Shown piece after piece: positions 1 to 64,000 of a DNA stretch of 64,000 nt. The translations under genes were made by a program, and so were the position numbers. The DNA is from Acidobacteriota bacterium. Its GTDB lineage: Bacteria; Acidobacteriota; Vicinamibacteria; Vicinamibacterales; UBA2999. The DNA is taken from the NCBI GenBank assembly GCA_016789705.1, contig JAEUQR010000141.1, positions 7,175 through 71,174 of the forward strand. Direction: 5' to 3'. How positions within the stretch are numbered: position 1 is the first letter of the stretch; each line of letters opens with the position of its first letter. Below the pieces are notes generated by a model that saw nothing but the letters and a program-made list of their open reading frames with translations, made no database searches and was not told the origin of the DNA.

Positions 1-1156
1 TCGTGGAAGGCACGCGCGTCTTCGGATCGAGGCGCGCCGCCCACGCCGGCAGCAGGCCGTCACGGCCCATCGCAAAGAAGATCCGGGGCTGGCCGTACTG
101 GAAGACCAGCAGCACGGCGGCCATCGACACGGCCGCGCCGAGCGCCACCACCCAGCCCACCGCGGTGAAGCCGGCGATCTCGAGCGCGCGGGCGAGCGGG
201 TCGGCCACGGCGAGCTGCTGATACGGCACCATGCCGGTGAGCACCGCGCCGACGATCACGTAAATAAGCGTGCACACGGCCAGCCCGCCGAGGATGCCGA
301 TCGGCAGGTTGCGCTGCGGGTTGACCGTCTCTTCGGCGGCCGTCGAGATCGCGTCGAAGCCGATGTAGGCGAAGAAGACGATCGCCGCGCCCTGATGGAT
401 GCCGGTGAAGCCGTTCGGCGCGAACGGCTGGTAGTTGGCGGGGTTGATGCTGCCAAACCCGACCGCGAGGAACAGGCCGATCGCCAGCAGCTTCACGATC
501 ACCATCACGTTGTTGGCGCGGGCGCTTTCCTTCGCCCCGCGCATCAGCAGCCAGGTGATGAGGGCCACGATGCCGAATGCCGGCAGGTTCACGAGCACCG
601 GCAGGCCGAAGAGGCGCGGGGCGCTGTCTACGAGTCCGTGCACGGCCGGGTTCGACGACAGGGCCGCCGTGCGGTACCCGGTCGTCAGCCACACGGGCAG
701 ATCGAGCCCGAAGCCGCGCAGCAGCGTCGTGAAGTAATCACCCCACGAAATGGCCACGGCCACGTTCCCCACGGCGTACTCGAGGATGAGGTCCCAGCCG
801 ATGATCCAGGCGATGAATTCTCCGAGTGTCGCATACGCGTAGGCGTAGGCGCTGCCGGCGTGCGGGATCATCGCCGCGAGCTCGGCGTAACAGAGCGCCG
901 CCAGCGCGCAGGCGCCCCCGAGCAGCAGGAACGAGAACACCAGGGCCGGACCCGCGCCGTAGCGGATGACCGCGCCGGACGGGTCGGTCTGCCCGGCGGC
1001 CGCGGTGCCGATGGCGCCGAAGATGCCGGCGCCAATCACCGCGCCGATCGCCAGCATGATGAGATCGCCGGCGCCCAGCACGCGGCGCAGCGACTGTTCC
1101 GCGCCTTCGTGCGCTGTCAGATCCGCGATGGGCTTGCGTCGGAACACCTGTGACAT
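1..1156 (-). CDS. APC-superfamily amino acid permease (cationic amino acid transporter-like); C-terminal end cut by the window edge
   Basis: Absent from the ORF track because it runs off the window. My translation starts at the ATG on the complement of 1154-1156: MSQVFRRKPIADLTAHEGAEQSLRRVLGAGDLIMLAIGAVIGAGIFGAIGTAAAG...HAGSAYAYAYATLGEFIAWIIGWDLILEYAVGNVAVAISWGDYF. This is a typical AA_permease N-terminal signature followed by several hydrophobic helices. Third codon positions are GC-rich. Confidence 0.85.
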   Translation of the reverse strand, partial: MSQVFRRKPIADLTAHEGAEQSLRRVLGAGDLIMLAIGAVIGAGIFGAIGTAAAGQTDPSGAVIRYGAGPALVFSFLLLGGACALAALCYAELAAMIPHAGSAYAYAYATLGEFIAWIIGWDLILEYAVGNVAVAISWGDYFTTLLRGFGLDLPVWLTTGYRTAALSSNPAVHGLVDSAPRLFGLPVLVNLPAFGIVALITWLLMRGAKESARANNVMVIVKLLAIGLFLAVGFGSINPANYQPFAPNGFTGIHQGAAIVFFAYIGFDAISTAAEETVNPQRNLPIGILGGLAVCTLIYVIVGAVLTGMVPYQQLAVADPLARALEIAGFTAVGWVVALGAAVSMAAVLLVFQYGQPRIFFAMGRDGLLPAWAARLDPKTRVPST

Positions 1157-1208
1157 GCGGTTGCGCGGCGGCGGGCGTAGGTTAGTCGGCCGCGTGTTGT
1201 TGATGCAA

Positions 1209-2210
1209 TCAGGGAATCGACGGGAAGCTGTACAGCGTGTCGGCCGTGGCGGCCACGAGGTCGCCGCCCGGCAGGAACGCGACCCCCACGAGAGACGGCC
1301 CCGAGACCACCAGACGACGGCTGCCACCGGCTGGACACCGATAGATCCCGCTCACGCCGGCCAGGGCCTCCACGACGTGCAGCACGCCGTGCGCGTCGAA
1401 GCCGAGCCCCTGCGGCCGGCCGAAGGTGCGGTCCAGCACCTCCTGGCGTCCGCTCGCATCGAAGCGGTAGATCGCGTCGTGCGTGGCGAGCGTGGGTCCG
1501 GTGACGTAGAGCTGTTCGTCGGGCCCCATCGCCAGGTGATACGCGGCCACACTCGCCGGCATCGTCGCGAAGACCGTCGTGCGGAGGCCGTCGGCACTCA
1601 CGTGGTGCAGCGTGCCCGTGCGATCGCCGACGAACAGCGAGCCGTCGGGCGCGAAGGCGAGGCCACAGGCCACGCCGAGTTCACTGACGAACGGATTGGT
1701 ACGGCCGTCGTCGCCCACGCGGTAGACCACGCCGTCGTAGCGGCTCGACACGTGCAGCACGCCCGTGGGCGAGAACGCCAGACTCGTCGCGTTGACGATC
1801 CCTTCGACGAACGGCTCACGGCCGCCGTCGGCCTCGACGCGGTACACCGAGACGGGGGTGTCCTGGCCGCGCGGGCCACTGAAGGCGGCGTAGACGCGGC
1901 CCTGGGCGTCCACGGCGGGGCTGTCGACCTGATGCAGCCCCGTCGCCATCGGCATCCCGACGTGCACGAAGAGTGTTGCCCCCGGTGACCATGCGGCACG
2001 CACCGGCGTCGGGCCCGGCTCGACGACGCGCGGCACCTCCACGGCAATCCGGTCCGGCGCCGCGAAGAGCACGCGCGCCGGCGCGCCACCCACCGACACG
2101 CCGGCCTCGGCCGCCGGCACCGGCACGCCGGCACCGCGCAGCCACAGCCGCGCGCCAGCCAGCACGCCGGGCGGTTCGATGCCGGTCAGCGTCACCGCGG
2201 GAAACGTCAT
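1209..2210 (-). CDS. IPT/TIG domain plus six-bladed beta-propeller protein (NHL / SMP-30-gluconolactonase-like)
   Basis: 333-aa ORF. The N-terminus (VTLTGIEPPGVLAGARLWLRGAGV...VSVGGAPARVLFAAPDRIAVEVP) looks like IPT/TIG. The rest has repeated blades such as GVACGLAFAPDGSLFVGD, LAMGPDEQLYVT and PQGLGFDAHGVLHVV. Confidence 0.7.
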   Translation of the reverse strand: MTFPAVTLTGIEPPGVLAGARLWLRGAGVPVPAAEAGVSVGGAPARVLFAAPDRIAVEVPRVVEPGPTPVRAAWSPGATLFVHVGMPMATGLHQVDSPAVDAQGRVYAAFSGPRGQDTPVSVYRVEADGGREPFVEGIVNATSLAFSPTGVLHVSSRYDGVVYRVGDDGRTNPFVSELGVACGLAFAPDGSLFVGDRTGTLHHVSADGLRTTVFATMPASVAAYHLAMGPDEQLYVTGPTLATHDAIYRFDASGRQEVLDRTFGRPQGLGFDAHGVLHVVEALAGVSGIYRCPAGGSRRLVVSGPSLVGVAFLPGGDLVAATADTLYSFPSIP

Positions 2211-2237
2211 GGTCGGATCCTAGCGCAGCCCGGCCGT

Positions 2238-2966
2238 GTGGTCTGGTACGATTCCGCCATGACCTGCCCGGGCTGTGGCCAGCGCATGCAGAGCCTCGCG
2301 CTCGCCGGCCATTACGGCCGCACGCTGACCATTGACCTGTGTCCGGCCTGCGCGCACGTGTGGTTCGATGGACACGAGGACCTGCATCTGGCGCCGGCGG
2401 CCGTGCTGCGGCTGTTCGAGGCGATGGGCCGGGCCGCGTCCGGTACGCGGGTGGCGGTCGCGGCCAGAAAAGTCTGTCCGCGCTGCGCCACCGGCCTCAT
2501 GCGCACACACGACCGCATCCGCCAGACGCCCTACGAGTATTTCCGCTGCACGCAGGGGCACGGACGCTTCATGGGCTTCGCCGCCTTCCTGAGGGCGCGC
2601 CATTTCGTGCGCGACCTGAGCGAGGAAGAAGTGCGCACACTGCGCATCGACGCGCGCGTCATCAAGTGTGTGAACTGCGGCGCCGCCACCGACATCTCGA
2701 CGCGCTCGGCCTGCGAATACTGCCAGGCGCCGATTGCCATTCTCGACGCCGATCAGCTGGCGAAGACGATTGCCGACCTGACGGCCGCCGACGCGAAGAG
2801 CGACGACGTCGATCCCACCTGGCCGCTGCGGGCCGAGCAGGCGCGCCGACAGACCGAAGCCGCGTTCGCAGAATTGCGGCGCGGACGCGGCGCCTCGCCC
2901 GAGCACGATCTGGTGGAGGCCGGCCTGAGCCTGTTTGCCGGCGTGGTGTCGCGCCTGCTCCGCTAG
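2238..2966 (+). CDS. Zinc-ribbon protein with three CxxC...CxxC modules (TFIIB-type zf-ribbon-like)
   Basis: Cysteine modules: MTCPGCGQRM...LCPACAHVWFDGHE, then CPRCATGL...FRCTQGHGRF, then CVNCGAAT...CEYCQAPI. The start is uncertain; an alternative ATG lies at 2259 (MTCPGC). Confidence 0.6.
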   Translation: MVWYDSAMTCPGCGQRMQSLALAGHYGRTLTIDLCPACAHVWFDGHEDLHLAPAAVLRLFEAMGRAASGTRVAVAARKVCPRCATGLMRTHDRIRQTPYEYFRCTQGHGRFMGFAAFLRARHFVRDLSEEEVRTLRIDARVIKCVNCGAATDISTRSACEYCQAPIAILDADQLAKTIADLTAADAKSDDVDPTWPLRAEQARRQTEAAFAELRRGRGASPEHDLVEAGLSLFAGVVSRLLR

Positions 2967-3505
2967 GGGCTGGCGTCGTCGTCCAGCTCGAGATTCCAGT
3001 AGAGGTAGTCGCGCCAGCTCTCGGGCGTGCGGCGCAGGCCGATCGTGACACGCAGCGCCGGCACCGTGTCGGGCCGCCGCGGCGCCCGCACCAGATGCAT
3101 GCCGGCTTCCGCGGGCGTGCGTCCGCCCTTGCGCCGGTTGCAGGCGACGCAGCAGGTGACGATGTTCTCCCAGTCCTTGCGGCCGCCCTGCGAAACCGGG
3201 ATGACGTGGTCGAAGGTGAGGTCCTGCGTGGGATGGTGCCGATTGCAGTACTGGCAGCTGTGGTGATCGCGCGCGTAGATGTTGGCGCGCGAGAACGGCA
3301 CGTAGTCGAATCGTTTCTTGATGCGCACGTAGCGCAGCAGCCGGATCACCGAGGGCAGGCGCAGACTGAATGACACGGCGCGGACCTCGCGGTCGTGCGA
3401 CGCGATGATCTCTACTTTCCCCTGGCACCAGAGCGTGATGGCCTTCTGCCAATGCACGACCTTGAGGGGCTCGTAGGTGGCGTTGAGGAGGAGCGTCTGC
3501 TCCAT
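2963..3505 (-). CDS. HNH endonuclease family protein
   Basis: This is the C-terminal 180 aa of track ORF 2963..4117, starting at MEQTLLLNATYEPLKVVHW (ATG on the complement of 3503-3505). HNH core: DHHSCQYCNRHHPTQDLTFDHVIPVSQGGRKDWENIVTCCVACNRRKG. The upstream extension of the ORF is R/A/G-rich junk that overlaps the NlpC/P60 gene on the opposite strand. Confidence 0.85.
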   Translation of the reverse strand: MEQTLLLNATYEPLKVVHWQKAITLWCQGKVEIIASHDREVRAVSFSLRLPSVIRLLRYVRIKKRFDYVPFSRANIYARDHHSCQYCNRHHPTQDLTFDHVIPVSQGGRKDWENIVTCCVACNRRKGGRTPAEAGMHLVRAPRRPDTVPALRVTIGLRRTPESWRDYLYWNLELDDDASP

Positions 3506-3517
3506 GGCCTGCCCCGT

Positions 3518-3546
3518 ATTGTGGACAGGCGGCCGGCGTGTGTCAA
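3518..3546 (-). promoter_or_regulatory. Candidate sigma-70-type promoter for the HNH gene (TTGACA-N17-CACAAT)
   Basis: Read on the minus strand: TTGACA (3546-3541), a 17-nt spacer, CACAAT (3523-3518), then 12 nt to the ATG. This implies a very short leader. Sequence match only. Confidence 0.3.
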
Positions 3547-3649
3547 GATGGGCTGTCGCCCGTAAAGAGCTGCGAACGCAGGGCTTAGCAGAATCGACGC
3601 GCGGCAGGGTGCACACGACCGCACGCCGCGCCGATACAACCACCGATCG

Positions 3650-4150
3650 ATGCGGAAACTGGTGCTCGTCGTCTTCGTGGCGCTCGTCGCCTCGGCCTGT
3701 GCCTCGGGCGGCGGTGTGCCGCGGCCGGGCCTGCCGGGCAGCGCGCCGGCGAACGGGCGCACCACCGACACCGAGGCCGACGCCCTCGGCCACCGCGTCG
3801 TCGCCACCGCGCTCGACCTGCGCGGCGTGCCATATCGCAACGGCGGCACCGACGCGCGCGGCTTCGACTGCAGCGGCCTTGTGGCCTACGTCTTCCGGCA
3901 ATACGGCGTGAGCGTGCCACGACAGACGAGCGCCCAGTTCGAGGTGGGACGCGGAGTGAAGCGGGACGAGATCCAGCCGGGCGACCTCTTGTTCTTCTCC
4001 ACCGTCGCACCGGGCGCCTCGCACGTCGGCATCGCGATCGACGACGACGAGTTCGTGCACGCGCCGAGCAGCCGCGGCGTGGTGCGGGTGGAACGCCTGA
4101 CCCTGCCCTACTGGCAACGCCGCTTCGTGGGCGCGCGCCGGGTGCGCTGA
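3650..4150 (+). CDS. NlpC/P60 family cell-wall peptidase lipoprotein
   Basis: Signal and lipobox: MRKLVLVVFVALVASAC. NlpC/P60 catalytic core: GFDCSGLVAYVF ... ASHVGIAIDDDEFVHAPS. Confidence 0.9.
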   Translation: MRKLVLVVFVALVASACASGGGVPRPGLPGSAPANGRTTDTEADALGHRVVATALDLRGVPYRNGGTDARGFDCSGLVAYVFRQYGVSVPRQTSAQFEVGRGVKRDEIQPGDLLFFSTVAPGASHVGIAIDDDEFVHAPSSRGVVRVERLTLPYWQRRFVGARRVR

Positions 4151-4151
4151 T

Positions 4152-4934
4152 CTACGAGGGCGGCGGGGCTGGAGGCGGCGCGGCTACCGCGGGTGCGGGC
4201 GCGGCAGGTGCCGGCGCGGGCGCCTCGGCCGGCGGCGTCGCGCGTCCCATGCGGCCGAGGATGATCTGCTGGCGCCGCAGCAGCCGCCGGGTCGGCTTCG
4301 CCGGGCTGTGCACGCGGGGATTGATGATCGCGCCGGCCAACATCGCGGCCTCGGCCGGGCCGAGATCGGCGGCGCTCTTGCCGAAATAGGCGCGAGCCGC
4401 CGCCTCGCAGCCGAAGATGCCGTCGCCCCACTCGATCGAGTTCAGGTAGATCTCGAAAATCCGCCGCTTGCTGAGCGCGGTCTCGAGGCGCCGCGTGATG
4501 ATGAGCTCCTTGAGCTTGCGGGTGGGGTTGCGCGACTCCGACAGGTACAGGTTCTTCGCCAGTTGCTGCGTGATCGTGCTCGCGCCGCGCATCGCGCCGC
4601 CCTCTTCGAGGCTGTCTTCGATCGACTCGCGGATCTGCTGGTAGTCCAGGCCCTCGTGCTCGAAGAACGCGCTGTCCTCGGCCACGATGACCGCCCGCTT
4701 GAGGTGGTTCGAAATGCGGTTGTAGGGCACCCAGCGGCGGCGCAGCGTGAAGCTCTTCCCGGCGTCGTGGGCTTCGTCGCGCCGGATCTCGATGAAGGCC
4801 GTGGTCTCGGGGTTGGTCGTGGCGAGCACCCGTACGTCGGGCAGCGTCAGGTACATCCACGCGAGATACGCGAAGCCCACGCCGAGGGCGCCGACCAACC
4901 AGCGTGACCAGGCAAAGCGGGAACGGCGCGCCAT
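4152..4934 (-). CDS. mtgA: Monofunctional biosynthetic peptidoglycan transglycosylase (GT51)
   Basis: N-terminal membrane anchor. GT51 motifs: AVIVAEDSAFFEHEGLD, GASTITQQLAKNLYL, RKLKELIITRRLE, RIFEIYLNSIEWG. Confidence 0.9.
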   Translation of the reverse strand: MARRSRFAWSRWLVGALGVGFAYLAWMYLTLPDVRVLATTNPETTAFIEIRRDEAHDAGKSFTLRRRWVPYNRISNHLKRAVIVAEDSAFFEHEGLDYQQIRESIEDSLEEGGAMRGASTITQQLAKNLYLSESRNPTRKLKELIITRRLETALSKRRIFEIYLNSIEWGDGIFGCEAAARAYFGKSAADLGPAEAAMLAGAIINPRVHSPAKPTRRLLRRQQIILGRMGRATPPAEAPAPAPAAPAPAVAAPPPAPPPS

Positions 4935-4967
4935 CGGCGCTCGATTATAGAGCCCGCCGGAGGCGCG

Positions 4968-6443
4968 TCAGCCTTCGACCACGATCTTGAGACGCGTGCC
5001 CGCGGCGGGCTGCGTGTTCACGGCGTGGCCGTTCATCAGTGCCAGGCGCGTGGCCGGGACGAGGCCGCGACCGGCGCGCTGCGCGATGCCCTGCCAGGTA
5101 TCGCCGGGCTTCGCCGTGTAGAGCGCGACGCGATTCGGCCGGATGCGCGACGCCTCGGCGCCCGACAGTTCGCGGAACGATCGCACGGCCGCGGCGAACT
5201 CCGCGTCGACGCGCGCGAAGTCAGCCTCCGGCGCCACACCTGCCACCATGTAGACCTGGCGCCCGGCCCGGATGTGCGCGGCGCGGATGCGCACGGCCCC
5301 GACCTGGCGCGCCTTGCCACGGTAGAGGCCCACGAAGGCGTCTCGTCCGCTCACGGTGTCGAGGGCGCCGTGTTCGAACGTGAAGCCAAGACCGCGCATG
5401 TGTTTCCTGGCGCCGTCGTCGAGCGCCACGCCGTTCGCGTCGGAGGCCGCGCGCATCAGCATGAGCACCTGCTCGCCCTCGAGCTGCGCGACGACCTGCT
5501 CGCTCGAGTTCTGCACGTCCCAGCCCTCCGGGAAGTCCACTGCGATACGCAGATCCGGATGCAGGAAGCGATGCGCCTGCACGACACCTTCGGCAGGGTC
5601 GTCGCCATAGGCGAGCCCGTCGATACGGCGCAGGAACTCATCGCGATTCCGGTCACGCGCCCCCTCGCTCCGGCTGGCTGCGACTGGCGCGGCTTTCACC
5701 ACGCGCGAGCCGGGGTCCGGATGTGTGGAGAGCCAGTTGGGCACACCCCGCACGCTCATCGCGTCGAGGCGCGACAGCGTGGTCAGGAACCGCGGCACGC
5801 TCTCGGGATCCCAGCCCGCCCTGGACGCGTACTCCACCCCCAGCCGGTCGGACTCGAGCTCGTCGTCGCGCCCGTACTTCAGGAAGAGGGTGCCGAGCCC
5901 GGCGGATGCCAGGTCGCTGAACGGCGCGACGCCCGGCACGAAGATGCTCGCAAGCAGCACGCCGATCGAGCCGCCGGTGCTGCGTGTGAGCTGCTGCGAG
6001 GCATGGCGTGCGGTGACGTGCCCGATTTCGTGGCCGAGCACACCGGCCAGCTCCGATTCGTCGCCGAGGTGCGCCAGCAGGCCGCGCGTGACGTAGATGT
6101 AGCCGCCGGGCAGCGCGAAGGCGTTCACGGCCGGCACGTCCACGACCGTGAACGTCCACGGCAGCGTGGGGCGATGCGACACGGCGGCGAGGCGTTCGCC
6201 GACGCCGGTCACGTAGCGCTGCAGCTCTTCGTCGTGATACACGCCCATCTCGCGGCGGATCTCGGCGTCGCCGCGCTGACCGATGGCGATCTCTTCCGCT
6301 TCACTGAGGAACGACACCTCACGCCGGCCGGTGACCGGATTCGACGCGCATGCGGCGGAGGCGACAAGCGCCAGCGCCGCAAGGCCCGCGGCCAGATGAC
6401 GAGGAACGGACAGGACCCGACAGGTGGCGGTGCGCGGCATCAC
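4968..6443 (-). CDS. M48 family zinc metallopeptidase lipoprotein with C-terminal LysM domain
   Basis: Lipobox LVASAAC. HExxH site: GVLGHEIGHVTARH. The C-terminus YTAKPGDTWQGIAQR...NGHAVNTQPAAGTRLKIV is LysM-like. Confidence 0.85.
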   Translation of the reverse strand: MMPRTATCRVLSVPRHLAAGLAALALVASAACASNPVTGRREVSFLSEAEEIAIGQRGDAEIRREMGVYHDEELQRYVTGVGERLAAVSHRPTLPWTFTVVDVPAVNAFALPGGYIYVTRGLLAHLGDESELAGVLGHEIGHVTARHASQQLTRSTGGSIGVLLASIFVPGVAPFSDLASAGLGTLFLKYGRDDELESDRLGVEYASRAGWDPESVPRFLTTLSRLDAMSVRGVPNWLSTHPDPGSRVVKAAPVAASRSEGARDRNRDEFLRRIDGLAYGDDPAEGVVQAHRFLHPDLRIAVDFPEGWDVQNSSEQVVAQLEGEQVLMLMRAASDANGVALDDGARKHMRGLGFTFEHGALDTVSGRDAFVGLYRGKARQVGAVRIRAAHIRAGRQVYMVAGVAPEADFARVDAEFAAAVRSFRELSGAEASRIRPNRVALYTAKPGDTWQGIAQRAGRGLVPATRLALMNGHAVNTQPAAGTRLKIVVEG

Positions 6444-6587
6444 CTCAGCCTCCGCCGGGTCACGGCTGCAACTGCTGTACCACGCAGGACACGGGCAGGC
6501 GGTCAGCCGGAGCGCCGGAATCCATGGAAATCCGCACCGCCACGACAGCGGGCGCGCGACACGGTGTCGCCCGAAGGGGGCACCGGC

Positions 6588-7514
6588 TCAGGTCGTCGCC
6601 GGATCGGCGTCGAGCGGCGCCGGCTGCAGCAGCGGCACGCCCAGGTCGGTCAGCGTCCGGCGCAGCCCCTCGACAACGGCGCGCGGCGCCGGGCCGAGCG
6701 GCGCCCGCGGCAGCCCGCCGTCGAAGCCCATCAGATCCAGCGCGGCCTTGAGCGCCGGCACGCCGTGCAGGCCGCCAATCGTCCGCGCGAGGGGCGTCAG
6801 CCGACGCTGGATCGCGCGTGCTTCCAGGATGCGGCCGGCCCGCACGTGGTCGTGGATGTCGGCGCACAAATCCGGAACCACGCCGGCCAGCGCGATGACG
6901 GCACCTTCCGCACCGGCCACCAGCCCGGAAAAATAGGTCACGCCGCTGCCGGCCAGCACGAAGAACTCCGGCCCCGAGCGCGCGATGTAATCGGCCAGCA
7001 GGCTCGCTTCACTGCCCGATTCCTTCATGCCGACGATGTTCGGATGTTCGGCGAGCAGGCCGACGGCGTCGGGCGGCAGCGTGACGCCGGTGTACATCGT
7101 GACGTTGTAGAGCAGCACCGGCACGGGGCTCGCTTCGGCCACGGCGACGTAGTGACGCACGTAGACGTCGCTCGTCATCATGTTCTTGAAGAACGACGGC
7201 GTGCGCACGAGCACCGCATCCGCGCCGGCCCGCGCCGCGCGCACGCAGGCGGCAATCGTCGCCTTGGTGGATTCGGCCCCGGTACCGGCGATGAGCGGCC
7301 GTGAGGCCGGCATGGCCGAGCGGGCCGCCACGATGACTCGCTCTGCCTCCGAGTCGTCGAGCAGCACCGCCTCGCCATTCGAGCCGAGCACGACGAGCCC
7401 GGTCAGACGCGTCTGCATGTAGCGTTCGACATTGCGGCGAATCGCCGCGTCATCGACCGTGTCGTTGCGGAAGGGGGTGACGATCGGCGTGTACAGGCCG
7501 GACAGCGCGGGCAT
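6588..7514 (-). CDS. Dihydrodipicolinate synthase / N-acetylneuraminate lyase family (class I aldolase)
   Basis: LYTPIVTPF...GLVVLGSNGE...AGTG...; Schiff-base lysine context NIVGMKESG. The substrate cannot be assigned from sequence. Confidence 0.8.
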   Translation of the reverse strand: MPALSGLYTPIVTPFRNDTVDDAAIRRNVERYMQTRLTGLVVLGSNGEAVLLDDSEAERVIVAARSAMPASRPLIAGTGAESTKATIAACVRAARAGADAVLVRTPSFFKNMMTSDVYVRHYVAVAEASPVPVLLYNVTMYTGVTLPPDAVGLLAEHPNIVGMKESGSEASLLADYIARSGPEFFVLAGSGVTYFSGLVAGAEGAVIALAGVVPDLCADIHDHVRAGRILEARAIQRRLTPLARTIGGLHGVPALKAALDLMGFDGGLPRAPLGPAPRAVVEGLRRTLTDLGVPLLQPAPLDADPATT

Positions 7515-7523
7515 GGTCCGAGT

Positions 7524-8468
7524 TTATCCCGAGCGCGCGGCGTCGGGCGTGTGCCGCTCACGGGCCGGCTCGAGCAGCACGTTCGTGACGAGCACCACGA
7601 GGAACATGGCGAGCGCCGGCGCCAGCGTCCACGGGGCCCGCGTCATCGCCGAGATCGTGGCGGCATCACTGAGCGCCGTGCCCCAGCTCGGCACGCCGTC
7701 GGGGAAACCGAGCCCGACGTACGACAGCGTGGCTTCGGCGAGCACGAACATCGGCACGAGCAGGGCCGTCTGCACCGCGAGATAGCCGTGGCAGGCCGGC
7801 AGCAGGTGCCGCGTCATCACACGCCAGCGCGAGGCGCCGAGCGCGACGGCGGCCAGCACGTGTTCCTGCCGCGCCTCCGCGCGCACGATCGCCCAGACCC
7901 CGCGGGCGATCCGCGGCCAGCCGAGCAGCACGAAGATCGCGGCCAGCACGCCGACGATGACCGGCAGCGGCAGCACGAGTGGCAGCGCGGCCCGCAGGGC
8001 CACGACGACATAGAGCACCGGCAGCACCATCAGCACGTCGCCCGTCTTGAGCACGAGGCGCTCGACGAGACCACCGGCCAGGCCGGCCCAGCTCCCGAGC
8101 AGCGCCCCGAGGAGCAGCGTGCCGGCCGTGGCGACGAGCGCGAGCCCGAGTGAGGCACGCGCGCCGTGCAGCGTGCGCGAGAGGACGTCGCGCCCGAGAC
8201 GGTCGGCGCCGAGCAGCAACACGGGCGTGGCCGCAGGTGTCGTCCACGGCAGACCGGCCCGCTGCGACGGGTCTTCGGCGAACGTCTGCTCGAGGCGATC
8301 GAGGGGTCGCAGCGGCACGGTGTAGAGGCCACGACCATCGAGGTGCAGCGGCATGGGCGGCGCGTGCAGATGGTCGTCGAACCGCGTCACGGGGCCATAG
8401 GGCGCCACGAGCGGCCCGGCCACGGCCACCGCGACGAGCACGGCCACGAGCATGAGGGCGCGCCTCAT
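7524..8468 (-). CDS. ABC transporter permease, DppC/OppC-like
   Basis: Real start at MRRALMLVAVLVAVAV (ATG on the complement of 8466-8468). It overlaps the upstream stop in ATGA. Binding-protein-dependent permease pattern: ...SYVGLGFPDGVPSWGTAL. The longer 400-aa track ORF has an R-rich N-terminal extension that overlaps the upstream gene. Confidence 0.85.
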   Translation of the reverse strand: MRRALMLVAVLVAVAVAGPLVAPYGPVTRFDDHLHAPPMPLHLDGRGLYTVPLRPLDRLEQTFAEDPSQRAGLPWTTPAATPVLLLGADRLGRDVLSRTLHGARASLGLALVATAGTLLLGALLGSWAGLAGGLVERLVLKTGDVLMVLPVLYVVVALRAALPLVLPLPVIVGVLAAIFVLLGWPRIARGVWAIVRAEARQEHVLAAVALGASRWRVMTRHLLPACHGYLAVQTALLVPMFVLAEATLSYVGLGFPDGVPSWGTALSDAATISAMTRAPWTLAPALAMFLVVLVTNVLLEPARERHTPDAARSG

Positions 8469-9427
8469 TCGATGCGCCCCTCCAGCACGCGCGGGTCGAG
8501 CGCGGCATGCGCGATGTCGGCCAGTGTCGTGCCGGCGGCGAGCGACACGGCGCCGAGGGCGCCGCAGCCCGCCACGAGCCAGACATCGCGGGCACTGAGG
8601 GCGTCGAATAGCAGCCGTCCGAGTCCGGGCCACGCCGTCACGATCTCGACCACGAAGCTGCCGCTGAAAAGCGCGCCCACGAGCACGCCGTAGGTGCCGA
8701 GCACCGGCGCCAGCGACACCGGCCACGCATGCACCCGCGCGGCGGCGTCGGCGTCGAGGCCACGGGCGCGGCTCGCGGCCACGAACGAGCGCCCGAGCGT
8801 GTCGGCCATGGCGCGTGCCTGCAGACGTTCAAGCGTGGCGGCGAGCGGCAGCGCGAGCGCCAGCGTGGGCACCGGCAGGTGCCGCAGCAGATCGACGAAC
8901 CACGCGGCCCCCGTGAGGCCGCCTGACGTGATGCCGCCTGCCGGCAGCCAGCCGGTGCGGGCGGCGATGAACACGAGCAGGAGCGCGCTCAAGAGCGGCG
9001 GCACCGACAGCACGGCCAGCGACAGCGCGCGCACGACGCGCGACAAGCTGCCCTGGGTCGAACCGGCCAGCCGCCCGAGCGGCAGCCCGATGCCGGTCGC
9101 CACGACGAGCGCCGCCAGCGCGAGCAGCGCCGTGTTCGCGGCGCGCTCGCCCACGAGGTCGGTCACCGGGCGGCGGTACAGCGAGGACCGGCCCATGTCC
9201 AGGCGCAGCAGTCCACCGAGCCAGTGCGCGTACTGGGTCAGGAAGGGCCGGTCGAGTCCGAGCTCGGCGCGCAGCGCCGCGACCTCCTCCGGCGAACGCT
9301 GCAGGCGATCTTCGAGGGCGGGATCGCCCGGCACCAGGCGCGCCAGCAGCAGCGTGAGCGACGCGACGACCAGGGCGAAGATCGCCCCGCTCACGACGCG
9401 ACGCACGGCAAAACGCGCGAGCGACAT
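8465..9427 (-). CDS. ABC transporter permease, DppB/OppB-like
   Basis: MSLARFAVRRVVSGAIFALVVASLTLLLARLVPGDP...; typical DppB N-terminus and six hydrophobic segments. Confidence 0.85.
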   Translation of the reverse strand: MSLARFAVRRVVSGAIFALVVASLTLLLARLVPGDPALEDRLQRSPEEVAALRAELGLDRPFLTQYAHWLGGLLRLDMGRSSLYRRPVTDLVGERAANTALLALAALVVATGIGLPLGRLAGSTQGSLSRVVRALSLAVLSVPPLLSALLLVFIAARTGWLPAGGITSGGLTGAAWFVDLLRHLPVPTLALALPLAATLERLQARAMADTLGRSFVAASRARGLDADAAARVHAWPVSLAPVLGTYGVLVGALFSGSFVVEIVTAWPGLGRLLFDALSARDVWLVAGCGALGAVSLAAGTTLADIAHAALDPRVLEGRIE

Positions 9428-9430
9428 CGA

Positions 9431-11188
9431 CTAGCGGCTCGTGGGCGCGGCCCCGGCGGCGAGCGCCAGCGTGTCGGCGCTCCACAGCAGTTGCGGGCGG
9501 GTCACACCCGGCGTCTCGTTGCGCACGCGCGGCCCGACGGCCACGAAGAGACGGGGTGCGGCGAAATACATCGCCGGCAGGTGTTCACTGAACACCCGCT
9601 GCACGTCGCGGAAGAGGCGCACACGTTCAGCCGGATCCACGTTGGCCGCCTGGCGGTTCACGAGCGCATCCATCTCGCGCTCCCACTCGGTTGCGGGCGT
9701 CTTCTGCGAGATGTTCCAGATGTGCGCGCTGCCGCTGCTCAGCCAGAAGTCGCGTTGCATTGCCGGGTCCGGGTCGGTGGCGACGTAGTTGAAGAAGATC
9801 GCTTCGAAGGTGCCGGCCAGCATCCGCTCGATGAGCGTGCCGGGTTCGAGCGGCGCCAGATCCATCGCAACGCCAACGCGCTCGAAGCTTTCCTTGAGCA
9901 CCTGCGCCCCACGTTCGATCGCGGTGTTGCCCTTGTAGTGGATGAGCGTGAAGCGCGCTTCGTTGCCGGCGGCGTCTTCGAGGAAGGCATCGGCGTCGCG
10001 ATTGGCCAGGCCGAGTTCGGCGAGCAGCGCCGCCGACTTCTCGCGGTCGAAGGCGTACCGTGGCAGGTCGGGCCAGAACCACGCCTTGTTGCCCGGCGAG
10101 ACCGGACCATGCACCGGCACTGCGGCGCCGAGGAACACGGTGTTCGCATAGGCCTCGCGGTCGACGGCGTGATTGAGCGCCTTGCGGAACGTGTCGGTGA
10201 ACAGCCACGCGCGGCGCGGGTCCTTCGCCCACATCGCCGGCCGCAGGTTGAAGAAGAACACGTCGGGATCGAGCGACACGCCCACTTCGGCCATGCGCAG
10301 CCGGCCGGCGCGTTCCATCTCGCGCGCCGTGCCGTAATCGTCGGGCCGGAGCTGCTGCTGCGTGAGGTCGAGATCGGCGGACTGCAGGCCGAGGAGCTCG
10401 GCGTTCTGGTCGGGCACGATCCGCAGCACCAGGCCATCGAGATACGGCAGGCCGATGCCGCGATCGTCCTTGCGCCAGTAGTGGGGATTGCGGGCGAAGG
10501 TGAGCCGCTGCCCCGGTTCGTACTGACTGAGCACGAACGGGCCCATGCCGACGATCTCCGCGGGAGCGGTCGTGGTGCCCCACGCGTCGGCCATCGTGCC
10601 GCCGGTGAGCGCGGCTTCGAGCTTGTGCTTCGGCAGGATGGTCAGGTTGTCGAGCAGGCGAATACCGGGACCGAAGGGATGCGGAAACGTGACCACGACG
10701 GTGCGCGCATCGGGCGTGGCGACCGCGAGCGGATCGCCATCGACCTGCAGGCTGCTCGCGAGCACGCTCTTCACGCGCGGGTCGAACACCGCCGCGAACG
10801 TGAAGGCGACGTCGGCCGACGAGAACGGCACGCCGTCAGACCACGAGAGGCCGTCGCGCAGGGTGAGCGTGTGGACGAGGCCGTCGGGCGACGACGTCCA
10901 CGACTCCGCGAGCCACGACTCGAGCTCATAGGTGGCCATGTTCACGCGCACGAGCCGTGCCTGCGTCAGCAGCGCGAAGAGCTGGGTGGCGTAGTCGCGC
11001 GAGACCAGACGGTTGAACGACCGCGGCTCGCTGCGCAGTGACGCGGCCAGCACGCCGCCACGCTGAGGCAGCTCGACCGTGGGACGGGCGTCCGGCGTGG
11101 GCGCCAGGCTGCGGCTACCCCACCAGAAGTAGCCGAACAGGCCCACCACGAGGATGGCGATGAGGGGAAATCGCGATTGTCGGTTCAC
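9431..11188 (-). CDS. ABC transporter substrate-binding protein, family 5 (peptide/nickel type)
   Basis: 585 aa with a GTG start and an N-terminal signal anchor (FPLIAILVVGLFGYFWW). SBP_bac_5-like segments: RNPHYWRKDDRG..PYLDGLVLRIVPD. It sits directly upstream of the two permease genes. Confidence 0.85.
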   Translation of the reverse strand: MNRQSRFPLIAILVVGLFGYFWWGSRSLAPTPDARPTVELPQRGGVLAASLRSEPRSFNRLVSRDYATQLFALLTQARLVRVNMATYELESWLAESWTSSPDGLVHTLTLRDGLSWSDGVPFSSADVAFTFAAVFDPRVKSVLASSLQVDGDPLAVATPDARTVVVTFPHPFGPGIRLLDNLTILPKHKLEAALTGGTMADAWGTTTAPAEIVGMGPFVLSQYEPGQRLTFARNPHYWRKDDRGIGLPYLDGLVLRIVPDQNAELLGLQSADLDLTQQQLRPDDYGTAREMERAGRLRMAEVGVSLDPDVFFFNLRPAMWAKDPRRAWLFTDTFRKALNHAVDREAYANTVFLGAAVPVHGPVSPGNKAWFWPDLPRYAFDREKSAALLAELGLANRDADAFLEDAAGNEARFTLIHYKGNTAIERGAQVLKESFERVGVAMDLAPLEPGTLIERMLAGTFEAIFFNYVATDPDPAMQRDFWLSSGSAHIWNISQKTPATEWEREMDALVNRQAANVDPAERVRLFRDVQRVFSEHLPAMYFAAPRLFVAVGPRVRNETPGVTRPQLLWSADTLALAAGAAPTSR

Positions 11189-11191
11189 TTG

Positions 11192-11219
11192 TTGGCCGAT
11201 CGGCCAAGAACTTGGCCAA
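11192..11219. promoter_or_regulatory. Perfect 16-bp palindrome TTGGCCGATCGGCCAA plus adjacent 8-bp palindrome TTGGCCAA; candidate regulator or enhancer site
   Basis: Read directly: 11192-11207 TTGGCCGATCGGCCAA and 11212-11219 TTGGCCAA. The site is 4 nt upstream of the SBP GTG start on the minus strand. It is also about 215-230 bp upstream of the sigma-54-like promoter on the plus strand. Confidence 0.35.
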
Positions 11220-11419
11220 TCGTCTCGCTGTTAGTTTTTCGGCCTGTTTTTGCACGGGCTGCACGGTTTCCCGAGCCGCCGGGAGTTCCGCGCAGAGAGA
11301 GCCAACAGCTTGTCCACCAGCTCGCTCGGGCCGTCGCAGCCCAGCCCCGGCGCATCCTAGACCACCAAGTTCTTTGATTGCAATTACTTACGGAAGACCC
11401 CGTAGCCACTGCCGGCCGC

Positions 11420-11434
11420 TGGCACCAGCCCTGC
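11420..11434 (+). promoter_or_regulatory. Sigma-54 (-24/-12) type promoter candidate: TGGCAC-N5-CTGC
   Basis: TGGCACcagccCTGC compared with the consensus TGGCAC-N5-TTGC; the GG and GC dinucleotides have the correct spacing. The -12 GC is 23 nt upstream of the HTH ATG (11458), with GGAG at 11448-11451. An AT-rich tract (11377-11397) lies just upstream. A sigma-54 activator gene lies downstream on the same strand. Confidence 0.5.
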
Positions 11435-11457
11435 CTCTCTTATCGGCGGAGTTCGCT

Positions 11458-11664
11458 ATGGAAACCACTCAGAACCTGACCAGTTCCCCGGCTCTTCCCC
11501 AGCTGGGACGCAGCGTGACCATCGAGCGAGCCGCGGAGATCCTCGGCGTGTCGCGCCGGACGGTTTACTACCGCATCAGCGAAGGCGTTCTGCAGACCGT
11601 CCGCACACGCGGCGGTTCTCAGCGCGTCGTGGTCGAGTCGCTGCTCGGTCAGTCGAAGCACTGA
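11458..11664 (+). CDS. Small helix-turn-helix DNA-binding protein (excisionase/MerR-like HTH_17 type)
   Basis: 68 aa starting at METTQNLTS. HTH segment: VTIERAAEILGVSRRTVYYRISEGVLQTVRTRGGSQRVV. The 150-aa track ORF has an implausible N-terminal extension across the intergenic region. Confidence 0.7.
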   Translation: METTQNLTSSPALPQLGRSVTIERAAEILGVSRRTVYYRISEGVLQTVRTRGGSQRVVVESLLGQSKH

Positions 11665-11723
11665 CGCCCCTTCACCGACACGTTCGCAGGCACAGAGTCC
11701 CCCCGGACCAGGACACAACTTCA

Positions 11724-13469
11724 ATGACCAGCCGCATTCTCGCCGCCCTCGTCGCCGTCGCGATGGCCTCCCCGGCACTGGCCGGCCCCGGTCGCCGCGC
11801 CAGGCTGTCAGCGGACCTCTCCGACGAGATTCGCAAGGGCAACCGCAGCACCGTCGAAGTGATCGTCGATGGCGACGACGCCACGATCAGCCGCGTGCTC
11901 TCGCGCCACCCGCTGCTGCTCAAGAAGCGGCTGCGCCGCGGCGCGGTGCTGGAAGTGCCTGCAGGCCAGCTCGACGCGCTCGCCGCCGACGCCGACGTGA
12001 ACGCGGTGGCCGCCAACGCCGTGGTCACCTCGCACATGGCACTCACCACGGCCACGACAGGCGCCGACGCGGCGCTGAACGGCCTGGTTTCCACCCTCGG
12101 CGCGGTGAACGGCAGCGGCGTGGGCGTGGCCATCATCGACTCGGGTATCGCGGCCCACCGGTCGCTGGCGGGCAAGGTCGTGGCGAGCGTGGACTTCACG
12201 CGCGACGGCCGCGGGCGCGGGCGTGACGGCTACGGACACGGCACCCACATCGCCGGGATCGTGGCCGGCGACGCCATCAGCGTGAAGAACGGCGACGGCG
12301 CCGCGGGCATGGCCCCCGGCGCGCACCTCATCAACCTGCGCGTCCTCGGCAACGACGGCTCCGGTCAGGTGGCCGACGTCATCGAAGCGGTGGACTGGGC
12401 CATCGAGAACCGCGGCCAGTACAACATCCGCGTCATCAACATGTCGCTTGGCACGGCGGTGACGCAGTCCTACAAGGACGACCCGCTCGGTCAGGCCGTG
12501 GAGCGCGCCGTCAAGGCGGGTATCGTGGTGGTGGCTTCAGCCGGCAATCGCGGCGAAACGGCCGACGGCAAGACGGTGCTCGGCAGCGTGACCTCCCCGG
12601 GCAACTCGCCCTACGTCATCACGGTGGGCGCGGTGCGCGCCAACGGCACGGCCGACCGGAGTGACGACACGCTGGCGCCCTGGAGTTCGCGCGGCCCCAC
12701 GCAGTTCGACTCGCTCGTGAAGCCCGACATCGCGGCGCCCGGCAGCCTCATCGCCTCGGCCGGCGTCGAGGGCTCGACCCTGGCGCTGACGCGTCCCGAC
12801 CGGATGAGCAACGCGGGCAAAGCAGCCTACATGACGCTCAGCGGCACCAGCCAGGCGGCGGCCGTGGTAAGCGGCGCGGTGGCCCTGCTGATTGACTCGA
12901 ACCCCCGTTTGACGCCTCTCGGAGTGCGACTCGCGCTGCAGGCCTCGGCGGACTTCATGCCCGAGGCGGGTCTGACCGGCGCGGGAGCTGGCGAACTGAA
13001 CTTGCTGAACGCGCTTCAGGATGGCCAGGTGCTGCCCACGCGCACGACCGCGGACCTGTTCCCGGCCAGCTGGGGTGTGACGGCGAAGGCGGAGGTGGTG
13101 CGGAACAGCTCCGTGAAGGGGCAGACGCTGGTATGGGGCGAGACCCTCGTATGGGGCGACGCCCTCGTATGGGGCGACACCCTCGTATGGGGCGACACCC
13201 TCGTATGGGGCGAGACCCTCGTATGGGGCGACACCCTCGTATGGGGCGACACCCTCGTGTGGGGCGACACCCTCGTGTGGGGCGATACCCTCGTGTGGGG
13301 CGACACCCTCGTGTGGGGCGACACCCTCGTATGGGGTGACTCGATCATTTGGGGCAACTCGATCATTTGGGGCAACTCGATCATCTGGGGCAACTCGATC
13401 ATCTGGGGCAACTCGATCATCTGGGGTAACTCGATCATCTGGGGCAACTCGATCATCTGGGGCAACTAG
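11724..13469 (+). CDS. Secreted subtilisin-like serine protease (peptidase S8) with I9-like propeptide and a C-terminal tandem hexapeptide repeat tail
   Basis: Signal peptide MTSRILAALVAVAMASPALA. Catalytic triad contexts: VAIIDSGI (Asp), GHGTHIAG (His), LSGTSQAAAVVSG (Ser). The last 115 aa are 12x (D/E)TLVWG followed by 7x (D/N)SIIWG. Confidence 0.9.
   Translation: MTSRILAALVAVAMASPALAGPGRRARLSADLSDEIRKGNRSTVEVIVDGDDATISRVLSRHPLLLKKRLRRGAVLEVPAGQLDALAADADVNAVAANAVVTSHMALTTATTGADAALNGLVSTLGAVNGSGVGVAIIDSGIAAHRSLAGKVVASVDFTRDGRGRGRDGYGHGTHIAGIVAGDAISVKNGDGAAGMAPGAHLINLRVLGNDGSGQVADVIEAVDWAIENRGQYNIRVINMSLGTAVTQSYKDDPLGQAVERAVKAGIVVVASAGNRGETADGKTVLGSVTSPGNSPYVITVGAVRANGTADRSDDTLAPWSSRGPTQFDSLVKPDIAAPGSLIASAGVEGSTLALTRPDRMSNAGKAAYMTLSGTSQAAAVVSGAVALLIDSNPRLTPLGVRLALQASADFMPEAGLTGAGAGELNLLNALQDGQVLPTRTTADLFPASWGVTAKAEVVRNSSVKGQTLVWGETLVWGDALVWGDTLVWGDTLVWGETLVWGDTLVWGDTLVWGDTLVWGDTLVWGDTLVWGDTLVWGDSIIWGNSIIWGNSIIWGNSIIWGNSIIWGNSIIWGNSIIWGN
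13122..13337 (+). repeat. Tandem repeat type A: 12 x 18 nt (consensus GACACCCTCGTRTGGGGC, encoding DTLVWG)
   Basis: Units read one by one. They differ at only a few positions: CAG/GAG/GAC/GAT in the first codon, ACG/GCC/ACC in the second, CTG/CTC in the third, GTA versus GTG in the fourth, and a final GGT. Confidence 0.95.
13338..13463 (+). repeat. Tandem repeat type B: 7 x 18 nt (consensus AACTCGATCATYTGGGGC, encoding NSIIWG)
   Basis: Follows type A with no spacer. The units are followed only by AAC TAG. Variants are ATT in units 1-2, ATC in units 3-7 and one GGT. Confidence 0.95.
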
Positions 13470-13545
13470 CCCGGCGCCGAAGCACGTAGTTGTGTGCAGT
13501 TCGCTAACGTCCCTATAGCTCGCACTCTGATTTGCCGAGGTACAT

Positions 13546-13575
13546 ATGAAGCCGCTCATCATCTGGGGCGAGTAG
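13546..13575 (+). other. Orphan degenerate copy of the type B repeat unit (mini-ORF MKPLIIWGE) in the S8 / HD-GYP intergenic region
   Basis: ATGAAGCCGCTCATCATCTGGGGCGAGTAG. The 12-mer ATCATCTGGGGC is identical to the core of the type B unit. It is in a different frame from the S8 ORF and 77 nt past its stop. Confidence 0.5.
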
Positions 13576-13597
13576 AAGCAACAAACCGGTTGGCAGC

Positions 13598-15931
13598 GTG
13601 GTGGACACCCCAAAGAACCGAGTCGGTCGTGTCTACCTCTGGGCGGTTCCCACCGCCGGACTGCTAACGCTCGCCTGGGCGGCAAGAGACTTGGTCGCCC
13701 ACCCTCCTTCAAACTACTGGATTGCGCTTGCAGTCTTAACCGGCCTGACCGGTTCGTTTACAGTAAAGATCCCCGGCATGGTGGCTCGGCTGTCTGTTTC
13801 CGAGCCATTTGTCTTTGCCTCCGCCATGCTGTTCGGCCCAGCCGCCGGCACCGTGACGGTAGCGATTGATGCCTGCGTAATGTCGCTGCGGCTGATGCCG
13901 TCGCTTCGGACGCCCCATCGAATTCTCTTCAACGTCGGCACGCTTGTCGTGTCGGTCGCAGTGTCGGCCGTTGCGTTCTTCAAGCTAGCAGGCATCGACC
14001 CTCGCGCCCCGCACTACCCCTCCGTCGACACCTTTATCTGGCCGCTGTACGTTTTCACCACGCTGTGCTTCGTGCTGAACAGCGGGCTCGTCGCACTGGC
14101 ACTCAGTATCGAGCGACGTGCATCGGCCTTCGCAATATGGCGACAGCAGTTCATGTGGCTTTCGGTGAACTACTTCGCAGGCGCGTCAGTGGCTGCATTG
14201 CTAGTGGTTTACGCCAGAACGGTCGATGCTGCGATTCTCGGTGTCGTCATTCCGTTGATCGCAATCCTGTACCTGACTTTCCGTACAACACTGGGACGTC
14301 TCGATGACGCCAACAAGCACCTCAGCGAGGTGAACTCGCTATACCTTTCGACCATCGAGACGCTCGCGATGGCGATCGATGCCAAAGACCAAGTCACGCA
14401 CGGTCATATCCGTCGCGTACAGCGGTTCGCCGTCGGCTTGGCCAAAGCGCTAGGCGTCAGCGACGACCGTCAGCTGCGTGCGATTGAAGCTGCCGCCCTG
14501 CTTCACGACATGGGCAAGCTTGCGATTCCTGAATTCATTCTCAACAAGCCAGGAAAGCTGACGACTCGCGAGTTCTCCGTCATGAAGACGCACGCGGCAG
14601 TCGGCGCTGATCTGCTCTCATCGATCCAGTTTCCCTACCCGGTTGTGCCGATCGTCCGCCATCACCACGAGAATTGGGATGGCAGCGGATACCCCGACGG
14701 AATCAGGGGATCCGACATTCCGCTGGGTGCAAGAATCCTTTCCGTCGTCGACTGCTACGACGCTCTGACGTCTGACCGCCCGTACCGGCCCGCGATGTCT
14801 CCCGAAGACGCCCTCGACATTCTCTCGCAGCGTCGAGGCAAGATGTACGACCCGCTCGTAGTCGATGCCTTCATCCGCGATCACGTGGCACTCTGTGCGG
14901 GCGTAGAGCTGCGGGACATACCAGCGTTGATTCTGGCGAACCAAGCCGAGACGCATGCGGGCACACAGCCTTCTGCGTCAGACATTAGTACTGTGCAACT
15001 GGAGCCGATCGAGTCTCTTCGCCTGATCGCAAGCCTCTCGCCATTTCCTGAGGGCGCTCCACTGCCAGCCATCTGTCGCCAGATCGTTGACAGCCTCCGC
15101 ACGATTGCCTCATTCGACACGGCCACGGTGTTCTTGCTGGACGATGACTCAAGCGATGCAGAGGCCGTATTCGCCGCAGGCTCCGTCGCGCAACAGGTCG
15201 CGGGCATACGCATTCCGATCGCGGAACGCTTGACTGGATGGGTAGCCGCTCACAGGACGGCAGTCTGGAACTCAGATGCTGCGCTTGACTTAGCCTCAGT
15301 GGCGTCGGGAGCTTCGCTCACGCTTGGGTCGAGTCTCCCCTTGAGCGTCGGCGACGCATTAATCGGAGTGCTTTCACTGTATGGCCGGTCAGACCAAGAG
15401 GTCACTGTCGGCCAGCGCCGCGCTCTTGAATCACTCCTCCCAGCAATCTCTGCCAGTCTTGGCGCAGCCGCTCAGAGACCAGGAATCGCAATCGACTGTG
15501 CCGACGAGCCTACACGACAGGCTGCAACGTCTGCCCTCGATGCCGTGTTGTCTCACGAGCGAGGATCATCAAGCGGCCGGGTCTCGGTGATTGCCGTCAA
15601 TATCGCGCACATAGCATCAGACACTTCGAGGCCTGAGCGCCTTGAGTTGGCGGCGATTGAGCTCTCGGCCCTCCTGTCGCCTTATCGGTCTCGCCACCGC
15701 TGTGTAATTCGCCTCTCGAACAATCAGTTCCTGTTATGCGCCCTTGACGACGCTAACGCGGATGTCCTCGAGGCCGAAGTGGAACGGGCCGGAAAGCATC
15801 GAGCGTTGAGCGCAGTTCGGCTGCTTACTACCCGACTAAATAGCGCTCTTGACCTGCAGGATCGCATCCGCAAGATCGCCGACGGCTCCTCGGCTACGTC
15901 TATTCATGGCCCGATGAGCCGAATCCACTAA
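13598..15931 (+). CDS. Multi-pass membrane HD-GYP domain protein (putative c-di-GMP phosphodiesterase) with GAF and a degenerate GGDEF-like C-terminus
   Basis: GTG start. About 230 aa of TM helices come first. HD-GYP core: HGHIRRVQ...LLHDMGKLAIP...HHHENWDGSGYPDG...ARILSVVDCYDALTSDRPYR. GAF-like segment: ICRQIVDSL...TATVFLLDD...LIGVLSLYG. The tail VSVIAVNIAHIAS...CVIRLSNNQFLLCAL resembles a GGDEF domain with NNQF in place of GGDEF (15710-15730). Confidence 0.85.
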   Translation: MVDTPKNRVGRVYLWAVPTAGLLTLAWAARDLVAHPPSNYWIALAVLTGLTGSFTVKIPGMVARLSVSEPFVFASAMLFGPAAGTVTVAIDACVMSLRLMPSLRTPHRILFNVGTLVVSVAVSAVAFFKLAGIDPRAPHYPSVDTFIWPLYVFTTLCFVLNSGLVALALSIERRASAFAIWRQQFMWLSVNYFAGASVAALLVVYARTVDAAILGVVIPLIAILYLTFRTTLGRLDDANKHLSEVNSLYLSTIETLAMAIDAKDQVTHGHIRRVQRFAVGLAKALGVSDDRQLRAIEAAALLHDMGKLAIPEFILNKPGKLTTREFSVMKTHAAVGADLLSSIQFPYPVVPIVRHHHENWDGSGYPDGIRGSDIPLGARILSVVDCYDALTSDRPYRPAMSPEDALDILSQRRGKMYDPLVVDAFIRDHVALCAGVELRDIPALILANQAETHAGTQPSASDISTVQLEPIESLRLIASLSPFPEGAPLPAICRQIVDSLRTIASFDTATVFLLDDDSSDAEAVFAAGSVAQQVAGIRIPIAERLTGWVAAHRTAVWNSDAALDLASVASGASLTLGSSLPLSVGDALIGVLSLYGRSDQEVTVGQRRALESLLPAISASLGAAAQRPGIAIDCADEPTRQAATSALDAVLSHERGSSSGRVSVIAVNIAHIASDTSRPERLELAAIELSALLSPYRSRHRCVIRLSNNQFLLCALDDANADVLEAEVERAGKHRALSAVRLLTTRLNSALDLQDRIRKIADGSSATSIHGPMSRIH

Positions 15932-15932
15932 C

Positions 15933-18728
15933 GTGCGCGCTCCCGTCGAACACCTTGCAGCCATCGGGAACGTCACCGAGGCTCTGAAGCACCTCAGACA
16001 GGTCACTAATCCTAGTCTGGAGCTCAAAGTGCTGAGGGCAGAGCTCGAAGCCCTGGCGTCACACCGAGAGTTGGCACTCGATCTGGCCACGAGTGTCGCC
16101 TCCAGCGCCGGGCCAGCAGGCGTAATCGTCCGCGCCTTGGCCGTAGCCGGTCGCCTGCACTACTTCTCCGGAAACACACTTGAAGGACGACATCAGTTCG
16201 ACCGAGCAGTCGACATTGCAGCCCACAGCGGCGATGCCGAGCTGGAAGCCCTGGCGTTAGGCGGCCATATTCAGTCGTTGCTTCGATTCATCGGACTGGA
16301 GGCTGCCGTCGGGGGCATCAGCCGGTACAGAAAAGCGGCAATACGCTCAGGCAAGTCGTCTAGCCTCGCAGCTCTTCACAGAACGCTTGCCGAGGCGGAA
16401 CTCAAAGGCGGCAGACGCCACCGGGCATTGCGAGAGCTCGAGCTTTCTGGACTGCACGTCGAAGTGACGCAGGACCAAGTCGCACTCGCGCAGCTGCACT
16501 TTGCGAGAAGCGCAGCCGAGGGCCTGTTAGGCGACCACCTCGCCTCTTTAGAACACGCGAAGCAAGCGGTTACGATCGCAAGCGACTGTGGCGCCACGGC
16601 GATCCTGCAATCAGCGCTCGTCAATGTCGCCCACTGCCAGACTGTCTTGGGCCATCACCGGGAGGCTGAGCAGACCTTCGCAAGACTTGAAGCAGCCAAC
16701 GTCCCCTCTGTCGGCCGCGAGCTGATCGTCCGGAGCAACCAGCTTCTCCTTGCAACAGCCCAACGCGACGAGCATCTCGCCACCGCAATCGACTCTCGAT
16801 ATGGGCCTATCGCGGCCGACCAAGCGCTGACGACAGCGCAATGGTATAAGTTGCAGGCGGTTGAATACCACTTGGCTTTCGGTCGCGCAGCCGAGGCAAT
16901 CACGCTGGGAAGACGCTGCATTGCGGAGCCCACAGAGTCTGACCGTGACTTCTTGGCGAGGACCGAAGCCGCGACTGCCGAGGCGCTTGCGGCAGGAAAC
17001 GAACCCAAGGAAGCGGCCACGCTACTTTGGAGGGTTGCATCCGGGCATTCTGGCGCGTTGCCGGAGTTTCTTGCAGCTGTCCAGAGAGTGGGCGGGAGGC
17101 TCTCGCGCGACTCTGCGAGCGCTGCATTCGAGCTCTTCGCGCGCTCGGGGCGCCTCTACGCCAGTACCGGCCACATTATTGGCTCTGGCGAGGCACTCCA
17201 CGCCGCCGCCACACTGCGCGCCTCTCGCGCGCCGGCAGGCTCGCCCGACGCCGTCGTCCCCCACATCACCACGTTCTACCAGAAGCCACCGGCGTCCTTC
17301 GGACGTGTGGACGAGCGGTCGGACGCCACGCCGACGACGATGCCGGAGGCCGTCGCCAGCGCTGTGCGCGCATCGGCCGCGATGGTGGACCTTACGTCCC
17401 GGCCGGCGCTGGCCGGATACGAGCTGCTCTCCCTGGCCGCTGCGAGCGGCGCGGCGGCATCGGCCGTGATGTTCGCACGCGGCGCCAAGGGCATCGAGAC
17501 GCTCGGCTGGGTGGGCAGCGAGACGCCGGATCTCGCGCTGCACCAGCCGTCGGACGACTGCGTCACGTTCGTGCTGGGTAATGAGCGCGACCGAGAGGTC
17601 TCGGTGGTCGTGCGTCCACGCAACCAGCAGTCGGCACGCACCACGCTCATCGCCCTGCAGCGTCTCGTGACCAACGGCCTGACCCTGCATCGCGCGGCCG
17701 TGGCCGAGAGCGAGAAGTCGGCCATCTGGCCCGAGCCCCTGCCGGAGCAGCAGCTGGGATTCGTCTGCGTGGCCGAATCGATGCTCGAGCTGATGCGGGT
17801 CACCCGTCGGGTGGCCGCCAGCCACTTCACCGTGCTCGTCACCGGCGAGACGGGCACCGGTAAGGAGCTGCTGGCCCGCGCGATCCACAACTGCTCACCA
17901 CGGGCGAAGAAGCCTTTCACGCCGTTCAACTGCACGGCCGTGCCGCGCGAGATGCTCGACAGCCAGCTCTTCGGCTACAAGCGCGGCGCTTTCACGGGCG
18001 CCCTCGACAACTTCCCGGGTGTGATCCGCGGTGCCGCCGGCGGCACGCTGTTCCTCGACGAAATCGGTGAGATCGGCATGGACGTGCAGCCCAAGCTGCT
18101 GCGCTTCCTCGAGTCGAGTGATGTACATCCACTGGGCGAGTCTGCGCCGGTCAGTGTCGACGTTCGCATCGTCGCCGCGACGAACGCGAACCTCGATCGG
18201 ATGGTCGCGGACGGCAGATTCCGCGACGATCTGTACTACCGGCTGAACGTCGTGAAGCTCACGATTCCGCCGCTGCGCGAGCGGCGCGAGGAAATCCCCC
18301 TGCTGCTCGACCACTTCCTGGAACGCAGCATGAAGGAGTGCAGCAAGGCGGGCATCCGCATCGGCGAGACCGCGGCGGAGTTCTTGCTGCTCTACGACTG
18401 GCCAGGCAACGTGCGGGAACTCGCCAACGAGGTGCGGCGGGCGGTGGCGCTCGCCGAATCGGGTGCGGTCCTGATGCCCGAGCACCTGTCGGCGCGTCTG
18501 GCCGCCTCGCGGCGCACGGTGCCGGTGGGCCAGCGTCCGCCGGCCCCCACCGAGCTGCTCGTGCGTCGCGATCAGCCGCTCAACGCCGCGGTGGAACATG
18601 TCGAACGCGCGCTCATCCAGGATGCCCTGCGCATCCACGGCAACGTCGAAGACGCCGCCCGCGCGCTCGGGCTTTCGCGCAAGGGCCTCTACCTGAAGCG
18701 TCAGCGGCTCCGTATCGACGAGGAATAG
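15933..18728 (+). CDS. Sigma-54-dependent transcriptional activator (bacterial enhancer-binding protein) with a long (about 600 aa) helical-repeat/GAF-like N-terminal region
   Basis: The GTG start is 1 nt after the upstream TAA. AAA+ sigma-54 interaction domain: VLVTGETGTGKELLARAIH, GAFTGA (17985-18002), GTLFLDEIGE, RIVAATN. C-terminal Fis-type HTH: AARALGLSRKGLYLKRQRL. Confidence 0.9.
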   Translation: MRAPVEHLAAIGNVTEALKHLRQVTNPSLELKVLRAELEALASHRELALDLATSVASSAGPAGVIVRALAVAGRLHYFSGNTLEGRHQFDRAVDIAAHSGDAELEALALGGHIQSLLRFIGLEAAVGGISRYRKAAIRSGKSSSLAALHRTLAEAELKGGRRHRALRELELSGLHVEVTQDQVALAQLHFARSAAEGLLGDHLASLEHAKQAVTIASDCGATAILQSALVNVAHCQTVLGHHREAEQTFARLEAANVPSVGRELIVRSNQLLLATAQRDEHLATAIDSRYGPIAADQALTTAQWYKLQAVEYHLAFGRAAEAITLGRRCIAEPTESDRDFLARTEAATAEALAAGNEPKEAATLLWRVASGHSGALPEFLAAVQRVGGRLSRDSASAAFELFARSGRLYASTGHIIGSGEALHAAATLRASRAPAGSPDAVVPHITTFYQKPPASFGRVDERSDATPTTMPEAVASAVRASAAMVDLTSRPALAGYELLSLAAASGAAASAVMFARGAKGIETLGWVGSETPDLALHQPSDDCVTFVLGNERDREVSVVVRPRNQQSARTTLIALQRLVTNGLTLHRAAVAESEKSAIWPEPLPEQQLGFVCVAESMLELMRVTRRVAASHFTVLVTGETGTGKELLARAIHNCSPRAKKPFTPFNCTAVPREMLDSQLFGYKRGAFTGALDNFPGVIRGAAGGTLFLDEIGEIGMDVQPKLLRFLESSDVHPLGESAPVSVDVRIVAATNANLDRMVADGRFRDDLYYRLNVVKLTIPPLRERREEIPLLLDHFLERSMKECSKAGIRIGETAAEFLLLYDWPGNVRELANEVRRAVALAESGAVLMPEHLSARLAASRRTVPVGQRPPAPTELLVRRDQPLNAAVEHVERALIQDALRIHGNVEDAARALGLSRKGLYLKRQRLRIDEE

Positions 18729-18735
18729 CGCCCGC

Positions 18736-21222
18736 TCAGTTCCCGCCGCCACCCAGGGGCGGGCCGGGGCTCAGCGGATACCGCGATCGCGGCCGCGTCC
18801 CCCAGCCCGGCGCGATGAACTTCGGTGCGTTCGCGGCGGGATTCTGCAGATACCGCGTGATGTCCGTTTCCGCCTGCCGCAGGTGCGCCTCGGCCATCGG
18901 GTCGGCGTCCTTCCGCGCGGCCAGGCTCTGCCCGAGCGCGCGAATCTGCTGCAGCACGTAGGCCCGCACCTCAGGCGTCGTGTCGGCGTGTCCGCCCAGG
19001 ATCATCAGTGCATCGAGCGCGGCCCGTTCGGTCACACGGCGAATGGAGACGTGCCGTGGCGACTCGCTGCCGTGCGGTCCCCAGGTGGCCTTGAGCACCT
19101 CGGCCACGACGTCCGGCAAGGTGAGGGCGTTGGTCTGCCGATCCGCGAACGCCACGAGGCGGGCGGCGCGGTCTGGCTGCAACAGGTCGCCCAGCACCAT
19201 GGCCGCAAGAATGCGCGCGGCGCGAAGGTGGTCGAAGGCGTAGTCGCTGGACATGTCTTCGAGGTTGCTGCCCGGGTGCGGCGTCAGCTGCGCCAGCAGC
19301 GGCTCGGGCAACTCGAGCGCGGCGGGCGCGATCGCCGACAGCAACAGGCCGAGCACCTCGCGCTGCGTGGCCGCGGGCACGATCTCGGTCGGGGCGCCGG
19401 CGTCGCCTTTGACGTTGAAGGAGTGGAACATCCCGCCCACGTACCGCAGGCCGGATTCGATCGCCCAGCGGTGGTGCAGATAGGTCATCCACAGCCGCGC
19501 ATCGCGCAGCGCGCCCACCGGCTCACCCGGCCGCAGGATGTTCTGGCCGTAGTTGTTGAGCATGATGGCGCGAGCGGCCATCGTCTCCTTCAAGTACTCC
19601 GACGGCGTCGCGCGGTCGTCGTACCACGACCACCGCGGGTCGGTCTCGGGCACGAAAAGGAGGCTCCTGGCGCGCAGCTCGCGGATGACGCCGTCAAGGC
19701 CGGCCTTCTCCTGGTCGGCGGGAAACACGGAGTAGGCGTACTTCGCCATCATCTCGTCGTAGGGGCCGATGGCACGCTGGAACGCGTCGCTCAGGTCGAG
19801 GCGACCGTTCGTGACCTTGACGCGCGGCGTCGGGTACTCCATGACCGAGGCGAAGTTGTTGAGGCTCGCCGAGAAATTGTGCTGGAAGCCCATGACGTGG
19901 CCAAGTTCATGCGCCGTGAGCAGCGTCTGGCGCAGCAGCACCAGGTCGCGCTCGGCCGCGGGCATGCCGTCGGTGGGCTGGCCTTCGGCCAGCGCCTCGA
20001 CCAGCGCCGGATCGCCGGCAAAGAGCGCCGCGTCGTCGTCCGCGCCGCCGGTGGTGGGGGTGTAGGCTTCGAAGTAGTTGCCGATGGTGCGGATGCGATG
20101 CGAGTCCATCCGCGTCTTCGAGCCGAGGATCTCGCCGGTGCGCGGGTCACGGAACGTGCCGCCGCTCGAGAAGCCGCGCTCGTCGCGATTGATCCAGAGG
20201 ATCCACGCGTAGCGGATATCCATCGGATCCATGTCCGGCGTCGGGTCTTTCACCTGCACGGCGTTGCGGAAGCCGGCGGCCTCGTAGGCCCTGTTCCACC
20301 ATAACGCGCCGTTGCGCATCGCCGTGCGTGTGGGCTCTGGAATGCCGGGGTCGAGGTAGAACACGATCGGCGTCTTCGGCTCGCTCATCGCCGCCGCCGG
20401 GTCTTTCTTCTCGAGGCGCCAGCGCGTGATCCACTGCACCTCGGTGTCCTGGTCGAACGGCTTCGTGAAGTCGCGGAACGTGATGGTGCTCACGCCGATC
20501 CTGGGGTCGGCCATGCGGGGTGTGTAGCCCTCCGGCGCCTTCAGGAACGAGTGATGGATGCGCAGCGTGAAGAACCGGCCGTCGGGGGTGACGTTGTTCA
20601 CGAGCAACCCGGGATTGTCGGCCACGAAGGTCACCACGGTTTCGACCTCGGCGTTCAGCGGGAAGCTTCTGATGCGCGCCGGATAGAAGGCGCTCCGCGT
20701 CGCGTCGAAGCGGAAGGTGCCCTGATTGACGCGCCGGAAGCGGCCTTCGACATCGGCAGCGTCGCGCAGGAAGAGCGGCGAGGCGTCGACGAGCACGCGT
20801 CCGTTCTCGTCGGCCTCGACGGGCAGTGCCGCGAGCACGGAACTGGCGAACGAGTCGCGCACGTTCTCGATCTGCGCGGCCGAGCCCCCCACCGCGCGGT
20901 ACCGCTGGTTCTGCGCGATGACCAGCACACGCGGTCCCGACCGCTGGAAGTGGATAACTTCGGTGCCGAGGATGCCACGGTCGAACGGCAGTTCCACGGA
21001 GCCCGCGCCCGACGCCGCCGACACGTAGTACAGCACGTCGCTGTCGAACACCGGCACTTCGGCCAGCACACGCCCGCGCGCCGCATCCCAGTAGAGCGGC
21101 ACGAAGCCGTCGAGTCTGGTGAGGCCTTTCGTGCGTTCCGCCAGCGTCGTGGCGGGTTGGGCGGCCGCCGACGCGGCGAGCGCCGCCGCCAGCACCCACG
21201 CCATCGCGATCGTGCGCGTCAT
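18736..21222 (-). CDS. Secreted zinc-dependent metalloprotease (met-zincin-like, DUF4953/DUF5117-type)
   Basis: Start chosen at MTRTIAMAWVLAAALAASAAAQ (signal peptide; ATG on the complement of 21220-21222). Zinc site: LLTAHELGHVMGFQHNF. Confidence 0.8.
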   Translation of the reverse strand: MTRTIAMAWVLAAALAASAAAQPATTLAERTKGLTRLDGFVPLYWDAARGRVLAEVPVFDSDVLYYVSAASGAGSVELPFDRGILGTEVIHFQRSGPRVLVIAQNQRYRAVGGSAAQIENVRDSFASSVLAALPVEADENGRVLVDASPLFLRDAADVEGRFRRVNQGTFRFDATRSAFYPARIRSFPLNAEVETVVTFVADNPGLLVNNVTPDGRFFTLRIHHSFLKAPEGYTPRMADPRIGVSTITFRDFTKPFDQDTEVQWITRWRLEKKDPAAAMSEPKTPIVFYLDPGIPEPTRTAMRNGALWWNRAYEAAGFRNAVQVKDPTPDMDPMDIRYAWILWINRDERGFSSGGTFRDPRTGEILGSKTRMDSHRIRTIGNYFEAYTPTTGGADDDAALFAGDPALVEALAEGQPTDGMPAAERDLVLLRQTLLTAHELGHVMGFQHNFSASLNNFASVMEYPTPRVKVTNGRLDLSDAFQRAIGPYDEMMAKYAYSVFPADQEKAGLDGVIRELRARSLLFVPETDPRWSWYDDRATPSEYLKETMAARAIMLNNYGQNILRPGEPVGALRDARLWMTYLHHRWAIESGLRYVGGMFHSFNVKGDAGAPTEIVPAATQREVLGLLLSAIAPAALELPEPLLAQLTPHPGSNLEDMSSDYAFDHLRAARILAAMVLGDLLQPDRAARLVAFADRQTNALTLPDVVAEVLKATWGPHGSESPRHVSIRRVTERAALDALMILGGHADTTPEVRAYVLQQIRALGQSLAARKDADPMAEAHLRQAETDITRYLQNPAANAPKFIAPGWGTRPRSRYPLSPGPPLGGGGN

Positions 21223-21301
21223 CGTCTGCTCCTTCACCGAGGGGGACGTCGATTCCCCGCGTGGATTGTCGGCAGGGCGTTCGGTCAAGTCAAGGCATGC
21301 G

Positions 21302-24061
21302 TCAGCCGACGTCCACGGAAGCCGGCGCCGCATGCGCCTTCAGCTTCTCGCGCGCGGCCTCCGCCGTGGTGCGCAGCAGCGGGTCGGCGTCGCCAGCCCA
21401 GCGGTCCACGACTTCCGCGAAGTGCGCCAGACGCAGCTCGCCGATGGCGTAGGCGGCGCACGACTGCAGCCAGCGGTCGCGGCTGAGCGCGAGCACCTCC
21501 ACCGCCTCCTCGCGCGAGCCCACGGCCACGCCCACCAGGCGCTCGGCGATTCCCGCCCGTTCTTCGATCGACACTTCGCGGTCGAAGAGCGGCACGACGA
21601 GTGCGCGGACCGGCGGCGGCAGCACGTTCTCGAGGAACTCGAGCGCGTTGTCGTGCACGCTGCGGTCCGCCGACTGCACACCCACGAACGCGCTGTGCAG
21701 GTCGTGGTCGGGGTAGAGCACCTTCATCAGCCGGAAGATCCGCTCGCTCTCCTGCAGGAGCGAGTCGCGCACCGCCTGCAGCACCGGCTCGGCGCCGGCG
21801 AGCGACCCGCCCATCGTGCCGAGCACCTGATACGAGCGGTAGTGGCCCGTGATCTCCGCGGCGAGCGCCGTCTCGACGATGCCGCGATCGACCTCCCGCC
21901 CCGGATGCAGTTGCAGGAGCTTGTTGAGCGCCGTCACGGCCCGCAGGCGCACCACCGTGTCGGCATCGAGCAGACTTTCCACGAGCACCGTCTGCGCCGC
22001 CGGCGTGCCGATCGCCTGGAGCGCGCCGGGCAGCTCGCGCCGGATCGCATCGGGCGTGTCGCGGTCCATCAGGTAGTCGCGCAGCGTGCCGACGATGCGG
22101 TCGCCGAGCTGCCCGAGCGCCGTCACCACGTCGCCGGTGAGCCACGGCTCGGCGATGCGGTCGACGAGGCGGTGCACGAGTGCCCGCTTCCCCAGGCGGC
22201 CGGCCGACCGCACGGCCTCGCGCGCCACCTCCGGTGCGTCGTCCTCGAGCAGCTTGCGGAGCTCGCGCTCGAAGACGTCGGGCGACAGACCGATGACTCG
22301 CGCCGCCTGGATGCGTCCGCGCAGTCCGTCATCGCCGCCGTCGGCGACCATCCGCTGCAGGATGAGCTGCGCCGCCTCGACGTTCTGCGCGCGGCCCGGA
22401 CGCGCGAGGAACGCCACCATCGCCGCCTGGATCGAGAATCCCTCGAAGTCGCCGACGCGCTCGATCACGGTGAGCGGATCGACCGCCGTCGTGTGCGTGA
22501 GGTACAGCAGCGCCTCCGTGCGCACCTCGAGCTGCGGGTCGCGCAGCAAGGCCTCCACCTGCGGCACGACCGACCGCACGTTGGCCTGCGCGAGCATCGC
22601 CACGGCGCGCACGCGCACCTCGGCCGATTCGTGGCTCAGCAGACCAGGGATCGCCGGGTGCACGCGGTCCGCCCTCGCCACCTCGAAGAGACTGAGCGCA
22701 TAGATGATGTCGGCGGGGTGACCTTCGAGCTTGCGCGCCAGCGCGTCGGCTGCGTTGCGATCGAGAAGGGCGCCGTTCGCGCGTTCGGCATCCATCCGGT
22801 GCTGCAGGATGCTCTCGTGCAGATTCGTCACATACTGCCGCCGGGCCGTCGCCGCAGCCAGAAGCCACGCGGCCACCACGGCGAGCGTGACCCAGCCCAC
22901 CTGCACCGGCGACCAGCCGAAGCCGGCGGCGAAGGCGAGCACGGCCAGGCCGCCCAGCCCGTCGCCGAAGCGATAGACCACCGTGTCGATGAAGGCCTTC
23001 ACTCGGAAGGTTTCGGCCGCCGAGAGCGGCAGATACAGCAGCTCCACCGTGGACTTGTCGATCGAATAGCGCAGGACCTGATCGCTCGCCTTGAGCGCCG
23101 ACACCGCGGCGAGCGAACCGAGCACGAGCACCGCGACGGACGTCGAGGCCATGGCGAGCGGCACGATAAAGAGCGCCACGCCGACGCCCGCCGTGCGCAG
23201 CACACGGCCGGTCAGCACGAGCTGCATGACGAGCGAGGCGCCGCCAGCCAGCATGTTGAAGAGGCCGAAAAACGCCGTCAGCTGGTCAGTGTCTGGAATC
23301 CCGGCCTTGGCGATCGCCTTGAATTGCCAGCCGGCGATGGTCGTCGCAAACGACGCCAGCCCGATGACACAGGCAATCGCGCGCAGATACGGTGAACCGG
23401 CGATATGCCGCAGGCTCTCGCGCAGGCCCGGTGGCGCCGCCGTCTGGTCCACGGGCGCGATGCTGCCACGGCGCCACAGGAGCTGCACGAGCCCTACCGA
23501 GGCCACGAGGCTCGCCGCCACCCAGAGCAGCAGCGTCTCGGTACCGAGCGACCTGGCCGTGACGCTCGTGGCCAGGCCGCCCACGATCCAGCCGAGAATG
23601 GCGCCGCTGCCGATGAATCCGAAGGCCCGTTTGGCCTCGCGGGTTGTGAGCACGACACTCGCGAGCGTCCACACCTGTGTCGGCGCCAGCGCGCCGAACA
23701 CGCCCACCCAGAGATAGATGGCGATGAAGAGCACCCCGTCATCGGCCAGCGCGACGCTGAGCCACCAGAACGCCAGGCTGGTGACGGCGAAGAACAGTAG
23801 CGTGCCGGTCTGCAGGGCCCGCATCGACAGCCAGCGCAGGCCCCGCAGATACACCGCCACGGCGACCCCGACGAGAACCGCGATGGCGATATCGACGTAG
23901 GGAAGTTCAGCGGCCGGATAGCGGTCTAGGAAGAGCGCGTCCCGGGTGGCCTTCGAGGCCACCGTCGCGGCCGTGGTGAGGAAGAGGTAGGTGAACAGCG
24001 GCCAGGCGCGTCCCCACTCGCCCTCGTTCAGGCCAAGAACCCGCCGCACCCCTGTCAGCAT
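21302..24061 (-). CDS. TLC (ATP/ADP translocase-like, COG3202-type) membrane transporter fused to C-terminal HEAT repeats
   Basis: The N-terminus EWGRAWPLFTYLFLTTAATVASKATRDALFLDRYPAAELPYV aligns by eye with the Npt/Tlc N-terminal motif (..P.F..F......R..KD.L......A..P). About 12 TM segments follow. After them come about 480 aa of HEAT-like repeats (HESAEVRVRAVAML..., DPQLEVRTEALLYL..., DDAPEVAREAVRSAGRLG, DADTVVRLRAVTAL). Confidence 0.65.
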   Translation of the reverse strand: MLTGVRRVLGLNEGEWGRAWPLFTYLFLTTAATVASKATRDALFLDRYPAAELPYVDIAIAVLVGVAVAVYLRGLRWLSMRALQTGTLLFFAVTSLAFWWLSVALADDGVLFIAIYLWVGVFGALAPTQVWTLASVVLTTREAKRAFGFIGSGAILGWIVGGLATSVTARSLGTETLLLWVAASLVASVGLVQLLWRRGSIAPVDQTAAPPGLRESLRHIAGSPYLRAIACVIGLASFATTIAGWQFKAIAKAGIPDTDQLTAFFGLFNMLAGGASLVMQLVLTGRVLRTAGVGVALFIVPLAMASTSVAVLVLGSLAAVSALKASDQVLRYSIDKSTVELLYLPLSAAETFRVKAFIDTVVYRFGDGLGGLAVLAFAAGFGWSPVQVGWVTLAVVAAWLLAAATARRQYVTNLHESILQHRMDAERANGALLDRNAADALARKLEGHPADIIYALSLFEVARADRVHPAIPGLLSHESAEVRVRAVAMLAQANVRSVVPQVEALLRDPQLEVRTEALLYLTHTTAVDPLTVIERVGDFEGFSIQAAMVAFLARPGRAQNVEAAQLILQRMVADGGDDGLRGRIQAARVIGLSPDVFERELRKLLEDDAPEVAREAVRSAGRLGKRALVHRLVDRIAEPWLTGDVVTALGQLGDRIVGTLRDYLMDRDTPDAIRRELPGALQAIGTPAAQTVLVESLLDADTVVRLRAVTALNKLLQLHPGREVDRGIVETALAAEITGHYRSYQVLGTMGGSLAGAEPVLQAVRDSLLQESERIFRLMKVLYPDHDLHSAFVGVQSADRSVHDNALEFLENVLPPPVRALVVPLFDREVSIEERAGIAERLVGVAVGSREEAVEVLALSRDRWLQSCAAYAIGELRLAHFAEVVDRWAGDADPLLRTTAEAAREKLKAHAAPASVDVG

Positions 24062-24124
24062 TCAACTACGTATCGTATTGCCGGGCGGCGCCGGCACTGC
24101 ATAAGATTCACCCCACCGTCCCCC

Positions 24125-27100
24125 ATGCCGTCATCCGACACACGACCGTCACGCCTCGCCCGCTGGCTCGCCCCCATCGCCGAACTCCGCGATGGCGAAG
24201 GCGCCACGGCGTTCCTGCTCTTCCTGTACTCGTTCCTGGCGATGACGTCGTACAACATCGTCAAGCCGGTCACACGCTCGCAGTTCATCTCGAGTCTGGG
24301 CGCCGACAACCTGCCGTGGGTGCAGTTCGGCGCCGGCATGCTCATCGGCCTGCTGATGCAGGGCTACACGAAGGCGATCGCGGCCGTGCCGCGCCGCTGG
24401 ACGATCCCGGTCACACAAGCCGGCATGATCGCGCTGCTCGTCACGTTCTGGGTGCTCTTCACCCGGGTGGGCAGCGAGTGGGTCTCGGTGGGCTTCTACC
24501 TGTTCGGGCTCATCCTCGGCATCCTGCTCATCAGCCAGTTCTGGACGCTCGCCAACGACATCTACGACCCGCGGCAGGCCAAGCGTCTGTTCGGCCTCAT
24601 CGGCGGCGGCTCGAGCCTCGGCGGCGCCACCGGCGCCGCGCTCACCGCCGGCCTCGTCGAATCACTCGGCACGAAGACGATGCTGCTCGTCAGCGCCGGC
24701 ATCATGTTCGTGTGCCTGCTCATCGTCGTGCGCATCATCCGCTCCAACGAGAAAGCCGGCCAGTCCGATGCCGCGAAGACCGGCGAAGAGGAAGGCGTCG
24801 GCGGCGGTGAGGCGCTGGCACTGCTGCGCGGCTCGCGCCACCTGCAGATCATCGCCCTCGTCATCACGTTCGCGGCCATCGGCGCCGCGATCATCGAGCA
24901 GCAGCTCAACATGGCCACGGCGGAGGCCAAGGGCCAGTCGAACACCGACGGCATCACCGCCTTCCTCGCGCAGGTCACCGTCTACCTGTCGCTCATCGGC
25001 CTCTTCATCCAGGTGGCGCTCACGAGCCGCATCCACCGGCTGCTCGGCATCGGCTTCGCGCTGCTCATCCTGCCCGTCAGCCTCGGCGCCTCGGGCCTGC
25101 TGATGCTCTCGGTGGGCGCGCTCTGGACGTCGGGCCTGGCGCGCGTGCTCGACACGTCGCTGCGCTACACGGTCGACAAGACCACACGCGAGATTCTGTT
25201 CCTGCCGCTGCCGGCCGACGTGAAATACCGCGCCAAGCCCTTCATCGACGTCACCGTCGATCGGCTGTCGAAGGGCGCCGGCGCACTGCTGATCCTCGTC
25301 CTCATCAAGGACTGGGGGCTGGCGCTCAGCTGGCGGCAGTTGAGTTACGCGAGCCTGGCCATCATGGCGCTCTGGGTCTTCTTCGCGTTGCGGGCGCGCA
25401 AGGAGTACATGGCGGCGTTCCGCCGGAGCATCGTGCAGCAGGACATGAAGGCCGGCGAGATCCGCCTCGAAACGGCCGACCTCTCCACCATCGAAGCGCT
25501 GGTCGAGGAACTGGGACACCACGAACCGAAGCGTGTCGTCTACGCGCTCGACCTCATCGAGTCGCTCGACAAGCGGCACCTGGTCAGCCCGCTGATGCTG
25601 CACCACGAGCATCCGGACGTCCGCACCCGCGTGCTGCAGCTCGCCGAAGCCACCGGCCCGTCGGGCGCCACGCGCTGGCAACGCGGCATCGAACGCGGGC
25701 TGGCCGATGCCGAAGGCGACGTCCGCGCCGCGGCCGTGCGGGCGCTGGCCGCCGTGAAGGGCCAGGGCGCCGCCGCCCTCATGCGGCCCTACCTGCGGGA
25801 TGGCGATCCGGCCCTCGTCGTCACCGCCGCATCGGCGCTGTCGAACAGCACCGACACGGCCGACGTGACCGCCGCGATGGACGCCTTCCGCGCGCTCATC
25901 GACGACTCGCGTGAACAACGCGCATCGACGCGCGCCGAAGTGGCGCGCGCGCTCGGCCGCGTGACGAATCCGGAGTTCCGTCCGCTGCTTGTGCCGCTCA
26001 TGTTCGACGCCGACACCGAGGTGGCGCGCGCCGCCATCCGCAGCGCCGCCAGGCTCGGCGCCGGCGACTTCCTGTTCGTGCCGCCCCTCGTCTCGCTGCT
26101 GCGCAACCGGCTGCTCAAAGGCGCGGCGCGCGACGTGCTGGCCGGCTACGGCGAGGCCGTCGTGCCCACGCTCGTGTACTTCATGAAGGACCGCGAGGAA
26201 GACGTGTGGGTGCGCCGGCACATGCCGGCCACACTCGCCCGCATCCCCTGCGCCGCCACGCTCCAGGCCCTGCTCGAGACGGTGGACGACCCGGACGGCT
26301 TCCTGCGCTACAAGGCGCTCGCCGCCCTGGAACACCTGCGCCGCACGCGGCCCGACCTGGTCATCCCGACGGTCACCGTGGAGAAACTCATCGCCGGCGA
26401 GACGACGCGGGCATTCAACCGTCTCACGCTGCACTACAACCTGTTCCACGCCGGCGGCCTCGACGGCACGAGCCTGCTGGCACGCGCGCTCACCGAAAAA
26501 TACGCGCGCGCGTTCGACCGCGTGTTCACGCTGCTGAGCCTCATCCATCCGCCCACCGACATCGCCGCCGTGCGGCACGCGCTCGTGACGGGCGACGCGC
26601 GGAGCCGTTCAGGCGCCGCCGAATACCTCGACAACATCCTCACCGGCGAGGCGCGGGCGCGCGTCATGCTGCTCGCCGAGGAGATGCCGCTCGACGTGCG
26701 CATCCGCAAGGGCAACACGCTCTTCCGCACGCGCCAGCGCGACGTCGAGGACACGCTCGCGCAGCTCATCCACGACGAAAGCCAGGAAGTGGCGGCCACC
26801 GCGATCCAGCTGGTGGAGGCGCAGCAGCGCTGGACGCTCGCCCCCGACCTCGAGCACACACTCGAGCACCGGCCGGTGCGCGACTGGTGGGTCTTCGAGG
26901 CAGCCTCGTGGGCGCTGGCGGCGCACCGCATGCCCGCGGAGCGGCGGCGCGTGCTCTGGCAGGAGCCGTTGCCGGCCGTCGAGCTCGCCGACCGCCTGCG
27001 CCGCATCCGCCTGTTCGACTTCGTGTCGGTGGACGAACTCTTCCGCGTGGCGAGCCTGGGCCGTCAGGTGCGGCACGAAGCCGGCCGCGTCATCGCGCAG

Positions 27101-27874
27101 GAAGGCCAGGCCACCGATGCGCTGCACTTCGTGCTCGACGGCCGGGTGTCGGTGGGCGGCAGCCACTGCGGCCCCGACGAGCTGGGGGCCCCCGGCGTCA
27201 TCGGCTTCGAGGACGTGCTCGAAGGGCACCCCGTGCGCCACACGGCCACGGCCCTCGAGCCGACGATCACGCTGACGATGACGACCGACGCGTTCCTCAC
27301 GCTCGTGTCCGAGAACGTGGAGATCGCACAGGGCATCTTCCGCCTGCTGCTCGAGACGCGCTGCGCGCCGGCCTGGCGCACGGTCGTGCACGGCACGCTG
27401 TCGGACGAACTGACGAAACGGGTCGCCGACGGGGTGCAGACACTCGACGGCCTGCTGCTCCTGCAGTCGAGCCCGCTGTTGCAGCGGGCGACGACGGCCG
27501 ACCTGGTGCGGCTGGCGGGCATCGCCCGCATCCTGCCGCTCGCGGCCGGCGACACGCTGTTCAAGGCCGGCGACGGGGCGGCCATCCATGCCGTCGTGAC
27601 CGGCGCCATCGCGATTGCCGGCGACGGGGGCGACACCGACACCGCCGAAAGTGGCGACGTGGTGGGAATGTATGAAGCCCTCGGGGGCCGCTACATGACC
27701 TCCGCCGGCAAGGTCACGGTGGCCGGCGAGGTGCTGCGCATCGACCGCGCAGAGCTCTTCGAGCTGATGGCCGACAACATCCCGCTGCTGCAGGGCATCT
27801 TCAGCGGCCTGCTCCACGCCTCCACGCACGCGACGGCCGGCGATCACACGCACGCGGCCGGGGCCGCCCACTGA
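24125..27874 (+). CDS. TLC-like transporter + HEAT repeats + two cyclic-nucleotide-binding (cNMP) domains
   Basis: Paralog of 21302..24061 (EGATAFLLFLYSFLAMTSYNIVKPVTRSQFISSLGADNLPWV). HEAT repeats: HEHPDVRTRVLQLA, EGDVRAAAVRALA, DADTEVARAAIRSAARLG. Two cNMP-binding-like domains: LFDFVSVDELFRVASLGRQVRHEAGRVIAQEGQATDALHFVLDGRV and SPLLQRATTADLVRLAGIARILPLAAGDTLFKAGDGAAIHAVVTGAI. Confidence 0.65.
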   Translation: MPSSDTRPSRLARWLAPIAELRDGEGATAFLLFLYSFLAMTSYNIVKPVTRSQFISSLGADNLPWVQFGAGMLIGLLMQGYTKAIAAVPRRWTIPVTQAGMIALLVTFWVLFTRVGSEWVSVGFYLFGLILGILLISQFWTLANDIYDPRQAKRLFGLIGGGSSLGGATGAALTAGLVESLGTKTMLLVSAGIMFVCLLIVVRIIRSNEKAGQSDAAKTGEEEGVGGGEALALLRGSRHLQIIALVITFAAIGAAIIEQQLNMATAEAKGQSNTDGITAFLAQVTVYLSLIGLFIQVALTSRIHRLLGIGFALLILPVSLGASGLLMLSVGALWTSGLARVLDTSLRYTVDKTTREILFLPLPADVKYRAKPFIDVTVDRLSKGAGALLILVLIKDWGLALSWRQLSYASLAIMALWVFFALRARKEYMAAFRRSIVQQDMKAGEIRLETADLSTIEALVEELGHHEPKRVVYALDLIESLDKRHLVSPLMLHHEHPDVRTRVLQLAEATGPSGATRWQRGIERGLADAEGDVRAAAVRALAAVKGQGAAALMRPYLRDGDPALVVTAASALSNSTDTADVTAAMDAFRALIDDSREQRASTRAEVARALGRVTNPEFRPLLVPLMFDADTEVARAAIRSAARLGAGDFLFVPPLVSLLRNRLLKGAARDVLAGYGEAVVPTLVYFMKDREEDVWVRRHMPATLARIPCAATLQALLETVDDPDGFLRYKALAALEHLRRTRPDLVIPTVTVEKLIAGETTRAFNRLTLHYNLFHAGGLDGTSLLARALTEKYARAFDRVFTLLSLIHPPTDIAAVRHALVTGDARSRSGAAEYLDNILTGEARARVMLLAEEMPLDVRIRKGNTLFRTRQRDVEDTLAQLIHDESQEVAATAIQLVEAQQRWTLAPDLEHTLEHRPVRDWWVFEAASWALAAHRMPAERRRVLWQEPLPAVELADRLRRIRLFDFVSVDELFRVASLGRQVRHEAGRVIAQEGQATDALHFVLDGRVSVGGSHCGPDELGAPGVIGFEDVLEGHPVRHTATALEPTITLTMTTDAFLTLVSENVEIAQGIFRLLLETRCAPAWRTVVHGTLSDELTKRVADGVQTLDGLLLLQSSPLLQRATTADLVRLAGIARILPLAAGDTLFKAGDGAAIHAVVTGAIAIAGDGGDTDTAESGDVVGMYEALGGRYMTSAGKVTVAGEVLRIDRAELFELMADNIPLLQGIFSGLLHASTHATAGDHTHAAGAAH

Positions 27875-27893
27875 CCGCCGCCGCCCTCGGGGG

Positions 27894-29414
27894 CTAACGC
27901 GGCAGGCGCACGTCGAAGGTCGTGCCGGTGCCTGGCGTGCTCGTCACGCTCACGCGGCCGCCGTGCCGTTCCACGATCGCTTTCACGATCGAGAGGCCGA
28001 GGCCCGTGCCGGGGCCGTCGGCCCGCGCGGGATCGGCCTTGTAGAAGCGGTCGAAGACGTGCGGCAGGTGTTCCGGACCGATGCCTTCGCCGGTATCGCT
28101 CACGCGAAGCACGGCGTCACCACCCTCGACGAACGCCTGCCAGCTGACACGGCCACCGGCCGGCGTGTGGCGGAGGGCATTCGCCGTGAGGTTCTGCACG
28201 ACCTGCTCGAGCCGGCGGGCATCACCGGGCACGGTGTCGAGGCCGCCGGCGATCGAGGTCTCGAGTGTGACGGCCGCGGCCGCCGCCGTCGGCCCATGCC
28301 GCTCGACCACGCGCGTGAAGAGGGCCGCCACGGCTACCGGCACGCGCTCGAACGCGGCGCCGCCGGCATCGACACGCGCCAGGTCGAGCAGGTCGTTCAC
28401 CAGCCGCTCGAGGCGCTGCGCCTCGACATCGACGATGTGCACAAAGCGGCGGCCTTCATCACTGGACGGCGCGAAGGCCGGCAGGGTCAACGTCTCGGCG
28501 TAGCCGCGAATGGCCGTGAGCGGCGTGCGCAGTTCGTGGGTGACATCGGCGAGCAGTTGCCGGCGGGCGCGGTCGGCCTCGACGAGCGCGGCCTCGCGCG
28601 CCGCCGCCTCGTCGGCCATACGGTTGAAGGCGCGGGCCACGGCCGCCACCTCGTCGCCGCCGCGCTCGACGGCGCGGGCCGTGAGATCACCGGCGCCGAA
28701 ACGCCGCGCCGCCTGTTCGAGGTCGCTGAGCCTGGCCTGCGCCGGGCGGAACACGGCAAGAGAGGCCAGCGCCGTCCCGGCCGCGAGCAGCACGGCCAGG
28801 CCCACAGCGAGCCACGGGGCGAGTTCGCGCGCCACCGCGGCGGGTGGCCGTCCGCGCGCCACCATCACCGCCGCGACGACGTGGTCGTTCACGCGCACCG
28901 GGGCCACCGCCCAGGGCGGCCCGAGCGGCCGCGGCCCGGGTCGGCTCTGCCCGCGCGCCCCGCGTGTCTCACTGTCGCGCTCCTGCGGCCGCAGATCCCG
29001 CCGGCGGGTGTTCGGCCGCCGGCCGGGCGGCCACGCCGCGTCCCCGGCGGCGAGCTGAGCCCGCACGTCCTCCACGAGCGGCGGCGGCGGCTCGAGGTCG
29101 CCGGCCACCACGCGGCCATCCGCCAGCACGAGTGCGGCCGGGCGCCCCAGATCGCGGAAGCGTTCGTCGGCCAGCAGCGCCAGATCCATGCCGCTCCCGC
29201 GTTCGGCGGCGTCGCCGAGTTCCTCGGCCACGAGCGCGGCCAGGTCACCGAGCAGGCGCGGCGGCAGCGCCGCTTCCCGCTGCGTCGAGAGCCACAGAAA
29301 AAGGCCGCCCTGCGCCACGAGCGTCGCCGCGAGGAACGCGATGAAGCCGATGGCGATGCGCCAGTAGAGGCTGCGGTACCAGCGGCGCGGGCCGGGCAGG
29401 GTCGGCTCAGACAT
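27894..29414 (-). CDS. Sensor histidine kinase (two TM segments, HAMP, HisKA, HATPase_c)
   Basis: H-box DVTHELRTPLTAIRGY; N-box QNLTANALRHTP; G-boxes VSDTGEGI and GTGLGLSIVKAIVERHGG. Start taken at MSEPTLPG; it overlaps the response regulator stop by 8 nt. Confidence 0.9.
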   Translation of the reverse strand: MSEPTLPGPRRWYRSLYWRIAIGFIAFLAATLVAQGGLFLWLSTQREAALPPRLLGDLAALVAEELGDAAERGSGMDLALLADERFRDLGRPAALVLADGRVVAGDLEPPPPLVEDVRAQLAAGDAAWPPGRRPNTRRRDLRPQERDSETRGARGQSRPGPRPLGPPWAVAPVRVNDHVVAAVMVARGRPPAAVARELAPWLAVGLAVLLAAGTALASLAVFRPAQARLSDLEQAARRFGAGDLTARAVERGGDEVAAVARAFNRMADEAAAREAALVEADRARRQLLADVTHELRTPLTAIRGYAETLTLPAFAPSSDEGRRFVHIVDVEAQRLERLVNDLLDLARVDAGGAAFERVPVAVAALFTRVVERHGPTAAAAAVTLETSIAGGLDTVPGDARRLEQVVQNLTANALRHTPAGGRVSWQAFVEGGDAVLRVSDTGEGIGPEHLPHVFDRFYKADPARADGPGTGLGLSIVKAIVERHGGRVSVTSTPGTGTTFDVRLPR

Positions 29415-30108
29415 CGGCGAACTTGTAGCCCGCACCCCACACCGTGAGGATGAGGACGGGCGCCTCCGTGTCGGCTTCGACGCGCTTGCGCAGCCGCTTC
29501 ACGAGCGTGTCGACACTGCGCGGCGTGACGAAGGTCTGATCGGGCCACACCTTCGCCAGCAGCGCCTCGCGGCTGAAGACGATGCCGGGATGCGTCGCCA
29601 GCAGGTGCAGCAGCTTGAACTCCTGCGTGGTGAGTTCCACATCCTGCCCGCGCACGCGCACACGCCGGCGCGCCGGATCGATCTCGACGCCGTGCAGGGT
29701 CACGACCTTCCCCGCGTCGCCGCCCGGGACGACGATGGCGCGCGGGCGGCGCAGCAGCGCCCGCACGCGGGCGACGAACTCGCGGATGCCAAAAGGCTTC
29801 GCCAGGTAGTCGTCGGCGCCGGTCTCGAGGCCGAGCACCTTGTCCGACTCCTCGCCGCGCGCCGTCAGCATCAGCACCGGCGTCCCGGTGTTGACGCCGC
29901 TGCGCCGCATGGCCTTGCACACGGTCAGTCCGTCCACGCCGGGCAGCATCAGATCCAGCACCACCAGGTCGACGCGCGTCGACTCGAGACGGGCGAGCGC
30001 CTCGCGGCCGTCGCCGACGAGCGTGCACTCGAGCCCCTCGAGGCCGAGGTGCAGCGCGATGAGGTCGCGGATGTGGGCGTCGTCTTCGACGACGAGGACA
30101 TGGGCCAT
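29407..30108 (-). CDS. OmpR-family response regulator
   Basis: Starts at MAHVLVVEDDAHIRD. Receiver domain: DLVVLDLMLPGVDG...LMLTA. Winged-helix output domain: VELTTQEFKLLHLLA...ILTVWGAGYKF. Confidence 0.9.
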   Translation of the reverse strand: MAHVLVVEDDAHIRDLIALHLGLEGLECTLVGDGREALARLESTRVDLVVLDLMLPGVDGLTVCKAMRRSGVNTGTPVLMLTARGEESDKVLGLETGADDYLAKPFGIREFVARVRALLRRPRAIVVPGGDAGKVVTLHGVEIDPARRRVRVRGQDVELTTQEFKLLHLLATHPGIVFSREALLAKVWPDQTFVTPRSVDTLVKRLRKRVEADTEAPVLILTVWGAGYKFADV

Positions 30109-30263
30109 GCGAGCGGCGCCCAACGGCGCCGTGCGGTCGATCTTACGGGCACCGGCCGGAGTTTCCCCCGCCAAGTGACGCCTGCCATACTTTTGTCACG
30201 CGCGCGCCGCCGCCGCGCCACGCGCGTCCCGTCTAGTAGGACAGGAAGGCTGGAGGGCATCCG

Positions 30264-30806
30264 ATGACCAAGAGATGGAAGATGGCAACTGGCGCGATTC
30301 TGGGCGTGGCGCTGCTCGCGGGCACGGGCGCCGCCGTGGTGGCCGCGGGGGATCAGGGTCCGGGCGGTCCGGGCGGGATGATGGGCCGGCGCGGCGGGCC
30401 GGGCGGCATCGTGCCCGGTCTGCGCGGGCTCGACCTGACCGACGCCCAGCGCGAGCAGGTGAAGGCGACGATGGACGCGCACAAGGCGACCTTCGATGCC
30501 CAGCGCGACAAGCTCGTGGCCGCGCACAAGGCGCTCAACGAGGCGGTGACGGCCGGCACGTTCGACGAAGCCACCGTGCGCCAGAAGGCCGCCGACCTGG
30601 CGGCCGTCGAGGCCGACGGCGCCGTGCTCCGCGCCAAGGTCCACAGCGAGGTGTGGGCGCTGCTCACGCCGGAGCAGCAGACGAAGGCGAAGGCGCTGCT
30701 GACGGAGCGGGCCGAGCGCGCCGGGCAGATGCGCGAGCGGTTCGAGGCGCGGCGCGACCAGCGTGGCCGGCGCGGCGAGCGGACGCCGCGGCCGCAGGGC
30801 GACTGA
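30264..30806 (+). CDS. Periplasmic Spy/CpxP-family (LTXXQ motif) protein
   Basis: Signal peptide MTKRWKMATGAILGVALLAGTGAA. LTXXQ-type motifs LDLTDAQREQVKA and LLTPEQQTKAKALL. Transcribed divergently from the two-component operon. Confidence 0.75.
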   Translation: MTKRWKMATGAILGVALLAGTGAAVVAAGDQGPGGPGGMMGRRGGPGGIVPGLRGLDLTDAQREQVKATMDAHKATFDAQRDKLVAAHKALNEAVTAGTFDEATVRQKAADLAAVEADGAVLRAKVHSEVWALLTPEQQTKAKALLTERAERAGQMRERFEARRDQRGRRGERTPRPQGD

Positions 30807-30829
30807 CGCCTGACGGCGCGGGTCAGAGC

Positions 30830-30859
30830 GAGGCGGCACCGGAGGTCCGGTGCCGCCTC
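30830..30859 (+). terminator. Strong GC hairpin downstream of the Spy/CpxP-like gene (13-bp perfect stem, 4-nt loop)
   Basis: GAGGCGGCACCGG-AGGT-CCGGTGCCGCCTC, 24 nt after the stop. No U-tract follows. Confidence 0.55.
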
Positions 30860-30878
30860 GGCTGTGTACCGGCCGGAC

Positions 30879-30906
30879 TTGACTCTCGCGGTCCGAGGCG
30901 CATAAT
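30879..30906 (+). promoter_or_regulatory. Sigma-70-type promoter candidate for the CBS gene (TTGACT-N16-CATAAT)
   Basis: TTGACT 30879-30884, 16-nt spacer, CATAAT 30901-30906. GGAGG lies 6 nt before the ATG at 30951. Confidence 0.45.
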
Positions 30907-30950
30907 CCGCCTTTCGGCGTCCGCATCCGTCGTCAGCCCTGGAGGTACCC

Positions 30951-31379
30951 ATGAAGACCGTCCAGCAGGTTCTGCACGCGAAGTCCGGCCCCGTCCTCTC
31001 CGTCCGTCCGGATACCACGGTATACGACGCGCTCGTGCTGATGGCCCGGCACGACATCGGCGCGCTGCTCGTGCTCGACGGCGACCGTCTCTCCGGCATG
31101 TTCTCGGAGCGTGACTACGCGCGCAAGGTCATCCTCCACGGGCGGTCGTCGCGCACGATGCCGGTGGCCGACGTGATGACACGCGAGGTGGTGGCCGTGC
31201 CGGCGTGCCTCACGGTGGACGAGTGCATGGCGCTCATGACCGACCACCGCGTGCGCCACCTGCCGGTGGTCGAGGATGGCGACATCGTCGGGCTGGTGTC
31301 GATTGGCGACCTCGTCAAGGCGCAGATCGACGACCAGCGCTTCGTCATCGAGCAGCTCGAACACTACATCGCGCACTGA
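30951..31379 (+). CDS. CBS domain pair protein
   Basis: 142 aa. Two CBS motifs: VYDALVLMARHDIGALLVLDGDRLSGMFSERD and VDECMALMTDHRVRHLPVVEDGDIVGLVSIGD. Confidence 0.85.
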   Translation: MKTVQQVLHAKSGPVLSVRPDTTVYDALVLMARHDIGALLVLDGDRLSGMFSERDYARKVILHGRSSRTMPVADVMTREVVAVPACLTVDECMALMTDHRVRHLPVVEDGDIVGLVSIGDLVKAQIDDQRFVIEQLEHYIAH

Positions 31380-31403
31380 CCGGCCATCGGCGGTACACCG
31401 GCC

Positions 31404-33695
31404 TCAGAAGCGGAAGAGGCGCGTGAACTTCACGACGATCCCGCGGTTCTGCAGGCCCGGCAGGCCGCGCGGATCGGTGTCGCGTCCTTCGCTGTACACC
31501 ACGAAGAGATCCGATCCCGGCTGGTATTCCCAGCGGAAGCGGACGTTGGCCGACACCGTGTGCGTGGCCGATGCGTACTGCACGAGCGCGCCCACGAACG
31601 AGCGCGGCGAGAGCGTGTGGGTGGCGCGGGTACGCGCCACGGTGTTGCGGAACGTCCCGTACGGCAGGTCCACCCAGTTGACCGACACCGCCGGCTCGAA
31701 CATCAGCGAGCCGTTCGCTTCGACCCGTCCGCTGTAGCTCACCTCGGTGCGGTCGCCGTCGAAGAACTGACCGCGGGTCAGGCCGACGCGGCCGGCGATC
31801 TTCCGCTGCGGTCCGAAGTTGAACGACGACTGCACTTCCTGGAAGGTGTAACCCCCGACGGGGATGGTGACACCCGTCGCGACCTGAAACGGGCGCACGA
31901 GCCGCTCGAAGTCGCGCAGGTACTTCACCTCGAAGTTGTCGCCGCCACGGAAGTCGCCGCGCGTGCTCACCTCGAGGACGCGGGTCTCGAGATCGCCCGC
32001 CGGGTTCGTGACGTAGTCGAGGCTGACTTCGTTGTGCACCTGACGCAGCCGCGTGCGTCTGAGGCGCGGGCTGAAGCGCACCTGGCCGAAGTTACGGCGA
32101 AAGTCGAGCCGGCGCAGGAAGCCGACCTCGGGCGTGAACCCCGGGCCGACGAAGAGGTGTTCGTACTGCATGCCGTAACGATCCACGGCGAAGTCCACGC
32201 GGCTCCAGTAGCTCGTGCCCTCCCCCTGGCCGCGCGACGACAGGCTGCGCACGTAGGCGCCGTCCATGGTCCACGAGTTGCGGAAGGCCATGCCCGCATC
32301 CACGCCGACGACCTGGCTCGACCCACCCCCTGCCGCGGCAACATCGCGGCTGGTGGCCAGCACGCCGATGCTGCCCCGCTTCAGCAGGTCGCGGCGCACA
32401 CGGAGCACCGAGAAGTTCGTGGAGCGTGTGACGCCGTCCTCCGACTCGCCGGTCTGGATGTTGATGGCGCCGATCGAATAGGCACCGGCGCGGCCGGTCA
32501 TGCGACCGCCGGCGAGGATGGGCACCGGACGGTTGCCGTTCAGGCCGATGCGGCGGCTGAAGAACACGACCGGCGTGTCGCCGGGGCCCTGGTTGCCGCC
32601 GGTGAGCGCGCCGGGGCTCACGCGCGTCGAGACGCCGCCGAACTGGAAGATGCCCTGCCCTTCGAGGAAGAACTCCCGCTTCTCGGGGAAGAAGACGCTG
32701 AAGCGGGTCAGGTTGACCTGCTGCTCGTCATCTTCGACCTGCGCGAAGTCGGTGTTGAACGAGAAGTCGGCGGTGAGGCTCTTCGTGACGCCGACCTTCA
32801 GATCGCCGCCGACGTCGCCGCCCGGTTCGTTGCTGCGGCGCGGCGTGCCGACGTTATCGGTGCGGACGGCGCCGGTCACGTACGGCTTCAGTTCGAGCGT
32901 GCGCGAGGCGGCGCCCGGATTCACGCCCACCATCGTGGCGAACGACGACGCCTTGTAGACACCGCGCTGCGCCCACGCCGCCGGCACGCGCGTGAGGTGC
33001 GAGAGTTCGTTCTTCCAGCGCACGACGCGCAGGAAGTTGATGCCCCAGATTTGTTCGCCGCTGCCCTGGTAGCGCAGCGACTTGAAGGGGATCGCCGTCT
33101 CGAACATCCAGCCGGTGTCGTCACGGCGGGCGCGCACGTCCCACACCGTGCTCCAGTCGACGTTGTGCACGCGTTCGTCGGTGATGTAGCCGTCGCGCAG
33201 GGCGCCGAGCGGATTGGTTTCGAACAGGAACGAGTTGCGCTTGTCGTGATACGTGTCGATGACGGCGATGAAGTTCTCGTTCTGGTAGATGTTCAGGTGA
33301 TCGCGCCGCCGCTCGTTCACCACCTCGAGTTCCGGGTGCGTATCCCAGCAGTGGGCGCTGATGTAGAGCGTGGAGTCGTCGAAGAACACCCACACGTCGG
33401 TCTTCTCGGTGGCCGGAGCGCCTTCGCGCGGCTCCTGCTGGATGAACTCGCTCATCGGATGGATGCGCTGGTAGACGGCCTCGTCGAGGCGGCCGTCGAA
33501 CGTCAGCGGGGCATCGAGGCGCACGGCCCGCACGGTCACGCGCCCGGCGTCGTCACGTGCCACCGTCACCGGCAATTCCGGCGCGGGCGGACCATCGGCC
33601 GCAGCGACCGGCGTCTGCGCCCGGGCGCCACTCACCCAGACCAGCGTGACAAGGACGACGAGCGCGGCACGAACGGCAGACGACGGACGCGGCAT
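31404..33695 (-). CDS. Secreted or outer-membrane protein with N-terminal CBM9/DOMON-like domain and large beta-rich DUF5916-like region
   Basis: Start at MPRPSSAVRAALVVLVTLVWVSGARAQ (signal peptide). Contains LTFDGRLDEAVYQ...EFIQQEPREGAPATEKTDVWVFFDDSTLYISAHCWD. Ends in an aromatic residue (...KFTRLFRF), as outer-membrane beta-barrels do. Confidence 0.65.
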   Translation of the reverse strand: MPRPSSAVRAALVVLVTLVWVSGARAQTPVAAADGPPAPELPVTVARDDAGRVTVRAVRLDAPLTFDGRLDEAVYQRIHPMSEFIQQEPREGAPATEKTDVWVFFDDSTLYISAHCWDTHPELEVVNERRRDHLNIYQNENFIAVIDTYHDKRNSFLFETNPLGALRDGYITDERVHNVDWSTVWDVRARRDDTGWMFETAIPFKSLRYQGSGEQIWGINFLRVVRWKNELSHLTRVPAAWAQRGVYKASSFATMVGVNPGAASRTLELKPYVTGAVRTDNVGTPRRSNEPGGDVGGDLKVGVTKSLTADFSFNTDFAQVEDDEQQVNLTRFSVFFPEKREFFLEGQGIFQFGGVSTRVSPGALTGGNQGPGDTPVVFFSRRIGLNGNRPVPILAGGRMTGRAGAYSIGAINIQTGESEDGVTRSTNFSVLRVRRDLLKRGSIGVLATSRDVAAAGGGSSQVVGVDAGMAFRNSWTMDGAYVRSLSSRGQGEGTSYWSRVDFAVDRYGMQYEHLFVGPGFTPEVGFLRRLDFRRNFGQVRFSPRLRRTRLRQVHNEVSLDYVTNPAGDLETRVLEVSTRGDFRGGDNFEVKYLRDFERLVRPFQVATGVTIPVGGYTFQEVQSSFNFGPQRKIAGRVGLTRGQFFDGDRTEVSYSGRVEANGSLMFEPAVSVNWVDLPYGTFRNTVARTRATHTLSPRSFVGALVQYASATHTVSANVRFRWEYQPGSDLFVVYSEGRDTDPRGLPGLQNRGIVVKFTRLFRF

Positions 33696-33763
33696 GCGAA
33701 GGATGAGGCGGCAGTGTAGCCGTGAACCTCCGCGACGCCGTGTCTGGAGTTGTGACCGGCGTC

Positions 33764-35059
33764 TCAGCGGCGCAGGCGCAGCAGGCGCAGGCCGTTCAGT
33801 GTCACCGCCACGGTCGCCCCGGTGTCGGCCACGACGGCCAGCCACAGCGGGGCCGAGCCGAGCAGCGCTGAGACGAGGAAAGCGAGCTTGGTGACGAGCG
33901 AGATGCCCACGTTCTGACGGATGACGGCCACGGCGTGCGCGGCCTGACGGCCGAGGAGCCCGAGTGTCTCGGCATCCGGCGCGCCGGCCACGATGACCAC
34001 GTCGGCCGCGTCGAGCGTGTCGGCGTCGTCATCGTCGGAGGCGATGCGCACGCCCACGGCATCGAAAGCATCGCGCGTGTGATGGGTGGTGGCGGCCGCG
34101 CGTTCGAGCGGCGCCCCGCCCTTCACGACCACGCCGCGCGTGGCGAGGGCCGTCACGGCGGCGACGACCGTGACTGGCGTAGAGATGACGAGCGCGCACG
34201 GGCAGGCCATCACGAGGAACACAAGCGCGCGATAGAACCAGCCCGCCCACTGACCGTCGAGCAGCGGCGGCACGACCGCGACCACGATCGCGGCCAGGGT
34301 CACCGCCGGCGTGTAGATGGTGGCGAAGCGTTCGATCCAGCGTTCGACCGGCGCGGACTGCTGACTGCTCTCGGCCGAGACCACGCCGCGGCGCGCGACG
34401 GTGGCCAGCGCATCACGCGCGCGTTCGAGGCTCCACGCTTCGAGACGGTGCGCCACGGCGAACAGGAACGCGACGGCCGCGGCTTCGGCCCACTGGCCGA
34501 TCGCGGCGGCGCCCGCCGCCGAGACGCAGACGAGCACGTGCATGTCGAGGCGCAGGAGCCGGAGCGCCGCGAGCGCGCGCGGCCACATGCGCCAGAGTCC
34601 CACCACCACGGCGGCCGCGTAGAGCGGCACGGCGCCGGGCGCGTGCGCGTGCGCAAGCGCGCTGGCATCGGCGTGTCCGAACAGCGCCTCGCTCCAGCTG
34701 TCGGCCGCCGCGCCGTCCACGATCCACCCGGCGAAGAACAGGCCGCCGCCGAGCAGCACGTCGGTCATGCGCGCGCGGGCACGCGGGGCCGGCGTGACCG
34801 TGGCATCGGCCACGGGCATCGCTTCCACCGTGAGGCCGGTCTTCGCGATCGCCTCGCGCAGCTTCGTCTCCGACGTCAGCGCGGGGTCGATCGTGAGATC
34901 GACGCGGGCGTGGACGAGGTCGAAGGCCACCGCCACGACGCCCTCGTCGGTCTCCACCGCGCTCCTCACGAGCGCCACCTCATCCGCGCAGTCCATCGCC
35001 GGCACGCGCAGGCGCACGTCACGCAGGCTGGAGGCGGGGCGCGGTGGGGACGGGGACAT
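33764..35059 (-). CDS. P1B-type heavy-metal ATPase-derived membrane protein lacking A, P and N domains (HMA domain + CPC transmembrane core only)
   Basis: HMA-like: LRVPAMDCADEVALVRSAVE. P1B membrane-core strings: LDMHVLVCVSAAGAAAIGQWAEAAAVAFLFAVAHRLE, SAPVERWIERFATIYTP, VMACPCALVISTP (CPC at 34195-34203), IRQNVGISLVTKLAFL, LWLAVVADTGATVAVTLNGLRLL. No TGES, DKTGT or GDGxND motif is present. The start is uncertain (35059 or 35098). Confidence 0.6.
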   Translation of the reverse strand: MSPSPPRPASSLRDVRLRVPAMDCADEVALVRSAVETDEGVVAVAFDLVHARVDLTIDPALTSETKLREAIAKTGLTVEAMPVADATVTPAPRARARMTDVLLGGGLFFAGWIVDGAAADSWSEALFGHADASALAHAHAPGAVPLYAAAVVVGLWRMWPRALAALRLLRLDMHVLVCVSAAGAAAIGQWAEAAAVAFLFAVAHRLEAWSLERARDALATVARRGVVSAESSQQSAPVERWIERFATIYTPAVTLAAIVVAVVPPLLDGQWAGWFYRALVFLVMACPCALVISTPVTVVAAVTALATRGVVVKGGAPLERAAATTHHTRDAFDAVGVRIASDDDDADTLDAADVVIVAGAPDAETLGLLGRQAAHAVAVIRQNVGISLVTKLAFLVSALLGSAPLWLAVVADTGATVAVTLNGLRLLRLRR

Positions 35060-35156
35060 GGAGGTCGGTGGACGTCGGGCTACAGGAGAGCCAGCCATTA
35101 TCGCGTGCGGCCGGTCCGGAGGCTGCACGGGTCCGATGCCGCCCGGCCGCCCCCGG

Positions 35157-38100
35157 TTACGGTTGCGCGGTGGTCGCCGGGCGCTGGGCGGCGACCGCCG
35201 CATGCGAGCGCCGCGGTTCGGCACCGCCCTCCACGGTGCCACGGGCCGCATCGACAAGCACCGCCGAGGCATAGCCGTAGCGCACCTCGCCCTTGCGGCC
35301 GATCTTCTGGAACCGGTGCCCGCGCCGCTGCAGGTCCTGCACCACGGTGGCAGGGAAGCGATCTTCGATTTCGAGCCGTCCCGCCTGTTCGAGCGGGTCG
35401 GCGGGATCGCGGCCGGGCAGGAAGCGCGGCGCCTCGATCGCCTGCTGCGCGCCGAGGCCGCCGTCGACGACGCCGGTGATGACGTTGTAGACGGTGAGCG
35501 GAATCCACGCGTTGCCGGCGCAACCCACGGCGAGCTTCGGCACGAGCGTGCTGCCGTTCTCGGCGAAGACCAGTGTCGGCACGGTGCCGGTGGTCGAGCG
35601 CATGAGCGGCACGAGGCTGCCGTAGGCGCCTTCGGTCGTGCGCGTGCTGCGCAGGTGGTTGTTGTAGAGGAAGCCGAGCCCCTTCGACACGTAGAAGGTG
35701 CCGCCCCAGGTGCTCAGCGTCTGCGTGACGGCGATGAGGTTGCCGTCGGCATCCCCCACCGCGAAGGCCGTCGTGCCACGGCCGATGCGCGCCGGCGGCG
35801 GCATGAACGGGCCGTCGTCGGGCGTCTGGCGCTCGAGTATGGAGGCACGCGCGCGATCGATCTTGCGGAAGAGACGCACGGCGTGGTCGGTGCGCAGGTG
35901 CTCCGCGTACTCGACCGGCCAGCGTTCCGGATCGGCGACGCGGCGCAGCGGATCGCGCACCTTCCAGGCCTCGATGACGTGATGCCAGTAGTCGGCATCG
36001 GTCGTCGTGCGGGCGCCGGGACGCGGCGTGTACTGATTGAGCACCTGCAGCGACTCGATGAGCTGGATGCCCGTGGCTACCGGCGGCCCGGCCGAGAAGA
36101 TCCGATGGCCGCGGTACTGGCCCTCGACCGGCGCGCGTTCCATCGCCCGGTACTGCGCCATGTCGGCGTAGGTGATGATGCCGCCCTCTTCGGCCATGTC
36201 GGCGGCGATCTTCTTCGCGATGGCGCCCCGGTAGAACGTCTCGGCGCCGTCACGCGCGATCGCCCGCAGCGTCTCGGCGTAGTCCTTGTTGACGAACCGG
36301 TCACCGGGCTGCGGCACCTTGCCGCCGGGCAGGAAGATCTTCGCGGCTTCCGGATACTTCTCGAGGAAGTGGCGGCCCTCGCTGATGCTCGACGGCAGCG
36401 CCTCGTCGAGGATGAAGCCCTCGTCGGCGAGCGCGATGGCCGGCTCGATGAGCGATGCCCAGCTCACCTTGCCGCTGCCGTAGTGGCGGTAGAGATGGTC
36501 GAGACCGGCGACGACGCCGGGGATGTTGGCGGCGGCCGGACCGTCGGCCACGATGCGGCCGTCACGCGCGATGACCGGGTTGTCCATCGTGGCGTGGATG
36601 GGCGTCTGGTCCTTGTATTCGACGACGGTCGGCTTCGCCATGCCCTTGAGGTAGAGCACGGCCGTGCCGTCGCCACCGAGCCCCGAGGCCTCGGGCTCGA
36701 CGACGCCGAGCGCGAACGACACGGCGATCATCGCGTCCACGATGTTGCCGCCGCGTTCGAAGACCCGCCGGCCGGCTTCCGAAGCCAGCGGATGGCCCGA
36801 GACGACGACCGCGCCGCGCGACGTGACGACCGGCTTGATGAGCGGCTGCTCGGCCACGAGGGCGTCGAGCACGGCTTCGAGCGCCTCGGCGTTCTTCGCA
36901 GCCTCGGCCTGCGGCCGGTACTTGTCGCGCAGCGTCACCCACGTCGCGGCGGCCGGGCCGTTCGCGTAGTAAAGCCGGCGCAGCGTGTCCCACGTGCGGT
37001 CGAACATCGCCGTCCACGCGCGCGGCTGGGCGAGTGAACTCGTGATCTCGCCGCCAGCTTCGTCGATCGGCAGCGGCGCCGGGATGCGCCACAGGCGGAA
37101 CGCCGCCGACGTCGCAAACAGCGGCGGCGCCACGCCGTCGTCACGGCGAGGGTTGCCGTTATAGGTGGGCTCGGGATCGGGGAGGCCCGCCACGAGCAGC
37201 GTACGGCCGTCGGGCGACCACGCCGGGGCCCCGGCGCGCCGCGACACGAGTTGCGGCGGCGCGGCAGGTTTCGGGCGCGCGAGCGGCGGCGTGTCGCCTT
37301 CGGTCTGCGGCAGTTCCACCGTGGCGACCCAGACCGCGCCCACGCCGCCACGCACGGCGTGGAACGCGAGTCGCGCGCTGTCGGGCGCCCAGGCGAGGTG
37401 GCTCTCCGCCCCCGTCGCCCGCGCGACTCGCGTGGGCCGCGGCGCCGCCGGCGCGTTGTCACCACGCGTGCGGACGGAGCGCGCGCCGAGCGCCACCGGC
37501 GTCTCGTCGGCGTCGGGCACGGCCATCACCCAGATGTCCACGTCGTCGTCGGACGTCCGGTCCGACACGAACGCCACGAGCGCGCCATCGGGCGACACCC
37601 GTGGATACGTCTCGCTGTCGGCGGTGTCGGTGAGCGCCACCGGCGCCTGCCAGGCAGTGGAGCCCGTGACCTCGCGCGTGATGAAGAGGTCCCACTGCGC
37701 GCCGGGGTCGGCGCCAGTGCGGCTGCCGCGCGGCGCGCGGCTGGCAAAGACGAGCCTGCCGTCCGGGGTCCACGACGGCCAGCGCTCGTCGCCGGCGAGC
37801 GCGGTCACGGGCGTGATCGCGCCGTCCTTGACCGTGGCGACGAAGAGATCGAAGCCGGCGCCGCGATTCGCGGCAAACGCGATACGTGTGCCGTCGGGCG
37901 ACCACGCCGGATCGCGCTCGATGCCGGGCGCCGCGCCGCGCACGAGCGGCGACGGCTGGCGGCCATCCGGCGCGAGCGTCCAGAGCGTGTCGAGGGCGGA
38001 GACCGCCACGCGGCGGCCGTCCGGGGCCCATGCCGGATCCTGCGCGCCAACAACAGCGGCCACGCCGCCTGGCTGCGCCCCGAGCCGCGCGTGCCCCGAC

Positions 38101-38165
38101 CCGACGAGCAGGCTCACGAGCCCCGCGGCCGCAACCGCCCGCCGCGCCGAGAGCGGCCGGGTCAC
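35157..38165 (-). CDS. ggt: Secreted fusion protein: N-terminal PD40/TolB-like beta-propeller repeats + C-terminal gamma-glutamyltranspeptidase
   Basis: GTG start at the complement of 38163-38165, overlapping the tkt stop (GTGA). Signal-like segment: RRAVAAAGLVSLLVGS. PD40 repeats: PAWAPDGRRVA, PAWSPDGTRIAF, PSWTPDGRLVF, PRVSPDGALVAF, LAWAPDSARLAF, PAWSPDGRTLL. GGT part: VVSGHPLASEAGRRVFERGGNIVDAMIA...EPEASGLGGDG. Nucleophile context: GRGTTAFAVGDADGNLIAVTQTL. Confidence 0.8.
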   Translation of the reverse strand: MTRPLSARRAVAAAGLVSLLVGSGHARLGAQPGGVAAVVGAQDPAWAPDGRRVAVSALDTLWTLAPDGRQPSPLVRGAAPGIERDPAWSPDGTRIAFAANRGAGFDLFVATVKDGAITPVTALAGDERWPSWTPDGRLVFASRAPRGSRTGADPGAQWDLFITREVTGSTAWQAPVALTDTADSETYPRVSPDGALVAFVSDRTSDDDVDIWVMAVPDADETPVALGARSVRTRGDNAPAAPRPTRVARATGAESHLAWAPDSARLAFHAVRGGVGAVWVATVELPQTEGDTPPLARPKPAAPPQLVSRRAGAPAWSPDGRTLLVAGLPDPEPTYNGNPRRDDGVAPPLFATSAAFRLWRIPAPLPIDEAGGEITSSLAQPRAWTAMFDRTWDTLRRLYYANGPAAATWVTLRDKYRPQAEAAKNAEALEAVLDALVAEQPLIKPVVTSRGAVVVSGHPLASEAGRRVFERGGNIVDAMIAVSFALGVVEPEASGLGGDGTAVLYLKGMAKPTVVEYKDQTPIHATMDNPVIARDGRIVADGPAAANIPGVVAGLDHLYRHYGSGKVSWASLIEPAIALADEGFILDEALPSSISEGRHFLEKYPEAAKIFLPGGKVPQPGDRFVNKDYAETLRAIARDGAETFYRGAIAKKIAADMAEEGGIITYADMAQYRAMERAPVEGQYRGHRIFSAGPPVATGIQLIESLQVLNQYTPRPGARTTTDADYWHHVIEAWKVRDPLRRVADPERWPVEYAEHLRTDHAVRLFRKIDRARASILERQTPDDGPFMPPPARIGRGTTAFAVGDADGNLIAVTQTLSTWGGTFYVSKGLGFLYNNHLRSTRTTEGAYGSLVPLMRSTTGTVPTLVFAENGSTLVPKLAVGCAGNAWIPLTVYNVITGVVDGGLGAQQAIEAPRFLPGRDPADPLEQAGRLEIEDRFPATVVQDLQRRGHRFQKIGRKGEVRYGYASAVLVDAARGTVEGGAEPRRSHAAVAAQRPATTAQP

Positions 38166-40018
38166 CGCGTTGCGCGCACGGCGTCGGCGATCTTGGCCGC
38201 CGAGAGGCCGTAGACGTCCACGAGTTCTTCCGGTGTGCCGCTGCGCGGAATCTCGCGCACGCAGAGGCGCGTCACGGTCGCGCCCACGCCGGCCACGGCG
38301 CGCGCCACCGCGTCGCCGAGGCCGCCCACCGCGTAGTGGTCCTCGACGGTGATGAGGCGTCCCGTGTCCGTCGCGCAGCGCTGCATGGTGGCGGCGTCGA
38401 TCGGCTGGATGGAATAGGCGTCGACGACACGAATCGCGATGCCCTCCTTCGCCAGCAGGTCGTGCGCCTTGAGCGCTTCGAAGAGCGTGATGCCGGCGCC
38501 GATGACGGTGGCCACGTCGGCCGCGCTCTCGCGCAGCACGGTGGAGCCGCCCACCGTGAATGTCGCGTCGTTCGGGTAGATGACGGGCGTCTTCGGCCGT
38601 GAGGTGCGGATGTAGACGGGCCCCTCGTGGTACGCGGCGGCGGCCACGAGGCCCTCGGCGCACACGGCGTCACTCGGGTAGAGCACCGTCATGTTCGGCT
38701 CGGCGCTCATCATCGCCAGGTCTTCGAGCGCCATCTGCGACGCGCCGTCTTCGCCGATCGAGACACCGGCGTGCGAGCCGGCCATCTTGATGTTCAGTCC
38801 GCTGATGGCGGCCATGCGGATGAAGTCGGCCGCGCGCGACAGGAACGCCGCGAAGGTGGACGGGAACGGAATGGCGCCGCGGCTGGCGAGCCCCATCGCC
38901 GCGCCGATCATCACCTGCTCGGCGATGAAGCACTGATAGAAGCGGTCGGGGTGTTTGACCTCGAAGCGCTCGCTGAAGGTGGAGTTCTTGACGTCGGCGT
39001 CCAGGGCGACGACGCGCGGATCCGCATCGCCCAGCTTCGCAATCGCCGTGCCGTAGGCTTCGCGTGTCGCGACGAGCTCGCCGAACGTGTAGGCGGGTGG
39101 CGCCACGGCTTTCGGCGTGACGGGCGTGTGCGCGGGGCCCGACGGGCGGCGGACCTCGGCCGACGAGCCGGCCGGTTCTGGCACGAGCTGCGCGTCGAGT
39201 TCGGCGAAGGCGCGCGTGAGCTCGTCGCCCTTCTTGAGCGCCTTGCCGTGCCAGCCGGGCTGGCCGGCCAGGAAGCTCACGCCCTGCCCCTTGAGCGTGC
39301 GGGCGAGGATCATCGTGGGCTTGCCGGTGGTGCTGCGCGCCTCGGCGAGCGCGCCGAGGATCTGCGCCATGTCGTGGCCGTCGATGGCGATGGCGTGCCA
39401 GCCGAACGCCTTCCAGCGGCGCTCGAACGACGCGAGGTCGTGCTCGAACTGCGTGCCACGGCTCTGGCCGAGGGCGTTGATGTCGGTGATGCCGACGAGA
39501 TTATCGAGGGCGAAGAACTGACCGGCCGCCGCCGCTTCCCACACCGAACCTTCGGCGCTCTCGCCGTCGCCCATGAGTACGTAGGTGCGGTAGTCGGAAT
39601 TGAGGCGCCGGGCGTTGAGCGCCGTGCCGATGCCGGCGCAGAGGCCCTGCCCGAGCGAGCCCGTGGCGACATCCACGAACGGCAGCCGCGGCGTGGGGTG
39701 TCCTTCGAGATCCGAGGTGAACTTGCGGAGGTTGAGCAGGTCGGCCTTGTCGATGAACCCGGCCTCGGCCCACGCGGCGTAGAGGAGCGGCGCGGCGTGC
39801 CCCTTCGAGAGCACCAGCCGGTCGGCGTGCTCGTGGCGGGGGTTGGCGGGGTCGTACCGCATCTCGGCGAAGAACAGCGCCGCCATGAGGTCGGCCGCCG
39901 ACATGCAGGTCGTCGGGTGGCCGCTGGCCGACTCGGTCGTGGCACGAATCGACTCGATGCGCAGCCGCGTCGCGATGTTCTTCAGTACAGGCACGACACG
40001 GGACGTCTCAGCACTCAC
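38162..40018 (-). CDS. tkt: Transketolase
   Basis: 618 aa. ESASGHPTTCMSAADLMAALFF...LVLSKGHAAPLLYA...; ThDP motif VLMGDGESAEGSVWEA. Confidence 0.9.
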   Translation of the reverse strand: MSAETSRVVPVLKNIATRLRIESIRATTESASGHPTTCMSAADLMAALFFAEMRYDPANPRHEHADRLVLSKGHAAPLLYAAWAEAGFIDKADLLNLRKFTSDLEGHPTPRLPFVDVATGSLGQGLCAGIGTALNARRLNSDYRTYVLMGDGESAEGSVWEAAAAGQFFALDNLVGITDINALGQSRGTQFEHDLASFERRWKAFGWHAIAIDGHDMAQILGALAEARSTTGKPTMILARTLKGQGVSFLAGQPGWHGKALKKGDELTRAFAELDAQLVPEPAGSSAEVRRPSGPAHTPVTPKAVAPPAYTFGELVATREAYGTAIAKLGDADPRVVALDADVKNSTFSERFEVKHPDRFYQCFIAEQVMIGAAMGLASRGAIPFPSTFAAFLSRAADFIRMAAISGLNIKMAGSHAGVSIGEDGASQMALEDLAMMSAEPNMTVLYPSDAVCAEGLVAAAAYHEGPVYIRTSRPKTPVIYPNDATFTVGGSTVLRESAADVATVIGAGITLFEALKAHDLLAKEGIAIRVVDAYSIQPIDAATMQRCATDTGRLITVEDHYAVGGLGDAVARAVAGVGATVTRLCVREIPRSGTPEELVDVYGLSAAKIADAVRATR

Positions 40019-40110
40019 GCGAAATCCTCCGCGCAGAGTCTAACAGCCGCCTCCGGACGCGAGCAACGACGAAGCGTGGACGAGAACGCCCGGGTTGGAC
40101 CCAAACCCAC

Positions 40111-40116
40111 TAAAAT
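40111..40116 (+). promoter_or_regulatory. Possible -10 element (TAAAAT) placed for a leaderless transcript of the downstream membrane-protein gene
   Basis: TAAAAT, then 6 nt (GGTCGG), then the ATG at 40123. I see no good -35 and no SD. Weak, sequence-only call. Confidence 0.2.
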
Positions 40117-40122
40117 GGTCGG

Positions 40123-40611
40123 ATGATCGTATTGCGCTACGCCTACGTGCTGGCGCTCGTCGTGTGGGTCGGGGCCCTCGTGGCCGCCGGGGCGTTCGTG
40201 GCGCCGGCGCTCTTCGGGGTGCTCCAGGCCGAGGCGGGCGCCACCGGGCGCATGCTGGCGGGCGCCGCGTTCGGCGAGGTGCTGCGCCGGGTGCTGCTCG
40301 CCGGCGACGTGGCGGGCGTCGTGATGCTCGTCACGATGACAATCCTGCGGCTGTTCGGGCCGAAGCCCGTCAGTTACGGCATCCGGGCGCTGCTGCTCGG
40401 CGCCATGCTGCTCGCCAACGCCTACACGGCACACATCCTGTTGCCCGAGGCCGAAGGCCTCCGGCGTGAAATCAACGGCCCGCTGGCCTCGGTCGCGGCC
40501 ACCGATCCGCGCCGGGTGCGCTTCGATTCCCTGCACGGTCTGTCGACCACGATCGTCACCGTGATGGCCCTGGCGGGCATCGCCGTGGCGGCGTGGGAGG
40601 CGCGAGAATAG
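40123..40611 (+). CDS. Small integral membrane protein (DUF4149/TMEM205-like)
   Basis: 162 aa with four hydrophobic helices (YVLALVVWVGALVAAGAFVAPALF...). Family assignment is tentative. Confidence 0.5.
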   Translation: MIVLRYAYVLALVVWVGALVAAGAFVAPALFGVLQAEAGATGRMLAGAAFGEVLRRVLLAGDVAGVVMLVTMTILRLFGPKPVSYGIRALLLGAMLLANAYTAHILLPEAEGLRREINGPLASVAATDPRRVRFDSLHGLSTTIVTVMALAGIAVAAWEARE

Positions 40612-40624
40612 GTACACATCCCGC

Positions 40625-41638
40625 ATGACTCACACGATTACGCTCCTTCCTGGTGACGGCATTGGTCCGGAGGTCACCGCCGCCGTCGTCCAGGTGCTCG
40701 AAGCTGCCGGGCTCTCGGCCACCTGGGAATCCTTCGAGGCCGGCGCCAACGCCGTGGCCGCGCACGGCACGACGCTGCCCGAGCCGCTGCTCGCCTCGAT
40801 CAGGAAGACCCGGTGCGCCCTCAAGGGCCCGATCACGACGCCCATCGGCGAAGGCTTCACCAGCGTGAACGTCGGCCTGCGCAAAGCGCTCGAGCTCTAC
40901 GCCAATCTGCGCCCGGTGTGGAACCTGCCGAACGTGAAGTCGCGCTACGAAGGCGTGGACCTCGTGATCGTGCGCGAGAACACCGAGGACCTCTACGCCG
41001 GCCTCGAGCACACGGTCATCCCCGGCGTGGTCGAGAGCCTGAAGATCATCACCGACGCCGCCTCGACCAGGATCGCGCGCTTCGCCTTCGAACACGCGCG
41101 CCGCCAGAAGCGCAAGCGCGTCACCGCCGTGCACAAGGCGAACATCATGAAGCTGAGCGACGGCCTCTTCATCGAGTGCGCCCGCCGCGTCGCGAAGGAC
41201 TTCCCCGAGGTCCAGTACGACGAACGGATCGTCGACGCGGCATGCATGCAGCTCGTGATGTTCCCGGAGAAGTTCGACGTGCTGCTGCTGCCGAACCTCT
41301 ACGGCGACATCGTGTCGGACCTGTGCGCCGGCCTCGTCGGCGGCCTCGGCGTGGTGCCGGCGGCCAACCTCGGCGCTGATGGCGTGGGCGTGTTCGAAGC
41401 CGTGCACGGCAGCGCGCCCGACATCGCCGGCAAGAACATCGCCAATCCACTCGCGCTGCTGCTCTCGGGCGTGCTGATGCTGCGCCACCTCGACGAAGAC
41501 GCGGCCGCCGACCGCGTGATGCGCGGCGTGACCACGGTGCTCGCCGGCGCGACGCGCACCCGCGACATCGGCGGCACGGCATCGACGAGCGAGTTCGCCG
41601 ACGCCATCTGCCGCGCCATGGAGGCCGACGGGCGATGA
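40625..41638 (+). CDS. Isocitrate/isopropylmalate dehydrogenase family enzyme; best guess NAD-dependent isocitrate dehydrogenase
   Basis: ITLLPGDGIGPEV...KGPITTPIGEGFTSVNVGLRKALELYANLRP...VIVRENTEDLYAG...NLYGDIVSDL... Confidence 0.8.
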   Translation: MTHTITLLPGDGIGPEVTAAVVQVLEAAGLSATWESFEAGANAVAAHGTTLPEPLLASIRKTRCALKGPITTPIGEGFTSVNVGLRKALELYANLRPVWNLPNVKSRYEGVDLVIVRENTEDLYAGLEHTVIPGVVESLKIITDAASTRIARFAFEHARRQKRKRVTAVHKANIMKLSDGLFIECARRVAKDFPEVQYDERIVDAACMQLVMFPEKFDVLLLPNLYGDIVSDLCAGLVGGLGVVPAANLGADGVGVFEAVHGSAPDIAGKNIANPLALLLSGVLMLRHLDEDAAADRVMRGVTTVLAGATRTRDIGGTASTSEFADAICRAMEADGR

Positions 41639-42762
41639 GCGACCCGATCGCCGAGGCGGTCTTCGCGCGGGCGGAAGTGGCGCAGTACCTGGCCGGCAGC
41701 CACGGCGTGCATGGCGAGGAGGCGCGCGCCCGCGTCGTGGGCTACCTCGACGAGCTGCGCACGACGCAGCGCTACGAGCTCTACCGGGCGCTCGAGTACC
41801 CGCTCTATCCGATCCTGCGCAAGCTCGAACGCATCGACGAGCACGTGTCGATCGCGAGCGAGACAGTGGCCGCGGGGCACCGCGTGGTCTACGCGTCGAA
41901 CCACCGCAGCCACATGGACTACCTGCTCGAGCTGCTGGCGCTCGACGACGCCGGGCTGCGTCCGCCGGTCATCGCCGCCGGCATCAACCTGTTCGGCGGG
42001 CCGCTCGGCCTCATCCAGCGCCACGTCGTCGGGGCGCTGCCGATTCGCCGCAACACCAAGGACCCGGCGTACCACATCACGCTCAAGGCCTACGTCGCCG
42101 AGCTGCTGCGCACGCAGGACTTCTTCTTCTATCCCGAAGGCGGCCGCAGCTACAGCGGCGAGATCAAGTCGCCCAAGACCGGGCTGCTCACCGCCTGCCT
42201 GCAGTCGGCGCAGCCGGGCCTGGTCATCCTGCCGGTGTCGATTGCCTACGACCTCGTGCTCGAGGACCACGTGCTGGCACGGCAGAAGGTCAAGCGTTCG
42301 CAGCGCGCCTTCAGCCGTGAAGTGGCCGAGATGGTGCGCTACGCCGTGGGCTACCGCAGCCGCGCCTTCGTCACCTTCGGCGCGCCAATCCGCCTCGACG
42401 GCTTCAGCGCCGAGTCGCGGACGTCGGTGCTCGAGCTCGGGCATCACGTGATGGAACGCATCGGCCGCCAGGTGAAGGTGCTGCCGACGGCGCTCATGGC
42501 CACGGCCCTCGGCCCGTCGATGTCGGATCAGGAACTGGAGGACCGCATCGCCGGCCTCCTCGACACCCTCAAGGCCGCCGGCGCCAACCTCGACGCGACG
42601 ACCGCGGCGGCGGTGGTGGCCGCGGCGGCCGAACCGCTCGAAGCCCGCGGCATCATCGCGCGCGACGACGGCCGGTTCCGCGTGCGCGACAGGAACCTGC
42701 TCAAGTACTACGCGCGGGCCATCGAGCACCTGCTGCCGGCGCCCGCCGCCGACACGCCCTGA
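41635..42762 (+). CDS. PlsB-like glycerol-3-phosphate / lysophospholipid acyltransferase
   Basis: HX4D motif NHRSHMDYLL; FFYPEGGRSYSG motif; ILPVSIAYD. The ATG overlaps the upstream stop (ATGA). Confidence 0.75.
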   Translation: MSDPIAEAVFARAEVAQYLAGSHGVHGEEARARVVGYLDELRTTQRYELYRALEYPLYPILRKLERIDEHVSIASETVAAGHRVVYASNHRSHMDYLLELLALDDAGLRPPVIAAGINLFGGPLGLIQRHVVGALPIRRNTKDPAYHITLKAYVAELLRTQDFFFYPEGGRSYSGEIKSPKTGLLTACLQSAQPGLVILPVSIAYDLVLEDHVLARQKVKRSQRAFSREVAEMVRYAVGYRSRAFVTFGAPIRLDGFSAESRTSVLELGHHVMERIGRQVKVLPTALMATALGPSMSDQELEDRIAGLLDTLKAAGANLDATTAAAVVAAAAEPLEARGIIARDDGRFRVRDRNLLKYYARAIEHLLPAPAADTP

Positions 42763-43715
42763 TGATTGCCGCCACGTCGAAGGCACTGTTCCACACGCTG
42801 GCACGCATCGACCTGCTGCGCCGTGTGGCCTCGCGCTACGGGATGGCGCCCGGTTACGGCTTCGCGCGACGATTCATCGCCGGCGAGACCACGGAGGAGG
42901 CCCTTGCCGCGGCTCGCACGCTCGGGGCGCGCGGCTTCGGCGTGTCGCTCGACTATCTCGGGGAGAGTGTCGCCTCGGTGGAACTCGCCGCGCAGGCGGC
43001 GCGGGACTACGTGCGCCTCATCGACGCGGTGGTCGAGGCGGGCGTCGAGCGGAACCTCTCGCTGAAGCTGACCCAGCTCGGTCTCGATGTCGACCGCGCC
43101 ACCGCCGTGGACAACCTGCGCCGCGTGCTCGACGCAGCGGCGCCGCATGGCTTCTTCGTGCGCATCGACATGGAGAACTCGCCGTACACCGACGCCACGC
43201 TCGACATCCTCGAGACGGTGTGGGGCCTCGGCTTCACCGGCGTCGGCACGGTAATCCAGTCGTGTCTGCTGCGCAGTCCTGGAGACATCGAACGGCTGAA
43301 CCGCCTCGGCGCGCGCGTGCGGCTGGTCAAGGGCGCGTATCGCGAACCCGACAGCGTCGCCCACCAGCGCCTCGAAGACGTCAACGCCGCCTTCGTGCGG
43401 CTCGCCGAAACGCTCCTCGCGCACAACCCCTACCCCGCTATCGCCACGCACGATCCGCTGATGATCGACGCGGTGAAGGCCTACGCGGCGGCGCACGGCA
43501 TCGGCCGGGATCGCGTCGAGTTCCAGATGCTCTACGGCATCCGGCGCGACCTGCAGACGCAACTGCTCGCCGACGGCTACAAGGTGCGCGTCTACGTGCC
43601 GTTCGGCAAACAGTGGTTCCCGTACTTCATGCGGCGGCTCGGCGAGCGGCCGGCCAACGTCGGGTTCGTGCTGCGCGGCATCCTGCGCGACCGCCACGCC
43701 GGCGGCGATTTGTAA
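42762..43715 (+). CDS. Monofunctional proline dehydrogenase
   Basis: FIAGETTEEAL...GFGVSLDYLGE...LSLKLTQLG...VRIDMENS...RLVKGAY...IATHD...EFQMLYGIR...YVPFG. 1-nt overlap (TGATG) with the upstream gene. Confidence 0.85.
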   Translation: MIAATSKALFHTLARIDLLRRVASRYGMAPGYGFARRFIAGETTEEALAAARTLGARGFGVSLDYLGESVASVELAAQAARDYVRLIDAVVEAGVERNLSLKLTQLGLDVDRATAVDNLRRVLDAAAPHGFFVRIDMENSPYTDATLDILETVWGLGFTGVGTVIQSCLLRSPGDIERLNRLGARVRLVKGAYREPDSVAHQRLEDVNAAFVRLAETLLAHNPYPAIATHDPLMIDAVKAYAAAHGIGRDRVEFQMLYGIRRDLQTQLLADGYKVRVYVPFGKQWFPYFMRRLGERPANVGFVLRGILRDRHAGGDL

Positions 43716-43789
43716 CGGGGTCTGTCACCGTCACCGAGTGTGACGGCGCCGGAGACAGGCGGTGACCGTGACAGACCCCGTTACAAATC
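43707..43789. repeat. 83-bp palindromic element: 29-bp inverted repeat (28/29 paired) around a 25-nt loop, between convergent genes; probable bidirectional terminator or REP-like element
   Basis: Arm 1 (43707-43735): GATTTGTAACGGGGTCTGTCACCGTCACC. Arm 2 (43761-43789): GGTGACCGTGACAGACCCCGTTACAAATC. Base-by-base pairing was checked, with one C-C mismatch. Arm 1 includes the proline dehydrogenase stop codon. Confidence 0.7.
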
Positions 43790-43799
43790 ACCCCGGGTC

Positions 43800-44936
43800 T
43801 CAGCGGCACCAGGCGCGGATCGTCGCCGCCAGGGCATCGCGGCACTGGCGGACGCTCGTCAGGTCCACCCACTCGTCGGTGCTGTGGAGACCTGCGCCCG
43901 CGGGCCCGAAGAGCACCGTCGGGATGCCGGCGCCGCCGAGCACCGCCGCGTCCGTCCAGAAACTCATGCCGATGGTGTCGGCGCGGCAGCCGGCGGCGCG
44001 GGCCGCAGCGCCGAGCAGCCCCGGCAGCGGATGCGCGGCGTCGATTTCGTACGGCGGGCGGGCGAACAGCACGGTTGCCGCAGCCTGAAACGCCGGGTCG
44101 GCGGCGGCCAGGCTCGCCAGGATTTCCTCAATCTCCTCAGCCAGCACCGTCTGGGGCTCGCCGGGAATCGTGCGCCGCTCGACCTGCAGCGCGCAGTGGT
44201 CGGGATAACTGCTCAGTTCCCGGCCGCCGCTGATGATCGAGGCGTGCAGGGACGCGGCGCCGAGGCGGGCGTGACGGGCGCCGGCCTGCAGGCGCTGGTC
44301 GAGCGCGCCGAGCGCCACGAGCACGCGGCCCATGTGCACGATCGCATCCACGCCGTCGGCCGGCCGGCTGCCGTGCGCGGCCTTGCCGGTCGTGACGATT
44401 TCACTCCACGCGAACCCCTTGTGGCAGACGGCGACGTCGAGGTCCGTCGGCTCGGTGACGATGCCGGCGTCCGCCCGCCAGCGCGTCACGAGCGCGTCGG
44501 CGCCGATGCTCGAGTGTTCCTCGTCGACGACGCACGCCACGACGACGTCGCCGGCGGCCAGCCCGCCGCCGCCCGCCACGACGCGCACTGCGTCGATCAT
44601 CGCCGCCACACCGCTCTTCATGTCCTGCGTGCCGCGGCCATACATCCGGCCGTCGCGGACGGCGGGCTCGAACGGCGCGGCCATGCCGGCAACGCCGACC
44701 GTGTCGATGTGGCCGCAGAGCATCAGCGACGGCCCGGGCGCGCGGCCGGCCAGTGTGGCGACGACGTTCGGCCGTCCGGGCGCCACCTCCTGCACTTCCA
44801 CGCCGAGGCCCATGGCCTCGAACTCCTGTACGAGCCGCCGCGCGATGGCCGCCTCCCCCGCCGCTCCCGGCACGAGCGAAGGATTCACGGAATCGATGGC
44901 CACCAGGTCGTGCAGCAGACGCGTGACGGAGTCCAT
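43800..44936 (-). CDS. M20 family metallopeptidase / deacylase (ArgE/DapE-like)
   Basis: Start at MDSVTRLLHDLVAIDSVNP. Motifs: LCGHIDTV, GRGTQDMKSG, VVDEEHSS, HSTDEWV. Confidence 0.85.
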   Translation of the reverse strand: MDSVTRLLHDLVAIDSVNPSLVPGAAGEAAIARRLVQEFEAMGLGVEVQEVAPGRPNVVATLAGRAPGPSLMLCGHIDTVGVAGMAAPFEPAVRDGRMYGRGTQDMKSGVAAMIDAVRVVAGGGGLAAGDVVVACVVDEEHSSIGADALVTRWRADAGIVTEPTDLDVAVCHKGFAWSEIVTTGKAAHGSRPADGVDAIVHMGRVLVALGALDQRLQAGARHARLGAASLHASIISGGRELSSYPDHCALQVERRTIPGEPQTVLAEEIEEILASLAAADPAFQAAATVLFARPPYEIDAAHPLPGLLGAAARAAGCRADTIGMSFWTDAAVLGGAGIPTVLFGPAGAGLHSTDEWVDLTSVRQCRDALAATIRAWCR

Positions 44937-45017
44937 GCGTCTCGAATTGTAATGGGGACAGTCCCCATTCCGGGCGGGGCCAGACAAGTGGCAGAACCTG
45001 CGAGTACGATAATCGGC

Positions 45018-46391
45018 GTGAGCACCGCCGCCACGCCGTTCGAACTCGCGCTCGCCGTGGCCCATGCGGCGCGCGCCCGCGGCGGCCGCACGCTCGTCGT
45101 CGGCGGCTTCGTGCGCGATCGACTGCTCGGGCGGCCCTCGAAGGATCTCGATCTTGAGGTGTTCGGCGTCGCTGAAGCCGAGCTGGCGCCGATGCTCGCC
45201 GCCATCGGCCGCGTGGAGCCGGTGGGCCGGGCCTTTCCGGTCTACAAGCTCGGCCCGATCGACGTCGCCCTGCCGCGGCGCGAGTCGAAGAGCGGACGCG
45301 GCCACACGGCCTTCACCGTGCAGGGCGACCCCCACATGTCGTTCGAGGAGGCGGCCCGCCGCCGCGACTTCACGATGAACGCCATCTCGTGGGACCCGCT
45401 GACCGACGAGTACGTCGATCCGTTCCACGGCCGCGCCGACCTCGACGCCCGGCGGCTGACGGTTGTCGATCCGCGGACCTTCGCCGACGACAGCCTGCGC
45501 GTGCTGCGCGCGCTGCAGTTCGCCGCCCGCTTCGAGGCGACGCTCGACGACGAGGCGACCGCGATCTGCCGCGCCATCCGGCTCGACGATCTGCCGGCCG
45601 AGCGCCTGTGGGGCGAGTTCGAGAAGCTGCTGCTCGTGGCCGAGCGGCCGTCCGTCGGCTTTGCGCTCGCCCGCGCGCTCGGCGTCGTCGAGCAGATCCT
45701 GCCGGAGATGGTGCCGCTCTACGACTGCCCGCAGGACGCCGAATGGCATCCCGAAGGCGACGTGTGGACGCACACGCTCATGGTGATCGACGAAGCGCGG
45801 CGCCGCAACGCCGGCCTCGACCGCCCGCGGCTCGCCACGGTGATGCTCGGCGCCGTGTGCCACGACCTCGGCAAGCCGGCGACCACGGCGATGATCGACG
45901 GCCGCTGGCGCTCACCCGGCCACGAGGCGGCCGGCGTCGTCCCCGCCACGCGCATCCTCGACCGCCTGAACGTCTACACGATCGACGGCTACGACGTCCG
46001 CCGGCAGGTGCTGGCCATCACGGCGGAACACCTGCGGCCGAGCGCGTTCTTCAAGGCGAAGGACACCGTGCGCGACGGCGCCTTCCGCCGCCTGGCGCAG
46101 CGCGTGGACCTCGAGCTGCTGGTGCGTTTCGGCCGCGCCGACTGCCACGGGCGCACCGGCACGTTCGACTGTTCGGCGATGGATTGGTTCCTCGAACGGG
46201 CGCGTGCCCTCGGCGTCGAACACGCGCCGCCGGCGCCCCTGCTGCTCGGCCGTCACCTCATCACGCTCGGCGTGACGCCCGGCCCGCGCATGGGTGAGAT
46301 CCTGCGCGCGGTGTACGAGAAACAACTCGACGGCACGGTGACGACGGTTGACGAGGCGGTGATAGAGGCTCGGAATCTTGTGAGCGCGTGA
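45018..46391 (+). CDS. cca: CCA-adding tRNA nucleotidyltransferase family enzyme with C-terminal HD domain
   Basis: GTG start. VVGGFVRDRLLG, DLDLEV, RRDFTMNA, DSLRVLRALQF. HD part: VWTHTLMV...CHDLGK. The upstream part of the 883-aa track ORF is antisense to the M20 gene and was rejected. Confidence 0.8.
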   Translation: MSTAATPFELALAVAHAARARGGRTLVVGGFVRDRLLGRPSKDLDLEVFGVAEAELAPMLAAIGRVEPVGRAFPVYKLGPIDVALPRRESKSGRGHTAFTVQGDPHMSFEEAARRRDFTMNAISWDPLTDEYVDPFHGRADLDARRLTVVDPRTFADDSLRVLRALQFAARFEATLDDEATAICRAIRLDDLPAERLWGEFEKLLLVAERPSVGFALARALGVVEQILPEMVPLYDCPQDAEWHPEGDVWTHTLMVIDEARRRNAGLDRPRLATVMLGAVCHDLGKPATTAMIDGRWRSPGHEAAGVVPATRILDRLNVYTIDGYDVRRQVLAITAEHLRPSAFFKAKDTVRDGAFRRLAQRVDLELLVRFGRADCHGRTGTFDCSAMDWFLERARALGVEHAPPAPLLLGRHLITLGVTPGPRMGEILRAVYEKQLDGTVTTVDEAVIEARNLVSA

Positions 46392-46404
46392 TCGGGTGAT
46401 TGAT

Positions 46405-46428
46405 GTGGTGACGTGGTGATGTGGTGAT
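46405..46428. repeat. Short 8-nt tandem repeat, 3 x GTGGTGAY, inside a G/T-rich convergent intergenic spacer
   Basis: GTGGTGAC GTGGTGAT GTGGTGAT read directly, flanked by GGGTGATTGAT and CCGGTGGGGG. Confidence 0.8.
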
Positions 46429-46438
46429 CCGGTGGGGG

Positions 46439-46912
46439 CTATCCGAGCAGGTCGAGGCGTTCGTGTTCGATCGTGCTGCCGGTGATGCGCAGGATCGAGA
46501 GCGTGACGGGCAGGGTGAAGCGGCGAGGACCGGCGCTGCCGGGATCGAGATAGAGCACGCCGCGCCTCCACTCCGCTTTCGGCTGGTGCGAATGGCCGGT
46601 GATGACGGCGGCGAATCCCGCGGCCACCGGGTCGAGGTCGAGCGCGCCAAGGTCGTGGAGCATATAGACGTCGAGCGTGCCCAGGCGCACGACCTCCGTC
46701 ATCGGCAGCGCCGTGGCCCATCCCCCATGATCGACGTTGCCGCGCACGGCCGTCGTCGGCGCGATCGCGCGCAGCGCGTCGAGCACCGCCGGCGTGCCGA
46801 CGTCGCCCGCGTGCAGGATCTGGTCCACGGCCGCCAGGGCTGACGCAGCCTCCGGTCGCAGCACGCCGTGCGTGTCCGAGATGACGCCGACCGTGAGCGT
46901 GGTGGTGTTCAT
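46439..46912 (-). CDS. YfcE/MJ0936-type metallophosphoesterase
   Basis: VISDTHG, HAGDVG, GNVD, ITGHSHQP. Confidence 0.85.
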   Translation of the reverse strand: MNTTTLTVGVISDTHGVLRPEAASALAAVDQILHAGDVGTPAVLDALRAIAPTTAVRGNVDHGGWATALPMTEVVRLGTLDVYMLHDLGALDLDPVAAGFAAVITGHSHQPKAEWRRGVLYLDPGSAGPRRFTLPVTLSILRITGSTIEHERLDLLG

Positions 46913-46960
46913 GTTCGCAGCCGGCGGCAGCCGGGCCGCGTGAGCCCCGGCCCCTGGACC

Positions 46961-47926
46961 CTAGCTAGTGATGTATTTCGCGAAGTGATCCGGCTGCACG
47001 TTGCCGCCGCTCACGATGGCGGCCACGGTGCCCACCGGCGCGCCCAGCCCCAGCATCACCGCCGCCGTCGGCGCGGCGCCACTCGGTTCGGCCACGATGC
47101 GCGCCTGGCGGAACAGCCACTTGACGGCCTGCGCCATCGCCTCGTCTGGCACGGCCACGAGGTCGTCCACGTACTGCTGCACGTGCGCGAAGGTGAGGTC
47201 GCCGGCGCGCATGTTCATGATGCCGTCCCCGATGCTCGCCGTCTTCTCGAGCGTGACCGGATGCCCGGCGTCGCGGGCGGCGCGCATCTTCATCGCGCCC
47301 ACCGGCTCGACGCCCACCACGCGCACGTCGGGGCGCGAGAGTTTGATGGCGGCCGACACGCCGGCGATGAGGCCGCCGCCGCCCATCGGCACGAACACGG
47401 TGCCGAGGTCGGGAAGCTGTTCGAGCAGCTCGAGCCCCACCGTGCCCTGTCCGGCGATGACCATCGGGTGATCGAACGGCGGGATGATCGACAGACCGCG
47501 CGCCGCCGCCTCGGCTTCGGCCCGCGACTGGCGCTCGAGGGAGGTGGTGCCGGCGAAGATGACCTCGGCGCCGTAGCTGCGCACGCCCTCGACCTTGACC
47601 GCCGGCGCCGTCGTCGGCATCACGATCACGGCCGGCACGCCCATGGCTGCCGCCGCCATCGCCACGCCCTGGCCGTGGTTGCCCGAAGAATACGTGATGA
47701 CGCCGCGGGCCCGGGCGTCCGCCGGCAGCTGCGCCAGCATGTTGAACGCGCCGCGCACCTTGAACGCGCCCATCGGCTGCAGGTTCTCGCACTTGATGTG
47801 GAACGGGTGCGCCGGCGTCGTCGCCGGCCACGGCAGCGCGAGCACCGGCGTGCGCACGGCTGCGCCGCGCACGCGCTCGGCGGCAGCGCGCAGGTCCTCG
47901 AGGGTGACGAGGGCCGGAGCCGCCAT
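46961..47926 (-). CDS. PLP-dependent threonine/serine dehydratase (threonine ammonia-lyase, short form)
   Basis: Start at MAAPALVTLEDL. PLP lysine context: ENLQPMGAFKVRGAFN. Also SSGNHGQGVAMAA and PMGGGGLIAG. The 522-aa track ORF extension overlaps the M28 gene. Confidence 0.85.
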   Translation of the reverse strand: MAAPALVTLEDLRAAAERVRGAAVRTPVLALPWPATTPAHPFHIKCENLQPMGAFKVRGAFNMLAQLPADARARGVITYSSGNHGQGVAMAAAAMGVPAVIVMPTTAPAVKVEGVRSYGAEVIFAGTTSLERQSRAEAEAAARGLSIIPPFDHPMVIAGQGTVGLELLEQLPDLGTVFVPMGGGGLIAGVSAAIKLSRPDVRVVGVEPVGAMKMRAARDAGHPVTLEKTASIGDGIMNMRAGDLTFAHVQQYVDDLVAVPDEAMAQAVKWLFRQARIVAEPSGAAPTAAVMLGLGAPVGTVAAIVSGGNVQPDHFAKYITS

Positions 47927-49587
47927 CACTTCTTCCGCACCTGGGCGAACTGATCGCCGGCGTTGTAGGCGGGCATCGCCGGCGCCGCGGCCACCTGCCA
48001 GGCCAGGGCCGTCAGCAGCTTCATGTCCTCGGCCGCGCCGCTGAAGTCCCATGCCGGGTCGTACTCGTCCGAGGGCTGGTGGTAGTCCTTGCCGTTGTAG
48101 GCCTCCTGCCGCGCCAGCAGCGCGGCGGCATTCGGCCCTTCGAACTGCTTCGGCTCGCTCAGCGACAGCGCCGGCACGCCGGCCTTGGCGAACGGGAAGT
48201 GGTCCGAGCGGAAGAAGTAACCGCGTTCGGGATGGGTGTCTTCCCCGACCGCGCGGCCGCGCGCCTTCGCCAGATCCGCGAACATCGTGCCGAGTGACGA
48301 CCGGTCGGAACCGAGCATGACGATGTCCTTCGTCCGCCCGAGGTAGTTGGCGCCGTCCACATTGATGTTGGCGGCGATGCGATCCATCGGCAGCGGCGGA
48401 TGCGCGGCGAAGAATTCGCTGCCGAGCAGGCCCGATTCCTCCGCCGTCGTGAACGCGAAGTAGATCGAGCGGGCCGGTGCGCCGCCGGCGCGGGTGAGCG
48501 CCTGCGCCATCGTCAGCACGGCCGCGCACCCGGAGGCGTTGTCGTAGGCGCCGTTGTGGATGCGGTCGGCATCCGGTGTGTCACCCGGCTGCGGCGCCCG
48601 CACGCCGAAGTGGTCCCAGTGCGCCGTGATGGCCACGGCCTCGTTCGTGTTCGTGCCCGGAAGCACACCGACGACGTTCGGCGACACGCGCCGCGCCGAC
48701 GTCTGCGTGAGCGACGCGGTGGCGGTGATGCCGAGCGGCACGGCGGTGAAGCCGCGCGCCGACGCGCTCGAGCGCAGCTGGTCGAGGCTGCGGCCGGCGC
48801 GCGTCACCAGGTCGTTCGCCGCGCCATTCGCGATCCACGCCTTCACACCCAGAGCCGGGGCCCCGGGCGCCGGCGGCAGCGAGTACTGCGTGCCGGTCCA
48901 CGACGACTGCACGACCTGCCAGGGATACGTGGCGGACTCGTCGGTGTGGATGAGGAGCGCGCCCGCCGCACCCTGCCGCGCCGCTTCCTCGAACTTGTAG
49001 GTCCAGCGGCCGTAGTAGGTCAGCGCCTTGCCGCCGAAGAGCGTCGGCTCGTTCGCCGGTGCCGGCGGGTCGTTGACCATGATGAGCACCCACTTGCCCT
49101 TCACGTCCACGCCGGCGTAGTCATTCCATTTGAGCTCGGGCGCCACGATGCCGTGGCCGACGAACACCACCTCGCCCTTCACCGACACTTTCGGGTCCTC
49201 GACGCCCGAGAACGCGACGACGTCGTCGAGGTACTTGAAGGTGCGTCCGGGCACGCTCAGCGAGAACGTGCGATCGACCGTGGCCTCCACGATCGGGACG
49301 TCCTGGAAATACGTGCCGTTGTCGCCGGCCGGCGCGATGCCGAGGAGCGCGAGCTGATTGGCGAGATAGGCGGTCGCCAGTTCGCCGCCGCGGGTCGCCG
49401 GCGCGCGGCCTTCGAAATGGTCGTGCGAGAGCATGCGTACGTGGGCGGCGATGCGGTCAGCCGTGATCTCGGACTCAGCCGGCCCGGCGGTAACCGCCGG
49501 CGCCGGGGACCGCGCGGGCGCCGAACACGCGGCCAGGGCCAGGAGACCGGCCGCGATCGCGGACGAGCGAAGGGATCGAGACAGCAT
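47926..49587 (-). CDS. M28 family aminopeptidase lipoprotein with PA domain
   Basis: Lipobox LLALAACS. Motifs: ITAHWDHFG, NGAYDNASGCA, FTTAEESGLLGS, FRSDHFPFAKAGVP. Confidence 0.85.
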   Translation of the reverse strand: MLSRSLRSSAIAAGLLALAACSAPARSPAPAVTAGPAESEITADRIAAHVRMLSHDHFEGRAPATRGGELATAYLANQLALLGIAPAGDNGTYFQDVPIVEATVDRTFSLSVPGRTFKYLDDVVAFSGVEDPKVSVKGEVVFVGHGIVAPELKWNDYAGVDVKGKWVLIMVNDPPAPANEPTLFGGKALTYYGRWTYKFEEAARQGAAGALLIHTDESATYPWQVVQSSWTGTQYSLPPAPGAPALGVKAWIANGAANDLVTRAGRSLDQLRSSASARGFTAVPLGITATASLTQTSARRVSPNVVGVLPGTNTNEAVAITAHWDHFGVRAPQPGDTPDADRIHNGAYDNASGCAAVLTMAQALTRAGGAPARSIYFAFTTAEESGLLGSEFFAAHPPLPMDRIAANINVDGANYLGRTKDIVMLGSDRSSLGTMFADLAKARGRAVGEDTHPERGYFFRSDHFPFAKAGVPALSLSEPKQFEGPNAAALLARQEAYNGKDYHQPSDEYDPAWDFSGAAEDMKLLTALAWQVAAAPAMPAYNAGDQFAQVRKK

Positions 49588-49647
49588 GCGCAGCAGTATA
49601 GCCGCGCCCTTCCGGAGCGGCGCGTCAGCGCCGGGTGGTGCGGGCCG

Positions 49648-50913
49648 CTACGTCGGGCGGCCGGTCTTCCTGAACGCGAGAATCAGCTCGCCGCGCAGGA
49701 TGTAGCGCGTGGCTTCGTGCCGGAATCCGAGCGCCTCGAACCGCTCGATGAGTTCGGCGCGGGTGTAGTGCGCGATGTGTTCGTCGGCGTAGGCGCCGGG
49801 CGCGAAGAAACCGTAGAGCTTCTCGGTGACGACCCATTCCCAGTTGGCGTAGTCGGGCGTACCGAGCACGAGACGGCCGCCGGGCGCGAGCGTGCGCACG
49901 AGCTCCGACAGGATCGGCGACTCCTTGGGCACGTGTTCGATGACCTGCGAGCAGAGCACGCACGGGAAGCTCTCGTCGGCGAACGGCAGGGCGAATCCGG
50001 AGGCGTGCACTCGCGGACGGCCGAAGCGGCGGGCGTACCGCAGCTTGCGCAGCAGCACGTCCACGGCCACGCTGCCCTTCGGCAGCGCGCCGATGATGCG
50101 GCTCGAGCCGCAGCCCACGTCGAGCACCGCGCCCTGCCCGTCGATGAGCTCGGTCACGTGGCGGTGACGCTCACGCTGCCAGTAGCGCTGCAGCGGAATC
50201 GCGCTGTCGTGGGCGCGGGCGTCGTAATCGGCGCACTCGATCGAGTTGCGCAGCTTCCACAGGCGCCAGAAGGTGCGCGCGTAGTCGGTGGCGAAACGCT
50301 GGGCACGGGCGTGTGACGTGCCGCGCGGATCGGCGCGATAGACGAACGGCACCTCGACGACGCGCCAGCCTTCGGCATAGACGCGCACCAGGATCGTCTG
50401 CAGGGCGTCGAGCCCGGCCGGGAGCGGTCCGGCGGCATCGAGGATGGCGCGGCGGCAGAGCCGCACGCCGCTCGACATGTCACGGACGCCGAGTGAGAGG
50501 CCGCGGCCGAAGATCCCGTTGAGCAGGCGGCTGCCGGTGCGGCGCCACCATGGCAGCTCGACCGAGCCGCCGTCGACGTAGCGGGAGCCGATGACCACCT
50601 CGGCGTCGTGCCGGCGCGCCCACAGATCAGGCACGACGCGCGATACATCGAGGATGTCGGCGTCGATCGTCAGCACCCACGTGCCGCGCGCCCGCCCGAA
50701 TCCGGTGGCGAGCGCCGCGCCGTACCCGGGACCGGCCGGCGGCACGAGCGTGACGCCAGCCTCGGCGGGCAGGCCGGGGAGCTGCGGCTCGGGCGTGATG
50801 CAGAGGATCTCGGCGGCGCAGCCGAGGGCCGCGACGGCGCGCGCCACGCGCCCCAGCGCGGCACCGGCGTCGGGTTCGCCTTCCGCCGGGACGATGACCG
50901 AAAGCTCGATCAC
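49648..50913 (-). CDS. Fusion of family-2 glycosyltransferase and class I SAM-dependent methyltransferase
   Basis: GTG start overlapping the upstream stop (GTGA). GT2 part: LSVIVPA...TIDADI...RLCRRA. Methyltransferase part: VLDVGCGSSRI...FPCVLCSQVIEHV...APGGRLVL. Confidence 0.75.
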   Translation of the reverse strand: MIELSVIVPAEGEPDAGAALGRVARAVAALGCAAEILCITPEPQLPGLPAEAGVTLVPPAGPGYGAALATGFGRARGTWVLTIDADILDVSRVVPDLWARRHDAEVVIGSRYVDGGSVELPWWRRTGSRLLNGIFGRGLSLGVRDMSSGVRLCRRAILDAAGPLPAGLDALQTILVRVYAEGWRVVEVPFVYRADPRGTSHARAQRFATDYARTFWRLWKLRNSIECADYDARAHDSAIPLQRYWQRERHRHVTELIDGQGAVLDVGCGSSRIIGALPKGSVAVDVLLRKLRYARRFGRPRVHASGFALPFADESFPCVLCSQVIEHVPKESPILSELVRTLAPGGRLVLGTPDYANWEWVVTEKLYGFFAPGAYADEHIAHYTRAELIERFEALGFRHEATRYILRGELILAFRKTGRPT

Positions 50914-51815
50914 CCGCGTCCCGCGGCGCGCCGGAACTCCTCGAAGAGGCGTGGCGCGTTGCCGGTGATGCCCCGCATGGTCGGCGTCCAACCGAGGGCG
51001 CGCGCGCGAGGGCTGCGCACGACCTGATCGAGCGCCAGGGCGTCCGCGTACGGGCCCATCTTGGCCTGAGCCTCGGCGATCGGCATGTGGCGGATGTCGG
51101 CCGGCGGGTCGACGTGCGAAGCAATCGCGTCGGCGATGTCACCCACCCGCTCGTCTTCGTCGTCGGTGGCGTGGAAAACGCCCGAGGCGCCAGCGGTCGC
51201 CAGGATCCGGACGTACAGATCGCCGAGGTCGCGGTGATACACCGACGGCCAGCGGTTGCGGCCGTCGCCGATGACACGCACGAGGCCGTTGAGCGCGTCC
51301 TTCAGCATGTCCGACACGATGCCGGTGGCGCCGCCATAGACGATGCCGGGGCGGATGACGGCTGTCCGGACGGTGGCCGAGGCCGCCGCCAGGACCTGCT
51401 GTTCGTGTGCCGGGCGCCAGCTGACGAGCGGGATCGGCGCCAGGGCCGCGTTCTCGTCCACCGGCTCGGGGCAGGAGCCGAGCACCCAGACGCCCGACGT
51501 GAACAGGAACACCCGCGGCGCGCCTGCGCCGGCGAGCGCCGGCAGCACCGCGTCGAGGAACGCCTTGTCGGCGGCCGGACCGCGCGGCGACGACTCGAAC
51601 GCCGTGTGCACGACGGCGTCCGCGGCGGCCGCCTGCGTCGAATAGCGAGCCGGTCCGGCCAGTTCGCCCATGACCGGGGTGGCGCCACGGGCCTCGAGGC
51701 GCGCCGCTTTTTCCGGATCGCGCACGAGGGCCGTGACGTGATGGCCCGATTTGATCAGGGCGTCGAGGACGGCCGCGCCGATATAACCCGTGCCGCCTGT
51801 GAGGAATACCTGCAT
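50910..51815 (-). CDS. NAD(P)-dependent epimerase/dehydratase family (SDR, NmrA-like)
   Basis: Rossmann motif MQVFLTGGTGYIGAAV; 301 aa. Confidence 0.8.
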   Translation of the reverse strand: MQVFLTGGTGYIGAAVLDALIKSGHHVTALVRDPEKAARLEARGATPVMGELAGPARYSTQAAAADAVVHTAFESSPRGPAADKAFLDAVLPALAGAGAPRVFLFTSGVWVLGSCPEPVDENAALAPIPLVSWRPAHEQQVLAAASATVRTAVIRPGIVYGGATGIVSDMLKDALNGLVRVIGDGRNRWPSVYHRDLGDLYVRILATAGASGVFHATDDEDERVGDIADAIASHVDPPADIRHMPIAEAQAKMGPYADALALDQVVRSPRARALGWTPTMRGITGNAPRLFEEFRRAAGRG

Positions 51816-51887
51816 GGAGCAACCGTCAGGGGAGGGCGCGATCTTACTCGGCCGGAGTCGTTTCGCGCCAGCGCCAACGCGGCCGGG

Positions 51888-53264
51888 TCACAGATCCCAG
51901 ATCCGCCCGCCGTCGTAGAAGGTGATGAGCCCGTCTTCGCTGACCTTCAGCACGGGCCCGAACCGGCTGGCGGCGATGGCGGCAGTCGTGCGCGCGCCCT
52001 CGGCCAGACCGTCCGACTTGGCGTGTTCGCTCGTGAGGGGATGCCTGAGGATGGCGCCCACCGCGAGCATCGCACCATCGGCGTCGGTCACCGTGGCGCC
52101 GTCCAGTGTGGCGAGCGCAGCAAGCACGCTCGGATCGAGTTCGGTGATCGTGCGCCCGGCGAGCAGGTGCAGCAGATCGCGCCGGGAGGGCGCGCCCGGG
52201 GCGGCGGCCGGGCCGACGAGTTCCATGTCGAGGCGGTCGGCGGCGGCCACGAGCTGGGCCAGCGACTCGATCGGCCGGCGCAGCACGACGAAGAGCGCGC
52301 CCTGCCGCGCGTCTGACAGGTCGAGCGCCGTGCGGAACACCCGCTCGGCCAGCGCGGCGTTGCCCACCGCCGACTGCCAGAGCGCGTACTTCGAGTTCTG
52401 GTCGAGGAGCCGCCAGTCGGCGTGGCTGAAGCTGAAGACCTGGGCGCCGTCGGAGAAGACCTTGATCTCTCGCCGCGGGTTGAGCACGACGCAGACGTGC
52501 GGCCCGGCCACCGTGGCGCGCGCGTGGCCGCCGTAGGTCTGCGCGCAGGGCACGTCGAGCCCCGCCGCAGGTCCGGCTGCCGCGGCCCAGCGGTTGATGT
52601 CCACGATGTCGAGCAGGCGCCCGGCGCGGTTCACGAGGAACACGGTGCGCAGGCCGTCGGCCAGCCGGTAGAAGCTCTTGATGGAGGCGAGCGCGCCCGT
52701 GTAGTGCAGCGCGTCGCGTTCAGCCGCGGGATAGTGCCCCACCGGGTCTTCATCGGTACCGAGCAGGAGGACACCGGTGGAAATCGGCTGGTTCTCGTAG
52801 GTCGAGAGCGCCGCCACGCGCATCATCTCGATGGCCAGCGCCACGCGGTCGGGCGCCGCCGGCACGCCGGCCTGGAACTGGTAGGGCGCGCGGTCGAAGA
52901 ACGCGCCGATGTAGCGGTCCTCGATTTCGCCGCGAAAGAGGTCCTCGCGCTCGACCATGAGCTGCGGGCTCAGAATGGCCCGGTATCTGGCCGAGAGCAC
53001 GGCGCCGATGGCCCGGGCGAACCGCACTTCGTGAGGCGTGAACGGCCGCGACGGCGGCACGCGGAGGGTGTAACGGGTGCCGAACCAGCGCACCGACAGG
53101 GCGGCCGGGTCGCCCGTGGGCTCGATGGCCAGACGGCCGTCCGAGGACGGTGAGGGGACGGCTTCGGTTTCGAGCGCGGCGCGCTCGAAGAACTGCGTCA
53201 GGGCCGACTGGAGCAGGCTGTCGTACTGGGCTCCTACGGCGAGAGCGGGCGGCAGCGGCGGCAT
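51888..53264 (-). CDS. Hypothetical protein with degenerate diadenylate cyclase (DisA_N/DAC)-like C-terminal domain
   Basis: Start chosen at MPPLPPALAV. The C-terminus RQGALFVVL...LDGATVTDADGAMLAVGAIL...EGARTTAAIAASRFGPVLKVSEDGLITFYDGG parallels the DAC core (GALIVI / HDGAVII / GTRHRAA / IVVSEETG.IS), but RTT replaces RHR. Confidence 0.45.
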   Translation of the reverse strand: MPPLPPALAVGAQYDSLLQSALTQFFERAALETEAVPSPSSDGRLAIEPTGDPAALSVRWFGTRYTLRVPPSRPFTPHEVRFARAIGAVLSARYRAILSPQLMVEREDLFRGEIEDRYIGAFFDRAPYQFQAGVPAAPDRVALAIEMMRVAALSTYENQPISTGVLLLGTDEDPVGHYPAAERDALHYTGALASIKSFYRLADGLRTVFLVNRAGRLLDIVDINRWAAAAGPAAGLDVPCAQTYGGHARATVAGPHVCVVLNPRREIKVFSDGAQVFSFSHADWRLLDQNSKYALWQSAVGNAALAERVFRTALDLSDARQGALFVVLRRPIESLAQLVAAADRLDMELVGPAAAPGAPSRRDLLHLLAGRTITELDPSVLAALATLDGATVTDADGAMLAVGAILRHPLTSEHAKSDGLAEGARTTAAIAASRFGPVLKVSEDGLITFYDGGRIWDL

Positions 53265-53386
53265 CGGAGGTCGGAAGATGCGATCATAGTGCACGGGCGG
53301 ACGCCCCGGGAGCAGGCCGCGATCTGGCGGCAGCCGTGCTGGACGCCATGTGACATGATGTGGCACACTTCTTGTTTGGAGCCCAC

Positions 53387-53605
53387 TTGAGCAAAGACGA
53401 TCTGATCGACATGCAAGGCACCGTCGTGGCGGTGCACAGCGGCGGCCTGTACCGGGTGCAGACCGAATCCGGCCACGAAGTGCTGGCGCAGCTCAGCGGC
53501 CGCATGCGGCGGTTCCGCATCAAGGTCGTCCCCGGCGACCGTGTCACCGTCGGCGTGTCGCCGTACGATCCCGTCCGCGGGATCATCACGTTCCGCGCCC
53601 GGTAG
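53387..53605 (+). CDS. infA: Translation initiation factor IF-1
   Basis: TTG start with GGAG 5 nt upstream. 72 aa: SKDDLIDMQGTVVAVHSGGLYRVQTESGHEVLAQLSGRMRRFRIKVVPGDRVTVGVSPYDPVRGIITFR, the classic S1-fold IF-1 pattern. Confidence 0.9.
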   Translation: MSKDDLIDMQGTVVAVHSGGLYRVQTESGHEVLAQLSGRMRRFRIKVVPGDRVTVGVSPYDPVRGIITFRAR

Positions 53606-53616
53606 CCAGGGCCGCC

Positions 53617-54885
53617 TTGACGTCCGCGAACTCCTCTCCTCCTCCTCACCGTCGCCGCGGTGGCGCCGTTCGGGGCCGCCGCCGCAGCTCGTCCGCACCG
53701 GTCGGCGCGCCCGCGCCCGAGATCGCCTCGGACATTCCGTGGGAACTCGGCGACGACCTGCCGCCCACGACCTTCAAGAACCTCGGGCTGGACTCGCGCC
53801 TCATGGCCGGCTGCGCCGACATGGGCTACGAAGACACGCGGCCCGTGCAGACCGCCGTCATCCCGATGGCCCTCGAAGGCAAGGATGTCGTGGCCTGCGC
53901 CGAAACCGGCACCGGCAAGACGCTCGGCTTCGTCGTGCCCATCCTGCAGCGCCTGCTCACCGAACAGCCGCCTTACGGCGATGCCCAGCGCGAACCCTAC
54001 ACGCGCGCCCTCATCCTCGCGCCGACGCGTGAGCTCGCCTCGCAGATCGAAGACACGATCGTCGGCCTGACCTATCACACGCCGTGTTCGAGCGTGCCGG
54101 TCTACGGCGGCGTCGAAATGGGACCGCAGGAACGCGCGCTCAAGGCCGGCGTGGACATCGTCGTGGCGACGCCGGGCCGCCTCATGGATCACATGCGGCA
54201 CGACTCGGTGGACTTCACGCGCGTGCAGACGCTCGTGCTCGATGAAGCCGACCGTATGCTCGACATGGGCTTCTGGCCGGATGTGCAACGCATTCTCGGC
54301 GCGCTGCCGAAGGATCGGCAGACGCTGCTCTTCTCGGCCACCATGCCGAATGAGATCGTGAAACTGGCCAAGGAGATGCAGCGCAGCGCGCGCTACGTCC
54401 AGATCGGCCGCCGCACGGGCGCCGCCCGCACCATCACGCATGCGATGGAGGAAGTGGAGACGCGCGACAAGATCGACCGTCTCGCCCGCTTCATCCGCGG
54501 TGAGGCCGATGGCCCGGTGCTGGTGTTCGTGCGCACGAAGATCGGCGCCGACAAGGTGGCCCGGTCGCTGCAGGCCAAGGGCGTGCGCGCCGCGGCCCTG
54601 CACGCCGACCGCACGCAGATCGACCGGCAGCGCGCCGTCGAGGGCTTCCGCTCCGGGCTCCACCCGGTGCTCGTCGCCACCGACATCGCCGCCCGCGGAC
54701 TCGACATCGACGGCATCGCGGTGGTCGTGAACTTCGAAGTGCCCGACACCAAGGAAAGTTACGTGCACCGCGTCGGACGCACGGGCCGCGCCGGCTCGAG
54801 CGGCCGCGCGCTCACACTCGTCGCGCCGGATCAGCGGCGCGAATGGAAGGCCATGGAGACCGCGCTTGGACTCGAACTCGCCTAG
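53617..54885 (+). CDS. DEAD-box ATP-dependent RNA helicase (RhlE-like)
   Basis: Q-motif region FKNLGL...PVQ; AETGTGKT, PTRELA, DEAD, SAT, HRVGRTGRAG. The exact start is uncertain (the track uses TTG at 53617). Confidence 0.9.
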   Translation: MTSANSSPPPHRRRGGAVRGRRRSSSAPVGAPAPEIASDIPWELGDDLPPTTFKNLGLDSRLMAGCADMGYEDTRPVQTAVIPMALEGKDVVACAETGTGKTLGFVVPILQRLLTEQPPYGDAQREPYTRALILAPTRELASQIEDTIVGLTYHTPCSSVPVYGGVEMGPQERALKAGVDIVVATPGRLMDHMRHDSVDFTRVQTLVLDEADRMLDMGFWPDVQRILGALPKDRQTLLFSATMPNEIVKLAKEMQRSARYVQIGRRTGAARTITHAMEEVETRDKIDRLARFIRGEADGPVLVFVRTKIGADKVARSLQAKGVRAAALHADRTQIDRQRAVEGFRSGLHPVLVATDIAARGLDIDGIAVVVNFEVPDTKESYVHRVGRTGRAGSSGRALTLVAPDQRREWKAMETALGLELA

Positions 54886-55153
54886 CGATCCGCCCGTCAC
54901 CGGTGCGCCGGGCGGCGAGGCGCCGGCGCTGTCGCAGGGGCAGACGCGATTCAATACCTGCCGGTGGCAGCGCGCCGCCGAGGGCGACACCCCGGCCTGC
55001 TGCGGGCATCGCGACGTACTGCCGATGGCGGGCACGACCGGCTTCAACCCCGATTCGTGGTGTGCCGACTGCGAGTACTACAAGGTGAAACGCGCCCCGA
55101 AGGCGCGGCCGCCGGCTCCGGCTTCGTCGTCGTACCCGCGCTGGAACGACTGA
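54866..55153 (+). CDS. Small cysteine-rich hypothetical protein (possible zinc-binding)
   Basis: 95 aa: ...RFNTCRWQRAAEGDTPACCGHRDVL...NPDSWCADCEYYKVK. Third codon positions are strongly GC-biased (my codon-by-codon reading), consistent with real coding. Overlaps the helicase end by 20 nt. Confidence 0.45.
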   Translation: MDSNSPSDPPVTGAPGGEAPALSQGQTRFNTCRWQRAAEGDTPACCGHRDVLPMAGTTGFNPDSWCADCEYYKVKRAPKARPPAPASSSYPRWND

Positions 55154-55159
55154 GCGCGG

Positions 55160-56032
55160 CTAGCGCGCGGGCGGCGGCTCGTCGCCGAATTCCTTCGCCA
55201 GGTCCACCCACTCGCCCTCGGGCGCGAGGAACTGGTACGCACGCCAGTGCTGCCGGGCTTCGGCCGACCGCCCGAGCTTCTCGAGCGTGACCGCCAGATA
55301 GAAGTGCCCCTCGGCGTACTGCCCGTTGAGGGACAGCGCACGCCGGTAGGACTCGACGGCCTCGGCGTGTCGCCCCAGATCGTGATGGATGTTGCCGAGG
55401 TTGAAGTGCGCCTCGAAGAAGCTGTCGTCGAGACGCAAGGCCCGCTCGTACAGCGCCTGGGCTTCCGGCAATTCGTCACACGCGTAGCGGATGTTGGCGA
55501 GGTTGATGATCGCGGCGACCAGGTCCGGATCGTCGTGCAGCGCCTTGCGGTAGGCGCGCGCCGCTTCCTGCTGCCGGTCGGGCGTGCCATCGTCGAGCAG
55601 CGAGCCTTCGAGGAACTGCTGCTCGGCCGGCGTGAGCGCGCGCGTGCCGTCGAGCGTCACGTCGGCAATCGACGACTTGGCCGCCGCCACCGGCGGCTGC
55701 TTCTTCGCGAGCGCGATGATGCGCGCCGGTTCGGCGTCGAGGCGGAAGTCGAAGGCGAGCTGGCCCTGCCGCTGGGCCTGCAGCTCGCGCAGCGCGGCGC
55801 GGAAGGCGATGCCGCGCTGCAGTTCGCTGTGAATCTGCCGCAGCAGGCTCAGGTCGGCGAACGAGAACTGCGTGCCGCCGCCCCGCTGCCCGGGCGTGAT
55901 GAAGCCCCATTTCTGCAGGTAACGCACGTGGTCTTCACGCAGCGCCGGATACATGCCGAGCACGTCGCGCGGCCCGGGTGTCGGGATCGCCGCCGCAGGT
56001 GGTGCGAGAGTGTCAGTGGGCTCGGCGGACAT
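55160..56032 (-). CDS. MerR-like HTH protein fused to TPR repeats
   Basis: Start at MSAEPTD. The N-terminus (REDHVRYLQKWGFITPG...FSFADLSLLRQI) is MerR-like. The C-terminus has TPR repeats: AYRKALHDDPDLVAAIINLANI, ALYERALRLDDSFFEAHFNLGNI, SYRRALSLNGQYAEGHFYLAV. Confidence 0.65.
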   Translation of the reverse strand: MSAEPTDTLAPPAAAIPTPGPRDVLGMYPALREDHVRYLQKWGFITPGQRGGGTQFSFADLSLLRQIHSELQRGIAFRAALRELQAQRQGQLAFDFRLDAEPARIIALAKKQPPVAAAKSSIADVTLDGTRALTPAEQQFLEGSLLDDGTPDRQQEAARAYRKALHDDPDLVAAIINLANIRYACDELPEAQALYERALRLDDSFFEAHFNLGNIHHDLGRHAEAVESYRRALSLNGQYAEGHFYLAVTLEKLGRSAEARQHWRAYQFLAPEGEWVDLAKEFGDEPPPAR

Positions 56033-56103
56033 CGACGTACCAAGATGGCGAATGTGATGGCACCGTGTCAACGCATGATCGTGCCCGCGCATACACTATT
56101 GCG

Positions 56104-57063
56104 ATGATTCTCGCGGCTGACGTCGGCGGCTCGAAAACGCTCGTGGGGCTGTTCGAGGAGGCGAGGCCGCGCCCCGTGCTGCGCGCTGTGCGCGAGCTCC
56201 GCACACTCGAGCACAGCGGACTGCCGGCGCTGCTCGACGCCGCGTTCGGCGTGCGCGATCCGCGCATCACGCGTGTCGCCCTGGGGATCGCCGGGCCGAT
56301 CGTGGACGGCGAAGTCACGATGACCAACGTGCCATGGCGGGTGCGGCACGACGAGATGGTCGAGGCCACCGGCGAAACGCGCCTGCGCCTCCTGAACGAT
56401 CTCGAGGCGATGGCATGGGCCGTGCCGGTGCTCGGCACGAGCGAGCTGCACACGTTGCAGGCAGGCACACCGAATCCGTCCGGCAACGCCGCGCTCATCG
56501 CCGCCGGCACCGGCCTCGGCGAGGCCATCCTGCACCGTGTCGGCGAACGTCTGTTGCCCGTGCCGTCGGAAGCCGGGCATGCCGATTTCGCGGCCCGCAC
56601 GGACGCGGAGCTGGCGCTCGTGCGGGCGATTCGCGCCGAGGTCGGCCGCGTCGACATCGAACGGGTCGTCTCGGGCATCGGCCTCGTGCACATCGCCGCA
56701 CACCGGCACGGCGGCAACACCTGCGCGGTGGCCGGCCGCTTCGCCGAACGCGACGGCATCGCGCGCCTGTCGCAGGCGGCCGCGGCAGGCACCTGCGCGC
56801 ACTGTGCAGCCGTGATGGACCTCTTCGCCGACGCCTATGGCGCCGAAGCCGGCAATCTCGCGCTCCGCGCCGTCGCCACGGCGGGCCTCTACGTGGGCGG
56901 CGGCATTGCGCCGAAGATCCTGCCGCTGCTCGAGCGCCGCTTCATGGCGCCGTTCCTCGACAAGGCGCCAATGACGGCGCTCCTCGCGACGATGCCGGTG
57001 CACGTCATCCTGAACGAACAGGCCGCACTGCTCGGCGCCGCCGTCGCTGCCCTCGATATGTAA
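56104..57063 (+). CDS. glk: Glucokinase (Glk family)
   Basis: MILAADVGGSKT...GIAGPIVDGEVTMTNVPW...LLNDLEAMAW...AGTGLGEA...SEAGHADFA... Confidence 0.85.
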   Translation: MILAADVGGSKTLVGLFEEARPRPVLRAVRELRTLEHSGLPALLDAAFGVRDPRITRVALGIAGPIVDGEVTMTNVPWRVRHDEMVEATGETRLRLLNDLEAMAWAVPVLGTSELHTLQAGTPNPSGNAALIAAGTGLGEAILHRVGERLLPVPSEAGHADFAARTDAELALVRAIRAEVGRVDIERVVSGIGLVHIAAHRHGGNTCAVAGRFAERDGIARLSQAAAAGTCAHCAAVMDLFADAYGAEAGNLALRAVATAGLYVGGGIAPKILPLLERRFMAPFLDKAPMTALLATMPVHVILNEQAALLGAAVAALDM

Positions 57064-57141
57064 TGGCCCGGCCCCGTCCGGCACGGAATCGGCGCAGGTT
57101 TCATGCCATTGGAGGCCGGGCAACCGGACGGGCGCCCGCCG

Positions 57142-58848
57142 TCAGGCCGCGGCCTGACGCACGGCCGTCTGCAGGTCGGCCAGCGTGCCGCGCGCGGCGG
57201 GATCGGCGGCGAGGCAGCGCATGATCGCCGCGGCGGCCGACGCCGGAAGGCCGGGCGCAGACACCGCCGGCGGCGCGCCGGCGAACATCGCGCCGATGAG
57301 TTCCGGCAGAGTAGGCGCCTGGAACGGCAGGCGGGCGCTCGCGAGCTCGTAGGCGACGACGCCGATCGTGAAGAGGTCGGCGCGCGCATCCGGCGGACGC
57401 CCGGTGAGCACTTCCGGCGCCAGGTAGGGCAATTCGAGTTCGTTGGCTTCGACGCCGCGCAGTTCCGTCTCGCGCATCGTCGCCAGCACGTCGCTCAGCA
57501 CGCGGATGCCGCCGCTCGTGAGCACGAGATGTTCGGCGCCGGCGTCGCCGGTGACGCGAATCGTGTCGGGATTGACGCCGGTGAGCAGCCCGCCGTGGCG
57601 GTGCAGCGCGCCGGCCGCGTCGGTCATCTGCAGGACCATGCGCCGCGTCCGCGCCCACTCGAGCCCGCCGCCGGCGATCACTGCCCGCAGGCTGGGGCCG
57701 TCCACGAGGTCGGTCACGACGAACACACCGCTGGCGTCTTCGCCGTAGTCACGCACGTTGAGCAGGTGTGGATGCCGCACCTGGAGCGTGCGCGCCTCCT
57801 GCAGGAACCGCGCGCGCAGCGCGTCCCACTGCGTCTGCCCTTCACGCTTCAGATGACGGATGGCGACGGGGATCGAGAGCGCCCGATGCGTGCCACGCCT
57901 GACGATGCTGCCGAGACGTCCCGGGCCCAGGACATCGCCGAGGTCGTAGCGTGCCAGCAGCCCGTCGCCGTCGAGCGTTCCGCCGGTGTCGTCCGACGGG
58001 CCCGCCGCATCGAGCGCGTCGAGCAGCGCGTCCACGAATGCCGACACGCTCGGCCAGCGTTCGCCCGGCACGCGGGTCATGCCGCGGGCGATGACGGTAT
58101 CGACGCCCGGCGGCAGCCCCGGCCGCACCGACGAGGGAGGCGAGGTCGTGCCGCTCATCACCTGCTGCGCGAGTGCCATCGGCTCCGGCGCCTCGAACGG
58201 CCGCCGGCCCGTGAGCATCTCGTAGGCGATGACGGCGAGCGAGTACTGGTCGGAGGCGGGGCTCACGGCGTCGCCGGCCAGCTGTTCCGGCGGCGCGTAG
58301 GCGATGGTGCCGAGGAAGGTGAACGGCAGCGTGAGTCGGGTGACATCCGGCGCCGCCGCCATCGACGCCAGGCCGAAGTCGATCACCTTGTAGACGCGAT
58401 CCCCCGACCCGTAGCGGTGCGCCACGATATTGGCCGGCTTGAGGTCGCGGTGCGTGATGCCGTGGTCGTGGGCGAGCTGCACCGCGCTCGCCACGACGCG
58501 CAGCACTTCGGCCGCGCGGGCCGGCCCGAGCGCGCCGCCAAGGTCGAGTTCATCGCGCAGACTCGGCCCGCTCAGCAGTTCCATGACCAGGAACGGCCGC
58601 CCTTCGGCGTCCATGTCGAAGTCGAGGATCGAGACGATGTGCGGGTGGCGGAGCTGCGCCGAGGCGCGGCTCTCGCGCAGGAACCGTTCGCGCGCCTCGC
58701 GGTCGGCGTCGGGCGACAGCAGCACCTTCAGCGCCACCTCGTCGCCGAGCGTGACGCGGCGCGCCTTGTAGATCTGCCCCATGCCCCCGGCGCCGAGCGG
58801 GCCGAGGATCTCGTAGCGGCCGTCGATGACGTGGCCGGGGGGCAGCAC
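57142..58848 (-). CDS. Cytoplasmic tandem protein: active Hanks-type Ser/Thr kinase domain followed by a pseudokinase domain
   Basis: Domain 1: GAGGMGQIY, VALKVL, HRDLKPANI, DFGLA, YAPPE. Domain 2: GPGRLGS, VAIRHL (Lys to Arg), HRHGGLLTGVNPDTI (no HRD Asp), no DFG, YLAPE retained. No TM segment is visible. Confidence 0.8.
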   Translation of the reverse strand: MLPPGHVIDGRYEILGPLGAGGMGQIYKARRVTLGDEVALKVLLSPDADREARERFLRESRASAQLRHPHIVSILDFDMDAEGRPFLVMELLSGPSLRDELDLGGALGPARAAEVLRVVASAVQLAHDHGITHRDLKPANIVAHRYGSGDRVYKVIDFGLASMAAAPDVTRLTLPFTFLGTIAYAPPEQLAGDAVSPASDQYSLAVIAYEMLTGRRPFEAPEPMALAQQVMSGTTSPPSSVRPGLPPGVDTVIARGMTRVPGERWPSVSAFVDALLDALDAAGPSDDTGGTLDGDGLLARYDLGDVLGPGRLGSIVRRGTHRALSIPVAIRHLKREGQTQWDALRARFLQEARTLQVRHPHLLNVRDYGEDASGVFVVTDLVDGPSLRAVIAGGGLEWARTRRMVLQMTDAAGALHRHGGLLTGVNPDTIRVTGDAGAEHLVLTSGGIRVLSDVLATMRETELRGVEANELELPYLAPEVLTGRPPDARADLFTIGVVAYELASARLPFQAPTLPELIGAMFAGAPPAVSAPGLPASAAAAIMRCLAADPAARGTLADLQTAVRQAAA

Positions 58849-58857
58849 CCGCCCAGT

Positions 58858-61800
58858 CTACACGTGCGCGAGGGGCTGCGGCGCGCGCGCCAGCACGTGC
58901 GCCAGCCACAGATCGGCGATGCGCTCCTGCACGCTGTTCTGCTTGAGGCGCGCCCGCAGGTTGGCGAAGTCCACGCGGTCGAGTTCCTGGTCCTGGTTGT
59001 AGCAGGAGAACACGAACTCCTCGCGGCCGGTCGCCGGATCGACGTGGCGCTGCAGGCACTGGGCGCAGACTTCCTTCATCATGCACTGCATCGGCGAGTT
59101 GATGCTGCCGATGGCGACGTGCGGCGTCAAATGCGGCGCGAGCACGCCGTGCCGCGCCCCCTGCACCGCGTGCATCATGCGGTCGGAACCGATGGCGATA
59201 ATGCGCGAGACCGACGGCAGCGGCACGACGGCGCCGCCCAGCCGGCCCTCGGCGTAGGCCAGCATCGCCTGGACGATGTTCCCGCGGAAGTGCCGGTCCT
59301 GCGGCCGCCCGGGCGCGATCTCGACGCCGGTGTCGGTGGCCCAGATCACCTGATCGGTGGCCGCCTCGATGTCTTCGCGCTTGAAGAGGTCGGCGCCGTT
59401 CTTGTAGCCGGCGAAGTAGAGCACGCGGCTGCCGCGCGCCTTGAGCGCGCGGGCGATGGAGAAGAGCACCGCGTTGCCCAGCCCGCCGCCGGCGAGCAGG
59501 ACCGACTCGCCGTCGGGAATCTCGGTGGGCGCGCCGGTCGGGCCCATCACCACCACGGGCTCGCCGGGCTGCAGGTAGCCGCAGAGGCGGCTCGACACGC
59601 CCATCTCGAGCGTGATGAGCGACAGCAGCCCCCGTTCGCGGTCCACCCACGCGCCGGTGAGGGCGATGCCTTCCATGACGAGCGACGAGACCTGCCCGTC
59701 AGTCGTGATGCGCGCGCTGCCGCGTTCGAAGTTCTGGAGCCGGTAGAACTGCCCCGGCTCGAAGTAGCGCGCCGCTGCCGGCGCCTTCACGATCACTTCG
59801 ATGATCGTCGACGTCAGGCGCTCCACGCGCTCGACGCGGGCGAGCAGGTCGTGATCGAAGCGCGCGACGAGCGCGTGCCAGGCGGCATCCCGCGCCGGCT
59901 GCGCCGCCGGATCGAGCGCAGCCAGGTGCTCGGCGAAGAGCGCCACCACGTGGTGGTAGCCGTGTTTGGCCGAGGCCATGGCCTTGACGACGTTGCCGTT
60001 GTAGCGTGGATGGTTGTCGCCGTAGTAGCTGACGAAGCGGCCCTCGCGCGCGTAGGACGTGAAGAAGCCCTGCGCGTCCTCGACGAGCGCGCGCGCGCCG
60101 CTGGCGTCGCGCTCGACGCGGTAGCCCCTGAAGTATTTCGCCTTGCCGTCGAGGGCGAACGTGCCGGGATGTTCCTTCTCGTAGGTCACGTTCGGCGCCG
60201 TGCCGGCGGCCACGAGCACGGTGCGCGCCGGCAGTTCCACACGCTCGCCGCCGCTCCTGAAGATCATCGCCCGCGCGTGGCCGAAGGCGTCGGGCACGGC
60301 TTCCACGGGCTCGAGGTTCTCGGCGAAGGTGATGCCCTCTTCGAGCGCCTTGGCCACTTCTTCGTGGTTCAGGCGGTAGGCCGGGGCATCCTGCAGGCGC
60401 TTGCGGTAGGCGAGCGTCACGCCGCCCCACTGCCGCACGAGCGGCACGAAGTCGGGCGCTTCACCGGCTGCCGCGGCGCGGGCTCGTTCGGCGCGCACGG
60501 CGCGGCCGTGCGCCAGGAACTCATCGAGGATGCCGCGTTCCTCGTCGTCGAACGTCCGCCGTACTTCGGCGTCGCCGACCGTGGCCACGAGCGCCTCGTA
60601 GCGATCGAGCATCTTCTCGACCTGCAACGGGTAGTAAGCCAGCAGCTCCGTGGCCGTATCGACGCCGGTGAGGCCGCCGCCGATGACCACCGCCGGCAGG
60701 CGCACCTGCAGGTTCGACAGCGCATCGGCCTTGAAGGCGCCGGTCAGCTGCAGCGCCATCAGGAAGTCGCTGGCCTTGCGGATCCCGCGGATGAGATTGT
60801 TTCTGATGTCGATGATCGTCGGACGGCCGGCGCCGGCGGCGATCGCCACGTGGTCGATGCCGTTGGCCCAGGCGTCGTCGATCGGGAGCGCGCCCCCGAA
60901 GCGGACGCCGCCGTAGATCCTGAGGCGAGTGCGCCGCGCCAGCGTCAGGTGGATGAGCGACAGGAAGTTCTTGTCCCAGCGCACCGTGATGCCGTACTCC
61001 GACACGCCGCCGAACCCTTCGAGCACACGCTCGTCGAGCGGACGGTAGATGTCGGACCACCGCGCAATCGGCTGCGGCGCCACGCCGGGTCTGCCGGCCA
61101 GCGCCGGGTCGGGCGGCTCGATCTTCAGGCCGTCGATGGCCACGACACCGAAGCCTTCGTTGAGCAGGTAGTGCGAGAGCGTGTAGCCGGCCGGGCCGAG
61201 GCCCACGACGAGCACGTTCTTCCCGTTGTACGGCAGCGCGTGGGGCCGCACGTGGTTGAGCGGGTTCCAGCGCGTGAGCAGCCCGTAGATCTCGACGCCC
61301 CAGGGCAGGTGCAGCACGTCGGTGAGCGCGCTCGTTTCGATCTGCGGGATGTTGACGGGTTCCTGCTTCTGGTAGATGCAGGCCTTCATGCAGTCGTTGC
61401 AGATCCGGTGGCCGGTGCCCGGGCACATCGGATTGTCGAGCATCACGAGCGCCAGCGCGCCGAGCACGTCGCCGCGCTTGCGCAGCAGGTGCATCTCCGA
61501 GATCTTCTCGTCGAGCGGGCAGCCGGCCAGCGGAATGCCGAGGGCGTTCGACGTGACGGCGCCCTGCTTGTCGGTGATGCCCTTGCTGCAGCTGTCCTTG
61601 TCGCGCTCGTGGCAGAGCACGCAGTAGTGCACTTCGCTCAGGACCTCGCGCGTCGAGTAGCGCGGGTCGGTAAGCGTGAAGCCGTCGCGGCGGCGGCGCA
61701 GCGCGTCGGGGCCGGCCACCACGTTCGGCAGCGCCTGATTCGGCCGCGTGATGTGCACGAGGTGCTCGGCGTCGAGGTTCTCGGGGAACTTGAAGACCAC

Positions 61801-62400
61801 CCAGTCGCGGTACGCCGGATGGCGCAGGTGCGCCGCGCACCAGCGCTTCAGCGCGTCGATCTCGGCCGCCACCGCCGCCTTCGCGGCCTCGTCGCCGCCG
61901 GTGCGCGCGGCCTCGTCGCGATCGAGCAGGGCGCAGCCGGCACGCGCCACGAGCAGTTCCCGGGCGCCGGCCTCGGTCGCGCCGGCGAGGATCGCGTCGA
62001 CGTAGGCGTGATCGCCGGCCGTGACCGGCACCGGCGCGCCGCCCTTGAGGAGCGGCAGCGCCCGGCGGCGCACGAAGTCGATCTTGAAGCGGAAGAGGTC
62101 GTCGTAGGCGCGGGTGGTGGCGGCGAGCACCTCCGCCTCCGGGCCCACGGCGAACAGCCGGGCGATGAAGCGGCTGACGTGCGGCGCGAGCGCCACGAGC
62201 AGGGCCGAGCGGTCCACCGGGCCCGGCGGCGCGCCTGCCTGCGCCTGCCAGCGTTCCCACAAGGCCGGCTCGGTGGCCACGACGTCGTCCACGAAGCGGG
62301 TGTAGAGGTCCGCGAGGCGGGCGGGCTCGTGCAGGTCCGCGAAGGTGAAATCGGGCAGTCCCAGGCGATCGACGGAAGAAGGCGCGGCGCTCATAGTCAC
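58858..62400 (-). CDS. Large multidomain flavoprotein oxidoreductase: N-terminal uncharacterised region + Fe-S cysteine clusters + GltD-like FAD/NAD(P) domain + PyrK-like ferredoxin-reductase module
   Basis: Cys clusters: HYCVLCHERDKDSCSKG...GCPLDEKI...MCPGTGHRICNDCMKACIYQ. Dinucleotide fold: KNVLVVGLGPAGYTLSHYL and a second VVIGGGLTGVD. C-terminal PyrK-like part: LLAGGGLGNAVLFSIARAL and the cluster PMQCMMKEVCAQCLQ. Confidence 0.7.
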   Translation of the reverse strand: MTMSAAPSSVDRLGLPDFTFADLHEPARLADLYTRFVDDVVATEPALWERWQAQAGAPPGPVDRSALLVALAPHVSRFIARLFAVGPEAEVLAATTRAYDDLFRFKIDFVRRRALPLLKGGAPVPVTAGDHAYVDAILAGATEAGARELLVARAGCALLDRDEAARTGGDEAAKAAVAAEIDALKRWCAAHLRHPAYRDWVVFKFPENLDAEHLVHITRPNQALPNVVAGPDALRRRRDGFTLTDPRYSTREVLSEVHYCVLCHERDKDSCSKGITDKQGAVTSNALGIPLAGCPLDEKISEMHLLRKRGDVLGALALVMLDNPMCPGTGHRICNDCMKACIYQKQEPVNIPQIETSALTDVLHLPWGVEIYGLLTRWNPLNHVRPHALPYNGKNVLVVGLGPAGYTLSHYLLNEGFGVVAIDGLKIEPPDPALAGRPGVAPQPIARWSDIYRPLDERVLEGFGGVSEYGITVRWDKNFLSLIHLTLARRTRLRIYGGVRFGGALPIDDAWANGIDHVAIAAGAGRPTIIDIRNNLIRGIRKASDFLMALQLTGAFKADALSNLQVRLPAVVIGGGLTGVDTATELLAYYPLQVEKMLDRYEALVATVGDAEVRRTFDDEERGILDEFLAHGRAVRAERARAAAAGEAPDFVPLVRQWGGVTLAYRKRLQDAPAYRLNHEEVAKALEEGITFAENLEPVEAVPDAFGHARAMIFRSGGERVELPARTVLVAAGTAPNVTYEKEHPGTFALDGKAKYFRGYRVERDASGARALVEDAQGFFTSYAREGRFVSYYGDNHPRYNGNVVKAMASAKHGYHHVVALFAEHLAALDPAAQPARDAAWHALVARFDHDLLARVERVERLTSTIIEVIVKAPAAARYFEPGQFYRLQNFERGSARITTDGQVSSLVMEGIALTGAWVDRERGLLSLITLEMGVSSRLCGYLQPGEPVVVMGPTGAPTEIPDGESVLLAGGGLGNAVLFSIARALKARGSRVLYFAGYKNGADLFKREDIEAATDQVIWATDTGVEIAPGRPQDRHFRGNIVQAMLAYAEGRLGGAVVPLPSVSRIIAIGSDRMMHAVQGARHGVLAPHLTPHVAIGSINSPMQCMMKEVCAQCLQRHVDPATGREEFVFSCYNQDQELDRVDFANLRARLKQNSVQERIADLWLAHVLARAPQPLAHV

Positions 62401-62712
62401 GTGGCCCCTCGATAGGCCGACTGATCACGGTACATCCGCGTTGCGTGAACGTCAAACGAGTGTTCAAACAGCGCGGTGCCACCTGCGCCGTGACGGGTTT
62501 CCGCACAGCAGAACTGGCAGTTCGTCCTCGATTCCGTTGTTCCGCCGCGGCATCCACACCAGTCTCACCCTGCGGGGCGGCGAACTCTCCGAGAATTCTG
62601 CAACCCCGGCAATGGCACGGCGCGGGAACGCGTCTTGCTCGTCGGGCACTGGCGCCGACTCGCCCCGGTCGGTCACGCCAGCGCCGATTACATTTCTGAG
62701 CGGAGTGAACAC

Positions 62713-63759
62713 ATGAACATGGTGAGACTGGTGAAGAACGGCATGCTCGCTCTGGCGATGCTGCTGCTGGCCGGACGGGCGCACGCACTCGGGCTCCAGG
62801 ACCGCGTGCTCGGCAGCAACCCGCTGGCCGGGGCCTTCCAGCAACTGCAGGTCGAGGGCAAAGCCACCATCAGCGCGGTCAGCGGCGCGTGCCCCACGGT
62901 CGTGCTGACGATCGCCGGCATCCCGGTGACGGTGAATGCGACGACGACGTTCCCCGCCGGCCAGTCCTGCGGTCAGCTCGCCGCCAACCTGCGCGTCGAA
63001 GTGCGCGGCATGCTGACGATCGATGCCGGCGCGCTGTCGGTCGTGGCGACCACGATCGAGATCGAGGACGGCAGCGAAGGCGAGGGCGAAGGCCGCGTGA
63101 CCGACGTGCAGGGAACCTGCCCGAACATCACCCTGACCGTCGACGGCCTCACGGTGAAGGCCGACGCGCTCACGAAGTACGTGCCCGCGAACCGCGGCGC
63201 CGGCTGCGACCAGATCAGAATCGGCACGAAGATCAAGGTGAAGGCCGTGCCCGCGACGGGCGGCGGCTATCGCGCCCGCCTCATCGAAATCAAGGGGCAC
63301 CGGCACTTCGGTGAAGGTGAGGGGCGCATCACGCAGGTCACCGGGACCTGCCCCGATGCGACGATCTACTTCGGTGCCACCGCCGTGCAGGTGAACGCGG
63401 CCACGAATTTCGTGGGCGGCAGCTGCGCCGACCTGGCCGTGGGCGTCCGCGTGCAGGCGCGCGGCTTCAAGGACGACGACGCCACCGCGAACGTCGCCAG
63501 CTGGATCCGCTTCAAGTCGCGGCGCGTCGAGGGACGCTCGACCATCACGGCGGTGAGCGGCACCTGCCCGGCGCTGTCGTTCACGGTGGCCGGCGTGGTC
63601 AAGGTCGTGACCGACGCCAGCACGGAGTTCGAGCACGGCACGTGCGCCAGCCTCGCGGTGGGCACGAGGGTGCGCGTGAAGGGCGACATGAAGACCGACG
63701 ACGGCGAGGTCATCGCCGAAGAAGTCGAGATCGAAAGCCGCCCCGGCGGCTCCCGCTAG
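62713..63759 (+). CDS. Secreted protein made of four DUF5666-like repeats with conserved cysteine pairs
   Basis: Start at MNMVRLVKNGMLALAMLLLAGRAHA. Four units of about 75-80 aa each contain G(A/T)CP...(F/L)T(I/V).G..V and G.(S/G/T)C..L..G..V.V.G: GACPTVVLTIAGIPV/GQSCGQLA; GTCPNITLTVDGLTV/GAGCDQIR; GTCPDATIYFGATAV/GGSCADLA; GTCPALSFTVAGVVK/HGTCASLA. Confidence 0.7.
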   Translation: MNMVRLVKNGMLALAMLLLAGRAHALGLQDRVLGSNPLAGAFQQLQVEGKATISAVSGACPTVVLTIAGIPVTVNATTTFPAGQSCGQLAANLRVEVRGMLTIDAGALSVVATTIEIEDGSEGEGEGRVTDVQGTCPNITLTVDGLTVKADALTKYVPANRGAGCDQIRIGTKIKVKAVPATGGGYRARLIEIKGHRHFGEGEGRITQVTGTCPDATIYFGATAVQVNAATNFVGGSCADLAVGVRVQARGFKDDDATANVASWIRFKSRRVEGRSTITAVSGTCPALSFTVAGVVKVVTDASTEFEHGTCASLAVGTRVRVKGDMKTDDGEVIAEEVEIESRPGGSR

Positions 63760-63782
63760 CCGCTCCCTCCGCACGTTCGCCC

Positions 63783-63807
63783 GGGGGAGGGGGGCATCCC
63801 CTCCCCC
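63783..63807 (+). terminator. GC hairpin after the DUF5666-like gene (10-bp perfect stem, 5-nt loop)
   Basis: GGGGGAGGGG-GGCAT-CCCCTCCCCC, 24 nt after the TAG. No U-tract follows. Confidence 0.5.
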
Positions 63808-63868
63808 GCGCGCCTTGACTTGCCTTCCAAGCGCTGAGTACGCTCGCCTGCGTACGCCTCCGCGCTCC

Positions 63869-64000
63869 GTGACCATTCAACTGAACGGCGACCCCTTCGA
63901 CCTGGACGGCCCGATCTCGGTGGCTGCGCTCCTGGCGAGGCTGCAGATCGACCCCCGCCGCGTCGCGGTCGAGCTGAACCTCGTCGTGCTGAAGCGGGCC
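63869..64000 (+). CDS. thiS: Sulfur carrier protein ThiS (N-terminal part; runs off the window)
   Basis: My translation from the GTG at 63869: VTIQLNGDPFDLDGPISVAALLARLQIDPRRVAVELNLVVLKRA. This matches the ThiS pattern (M.I.lNGe......tl..LL..l.......vAVe.N..iv.r). Confidence 0.6.
   Translation, partial: MTIQLNGDPFDLDGPISVAALLARLQIDPRRVAVELNLVVLKRA

Follow-up and report, generated by a model that had tools for sequence, protein, structure and literature searches.

An acidobacterial subtilase locus that looks like an undescribed sigma-54/c-di-GMP signalling circuit

Results

Genes of the locus

The window analyzed here is a 64,000-nucleotide stretch of contig JAEUQR010000141.1 from a soil Acidobacteriota bacterium. 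The earlier note, made from the letters of this DNA alone, had described a self-contained module of four same-strand genes for an HTH protein (11458), an S8 protease (11724), an HD-GYP protein (13598) and a sigma-54 activator (15933). All four were found at these coordinates and confirmed by Pfam, with matches to HTH_17/HTH_8, Peptidase_S8, HD_5, GAF and Sigma54_activat, whereas GGDEF was missed. The module is, however, not self-contained, since a divergent Opp/Dpp-type ABC transporter is co-conserved with it and a 9-codon gene (13546-13575) had been overlooked. The genes are as follows:

7524 to 11188, minus strand: divergent Opp/Dpp-type ABC importer genes (Pfam; co-conserved with the module)
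9431 to 11188, minus strand: SBP_bac_5 gene of the importer
8465 to 9427 and 7524 to 8726, minus strand: two permease genes of the importer
11458 to 11664, plus strand: 68-aa excisionase/MerR-type HTH protein, first gene after the promoter (Pfam HTH_17, 4e-7, and HTH_8, 4e-6; NCBIfam 'excise', 2e-7)
11724 to 13469, plus strand: secreted S8 subtilase, 581 aa (Pfam Peptidase_S8)
13546 to 13575, plus strand: conserved 9-codon gene, MKPLIIWGE and stop (conservation; Shine-Dalgarno GAGG at 13537-13540)
13598 to 15931, plus strand: membrane signalling protein, 777 aa, with HD_5 and GAF domains (Pfam; GTG start)
15933 to 18728, plus strand: sigma-54 activator, 931 aa (Pfam Sigma54_activat, AAA_lid and HTH_8)

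The HTH gene is preceded by the Shine-Dalgarno sequence GGAG (11448-11451); among the species loci it occurs only in 12 Vicinamibacteria-type lineages, and in one protein (P0164) the HTH is fused to the S8 protein. In the subtilase, a signal peptide and pro-region precede the catalytic domain (residues 130-409; triad D139/H172/S376), and the C-terminus is an array of 19 hexapeptides, 12 of them TLVWGD and seven SIIWGN, coded by two 18-bp tandem arrays (13131-13340 and 13339-13467, respectively). Its closest solved structure, Tk-SP (3afg), corresponds to the catalytic domain only. Many relatives have [ST][ILV][ILV]WG tails with a period of 6-13 residues, and the variable-length spacers that set their motifs apart suggest a string of short motifs rather than a folded anchor domain.

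The 9-codon gene, which lies between those for S8 and HD-GYP, encodes a single copy of the tail motif, and 22 nt separate its end from the HD-GYP start. It was found in all orthologous loci; in the closest relatives its changes are synonymous only, its Shine-Dalgarno sequence is conserved and its flanks diverge. Variants in more distant lineages read MKLIIWGE, MAKLIIWGD, MRPLIIWDE, ..IIVWS-stop and MRIIVWTD-stop. The last of these matches a SIVWTD tail, and, as this pair (IVWTD with IVWTD) illustrates, the mini-gene motif partly tracks that of the protease tail. All 13 metagenome matches to the mini-gene (13/13) have an S8 tail on one side and a MASE9-HD-GYP gene on the other, and two loci (L012 and L014) have it in duplicate.

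The HD-GYP protein begins with a MASE9-like membrane domain (about residues 10-236), whose match in the window is weak (E = 0.0014-0.008, below the Pfam cut-off) and in the related locus L080 clear (1.7e-8). Of 62 loci, 28 have such a domain, fused or stand-alone, encoded by the first ORF after S8; for MASE9, Galperin and Chou (bioRxiv 10.1101/2021.11.05.467447) propose within-membrane ligand binding. The HD-GYP domain (residues 255-420) has an intact HD and HHENWDGSGYP, with all HD-GYP motifs conserved, and is followed by a GAF domain (residues 489-618) and, at about residues 630-770, a degenerate GGDEF-fold domain, in which RLSNNQF replaces RxGGDEF and both the active site and the conserved RxxD I-site are lost. 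Although Pfam does not detect this last domain, calling it a degenerate GGDEF was right at the fold level: in Foldseek searches, the AlphaFold model of the C-terminus matched the GAF-GGDEF proteins DcsbIS and PelD (E about 1e-7 for PelD). The gene has a GTG start and a weak ribosome-binding site with no clear Shine-Dalgarno sequence, and the NCBI annotation (P0177) begins the protein 60 aa later.

The activator is the sole enhancer-binding protein in the window. Its first approximately 600 residues, previously held to be unassignable, model as a TPR-like solenoid (residues 1-432), a disordered linker and a small alpha/beta domain (about 490-598). The rest of the protein comprises an intact AAA+ domain (614-776) with GAFTGA coded at 17985-18002, a lid and a Fis-type HTH (887-925). 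Its GTG start indeed lies 1 nt after the HD-GYP stop, a close junction that is kept in relatives. The two genes adjoin each other in all orthologous loci; the flanks fetched for distant lineages hold a divergent activator or none.

Spread of the gene neighbourhood

Wherever an orthologous locus has enough sequence, the HTH, S8, HD-GYP and activator genes stand together, in line with the neighbourhood first proposed. S8, MASE9/HD-GYP, transporter and activator genes are linked phylum-wide, with order and orientation rearranged across classes. In about 30 of 80 species loci, distant classes included, an SBP_bac_5 gene and the S8 gene are linked, and in L091 the importer genes share one operon with an oligo_HPY ATPase. 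An M48 peptidase and a met-zincin are also found in the neighbourhood. Since synteny among close relatives extends over the entire upstream flank, it is weak evidence there. The combination, which had not been recognised as a described system, does look undescribed, but it is no one-off, being spread across Acidobacteriota.

Distant loci lend independent support to the proposed c-di-GMP link of the module: in Terriglobia-type loci, the neighbouring activator carries PilZ (L040, L057, L090, L091), and a true GGDEF is present in the HD-GYP protein (L038, L066, L074, L080, L091). For the lineage of the window, which is without PilZ and without an active GGDEF, we only infer that c-di-GMP is the coupling signal; that the activator has no PilZ, and the GGDEF-like domain neither an active site nor an I-site, counts against it.

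A sigma-54-type promoter upstream of the HTH and S8 genes

The following element precedes the HTH gene:

11420 to 11435, plus strand: sigma-54 type promoter TGGCACCAGCCCTGCC (sequence match and cross-lineage conservation)

The TGGCAC-N5-CTGC element reported at 11420-11434, 23 nt upstream of the HTH gene, was found exactly there: TGGCACCAGCCCTGC spans these positions, its end being separated by 23 nt from the ATG at 11458, with GG at 11421-11422 (-24) and GC at 11433-11434 (-12). Transcription is predicted to start at about 11445-11447, which would leave a leader of only about 12 nt. TGGCAC-N5-YTGC has this single match in the window, with 0.41 expected by chance and at least one match in 35 of 100 shuffles. 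Compared with the 16-mer TGGCACGNNNNTTGCW, the site has three mismatches, and 45 sites of this kind, itself included, occur in the window, so the match, taken alone, is not significant.

It is cross-genome comparison, not a single-sequence match, that makes the promoter and the palindrome described below credible: (i) in alignments, TGGC..N..TGC is retained in 13 lineages, with about 30 nt immediately upstream scrambled, and GG-N10-GC is invariant at exact spacing between scrambled flanks; (ii) lineages without the HTH gene have an equivalent site directly upstream of S8; and (iii) among 78 species loci, 34 carry a sigma-54-like site upstream of the related protease, where 9.4 would be expected (P = 3e-12), compared with 12 on the opposite strand. 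In L080, one-mismatch sites of this type precede both the S8 gene and the HD-GYP operon. These comparisons support the view that the 11420 element is a phylogenetic footprint and that sigma-54-type sites characterise these proteases as a family, and the 13 lineages and the 34/78 enrichment likewise favour the original assignment of a sigma-54-type promoter before the HTH gene. The consensus scan called no sigma-70-like promoter in the region of the element. A second sigma-54-like site, TGGTACAGCAGTTGCA (6467-6482, minus strand), lies 24 nt before the start of the M48 peptidase gene and is conserved and better matched than the 11420 site. Because of it, the 11420 element, which had been taken for the sole intergenic near-consensus match, is so among TGGCAC-type sites but not among sigma-54-type sites generally.

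Other conserved elements of the intergenic region

Four further elements, with no strand assigned, lie between the importer and the promoter:

11202 to 11217: conserved palindrome site 1, GGCCAAGAACTTGGCC (candidate activator-binding site)
11251 to 11294: TGCACGG direct repeats (11251-11257 and 11260-11266) with the inverted partner CCGCGCA (11288-11294) (alignments)
11300 to 11315: conserved palindrome site 2, AGCCAACAGCTTGTCC, degenerate in this window
11352 to 11390: conserved blocks GCATCCTAGACCACCAA (11352-11368) and GCAATTACTTA (11380-11390) (alignments)

The enhancer had been assigned to a perfect 16-bp palindrome, and TTGGCCGATCGGCCAA and TTGGCCAA are indeed present at 11192-11207 and 11212-11219. 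The perfect palindrome, however, is specific to this window, where six of its kind occur against 5.35 expected; it overlaps the left arm of site 1. What is conserved is GGCCAA-N4-TTGGCC in two copies, a pair found at set offsets in 15 lineages. Site 1 lies at about -236 relative to the predicted start, 14 nt away from the transporter's GTG; its offset from the SBP start is +14 in 11 of the 13 lineages that carry the HTH gene (+23 and +8 in the remaining two), +14 in L019 and +29 in L022. Its arms are conserved in sequence, its central 4 nt vary and no compensatory changes were seen. Matches to site 2 (about -138; at most three mismatches) lie at +110 to +112 in 12 lineages, at +104 in L019 and at +119 in L022. 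Since the palindromes adjoin the transporter's start codon, they could alternatively be its operator. No palindrome was found near the 6467-6482 promoter, which implies a further activator, or else sites other than the palindromes for this one; the recognition helix of the activator showed no clear difference between lineages with and without the palindrome.

The TGCACGG repeats, whose inverted partner reads CCGTGCA in relatives, are a candidate second binding element. On the minus strand, the 11352-11390 blocks read TTGCAA-N18-TAGGAT, the -10 varying among relatives (TAGGAT, TACGAT, TACCAT; TATGAT in L019). With 8 of 12 matches, this was not called as a promoter by the consensus scan. The AT-rich tract at 11377-11397, proposed as a bend, does overlap a conserved block, but the blocks may equally be a sigma-70 promoter of the divergent transporter operon, with its -35 there, as a bend or IHF-like site.

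Discussion

We lean slightly towards reading the locus as a sigma-54/c-di-GMP protease and peptide-uptake circuit with a cis-encoded activator, in which the motif shared by tail and mini-gene serves as the signal. The 11420-11435 promoter would transcribe the small HTH gene and the secreted protease, and the transcript might continue through the 9-codon and HD-GYP genes to the activator gene, since the plus strand holds no terminator-like site between 11000 and 19000. We infer, and no more, that the TPR/alpha-beta/AAA+/HTH protein activates this promoter and drives its own operon, most likely by binding both GGCCAA-N4-TTGGCC palindromes. The MASE9-HD-GYP-GAF-degenerate-GGDEF protein, encoded immediately upstream and presumably translationally coupled, would set its activity by local c-di-GMP hydrolysis or direct contact. 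MASE9 would sense something in the membrane, for which the best candidate is the hydrophobic [ILV][ILV]WG tryptophan motif; with 19 copies in the protease tail and one in the 9-codon gene, it would signal to the promoter that the protease has been exported or processed. The divergent Opp-like importer would belong to the same functional unit and couple protein breakdown to peptide uptake.

A possible, though doubtful, alternative is an ordinary nutrient-scavenging regulon, in which the sigma-54 promoter and the activator would control a unit for proteolysis and peptide uptake, the TPR and alpha/beta domains of the activator sensing imported peptides, amino acids or nitrogen status; the tail would be a mere surface or substrate anchor, and the 9-codon gene an upstream ORF acting in cis to set HD-GYP translation. 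The transporter, M48 peptidase and met-zincin nearby fit such a regulon, as do the transporter-S8 linkage in distant classes, the stop of the mini-gene 22 nt before a GTG with a weak ribosome-binding site, and the nitrogen and exterior functions that sigma-54 commonly governs (PMC3162934). It leaves unexplained, however, why the mini-gene carries the tail motif, partly covaries with it and is duplicated in two loci, and why MASE9 consistently follows S8 even as a stand-alone protein; the variable spacers also argue for a short-motif array against a folded anchor.

We think it unlikely that the linkage is positional only, with a real sigma-54 promoter served by an enhancer-binding protein from elsewhere in the genome and the HD-GYP and activator genes forming a separate unit with other targets. 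The S8/HD-GYP gap has no sigma-54 site and contains a semi-conserved -10-like CCTATnG block, so that these two genes may have their own promoter, without autoregulation; the M48 promoter lacks palindromes and the whole upstream flank is syntenic in close relatives. Against this, S8, MASE9/HD-GYP and activator stay linked across classes despite rearrangement, and the domains of the activator change with those of the HD-GYP protein (PilZ with true GGDEF, TPR with degenerate GGDEF). It seems very improbable that the -24/-12 match arose by chance or belongs to something other than sigma-54, with a housekeeping sigma factor transcribing the HTH and S8 genes: the 0.41 expected matches, the 45 comparable sites and the very short predicted leader would agree with it, but GG and GC are invariant at exact spacing between scrambled flanks in 13 lineages, the site is strand-specific and enriched across 78 species, and no sigma-70-like promoter was called in the region.

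Read as a circuit, the locus has partial counterparts among known systems. Like FleQ of Pseudomonas and VpsR of Vibrio, it combines an AAA+ sigma-54-type activator with (here putative) c-di-GMP control and targets at the cell exterior; unlike them, its activator has a TPR solenoid and a small alpha/beta domain at the N-terminus and no FleQ or REC domain, and in the module's distant relatives a fused PilZ takes that place. We take the 'RN' after Walker A of FleQ to correspond to 'RA' here, which is a lead only. RpfG of Xanthomonas also places an HD-GYP phosphodiesterase upstream of secreted protease expression, but it is a REC-domain response regulator acting via Clp, whereas in this locus a MASE9 membrane domain would provide the input and a sigma-54 activator the output. 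The domain order is that of Galperin and Chou's MASE9-HD-GYP-GAF-GGDEF proteins (bioRxiv 10.1101/2021.11.05.467447), with the differences that GGDEF is degenerate and MASE9, for which no ligand or gene context has been described so far, is tied to a tryptophan-repeat subtilase. The modelled two-domain fold of the C-terminal half resembles PelD, which serves the Pel polysaccharide system as a c-di-GMP receptor made of GAF and a degenerate GGDEF; the c-di-GMP-binding RxxD I-site of PelD is not conserved, and an apparently active HD-GYP is added. In LapD/LapG inside-out signalling, an inner-membrane protein with degenerate c-di-GMP domains likewise has a functional link to a periplasmic protease and to a repeat protein, but here there is no HAMP/EAL, a subtilase stands in place of the LapG-type cysteine protease, and the protease carries the repeats itself. 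Finally, the RRNPP systems of Firmicutes (Rgg/SHP, PlcR/PapR, Rap/Phr) share a tiny peptide gene by a TPR-type-sensor regulator, an Opp-type importer and an extracellular protease step. This likeness is a resemblance only: the regulator is a sigma-54 AAA+ activator versus XRE-HTH/TPR, the 9-residue product is without an export leader, its motif is also arrayed on the protease, and the host is a diderm.

Gene content and layout of the module

A Pfam search identified all four co-directional genes that had been reported in the earlier note:

11458-11664 (+), excisionase/Fis-type HTH protein, 68 aa
11724-13469 (+), S8 subtilase
13598-15931 (+), membrane protein with HD_5 (HD-GYP) and GAF domains
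15933-18728 (+), sigma-54 activator with AAA+, lid, and HTH_8 domains

The GTG start of the activator gene was also confirmed to lie 1 nt past the stop codon of the HD-GYP gene. This four-gene list was nonetheless incomplete, since a 9-codon ORF (MKPLIIWGE*, 13546-13575) with its own GAGG had been missed between the stop codon of the S8 gene and the start of the HD-GYP gene. Divergent to the module are a gene of a family-5 solute-binding protein, two permease genes, a DHDPS-family gene, whose stop codon is followed by a conserved hairpin, and an M48 peptidase gene. The G+C content of the window is 70%. Its activator is 100% identical to one protein encoded by a metagenome-assembled genome of Acidobacteria at NCBI, and an exact-sequence look-up with this protein returned no contig on record.

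Consensus scans of 11000-19000 indicated neither a sigma-70 promoter nor a plus-strand terminator, and an Rfam search of 10900-19000 at E ≤ 1 revealed no RNA family. Since no terminator was found, transcription possibly runs through the whole array. A start of the HTH gene at TTG 11212, giving a 150-aa ORF, was rejected because the upstream alignment contains indels and a scrambled segment and the gene calls of relatives are all 68-69 aa. The idea that the small HTH protein is a copy of the DNA-binding domain of the activator is weakly supported, by a match of 19 residues (E = 5e-4). In L027, a related locus from another lineage, a second small HTH gene copy (17160-17516, minus strand) adjoins the activator gene.

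A DUF5117/DUF4953 met-zincin gene (18736-21333, minus strand) faces the activator gene in convergent orientation. As a variable insertion at the right edge of the module, this gene is carried by the orthologous loci L002, L003, L008, and L023 and missing from L001, L006, and L009. Beyond it, two divergent genes (21302-24061, minus strand, and 24125-27874, plus strand) encode large membrane proteins that both contain TLC (ATP/ADP-transporter-like) domains and HEAT repeats, the plus-strand product additionally having MFS_1 and two cNMP-binding domains. This gene pair is kept beside the module in several relatives.

A conserved, probable sigma-54 promoter precedes the HTH and S8 genes

In the proposed promoter, TGGCACCAGCCCTGCC at 11420-11435, GG and GC are correctly spaced (GG-N10-GC), and there are three mismatches to the 16-mer consensus. 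Taken alone, this match is no more than chance: TGGCAC-N5-YTGC occurs once in the window versus 0.41 expected, and 45 sites in the window have, like this one, three mismatches to the consensus. Orthologous loci were then retrieved via the activator, and 80 species-level loci via the S8 protein. The transporter-HTH intergenic alignment of 13 lineages, with S8 identity down to about 44%, revealed that TGGC..N..TGC is kept at exact spacing and that the approximately 30 nt directly upstream are scrambled. In lineages without the HTH gene, an equivalent site lies directly upstream of the S8 gene (e.g., TGGTACGGTACCTGCG in L018 and L020). When species loci were counted as independent and up to three mismatches within 450 nt upstream were accepted, a coding-strand site was present in 34 of 78 loci versus 9.4 expected (P = 3e-12), the opposite strand giving 12. 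These comparisons substantiate the promoter claim of the earlier note, and we consider it very likely that a functional sigma-54 promoter is located at 11420-11435. The predicted transcription start at about 11446 leaves a leader of only about 12 nt, which bears a conserved GGAG.

No RpoN box was found in the 64-kb window; the intact GAFTGA motif of the activator would imply that rpoN is present in the genome. Two other sigma-54-type sites were seen. The one at 6467-6482 (minus strand, TGGTACAGCAGTTGCA) is a better match and lies 24 nt before the start of the M48 peptidase gene; CGTGGTAC..CAGTTGCA is invariant in L001, L002, and L006/L007, and its flanks are poorly conserved. The other, GGGAACGCGTCTTGCT at 62624-62639 (plus strand, two mismatches), closes the intergenic region that precedes the ORF 62635-63759.

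Candidate activator-binding sites in the upstream region

The earlier note had also proposed an enhancer at a perfect 16-bp palindrome. This palindrome is neither unusual, as the window contains six such palindromes versus 5.35 expected, nor conserved as such, relatives reading TTGGCCGACCGGTCAA in its place. Conservation instead falls on a GGCCAA-N4-TTGGCC element that overlaps it. Two copies of this element are present:

11202-11217, GGCCAA-N4-TTGGCC, conserved copy, about -236 from the predicted start
11300-11315, GGCCAA-N4-TTGGCC, second, degenerate copy, about -138 from the predicted start

Both copies are found at nearly fixed offsets from the transporter start in 15 lineages, two of them without the HTH gene. 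RNA hairpins in the transporter leader were rejected: the arms are kept in sequence with no compensatory changes, which fits a protein-binding site better than a hairpin, and the variants would produce C-A mismatches on the transporter mRNA strand. A private operator of the small HTH protein is a weakened alternative, since the palindromes also occur in L019 and L022, both without the HTH gene. The two copies are put forward as candidate binding sites of the neighbouring activator. We can only infer this assignment, because the recognition helix of the activator does not separate palindrome-bearing from palindrome-less lineages, and because the conserved M48 promoter (6467-6482) has no GGCCAA-N4-TTGGCC palindrome within 500 nt. 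The AT-rich tract, described before as a promoter bend, does overlap a conserved block; the minus strand of this block reads TTGCAA-N18-TAGGAT and may be the sigma-70 promoter of the transporter.

The activator and the HD-GYP membrane protein

The assignment of the 931-aa protein as an enhancer-binding protein was upheld by its AAA+ domain (PF00158, 5e-63), in which GETGTGKE, LFLDEIGE, and GAFTGA (17985-18002) are all present, and by a C-terminal Fis-type HTH (PF02954, 7e-9, residues 887-925). No REC receiver domain was detected by Pfam or in the AlphaFold model, Pfam revealed no recognisable c-di-GMP-binding element, and every NCBIfam equivalog scored under its cut-off. Its first 600 or so residues, previously regarded as having no assignable function, were modeled (AlphaFold, residues 1-610, pLDDT 82) as a TPR-like solenoid (1-432), a disordered linker, and a small alpha/beta domain (about 490-598), and Foldseek matched this N-terminus to TPR proteins, MalT domain III among them. 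All structure models in this work are of fragments. The activator probably acts on the 11420-11435 promoter. It may also drive its own gene, as had been proposed, though the S8/HD-GYP gap contains no sigma-54 site and does contain a semi-conserved -10-like block.

The HD_5 domain of the membrane protein (PF13487, 3e-42) has all HD-GYP catalytic motifs conserved, LLHDMGK and HHHENWDGSGYP being nearly invariant in 32 homologs, and the protein is a predicted phosphodiesterase. Its N-terminal membrane domain is MASE9-like, with a weak match in the window and a clear one in relatives. The degenerate GGDEF domain described earlier turned out to be right at the level of fold, though it escapes detection by Pfam and its active-site hairpin reads RLSNNQF: residues 430-777 (AlphaFold, pLDDT 84) were matched by Foldseek over both domains to the GAF-GGDEF proteins DcsbIS (4zmu) and PelD (4etz/4dmz). 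The RxxD I-site is not conserved, as the residues preceding the hairpin vary across the 32 aligned sequences (SRHR in the window). In the NCBI annotation (P0177, 717 aa), this protein begins at 13778, 60 residues after the GTG that we used (13598). Since most homologs are about 777 aa long and conservation includes the first 60 residues, translation more likely starts at 13598.

The protease tail and a same-motif mini-gene

The S8 protease (PF00082, 8e-51) carries a signal peptide, and its triad (D139, H172, S376) is intact and invariant in 12 relatives. Its C-terminal tail consists of 12 TLVWGD and 7 SIIWGN units coded by two 18-bp tandem arrays, and S8 proteases with [ST][ILV][ILV]WG tails form a large family (5681 matches at E ≤ 1e-20). 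A transferase-type hexapeptide beta-helix is not supported, as Pfam Hexapep matched only at E = 0.8 and relatives have spacers of 0 to 7 residues between the motifs; with such spacers, the tail resembles a string of short motifs more than a regular fold. Close relatives carry about 11 to 19 units. The related sequences all come from metagenome assemblies, several with N-gaps in the tail repeats, and runs of N or frameshifts interrupt these repeats in the S8 tail of L002 and L006 and also in L015 and L023. Such interruptions and the copy-number differences explain why several records lack an S8 gene call or have a truncated one.

Every orthologous locus carries the mini-gene, which differs between close relatives only by synonymous changes (CCG/CCA, CTC/CTA/CTG, GAG/GAA, TAG/TAA), and a GAGG or GGAG Shine-Dalgarno sequence is kept despite diverged flanks. 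Across nine same-length sequences, six of the eight variable sites are third positions and both replacements are in L023. With start, stop, and Shine-Dalgarno sequence retained and substitutions mainly synonymous, the mini-gene has the hallmarks of a translated small ORF. By sequence, the predicted peptide is a single copy of the tail motif; distant forms read MKLIIWGE, MAKLIIWGD, MRPLIIWDE, ..IIVWS*, and MRIIVWTD*, the last adjoining an S8 tail built of SIVWTD units. In a metagenome collection, all 13 exact pattern matches had an S8 tail on one side and a MASE9-HD-GYP gene on the other. Tandem mini-genes were seen in L012 (two copies of MKLIIWGE, 11674-11700 and 11751-11789) and L014 (..MIIVWS* and MTQQIIVWT*, about 11860-12030).

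Conservation of the module across the phylum

A tblastn search over the 80 species-level loci revealed that the module is kept well beyond its own clade, as the earlier note had suggested checking. An S8 gene followed by a MASE9-HD-GYP gene occurs in many Vicinamibacterales and Bryobacterales loci, and in Terriglobia-type loci the HD-GYP gene is divergent and upstream of the S8 gene. Linkage of a family-5 binding-protein gene was seen in about 30 of the 80 loci. In 28 of 62 loci, an iterated HMM detected a MASE9-like domain in the first ORF past the S8 gene; this domain is frequently a stand-alone protein of about 240 aa. In six species loci this first ORF encodes a GNAT acetyltransferase (Acetyltransf_3), and in L053, L064, L068, L077, and L086 an ORF of about 220 aa separates the S8 and MASE9-like genes. 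In four Terriglobia-type loci, the gene beside that of a MASE9-HD-GYP-GAF-GGDEF protein encodes a PAS-AAA+-HTH_8-PilZ activator with a C-terminal PilZ domain:

L040, 852-2681 (-)
L057, 607-2418 (-)
L090, 1289-2599 (-)
L091, 857-2764 (-)

In L091, the activator gene is divergent from those of a MASE9-HD-GYP-GAF-GGDEF protein, two permeases, an SBP_bac_5 protein, an oligo_HPY ATPase, the S8 protease, and a MASE9-only protein. True GGDEF domains are also present in L038, L066, L074, and L080. Together, the PilZ-fused activators and true GGDEF domains of these distant versions are independent domain-level evidence of c-di-GMP input to the sigma-54 activator of the module. For the lineage of the window, we lean slightly toward a coupling of c-di-GMP or the HD-GYP protein to the activator.

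Proposed mechanism and its significance

We propose that the sigma-54 promoter would drive the HTH and S8 genes and possibly the whole array, that the neighbouring TPR activator would turn it on from the GGCCAA-N4-TTGGCC sites, and that the translationally coupled MASE9-HD-GYP protein would tune the activator. MASE9 has been proposed to bind a ligand within the membrane (Galperin and Chou, bioRxiv 10.1101/2021.11.05.467447). The most likely MASE9 input would be the tryptophan motif shared by the protease tail and the mini-peptide; that either of them is in fact a signal we hold to be rather unlikely. A more elaborate scenario, which we likewise hold to be unlikely, is that the protease bears its own signal: [ILV][ILV]WG units, exposed or released after export, would be sensed in the membrane by MASE9, switching the HD-GYP/c-di-GMP output and sigma-54 activation of the protease genes; the units might in addition return to the cell through the Opp-like transporter, where the TPR domain of the activator would read them. 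If true, diderm soil Acidobacteria would have a feedback or quorum-like circuit built on a peptide array, and MASE9 would gain its first ligand. Such self-signaling by a peptide array would be categorically new.

Acidobacteriota rank with the most abundant bacteria of soil, and to our knowledge little is known of their gene regulation. The locus offers a concrete scheme, found repeatedly in the phylum, of how a sigma-54 activator may be wired to a MASE9-HD-GYP c-di-GMP protein, a secreted subtilase, and a peptide importer. We know of no ligand for the MASE9 domain, and its tight pairing with the tryptophan-motif tail and a micro-gene of the same motif points to a candidate. Furthermore, the fusion of PilZ to sigma-54 activators in sister lineages is evidence, at the level of domains, that c-di-GMP feeds directly into sigma-54 transcription by a route other than that of the FleQ/VpsR model. 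The conserved 9-codon gene also exposes an annotation gap, as it is absent from the recorded gene calls in every locus examined.

Comparison with known systems

A survey of open-access papers returned nothing relevant on this gene combination, on activators that pair a TPR domain with peptide signals, on subtilases with tryptophan repeats, or on the micro-gene. Every part of the locus comes from a known family, yet the locus is a member of none of the FleQ/VpsR, PelD, RRNPP, and LapD/LapG systems. Unlike NtrC-type response regulators, which have a REC domain, its activator has a TPR-like solenoid instead. The HD-GYP protein resembles PelD in having a GGDEF fold after a GAF domain and differs from it in the I-site. 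The likeness to RRNPP systems is limited to parts, namely the TPR domain, the tiny peptide gene, and the Opp-type importer; RRNPP systems combine an XRE-type HTH-TPR regulator with an exported pro-peptide, whereas the module has an AAA+ and Fis-HTH activator and a 9-residue product without a leader. The closest working analogies are the FleQ/VpsR-type control of sigma-54 activators by c-di-GMP, PelD, RRNPP signalling as far as its parts go, and the LapD/LapG system.

Follow-up and report, generated by a model that had tools for sequence, protein, structure and literature searches.

A subtilase with a C-terminal hexapeptide array

The window, by which we mean the whole stretch of 64,000 nucleotides that was analyzed, carries on its forward strand (11724..13469) a gene for a pre-pro subtilase of the S8 family, 581 aa in length, as assigned from its open reading frame, Pfam, AF2 and Foldseek. 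Its product begins with a signal-peptide-like N-terminus, followed by an I9-like propeptide, the catalytic domain, a linker of ~20 aa and a repeat tail of 115 aa. The Pfam model Peptidase_S8 matches aa 130-409 (E 8e-51, 173.5 bits where 21.8 would suffice), and the Asp-His-Ser triad (D139, H172, S376) is invariant in 102 homologues. The core of the AF2 model has pLDDT >90, and its top Foldseek match is ProN-Tk-SP (3afg, E 2e-29). The signal peptide, MTSRILAALVAVAMASPALA|G, was assigned by eye only, and the protein is, to judge by its sequence, a secreted pre-pro subtilase with a predicted Sec-type signal. The linker between catalytic domain and tail (~aa 449-466; 13068..13121, forward strand) falls in a stretch of pLDDT <50 that spans residues 449-467.

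The tail consists of two blocks on the forward strand, as delimited by in-frame cutting and by TRF. Block A (13122..13337) comprises twelve 18-nt units encoding (Q/E/D)(T/A)LVWG, and block B (13338..13463) comprises seven 18-nt units encoding (D/N)SIIWG, after which come a single Asn codon (AAC) and the stop codon TAG (together 13464-13469, the stop at 13467-13469). In order, and in the frame that starts at 13122, the A units read QTLVWG, ETLVWG, DALVWG, two copies of DTLVWG, ETLVWG and six further copies of DTLVWG, while the B units read DSIIWG and six copies of NSIIWG. TRF reports two abutting 18-nt arrays, the first at 13131-13340 (11.7 copies, 94% matches, score 357) and the second at 13339-13467 (7.2 copies, 97% matches, score 237), which are the sole large tandem repeat in the window. 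An earlier note on this DNA had described twelve plus seven units with no spacer and a stop one codon past the last unit, and the in-frame cutting bears this out; its formula of twelve DTLVWG and seven NSIIWG holds as a consensus from which five units deviate by one residue. The variation within the array is mostly synonymous. The clustering of codon variants is also as the note claimed, with GTA in A units 1-7 and 12, GTG in A units 8-11, ATT in B units 1-2 and ATC in B units 3-7, and the rarity of the amplified codons is evident from the rest of the reading frame, where GTA accounts for 1 of 48 Val codons and ATT for 3 of 20 Ile codons.

Copy number among strains

Two further assemblies of the same species (99.1-99.5% nucleotide identity over 9-11.5 kb), located via the protein sequence of the neighboring activator, carry the array in the same register and with the same marker units. 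The totals differ by whole units: 19 in the window, 15 in L088 (nine in block A and six in block B) and 12 in L089 (nine and three). The DALVWG unit is peculiar to the window among the three, and all length variants remain in frame and share the same stop. Exact-match scans of metagenome_contigs for additional strain variants, with a flank anchor and a two-unit anchor, returned no match. In a more distant relative, L001, with a catalytic domain that shares 80% protein identity, the tail comprises 13 block A units and four units of D(T/A)(M/I)IWG.

Short-read mis-assembly, as the source of the array or of its copy number, is an exceedingly improbable explanation. All three same-species sequences are metagenome assemblies, the window coming from a MAG and the two ENA contigs from short reads (k127/k141), they disagree in copy number, and many frameshifts interrupt this region in relatives that were assembled from long reads, all of which might be taken to favor an artefact. 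Against this, the three assemblies share the same ordered marker units, with unique sequence flanking both sides. In the window no perfectly periodic stretch exceeds ~2-3 units, which is well under read length and also below the k-mer sizes given in the contig labels (k127, k141). Dozens of genomes hold orthologous arrays, including long-read assemblies of related species. The array is real and not an artefact of assembly, the outcome that the earlier note had named as a refutation: it recurs in two independent same-species assemblies and in long-read assemblies of relatives.

The footprint of slippage or local duplication that had been read from the codon clusters is likewise supported by near-identical strains with 19, 15 and 12 units. 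The array is thus shown to evolve by whole-unit slippage or unequal exchange and to be homogenized within each genome, and copy number therefore differs from strain to strain. The suggestion of a length-variable, contingency-type tail stands in its first half only: the length does vary, but because the units are 18 nt long and in frame, changes in copy number are unable to switch the gene on or off.

Distribution of the repeat family

Most of the 120 best homologues of the S8 protein bear C-terminal Φ-Φ-W-G arrays, each of them homogeneous, with spacings between cores of 8 (n=329), 9 (188), 6 (141) and 12 (126) residues. The search for periodicity in other S8 proteins that had been proposed thus finds uniform arrays, with a period that varies from 6 to 12 between orthologues. 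The Φ-Φ-W-G core is kept in orthologues down to ~35% identity, and many of these arrays reach within one residue of the C-terminus. The spacers between cores range from 2 to 8 residues and share no conserved cleavage motif. Among 86 S8 loci analyzed (those from the genome scan together with L001-L007), 47, mostly from Acidobacteriota, are tail-bearing and 39 are tail-less. A word-indexed search with the tail alone returned 32 matches, all of them S8 fragments, and missed the YdcK-type relatives described below; in both this search and an exhaustive one, Φ-Φ-W-G arrays were seen on S8 proteins only. As judged from these searches, the repeat family is phylum-wide, restricted to one subtilase clade and absent by name from databases. 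Literature searches on the motifs, on Acidobacteria subtilisin repeats and on mini-ORF peptides found nothing relevant.

Two candidate readings of individual homologues were set aside. The notion that the tail is dispensable, since close relatives lack it, fails for P0002, P0023 and P0027, which are frameshifted gene calls whose DNA holds arrays. An apparent HTH_17-S8 fusion in P0108 is probably a read-through gene call.

These features bear on the possibility that the tail is a C-terminal pro-extension, which would aid folding, outer-membrane passage or zymogen inactivity and would later be removed and degraded. C-terminal pro-sequences of some secreted subtilases play such a role. The flexible linker is a plausible processing site, the pre-pro layout is like that of Tk-SP-like subtilases, and the tolerance of differing copy number and period fits a role that demands no precise binding geometry. 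Nevertheless, we regard this as unlikely: the tail has no similarity to known C-terminal pro-domains, phylum-wide conservation of Φ-Φ-W-G seems excessive for a disposable segment, and the many arrays that end within a residue of the C-terminus leave no separate sorting signal.

Fold of the tail

The full-length AF2 model, built on a 102-sequence alignment, places one strand of 3-4 residues in each unit over residues 468-554, at pLDDT 65-73, and drops below 50 in the last 25 residues. A tail-only model (72-sequence alignment) has a mean pLDDT of 53, too poor to use, and Foldseek relates it to LbH proteins only at non-significant values (E >1, TM <=0.23). The structure prediction that the earlier note had called for therefore yields regular short strands in the full model, at modest confidence. 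The strands are too short for an autotransporter barrel, and no TM segment follows the array as it would in a PEP-CTERM-type sorting signal; both candidates were rejected.

Sequence searches point to a more specific relationship. Exhaustive phmmer with the tail gives 3608 matches, and 111 of the best 150 are classed by a motif-count regular expression as [DN]-A-x-V-[YFS]-G hexapeptide proteins; all ten matches that were scanned with Pfam hit PF18836, B_solenoid_ydck (E down to 2e-39). One protein of this hexapeptide class, P0165, with (D/N)AxVWG units, aligns with the tail by BLASTP at 43% identity over 112 ungapped residues and in turn hits 2f9c, a solved structure of YdcK, at E 7e-7; it is itself sub-threshold on PF18836 (15.3 bits against 30). 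Periodicity inflates the E-values of all such phmmer and BLASTP comparisons. Against the PDB, phmmer matches the tail to LbH proteins in the same V-W-G-D-T-L register at similarly inflatable E-values of 0.009-0.09, while a profile built from 15 hexapeptide tails returned no LbH protein from the PDB and just a chance W-rich match. On the Pfam model Hexapep (PF00132) the tail scores 10.1 bits (E 0.71, cut-off 27) and the full protein has no match. The real tail has no match to PF18836, and an idealized (DALVWG)n reaches 23.9 bits, where the cut-off is 30.

Unit positions 1, 2, 4 and 6 hold the same residue classes in S8 tails and in YdcK-type units. Across 307 S8 units, position 4 is V/I in 73%, position 2 is S/T in 65% and Trp is present in all; position 3 is I/L/V in 84%, versus K/R/Q/T/E in YdcK-type units. 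Since position 3 is aliphatic rather than polar, the outside would be greasy and the fold possibly different. Where the period is 12, it corresponds to two hexapeptides that share V (columns 2 and 8) and G/S/A (columns 4 and 10), with a lag-6 aliphatic autocorrelation of +0.40, and the interleaved hexapeptides that lack Trp retain the same V and G positions. A fold accounts for this conservation better than a series of cores to be cleaved apart. An 18-residue turn cannot be common to orthologues whose periods are 8-11.

By sequence, then, the nearest relatives of the hexapeptide form are the YdcK-type beta-solenoid repeats, [DN]-A-x-V-[YFW]-G, and the tail is probably a left-handed beta-helix of YdcK type, as suggested by the sequence matches and AF2. 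Given this kinship, the scores below the Pfam thresholds and the predicted hydrophobic outside, we consider it a variant of a known repeat type. The earlier hypothesis of a new W/G-based beta-solenoid is accordingly upheld in part: a solenoid with three units per turn is the best-supported fold, since exhaustive phmmer puts PF18836 proteins first, but the solenoid type is not new. Similarly, the statement that the repeat does not fit the canonical LbH motif is right for the W at i+1, which is not one of [GAED], and wrong for the aliphatic residue at i and the S/T at i+4, which do fit.

A quite unlikely alternative is that the tail has no fold at all, being either a sticky segment of multivalent aromatic 'stickers' or a nearly neutral product that slippage leaves behind, with a drifting copy number. 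Variable period and copy number, model confidence that is moderate to poor and scores below threshold for all Pfam families would be as expected of such a segment. Conservation of the core down to ~35% identity would not, nor would the mostly synonymous variation within arrays or the 6-residue sub-period that persists in degenerate units. The composition, V/I, W, G and D/N in strict alternation, is also typical of beta-solenoids and unlike that of disordered linkers.

Gene neighborhood and the mini-ORF

The first gene of the cluster (11458..11664, forward strand) encodes a predicted DNA-binding protein of 68 aa with an excisionase/MerR-like HTH_17 domain (Pfam E 2e-6), its start ATG and SD having been read from the sequence. 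Genes for HTH_17 proteins of 67-81 aa lie directly upstream of S8 in L002-L007, L009, L014 and L040. A candidate sigma54 (-24/-12) promoter, TGGCAC-N5-CTGC, precedes the HTH_17 gene at 11420..11435 on the forward strand, as a pattern match with two mismatches. The number of such matches across the window is not above chance; a GG-N10-GC element occurs ~25-60 nt before the HTH_17 start in nine related loci. A consensus scan found no sigma70 promoter, and Rfam gave no match on 11000-14000. A terminator scan of 11100-13800 found no terminator-like site, and hence none between the cluster genes in that interval. Shuffled sequence folds better than the intergenic RNA does (z +2.6), for which reason a riboswitch or attenuator reading was dropped.

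Downstream of the protease, on the same strand, lie genes for a membrane c-di-GMP signalling protein of 777 aa with MASE9-like, HD-GYP and GAF regions (13598..15931; Pfam HD_5 E 3e-42, GAF_2, weak MASE9) and for a sigma54 enhancer-binding protein of 931 aa that begins with a long sensor region (15933..18728; Pfam Sigma54_activat E 5e-63, HTH_8). The activator is identical to MBL8138290.1, and in the orthologues from L002 and L003 its sensor region contains TPR_MalT. Divergent from the cluster, on the reverse strand (7524..11188), are genes for an oligopeptide-type ABC importer, namely SBP_bac_5 at 9431-11188 and permeases at 8465-9427 and 7524-8726, as assigned from open reading frames and the Pfam families of orthologues. 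An HD-GYP homologue occurs within 6 kb, in several gene orders, at 22 of the 47 tailed S8 loci and at 6 of the 39 tail-less ones; for an SBP5 homologue the corresponding counts are 19 of 47 and 2 of 39.

Between the S8 and HD-GYP genes lies a mini-ORF, MKPLIIWGE*, with the SD GAGG (13546..13575, forward strand), which is conserved across loci and copies one unit of the tail, matching the B unit at 12 of 15 nt. It begins 76 nt past the S8 stop and ends 22 nt ahead of the HD-GYP start. Mini-ORFs of 8-11 codons occupy the same position in 12 other distinct loci, in the duplicate contig L004 and in the same-species L088 and L089. In the alignment of the S8/HD-GYP intergenic region the mini-ORF is the sole conserved block, and the changes within it are mostly synonymous. 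Its product has no export signal and is limited to one clade. We read HTH_17, S8, the mini-ORF and HD-GYP as a conserved, predicted sigma54-dependent operon.

A working model and the peptide alternative

Taken together, these observations lead us to a joint reading, which we hold to be about as likely to be right as wrong, of the array as the YdcK-type beta-helix tail of a secreted subtilase, tuned by slippage, surface-holding or oligomerizing, and encoded in a predicted sigma54 operon. The tail would form a rod-like C-terminal domain, a left-handed beta-helix of ~six turns with three hexapeptides to the turn. In the register V-W-G-D-T-L, the V/I (i) and T/S (i+4) would face inward, the Gly would sit at a corner of the helix and the tryptophans would stack as ladders beside the corners. 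The L/I that precedes V/I (i+5) would face outward, which would make the surface of the rod unusually hydrophobic. The rod presumably stays on the mature enzyme, where its hydrophobic, Trp-lined faces may tether the protease to a surface (that of the cell envelope, a polymer or a particle) or drive oligomerization. Its length would be tunable via copy number, while between orthologues the length of the unit differs and Φ-Φ-W-G persists as the core. The beta-helix reading leaves the unit-copying mini-ORF unexplained.

The hypothesis of a multi-copy precursor, processed by the protease to release many hexapeptides, found no direct support: there are no maturation enzymes nearby, and V and G are kept in the hexapeptides that lack Trp. 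The linkage to an importer and the unit-copying mini-ORF keep the idea of a peptide ligand alive, albeit at low probability. In its fuller form, the protease itself or another would free x-x-Φ-Φ-W-G peptides from the tail, the ABC importer would take them up, and the TPR-type sigma54 activator or the MASE9/GAF protein would sense them and feed back on the operon, with the mini-ORF supplying an intracellular version of the motif. Such a circuit has a precedent in Bacillus, where Phr peptides are matured by subtilisin-type proteases and the imported peptides are bound by TPR regulators. Consistent with it, genes for tailed S8, HD-GYP and SBP_bac_5 are co-located in at least four gene orders across Acidobacteriota classes, the repeat is confined to this protease clade, and a conserved mini-ORF with one unit-like peptide adjoins the sensor gene. 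The proposal that MASE9 is an intramembrane ligand binder (10.1101/2021.11.05.467447) also counts in its favor.

Several observations nevertheless make this circuit unlikely. Neither peptide-modifying nor dedicated export genes appear among the genes and Pfam families listed for the surrounding loci, and no modification, cleavage or export genes of the precursor type were found among the neighbors, which are HTH_17, HD-GYP, the sigma54 activator, the ABC importer and housekeeping genes. The variable spacers lack a cleavage motif, the V and G of interleaved Trp-free hexapeptides suggest a fold, and AF2 predicts regular strands. Roughly one in two loci with a tail lacks an HD-GYP or ABC neighbor, and the mini-ORF is both clade-limited and devoid of an export signal. 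Should the Φ-Φ-W motif be a ligand after all, which we likewise think improbable, the protease tail would be its variable-number store and the mini-ORF a single intracellular copy or a nascent-peptide sensor on the ribosome; with the importer and the TPR-type activator, these would make up an undescribed, Acidobacteriota-specific, peptide-sensing c-di-GMP circuit.

Significance

Few bacteria of soils are as abundant as Acidobacteriota, whose extracellular proteases drive the turnover of nitrogen; to our knowledge, little has been learned of how these proteases are held and regulated. The tail defines an unannotated C-terminal module, found throughout the phylum in a single subtilase clade, that looks like a relative of the YdcK-type beta-helices with Trp ladders and hydrophobic faces. 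Confirmation would make it a beta-solenoid of naturally tunable length, with 12-19 units in one species and periods of 6 to 12 residues between species, and as such of interest to repeat-protein evolution and design. The conserved sigma54/HD-GYP/importer neighborhood, together with the unit-copying mini-ORF, points to the protease as part of a regulated signalling module and not as a stand-alone digestive enzyme. For annotation there is a warning as well, in that several database homologues look 'tail-less' owing to frameshifts in gene calls from long reads.

Comparison with known systems

Like the tail, the YdcK-type repeats (PF18836; 2f9c/2pig) form long uninterrupted runs of six-residue units of the form [DN]-[small]-x-[VI]-[aromatic]-G. 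They differ in that the aromatic residue is Y/F/S, whereas Trp is invariant in the tail (P0165, too, uses Trp at the aromatic position), and in that position 3 of the tail is I/L/V. The tail also falls below the Pfam threshold and follows a secreted S8 protease, where YdcK has an N-terminal domain of its own, and orthologous tails, unlike the YdcK type, have periods of 8-12 residues as well. With the LbH hexapeptide transferase repeat (PF00132; LpxA, gamma-carbonic anhydrase) the tail shares a period of 6, the aliphatic residue at i and S/T at i+4, but W replaces G/A/E/D at i+1, the Gly is moved to i+2 and there is no acyltransferase context.

The grass antifreeze beta-roll (PF21300, LbR_Ice_bind) is, like the tail, a short-period repeat with Gly turns, although of different period; only two orthologues with 8-residue units (SDTVIWGD), P0030 and P0083, pass its threshold, and by a narrow margin (30.9-36.4 bits against 30), the S8 protein of the window has no match to it, and we know of no Trp ladder in that family. 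The nonapeptide beta-rolls of type I-secreted RTX proteases such as serralysins offer a similar layout, in which the C-terminus of the secreted enzyme is built of short tandem Gly/Asp-containing repeats, again with an expected parallel beta-roll. The RTX motif GGxGxDxUx is absent from the S8 protein, Pfam HemolysinCabind does not match it, and its predicted signal is N-terminal and Sec-type, not C-terminal and type I, on a protease of family S8 and not M10.

The choline-binding CW_binding_1 repeats and GW modules are a possible analogy, as tandem Trp/Gly-rich repeats of variable copy number that keep a hydrolase attached to a surface polymer. Their units, however, are of ~20 or 80 residues versus six here, no sequence match was found and the host here is diderm. 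Multi-core precursors (cyanobactin PatE, fungal Kex2-processed repeats, Bacillus Phr) resemble the tail in their many near-identical short units, and the locus resembles such systems in that the subtilase adjoins oligopeptide importer genes. The tail departs from them in that the units are on the protease itself, lack a conserved flanking cleavage or recognition sequence, show a fold-like sub-periodicity and are not accompanied by tailoring enzymes. Finally, the mini-ORF recalls leader peptides and uORFs (TnaC, the Erm and Cat leaders, eukaryotic MAGDIS) in being very short, in having its own SD, in lying immediately 5' of a putatively regulated gene and in encoding a conserved peptide, whereas no attenuator/terminator structure was found and it has no similarity to known leader sequences; that it should resemble one of the repeat units in the gene before it has, as far as we know, no precedent.

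Repeat array and host protease

The subtilase gene (11724-13469, plus strand) encodes a 581-residue protein in which the Pfam Peptidase_S8 match spans residues 130-409. Its N-terminus, judged by eye, resembles a Sec signal peptide, its catalytic triad is without change in 102 homologues, and its core is modeled by AlphaFold2 with pLDDT >90, the top Foldseek match of the model being the pro-form of Tk-SP. TRF reports an 18-nt tandem array at 13131-13340 (11.7 copies, 94% matches) and a second 18-nt array abutting it at 13339-13467 (7.2 copies, 97% matches), with no comparable tandem repeat elsewhere in the 64-kb window. Read in frame starting at 13122, block A comprises 12 units (QTLVWG, ETLVWG, DALVWG, two DTLVWG, ETLVWG, and six DTLVWG) and block B seven (DSIIWG and six NSIIWG), followed by a single Asn codon and TAG, just as an earlier note made from the sequence alone had described. 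Its synonymous markers are likewise clustered, with GTA in A1-7 and A12, GTG in A8-11, ATT in B1-2, and ATC in B3-7, and the two codons it called unusual are indeed rare in the ORF outside the array, where GTA accounts for 1 of 48 Val codons and ATT for 3 of 20 Ile codons. Long ORFs crossing the array in other frames or on the opposite strand (12537-13712 and 13016-13465, minus; 13133-13339 and 13336-13518, plus), which encode repeats such as PQMIEL and PHTRVS, were rejected as by-products of the periodicity.

Copy number between strains

Encoded 2.5 kb downstream is a sigma54 activator with the same sequence as MBL8138290.1, found in an Acidobacteria MAG; a mate of this protein in its 90% cluster led to two ENA contigs of the same species, L088 (99.5% identical to the window over 11.5 kb) and L089 (99.1% over 9.0 kb). 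Both carry the array between unique flanks, with marker units in the window's order and fewer copies: 12 A and 7 B units in the window (19 in total), 9 and 6 in L088 (15), and 9 and 3 in L089 (12). The DALVWG unit is present in the window alone among the three. All three are metagenome assemblies, both ENA contigs being short-read, and copy numbers that differ between assemblies might raise the suspicion of an assembly artefact. However, the three are concordant, and this explanation is barely credible. Because the changes comprise whole units, the markers are shared and ordered, the flanks are unique, and no perfectly periodic stretch is as long as the k-mers given in the contig names, we take the copy-number differences as real.

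The two-block layout recurs in L001, from a related species whose catalytic domain has 80% protein identity, with 13 x (N/D)TLVWG followed by 4 x D(T/A)(M/I)IWG. Its A unit has GTC where the window has GTA, which implies that units are homogenised within each genome. Whole-unit strain differences and homogenisation within genomes both favor the recent slippage or local duplication proposed in the earlier note. Its suggestion of a contingency locus applies only as length polymorphism (19, 15, or 12 units), since gaining or losing 18-nt units in frame cannot switch the gene.

Tail family in other S8 proteins

Arrays with a Φ-Φ-W-G core (Φ, hydrophobic) terminate most of the 120 best homologues, annotated largely as just 'AprX' or 'S8 family peptidase'. 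Core-to-core spacing is constant within one protein and variable between proteins, with 329 intervals of 8 residues, 188 of 9, 141 of 6, 126 of 12, 75 of 10, and 48 of 11, and the C-terminus lies one residue past the last unit in many homologues. In a survey of 86 S8 loci, drawn from one genome per species plus the previously fetched loci L001-L007, the tail is present at 47, from Vicinamibacterales, Terriglobia, Bryobacterales/Solibacteraceae, and a few non-Acidobacteriota. When the tail alone was the query, arrays turned up on nothing but S8 proteins or S8 fragments.

P0002, P0027, and P0023 are, among homologues that seem to have no tail, the closest to the window protein. These are frameshifted long-read gene calls, as the underlying DNA (L001 10001-12191, L006 7000-7700, and L007 7000-7680) encodes 13-17 units and the adjacent HD-GYP genes are broken likewise; the tail is thus under-reported in protein databases. 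Terriglobia-type orthologues have a short conserved acidic end after the array (...SDGQDGEN, ...DAGDDEQ, ...GEK, or ...GEQ; loci L018, L025, L026, L033, L034, L036, L037, L038, L045, L046, L054, L069, L072, and L083), which may be a separate terminal signal, whereas Vicinamibacterales-type proteins end directly at the last unit.

Fold of the tail

On sequence grounds, the structural unit of the tail is the hexapeptide. In nine proteins with a 12-residue period, the W-free half retains V/I/L (column 8 matching column 2) and, two residues on, G/A/S (column 10 matching column 4), and aliphatic autocorrelation in 12-residue-period proteins is maximal at lag 6 (+0.40). An exhaustive phmmer search with the tail against 1.84 billion representatives returned 3608 hits. 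When the top 150 were classified by regex motif counts, 111 proved to be non-protease hexapeptide proteins of the form [DN]-A-x-V-[YFS]-G, and all 10 of the hits scanned against Pfam match PF18836, the YdcK beta-solenoid repeat. One protein of the hexapeptide class with Trp, P0165, is 43% identical to the tail over 112 ungapped residues and has a PF18836 score below threshold (15.3 bits vs 30). It matches the solved YdcK structure 2f9c/2pig (E 7e-7), and a phmmer search of the PDB aligned the tail to gamma-carbonic-anhydrase-like left-handed beta-helices (E about 0.01), although E-values are inflated when periodic sequences are compared. Trp occurs at the aromatic position of both P0165, (D/N)AxVWG, and a second protease-unrelated YdcK-type protein, P0190, (D/N)A(K/E)IWG. 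At the level of sequence, these two proteins bridge the gap between S8 tails and the known YdcK-type family.

The register of the PDB alignment places V/I at position i and T/S at i+4, so that the misfit to the hexapeptide motif asserted in the earlier note holds at i+1 and not elsewhere, and three units per turn become the natural expectation. Against Pfam Hexapep the tail scores 10 bits, below the cut-off of 27, and against PF18836 it gives no match. Neither (DALVWG)n nor (NSIIWG)n, as idealised arrays, reaches a Pfam threshold, and a profile of 15 tails found no left-handed beta-helix structure. From a 102-sequence alignment, AlphaFold2 predicts a single strand of 3-4 residues per unit over residues 468-554, with pLDDT of only 65-73, falling below 50 in the linker (449-467) and over the final 25 residues; a tail-only model was poor, with insignificant Foldseek matches. 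This modest model confidence, together with the variable period, would suit an unstructured tail or a neutral product of slippage, which we consider unlikely. The flexible linker and the pre-pro layout of the protease would suit a removable C-terminal pro-extension, another improbable reading.

Our preferred reading, which we hold with evenly balanced confidence, is that the tail would form a Trp-laddered, YdcK/left-handed-beta-helix-like solenoid that remains attached to the secreted enzyme, a hydrophobic-faced rod of tunable length that may anchor or oligomerise the protease. What the data establish is the array, its variation, the family, the hexapeptide unit, and the kinship in sequence; the details of the fold, the persistence of the tail on the mature enzyme, and its binding role are proposals. 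Just before the inward V/I, 84% of S8 units have I/L/V, where YdcK-type units have a polar residue; such a rod would thus expose Trp and a second hydrophobic residue, from which we infer an exterior meant for burial, either in an oligomer or against the surface of a partner. Orthologues with periods of 8-11 residues cannot share the turn length of the hexapeptide tail, and two of them touch a grass antifreeze beta-roll model; the tail family probably covers several solenoid cross-sections.

Gene neighborhood and intergenic mini-ORF

The gene lies in a conserved cluster that begins with an oligopeptide ABC importer (minus strand) and continues on the plus strand with a 68-residue HTH_17 gene (11458-11664), the S8 gene, a MASE9-like/HD-GYP/GAF gene (13598-15931), and the sigma54 activator (15933-18728). 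A GC trough at about 13500-17000 (0.56-0.63 vs 0.68-0.74 elsewhere in the window), beginning to fall within block B, takes in the HD-GYP gene together with the 5' half of the activator gene. The cluster is kept in L001-L007, with proteins 48-80% identical. Near tailed loci, HD-GYP homologues (22/47, vs 6/39 untailed) and homologues of the oligopeptide-binding protein SBP5 (19/47 vs 2/39) lie downstream, divergently upstream, or with ABC genes in between; HD-GYP is divergent from S8 in L017, L019, L024, L026, L030, L037, L054, and L058, and ABC genes take other orders in L018, L028, L036, and L041. Such varied gene orders across Acidobacteriota classes imply more than shared ancestry, and the proximity points to a functional module instead of synteny by descent.

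The HTH_17 gene is closely preceded by a -24/-12 type element, TGGCAC-N5-CTGC (11420-11435, plus strand), and GG-N10-GC occupies the corresponding place in nine related loci, including L001, L002, L003, L005, L006, L007, L009, and L014. A scan of 11100-13800 found no terminator-like site, and hence none from HTH_17 to the HD-GYP start. From the conserved element and the terminator-free genes we infer a probable sigma54-dependent operon under the activator encoded at its end. An apparent HTH_17-S8 fusion, P0108 (654 aa), is probably a read-through gene call, the two genes being 30-60 nt apart in all loci.

Between S8 and HD-GYP lies a mini-ORF encoding MKPLIIWGE (13546-13575, plus strand; ATG AAG CCG CTC ATC ATC TGG GGC GAG TAG), separated by 76 nt from the S8 stop and by 22 nt from the HD-GYP start, with a GAGG Shine-Dalgarno sequence. 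Equivalents with ATG and Shine-Dalgarno occupy the same interval in a further 12 distinct loci (L004 being a duplicate of L003, and L088 and L089, of the window's species, carrying an identical mini-ORF), among them L002 9802-9828, L003 9862-9888, L005 9911-9940, L006 7735-7764, L007 7714-7743, L011 7926-7958, L012 7712-7738, L013 7884-7916, and L040 7606-7635, with a tandem pair in L008 (7899-7931 and 8001-8030) and a frameshifted copy in L001. The products, of 8-11 codons, follow M-x(1-4)-[LI]-I-[IV]-W-x(1-2), like one tail unit (MNRLIIWGE, MNRLIIWGD, MKTIIIWGE, MLKLIIWDE, MASIIVWD, MKRIIVWD, MRIIVWTD, MLVRAIIVWS, and MVKRPIIVWS), a pattern with a background elsewhere of 0.02 per kb of strand (2.3 Mb). 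The mini-ORF is the sole conserved block of the intergenic alignment, and its changes are mostly synonymous; Trp and the Ile two positions earlier are invariant, ATC and ATT are used 6:6, and seven codons serve the L/I position. Invariant residues with free codon use imply selection on the peptide, and the mini-ORF is, as judged from these comparisons, a real element. Compared with the tail unit, its DNA agrees at 12 of 15 nt in the window; in L012, where an unusual W-T-D occurs in both tail and mini-ORF, the agreement is 13 of 15. It was not found at loci without an HD-GYP gene directly downstream of S8. The region has no Rfam match, and its RNA is less structured than shuffles. In L006 (7790-7815) and L007 (7765-7790), a hairpin with seemingly compensatory arms (CCCCTGGGA...TTCCAGGGG vs CCCTTGGGA...TCCCAAGGG) occupies a gap of about 65 nt between mini-ORF and HD-GYP start; the 22-nt gap of the window has no hairpin.

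The beta-helix reading cannot explain the mini-ORF, which may serve the HD-GYP gene as a peptide-dependent upstream ORF or act as a ligand of one of the sensor domains; for MASE9 domains, ligand binding within the membrane has been proposed (10.1101/2021.11.05.467447). Mini-ORF and gene neighborhood would both accord with a tail that is a peptide precursor or part of a ligand circuit, but the lack of tailoring genes, the variable spacers, and the fold-like sub-period argue otherwise, and we regard this reading as unlikely. Were the motif a ligand in a sigma54/c-di-GMP module, its interest would be high; that of the tail itself is moderate.

Relation to known repeats

The tail is not covered in the literature searched, nor by Pfam, NCBIfam, or PDB entries. 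Structurally, it is best called akin to an already known kind of repeat, the hexapeptide beta-solenoids; what is new is that it is confined to one subtilase clade and has a hydrophobic exterior and a plastic period, together with a mini-ORF that copies its unit.

Follow-up and report, generated by a model that had tools for sequence, protein, structure and literature searches.

Why should a free-living soil bacterium carry, head to head, two genes for proteins of the ATP/ADP translocator (NTT/TLC) lineage, each with a large cytoplasmic tail, and what could regulate them? The 64,000-nucleotide stretch of DNA analysed here (the window) contains the two genes at the following positions:

21302..24061, minus strand: short paralog gene, NTT-HEAT architecture (919 aa; ORF, translation, Pfam TLC and HEAT_2)
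24125..27874, plus strand: long paralog gene, NTT-HEAT-2xCNB architecture (1249 aa; ORF, translation, Pfam)

Gene integrity and paralogy

The original prediction described two divergent paralogous genes separated by 63 bp, and the coordinates proved exact. The two proteins share 29% identity over 858 aa (BLASTP, E 4e-64). Both ORFs are intact, with zero internal stops, and both start codons are backed by N-terminal conservation among orthologs across the order. Compared with four close orthologs, the dN/dS ratio is 0.07-0.18 for both genes (0.08-0.18 for the short and 0.07-0.15 for the long one), indicating purifying selection, which is seen in every domain of both paralogs, the membrane domain included. 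The locus encodes two intact NTT homologues, in sequence and in fold, that are under purifying selection, and the pair is a genuine but unexceptional representative of a family that is already known, though not yet characterised.

Membrane domains and HEAT tails

22775..24061, minus strand: 12-helix NTT-type MFS membrane domain of the short paralog (residues about 1-429; AF2 helices 13-429, Foldseek)
24125..25447, plus strand: NTT-type membrane domain of the long paralog (residues about 1-441; phmmer)
21329..22717, minus strand: cytoplasmic HEAT solenoid of the short paralog (residues about 449-911; Pfam HEAT_2, AF2 secondary structure and pLDDT)
25478..26959, plus strand: HEAT solenoid of the long paralog (residues about 452-945; Pfam HEAT_2 in 4 stretches, AF2)

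Both proteins match the Pfam family TLC (PF03219) with 49.6 and 52.6 bits, the cut-off being 21 bits; the long paralog additionally matches MFS_1. When the AF2 model of the short paralog (pLDDT 81.7) was compared with the PDB using Foldseek, ranks 1-5 were all taken by structures of AtNTT1 and C. pneumoniae NTT1 (E 4e-10 to 1e-7; target-normalised TM-score 0.61-0.75 for the five). The best matches of its membrane domain were 9j3m, 9j3l and 9j3n (TM-score 0.67-0.75, target-normalised), and the remaining MFS transporters ranked behind the NTT structures at E about 1e-5. At the sequence level, AtNTT1 and CpNTT1 were the sole PDB matches of the membrane domain, the long paralog matching 9j3j with E 6.6e-9 and 9j3n with E 2.5e-8 (phmmer). 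Motifs common to the paralogs and NTTs include FW..AN, EAK[KR], [KR]E..PL..K.K..IDV and the TM1 pattern Y..[LV][KR]..[KR][DS], and the basic and acidic motif residues common to canonical NTTs are retained in both paralogs. In the long paralog 27 out of 35 family-invariant membrane residues are kept, the other 8 being conservative changes. The proposed 12-TM domain of NTT/TLC type is therefore well founded, and profile, PDB sequence and structure comparisons alike leave it there rather than in an unrelated MFS family. With TIGR00769 (NCBIfam), however, the paralogs reach no more than 49-57 bits, the cut-off being 387, so that canonical NTTs are no guide to their substrate.

The HEAT repeats expected after the membrane domain are found in both paralogs, with Pfam HEAT_2 (E 7e-19 and 4e-23) and AF2/Foldseek in agreement, and extend over about 470-490 aa in each. 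In the short paralog a low-confidence linker (residues 430-444) lies between the membrane domain and the solenoid; the AF2 model of the HEAT-plus-CNB part of the long paralog has pLDDT 86.1 and pTM 0.78.

Tandem CNB domains with altered cassettes

26960..27379, plus strand: CNB-fold domain 1 of the long paralog (residues about 946-1085; hhalign to the MloK1 cNBD)
27203-27244, plus strand: cassette region of CNB domain 1 (G1027-T1040)
27380..27829, plus strand: CNB-fold domain 2 of the long paralog (residues about 1086-1235; second Pfam stretch, AF2 beta-barrel)
27665-27706, plus strand: cassette region of CNB domain 2 (G1181-A1194)

That the longer paralog ends in two domains of cyclic-nucleotide-binding type is borne out by Pfam, AF2 and Foldseek. 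Two stretches match Pfam cNMP_binding (64.7 bits where the cut-off is 27.5), domain 1 aligns to the MloK1 cNBD with 96% probability (hhalign), and Foldseek pairs the HEAT-plus-CNB model with the tandem CNB-A/B domains in the regulatory subunits of PKA and PKG (E about 1e-9). The top Foldseek match of this model is the T. brucei PKA-R, which is cAMP-independent, and the matches also include SOS1 and SLC9C1.

Such a fold invites the explanation, in line with the ligand-gated transporter of the original prediction, of a carrier gated by cAMP or cGMP: the products of class III cyclases would bind to both C-terminal domains and thereby open or shut it. There are 3 class III cyclases in the genome, one of them on the pair's own contig at a distance of about 26 kb, and single-cNBD relatives in other lineages retain the cassette P-R. 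The cassettes themselves speak against it. Although the G...P anchor spacing is preserved, each of the two domains has hydrophobic residues where Glu and Arg would be expected. According to the MloK1 alignment and 120 orthologs, the Glu position of domain 1 is F1028 (F in 96/120) and its Arg position V1037 (M in 65, V in 24, A in 18 and I in 10 orthologs), whereas in domain 2 the corresponding residues are M1182 (M/I/L/V in orthologs) and M1191 (F/M/L/I). An Arg does occur one position past the canonical site of domain 1 (R1038), but only 51 of the 120 orthologs have it. Moreover, the canonical cassette FGE...PR[ST]AT is present in other cNBDs encoded by the same genome, and among the genome's 7 cNBD matches the two domains of the long paralog score lowest. 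Both are nonetheless constrained (dN/dS 0.02-0.13 for domain 1 and 0.08-0.13 for domain 2). The long paralog thus ends in a PKA-R-like tandem CNB fold without the Glu and Arg that contact the cyclic nucleotide. Judged from these residues, gating by cAMP or cGMP is unlikely, and we consider the complete cyclase-to-carrier scheme highly improbable.

The intergenic spacer

24062..24124, no strand: divergent control spacer, 63 bp (sequence; alignment of 12 same-genus spacers)
24071..24081, minus strand: genus-invariant box TATCGTATTGC, candidate promoter (spacer alignment)
24100..24109, plus strand: genus-invariant box CATAAGATTC, candidate promoter (spacer alignment)

It had been supposed that 63 bp leave hardly any space for two independent promoters. 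This is not supported: two outward-facing -10-like boxes, invariant in 12/12 same-genus genomes (spacer lengths 55-64 bp), fit inside; the flanking spacer around TATCGTATTGC varies. On the minus strand TATCGTATTGC reads TACGAT (24077-24072), a -10-like hexamer 10 nt before the ATG of the short gene. CATAAGATTC contains TAAGAT (24102-24107), a -10-like hexamer 17 nt before the ATG of the long gene, with TTGCCG (24078-24083) as a possible -35 located 18 nt upstream. TAAGAT- or TAGGAT-like boxes recur near the ATG of the long gene in other families of the order. A strict consensus promoter scan of the spacer found no promoter. Sequence conservation suggests that the two boxes may act as promoters; if so, the distance of only 10 nt from the short gene ATG would imply a leaderless mRNA, and the mRNAs of both genes would be leaderless or near-leaderless.

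Conservation of the pair and its neighbourhood

The NTT-HEAT family is large (at least 2,441 matching clusters at 50% identity), and the short and long paralogs fall in different, anciently separated deep subclades of it. The head-to-head pair was kept in all Vicinamibacteria loci having enough upstream DNA to be counted (about 57), down to 52% identity, while flanking genes change. Among 41 relatives, wherever the contig permits the check, there was no long gene without an adjacent short one. Terriglobia orthologs present a different picture: the short paralog occurs alone and the divergent pair is absent, which counts against joint action of the two proteins.

The paralogs might then be independent transporters with different substrates, held together by nothing but inherited synteny. 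Their separate deep subclades, an identity of only 29% and the solitary short paralog of Terriglobia fit this well, and MFS and NTT carriers are normally monomers. Yet synteny by inheritance accounts poorly for an adjacency that persists while the flanks change, for a long gene never seen alone, and for a common compact control region invariant within the genus. We therefore regard independence as plausible, though rather unlikely.

In about 20/22 Terriglobia loci the short-paralog ortholog immediately follows, in the same orientation, a gene for an exported metallophosphoesterase of PPP type that has a signal peptide and whose ApaH/PrpE-like motifs are weak. Two deep-branching loci that carry the pair have this gene too, on the far side of the long gene. 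It is tempting to connect this linkage with the carriers exporting ATP, or exchanging nucleotides with the periplasm, to supply exported enzymes or recycle nucleotide for them, the HEAT/CNB tail matching flux to the cytoplasmic state, all the more so as ATP import makes little sense in a free-living cell. However, the phosphoesterase homolog of the present genome is unlinked to the pair and its neighbours are uninformative, no exported kinase was found near the pair within the window, and the linkage could equally reflect phosphate scavenging. Nucleotide export is accordingly an unlikely explanation here.

The genes adjoining the pair in the window are:

27894-29435, minus strand: HAMP histidine kinase, immediately past the long gene's 3' end (Pfam)
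29407-30174, minus strand: OmpR-type regulator (Pfam)
18736..21225, minus strand: secreted DUF5117/DUF4953 Met-zincin, same strand as the short gene and downstream of it (Pfam)

The Met-zincin probably begins with the ATG at 21225, after which a signal peptide is encoded; this neighbour is kept within the genus only. A two-component system immediately downstream was predicted and is indeed adjacent, but its genes (27894..30174) are on the opposite strand and convergent with the long gene, so they are not in the same operon, and the neighbourhood is retained in many, not all, Vicinamibacterales loci. HEAT solenoids are classic protein-docking scaffolds, and one could picture a non-transporting MFS domain that anchors a HEAT platform or senses an external ligand, the platform recruiting partners such as this two-component system. 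In many Vicinamibacterales the regulator-kinase operon adjoins the pair down to about 58% identity, and the membrane domain has strongly diverged from canonical NTTs. Against such a transceptor or scaffold role, both paralogs retain NTT motifs and family-invariant polar and charged membrane residues, their membrane domains are under purifying selection, and the operon is convergent and missing from many pair-bearing loci. We find this role quite improbable.

A possible mode of action

For two functional NTT-HEAT carriers with a nucleotide-like substrate, regulatory tails, sensing of something other than a cyclic nucleotide, and joint action, we see roughly an even chance. Each paralog would be an MFS carrier with 12 helices that belongs to the NTT/TLC lineage, and a flexible linker would probably join its last transmembrane helix to the cytoplasmic HEAT solenoid. 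Working by alternating access, each may take a negatively charged substrate, probably resembling a nucleotide, across the inner membrane. The HEAT tail could be an arm for autoregulation or for docking partners, as the cytosolic helical-plus-CNBD modules of SOS1 and SLC9C1 suggest by analogy. Instead of cAMP or cGMP, the tandem CNB of the long paralog might sense, for example, a protein partner or a ligand that is hydrophobic or similar to a nucleoside. The two promoters would lie back to back and drive both genes together, giving mRNAs with no leader or almost none, and the two proteins may act together, possibly as a heteromer with the long paralog as the sensor. The one observation that suggests joint action or a heteromer is the conserved adjacency.

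Comparison with known systems

The NTT-HEAT(-cNBD) architecture is already known. Major, Embley & Williams (2017, Genome Biol Evol 9:480; PMC5381601) reported both NTT-HEAT and NTT-HEAT-cNBD fusions from free-living bacteria, Acidobacteria among them, and stated their function to be unknown, so the novelty first attributed to such a fusion in a free-living bacterium falls away. Their fusions have the same domain order (NTT/TLC, then HEAT, with one or more cNBDs at the C-terminus of the long form), but a duplicated cNBD is given there for Bacilli and oomycetes only, whereas here it occurs in Vicinamibacteria. The text of that paper describes no short/long divergent pairing, missing cassette residues or phosphoesterase linkage. 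Close orthologs are publicly annotated (NCBI) as 'Npt1/Npt2 family nucleotide transporter'. New here are the pairing conserved throughout Vicinamibacteria, the ancient split between the subclades of the two paralogs, the altered cassettes, the spacer boxes, the convergent orientation of the two-component system and the Terriglobia phosphoesterase linkage.

The best fold and sequence matches of the membrane domain, AtNTT1 and C. pneumoniae NTT1 (9j3j, 9j3l, 9j3m, 9j3n, 9j3o; TC 2.A.12; TIGR00769), are 18-23% identical to the paralogs over about 475-495 aligned columns, with loop and helix motifs in common. Canonical NTTs lack the HEAT or CNB tails carried here, and the TIGR00769 cut-off is far above the paralogs' scores. 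The present bacterium lives free in soil, with no host cytosol as a nucleotide source.

The tail of the long paralog most resembles Trypanosoma PKA-R (6h4g, 6flo), in which a CNB fold with an altered cassette binds purine nucleosides and, lacking the canonical Arg, does not respond to cAMP (Ober et al. 2024, PMC10959531). The two share the tandem CNB-A/B fold and the missing Arg. The long paralog differs in having hydrophobic residues at the Glu position as well as at the Arg position, and its module, instead of regulating a kinase, is joined to a transporter tail. In plant SOS1 and sperm SLC9C1 (7y3e, 8iwo, 8pd9) a secondary transporter is likewise followed by a cytosolic helical region and an activity-controlling CNBD-type domain. 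Since their transporter fold is unrelated (Na+/H+ antiporter versus MFS/NTT), this resemblance is an analogy, not whole-protein homology.

Two divergent genes of a known fusion family

The locus consists of two large genes transcribed away from each other:

21302-24061, minus strand: short paralog, 919 aa, an ATP/ADP-translocator-type (NTT/TLC) membrane domain followed by HEAT repeats
24125-27874, plus strand: long paralog, 1249 aa, an NTT membrane domain and HEAT repeats followed by two domains of the cyclic-nucleotide-binding fold (CNB or cNBD)

Their start codons are separated by 63 bp (24062-24124), and since orthologs from across the order Vicinamibacterales share the N-termini of both proteins, the starts and the length of the spacer are sound. 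The two proteins are 29% identical over 858 aligned residues (E 4e-64). In profile searches all three domain types exceeded the Pfam cut-offs. PF03219 (TLC) scored 49.6 and 52.6 bits for the two paralogs (cut-off 21), HEAT_2 (PF13646/PF02985 HEAT class) was found C-terminal to the NTT domain in both (E 7e-19 and 4e-23), and PF00027 (cNMP_binding) matched two stretches at the C-terminus of the long paralog with 64.7 bits (cut-off 27.5); the long paralog also has a match to MFS_1. The original prediction, which saw in the locus a divergent pair of TLC-HEAT paralogs, one with two cNMP-binding domains, and inferred a ligand-gated transporter or transceptor, was thus right about the reading frames, the domain order and the paralogy. 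The genome assembly (5.03 Mb, 99% complete) contains no PF03219 matches beyond these two proteins. Another contig (C175) encodes two proteins without the fusion, 457 and 478 aa long (L024:2395-3768 and L024:4731-6167, both on the minus strand), which share about 30% identity with the long paralog's membrane domain. One of them matches MFS_1, while the other lies slightly below the TLC cut-off and matches TIGR00769 weakly; both may be relatives of the fusion family that lack the tail.

Proteins with NTT-HEAT and NTT-HEAT-cNBD architectures have been described as a monophyletic family, widespread in free-living bacteria including Acidobacteria, in which cNBD fusion and fission occurred repeatedly and for which the function was stated to be unknown (Major, Embley & Williams 2017; PMC5381601). 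The present locus is a further member of this family and does not introduce a new type of system. When the short paralog was used for a full scan, the matches, counted as clusters at 50% identity, numbered 11,839 at E <= 1e-3, falling to 2,441 at E <= 1e-30, with lengths grouping at ~920, ~1,030-1,060 and ~1,080-1,250 aa. NTT-type carriers are regarded as a hallmark of energy parasitism. Contrary to this image, free-living bacteria contain a very large HEAT-fused branch, which was described nine years ago without a function having been assigned since; our search of the literature after the 2017 study found no functional work on the family.

Membrane domain

Against TIGR00769, the NCBIfam model of canonical NTP/NDP exchangers, the two paralogs scored 49 and 56.7 bits with partial model coverage. 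This is far below the cut-off of 387.2, and therefore they are not canonical NTTs. Nonetheless, residues 1-452 of the long paralog match no PDB sequences other than those of Arabidopsis AtNTT1 (E 6.6e-9) and, at E 2.5e-8, the Chlamydia pneumoniae translocator. The long paralog and the solved NTTs have in common the motifs FW..AN, EAK[KR]F and [KR]E..PL..K.K..IDV, the charged motif residues are visibly shared in the alignment, and the common TM1 pattern is weak yet still recognisable. The AF2 model of the short paralog (pLDDT 81.7, pTM 0.66) has 12 membrane helices (residues 13-429) joined by a low-confidence linker (430-444) to a HEAT solenoid (449-911). In a Foldseek search of the PDB its top five matches were five NTT structures (AtNTT1 and CpNTT1; E 4e-10 to 1e-7) with target-normalised TM-scores of 0.61-0.75 over ~475-495 aligned columns, and non-NTT MFS transporters ranked after them (E ~1e-5). 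Assignment to an unrelated MFS family, which would have undermined the original prediction, is therefore not what sequence and fold matches point to; by both, the paralogs are best described as NTT relatives and not as generic MFS proteins.

We also defined 35 invariant or near-invariant membrane positions from 40 diverse members of the NTT-HEAT family. The long paralog keeps 27 of them, and the other eight are changed conservatively. Given the NTT-like sequence, motifs and predicted fold together with these retained residues, both paralogs look like working carriers. A non-transporting transceptor or scaffold, to which the distance from canonical exchangers and the extensive HEAT tails would be congenial, has to accommodate this retention, and we consider it quite improbable.

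CNB domains of the long paralog

In the AF2 model of residues 440-1249 (pLDDT 86.1, pTM 0.78), the solenoid is followed by two beta-barrel CNB folds. Foldseek matched this tail to PKA and PKG regulatory subunits, namely to their tandem CNB-A/B modules (E ~1e-9), with the cAMP-independent PKA-R of Trypanosoma brucei ranking first; the list also contains SOS1 and SLC9C1, transporters with a cytosolic CNBD. The beta-barrel with its flanking helices is supported by Pfam, by the AF2 and Foldseek results and, for domain 1, by an hhalign match to MloK1 (96% probability).

In a canonical phosphate-binding cassette, the Glu of the G-E motif contacts the ribose 2'-OH and the Arg of P-R-[ST]-A contacts the cyclic phosphate. 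We compared a profile of 120 orthologs of the long paralog (>= 59% identity) with the MloK1 cNBD by hhalign; MloK1 served as the cassette reference, as E. coli CRP (approximate sequence) aligned poorly. The spacing of the G...P anchors is retained. In domain 1, the Glu position is occupied by F1028 (Phe in 96 of the 120 orthologs) and the Arg position by V1037 (Met in 65, Val in 24, Ala in 18 and Ile in 10); an arginine does follow one residue later, R1038, and it is Arg in just 51 of the 120. The corresponding positions of domain 2 are M1182 (M/I/L/V in orthologs) and M1191 (F/M/L/I). Two further cNBDs from this genome, taken as internal controls, read FGELSLLDGGPRSATV and FGEMSMLTGDPRTATV, with the cassettes PRSAT and PRTAT, and among the seven PF00027 matches in the genome the two domains of the long paralog score lowest. 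With dN/dS of 0.02-0.13 in domain 1 and 0.08-0.13 in domain 2, the CNB domains are not decaying.

True cNMP gating of the carrier would find its signal in this organism, since three class III cyclases in the genome indicate that cNMP signalling exists. The gating proposed in the original prediction is nevertheless contradicted by the cassette, where the Glu and Arg positions are hydrophobic in both domains; a cassette lost on alignment is what that prediction itself had named as grounds for refutation, and we regard such gating as very unlikely. As far as can be read from sequence, the CNB domains of the long paralog are not built to read cNMP, and in the long forms of Vicinamibacteria the "cNMP" domains are expected not to bind cAMP or cGMP. 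As to the cyclases themselves, one adenylate/guanylate cyclase gene (C153:5248-5766, minus strand) lies on the same contig as the pair, ~2 kb before the start of the window and ~26 kb from the two genes, and a second (C144:15592-16122) has a canonical-cNBD protein (C144:18488-18727) encoded ~2.4 kb away.

Pairing and origin of the two paralogs

In 41 relatives, the long gene adjoins a divergent short gene wherever the contig permits checking. We also fetched the best 80 loci with the short protein (10-sequence alignment), all from Acidobacteriota. About 57 of these, labelled Vicinamibacterales or Vicinamibacteria, have at least 52% identity and enough upstream DNA, and all of them carry the long paralog head-to-head; at ~22 loci labelled Terriglobia (47-51% identity), there is no long paralog within 6 kb of the short gene. 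In a tree confined to the fusion family (119 representatives), the short paralog groups with other short forms in a clade of 19-20 members (support 97-99). The long paralog has a long stem and lies in a two-cNBD clade, itself within a mostly cNBD-bearing group (support 99), and the cNBD state switches at least 6-9 times over the tree. Since the two proteins belong to different deep subclades, the pair did not arise by a recent tandem duplication, and we rejected this origin.

Two independent transporters, adjacent through synteny alone, would fit the solitary short genes of Terriglobia. However, that members of separate old subclades stand head-to-head across a whole class argues that the two paralogs work together, and we see independence as rather unlikely. 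The long paralog is broken into three to six neighbouring reading frames in two assemblies from the same genus (G006:C10:123244-126968 and G016:C12:137100-139345). These assemblies have few contigs and a completeness of just 69-81%, so that indel errors are as likely an explanation as pseudogenes.

Spacer and neighbouring genes

The spacer measures 55-64 bp in the 12 species of the genus that were compared. Two boxes, TATCGTATTGC and CATAAGATTC, are invariant, and the intervening 17-18 bp, rich in GC, vary. Read outward, one box gives TACGAT, 10 nt from the ATG of the short gene, and the other TAAGAT, 10-17 nt from the ATG of the long gene, with TTGCCG 18 nt upstream of TAAGAT. From conservation alone, we infer that the boxes are back-to-back -10 elements that would give leaderless or near-leaderless mRNAs, with transcripts expected to begin near 24064-24066 on the minus strand and 24113-24115 on the plus strand; a scan of the spacer for strict consensus sigma-70 promoters and terminators returned no sites. 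In other families of the order the spacers range from 36 to 254 bp, and a TAAGAT- or TAGGAT-like box is often present near the long gene. The palindrome TGCCGG-N6-CCGGCA between the boxes (24084-24099) was considered as an operator and rejected, as it is present here and unconserved in the genus.

The flanking genes are as follows:

18736-21225, minus strand: Met-zincin (DUF5117/DUF4953)
27894-29435, minus strand: HAMP histidine kinase
29407-30174, minus strand: OmpR-type response regulator

The two-component system does not share an operon with the long gene: the regulator-kinase operon is convergent to it and is kept in many, not all, pair-bearing loci. The Met-zincin and a sigma-54 activator remain adjacent within the genus only. 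In the region 21225-21333, the longest Met-zincin reading frame overlaps the 3' end of the short gene by 32 bp. A downstream ATG at 21225, 76 nt past the stop of the short gene, precedes a clear signal peptide, MTRTIAMAWVLAAALAASAAAQP, and is most likely the true start. The overlap is then only apparent, and translational coupling through it was rejected.

Phosphoesterase linkage in Terriglobia

At about 20 of the 22 Terriglobia loci, the ortholog of the short paralog lies immediately downstream of a metallophosphoesterase gene on the same strand. The enzyme (PF00149) has the PPP-type motifs GDVHGD, GDLLDRGP and GNHE; its N-terminus is signal-like, and its similarity to ApaH/PrpE is weak and below threshold.

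L076-L104, same strand: phosphoesterase followed by a solitary NTT-HEAT gene, e.g. L095:4576-5886 then 6001-8772, and L091:4365-5957 then 5989-8760
L074:319-1023 and L075:1-1008: the same phosphoesterase beyond the long gene, in two deep-branching pair-bearing loci

Linkage of the short gene to an exported phosphoesterase in the sister class points to a possible role in periplasmic nucleotide or phosphoester metabolism. A narrower version of the model that we favour below would have the carriers export nucleotides to, or exchange them with, the periplasm for exported enzymes. In the genome studied here, the phosphoesterase homolog is unlinked to the pair (contig C91), and its surroundings, checked for a linked cluster of exported enzymes, held nothing informative; we consider the narrower version unlikely. 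At one Terriglobia locus, a large serine recombinase (Resolvase + Recombinase; L095:2453-4216) is encoded just upstream of the phosphoesterase/NTT-HEAT operon, which hints at a mobile element bordering it.

Proposed function and comparison with known systems

The model we favour, evenly poised between right and wrong, is that the pair are regulated NTT-type carriers. Both paralogs would carry an anionic, probably nucleotide-like substrate, the HEAT tails would serve as autoregulatory or docking arms, and the long paralog would contribute a CNB-fold sensor blind to cyclic nucleotides. The genes would be co-expressed and act together, as suggested by the conserved head-to-head synteny and the compact control region they share.

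It is tempting to go further, into what is frankly a long shot, and to suppose that the short and long proteins form a heteromeric, sensor-controlled carrier shuttling ATP, or a similar nucleotide, between the cytoplasm and the periplasm, gated by a rewired PKA-R-like tandem CNB module whose ligand is not a cyclic nucleotide. One use of such transport could be to supply exported phosphoesterases and kinases with substrate or to recycle it. If true, this would for the first time assign a function to a family that counts several thousand clusters, and it would challenge the view of a periplasm free of nucleotide energy. A precedent for such a sensor, by analogy and without showing the ligand of the CNB domains considered here, is the trypanosomatid PKA, in which a CNB fold with an altered cassette binds nucleosides and not cAMP (PMC10959531).
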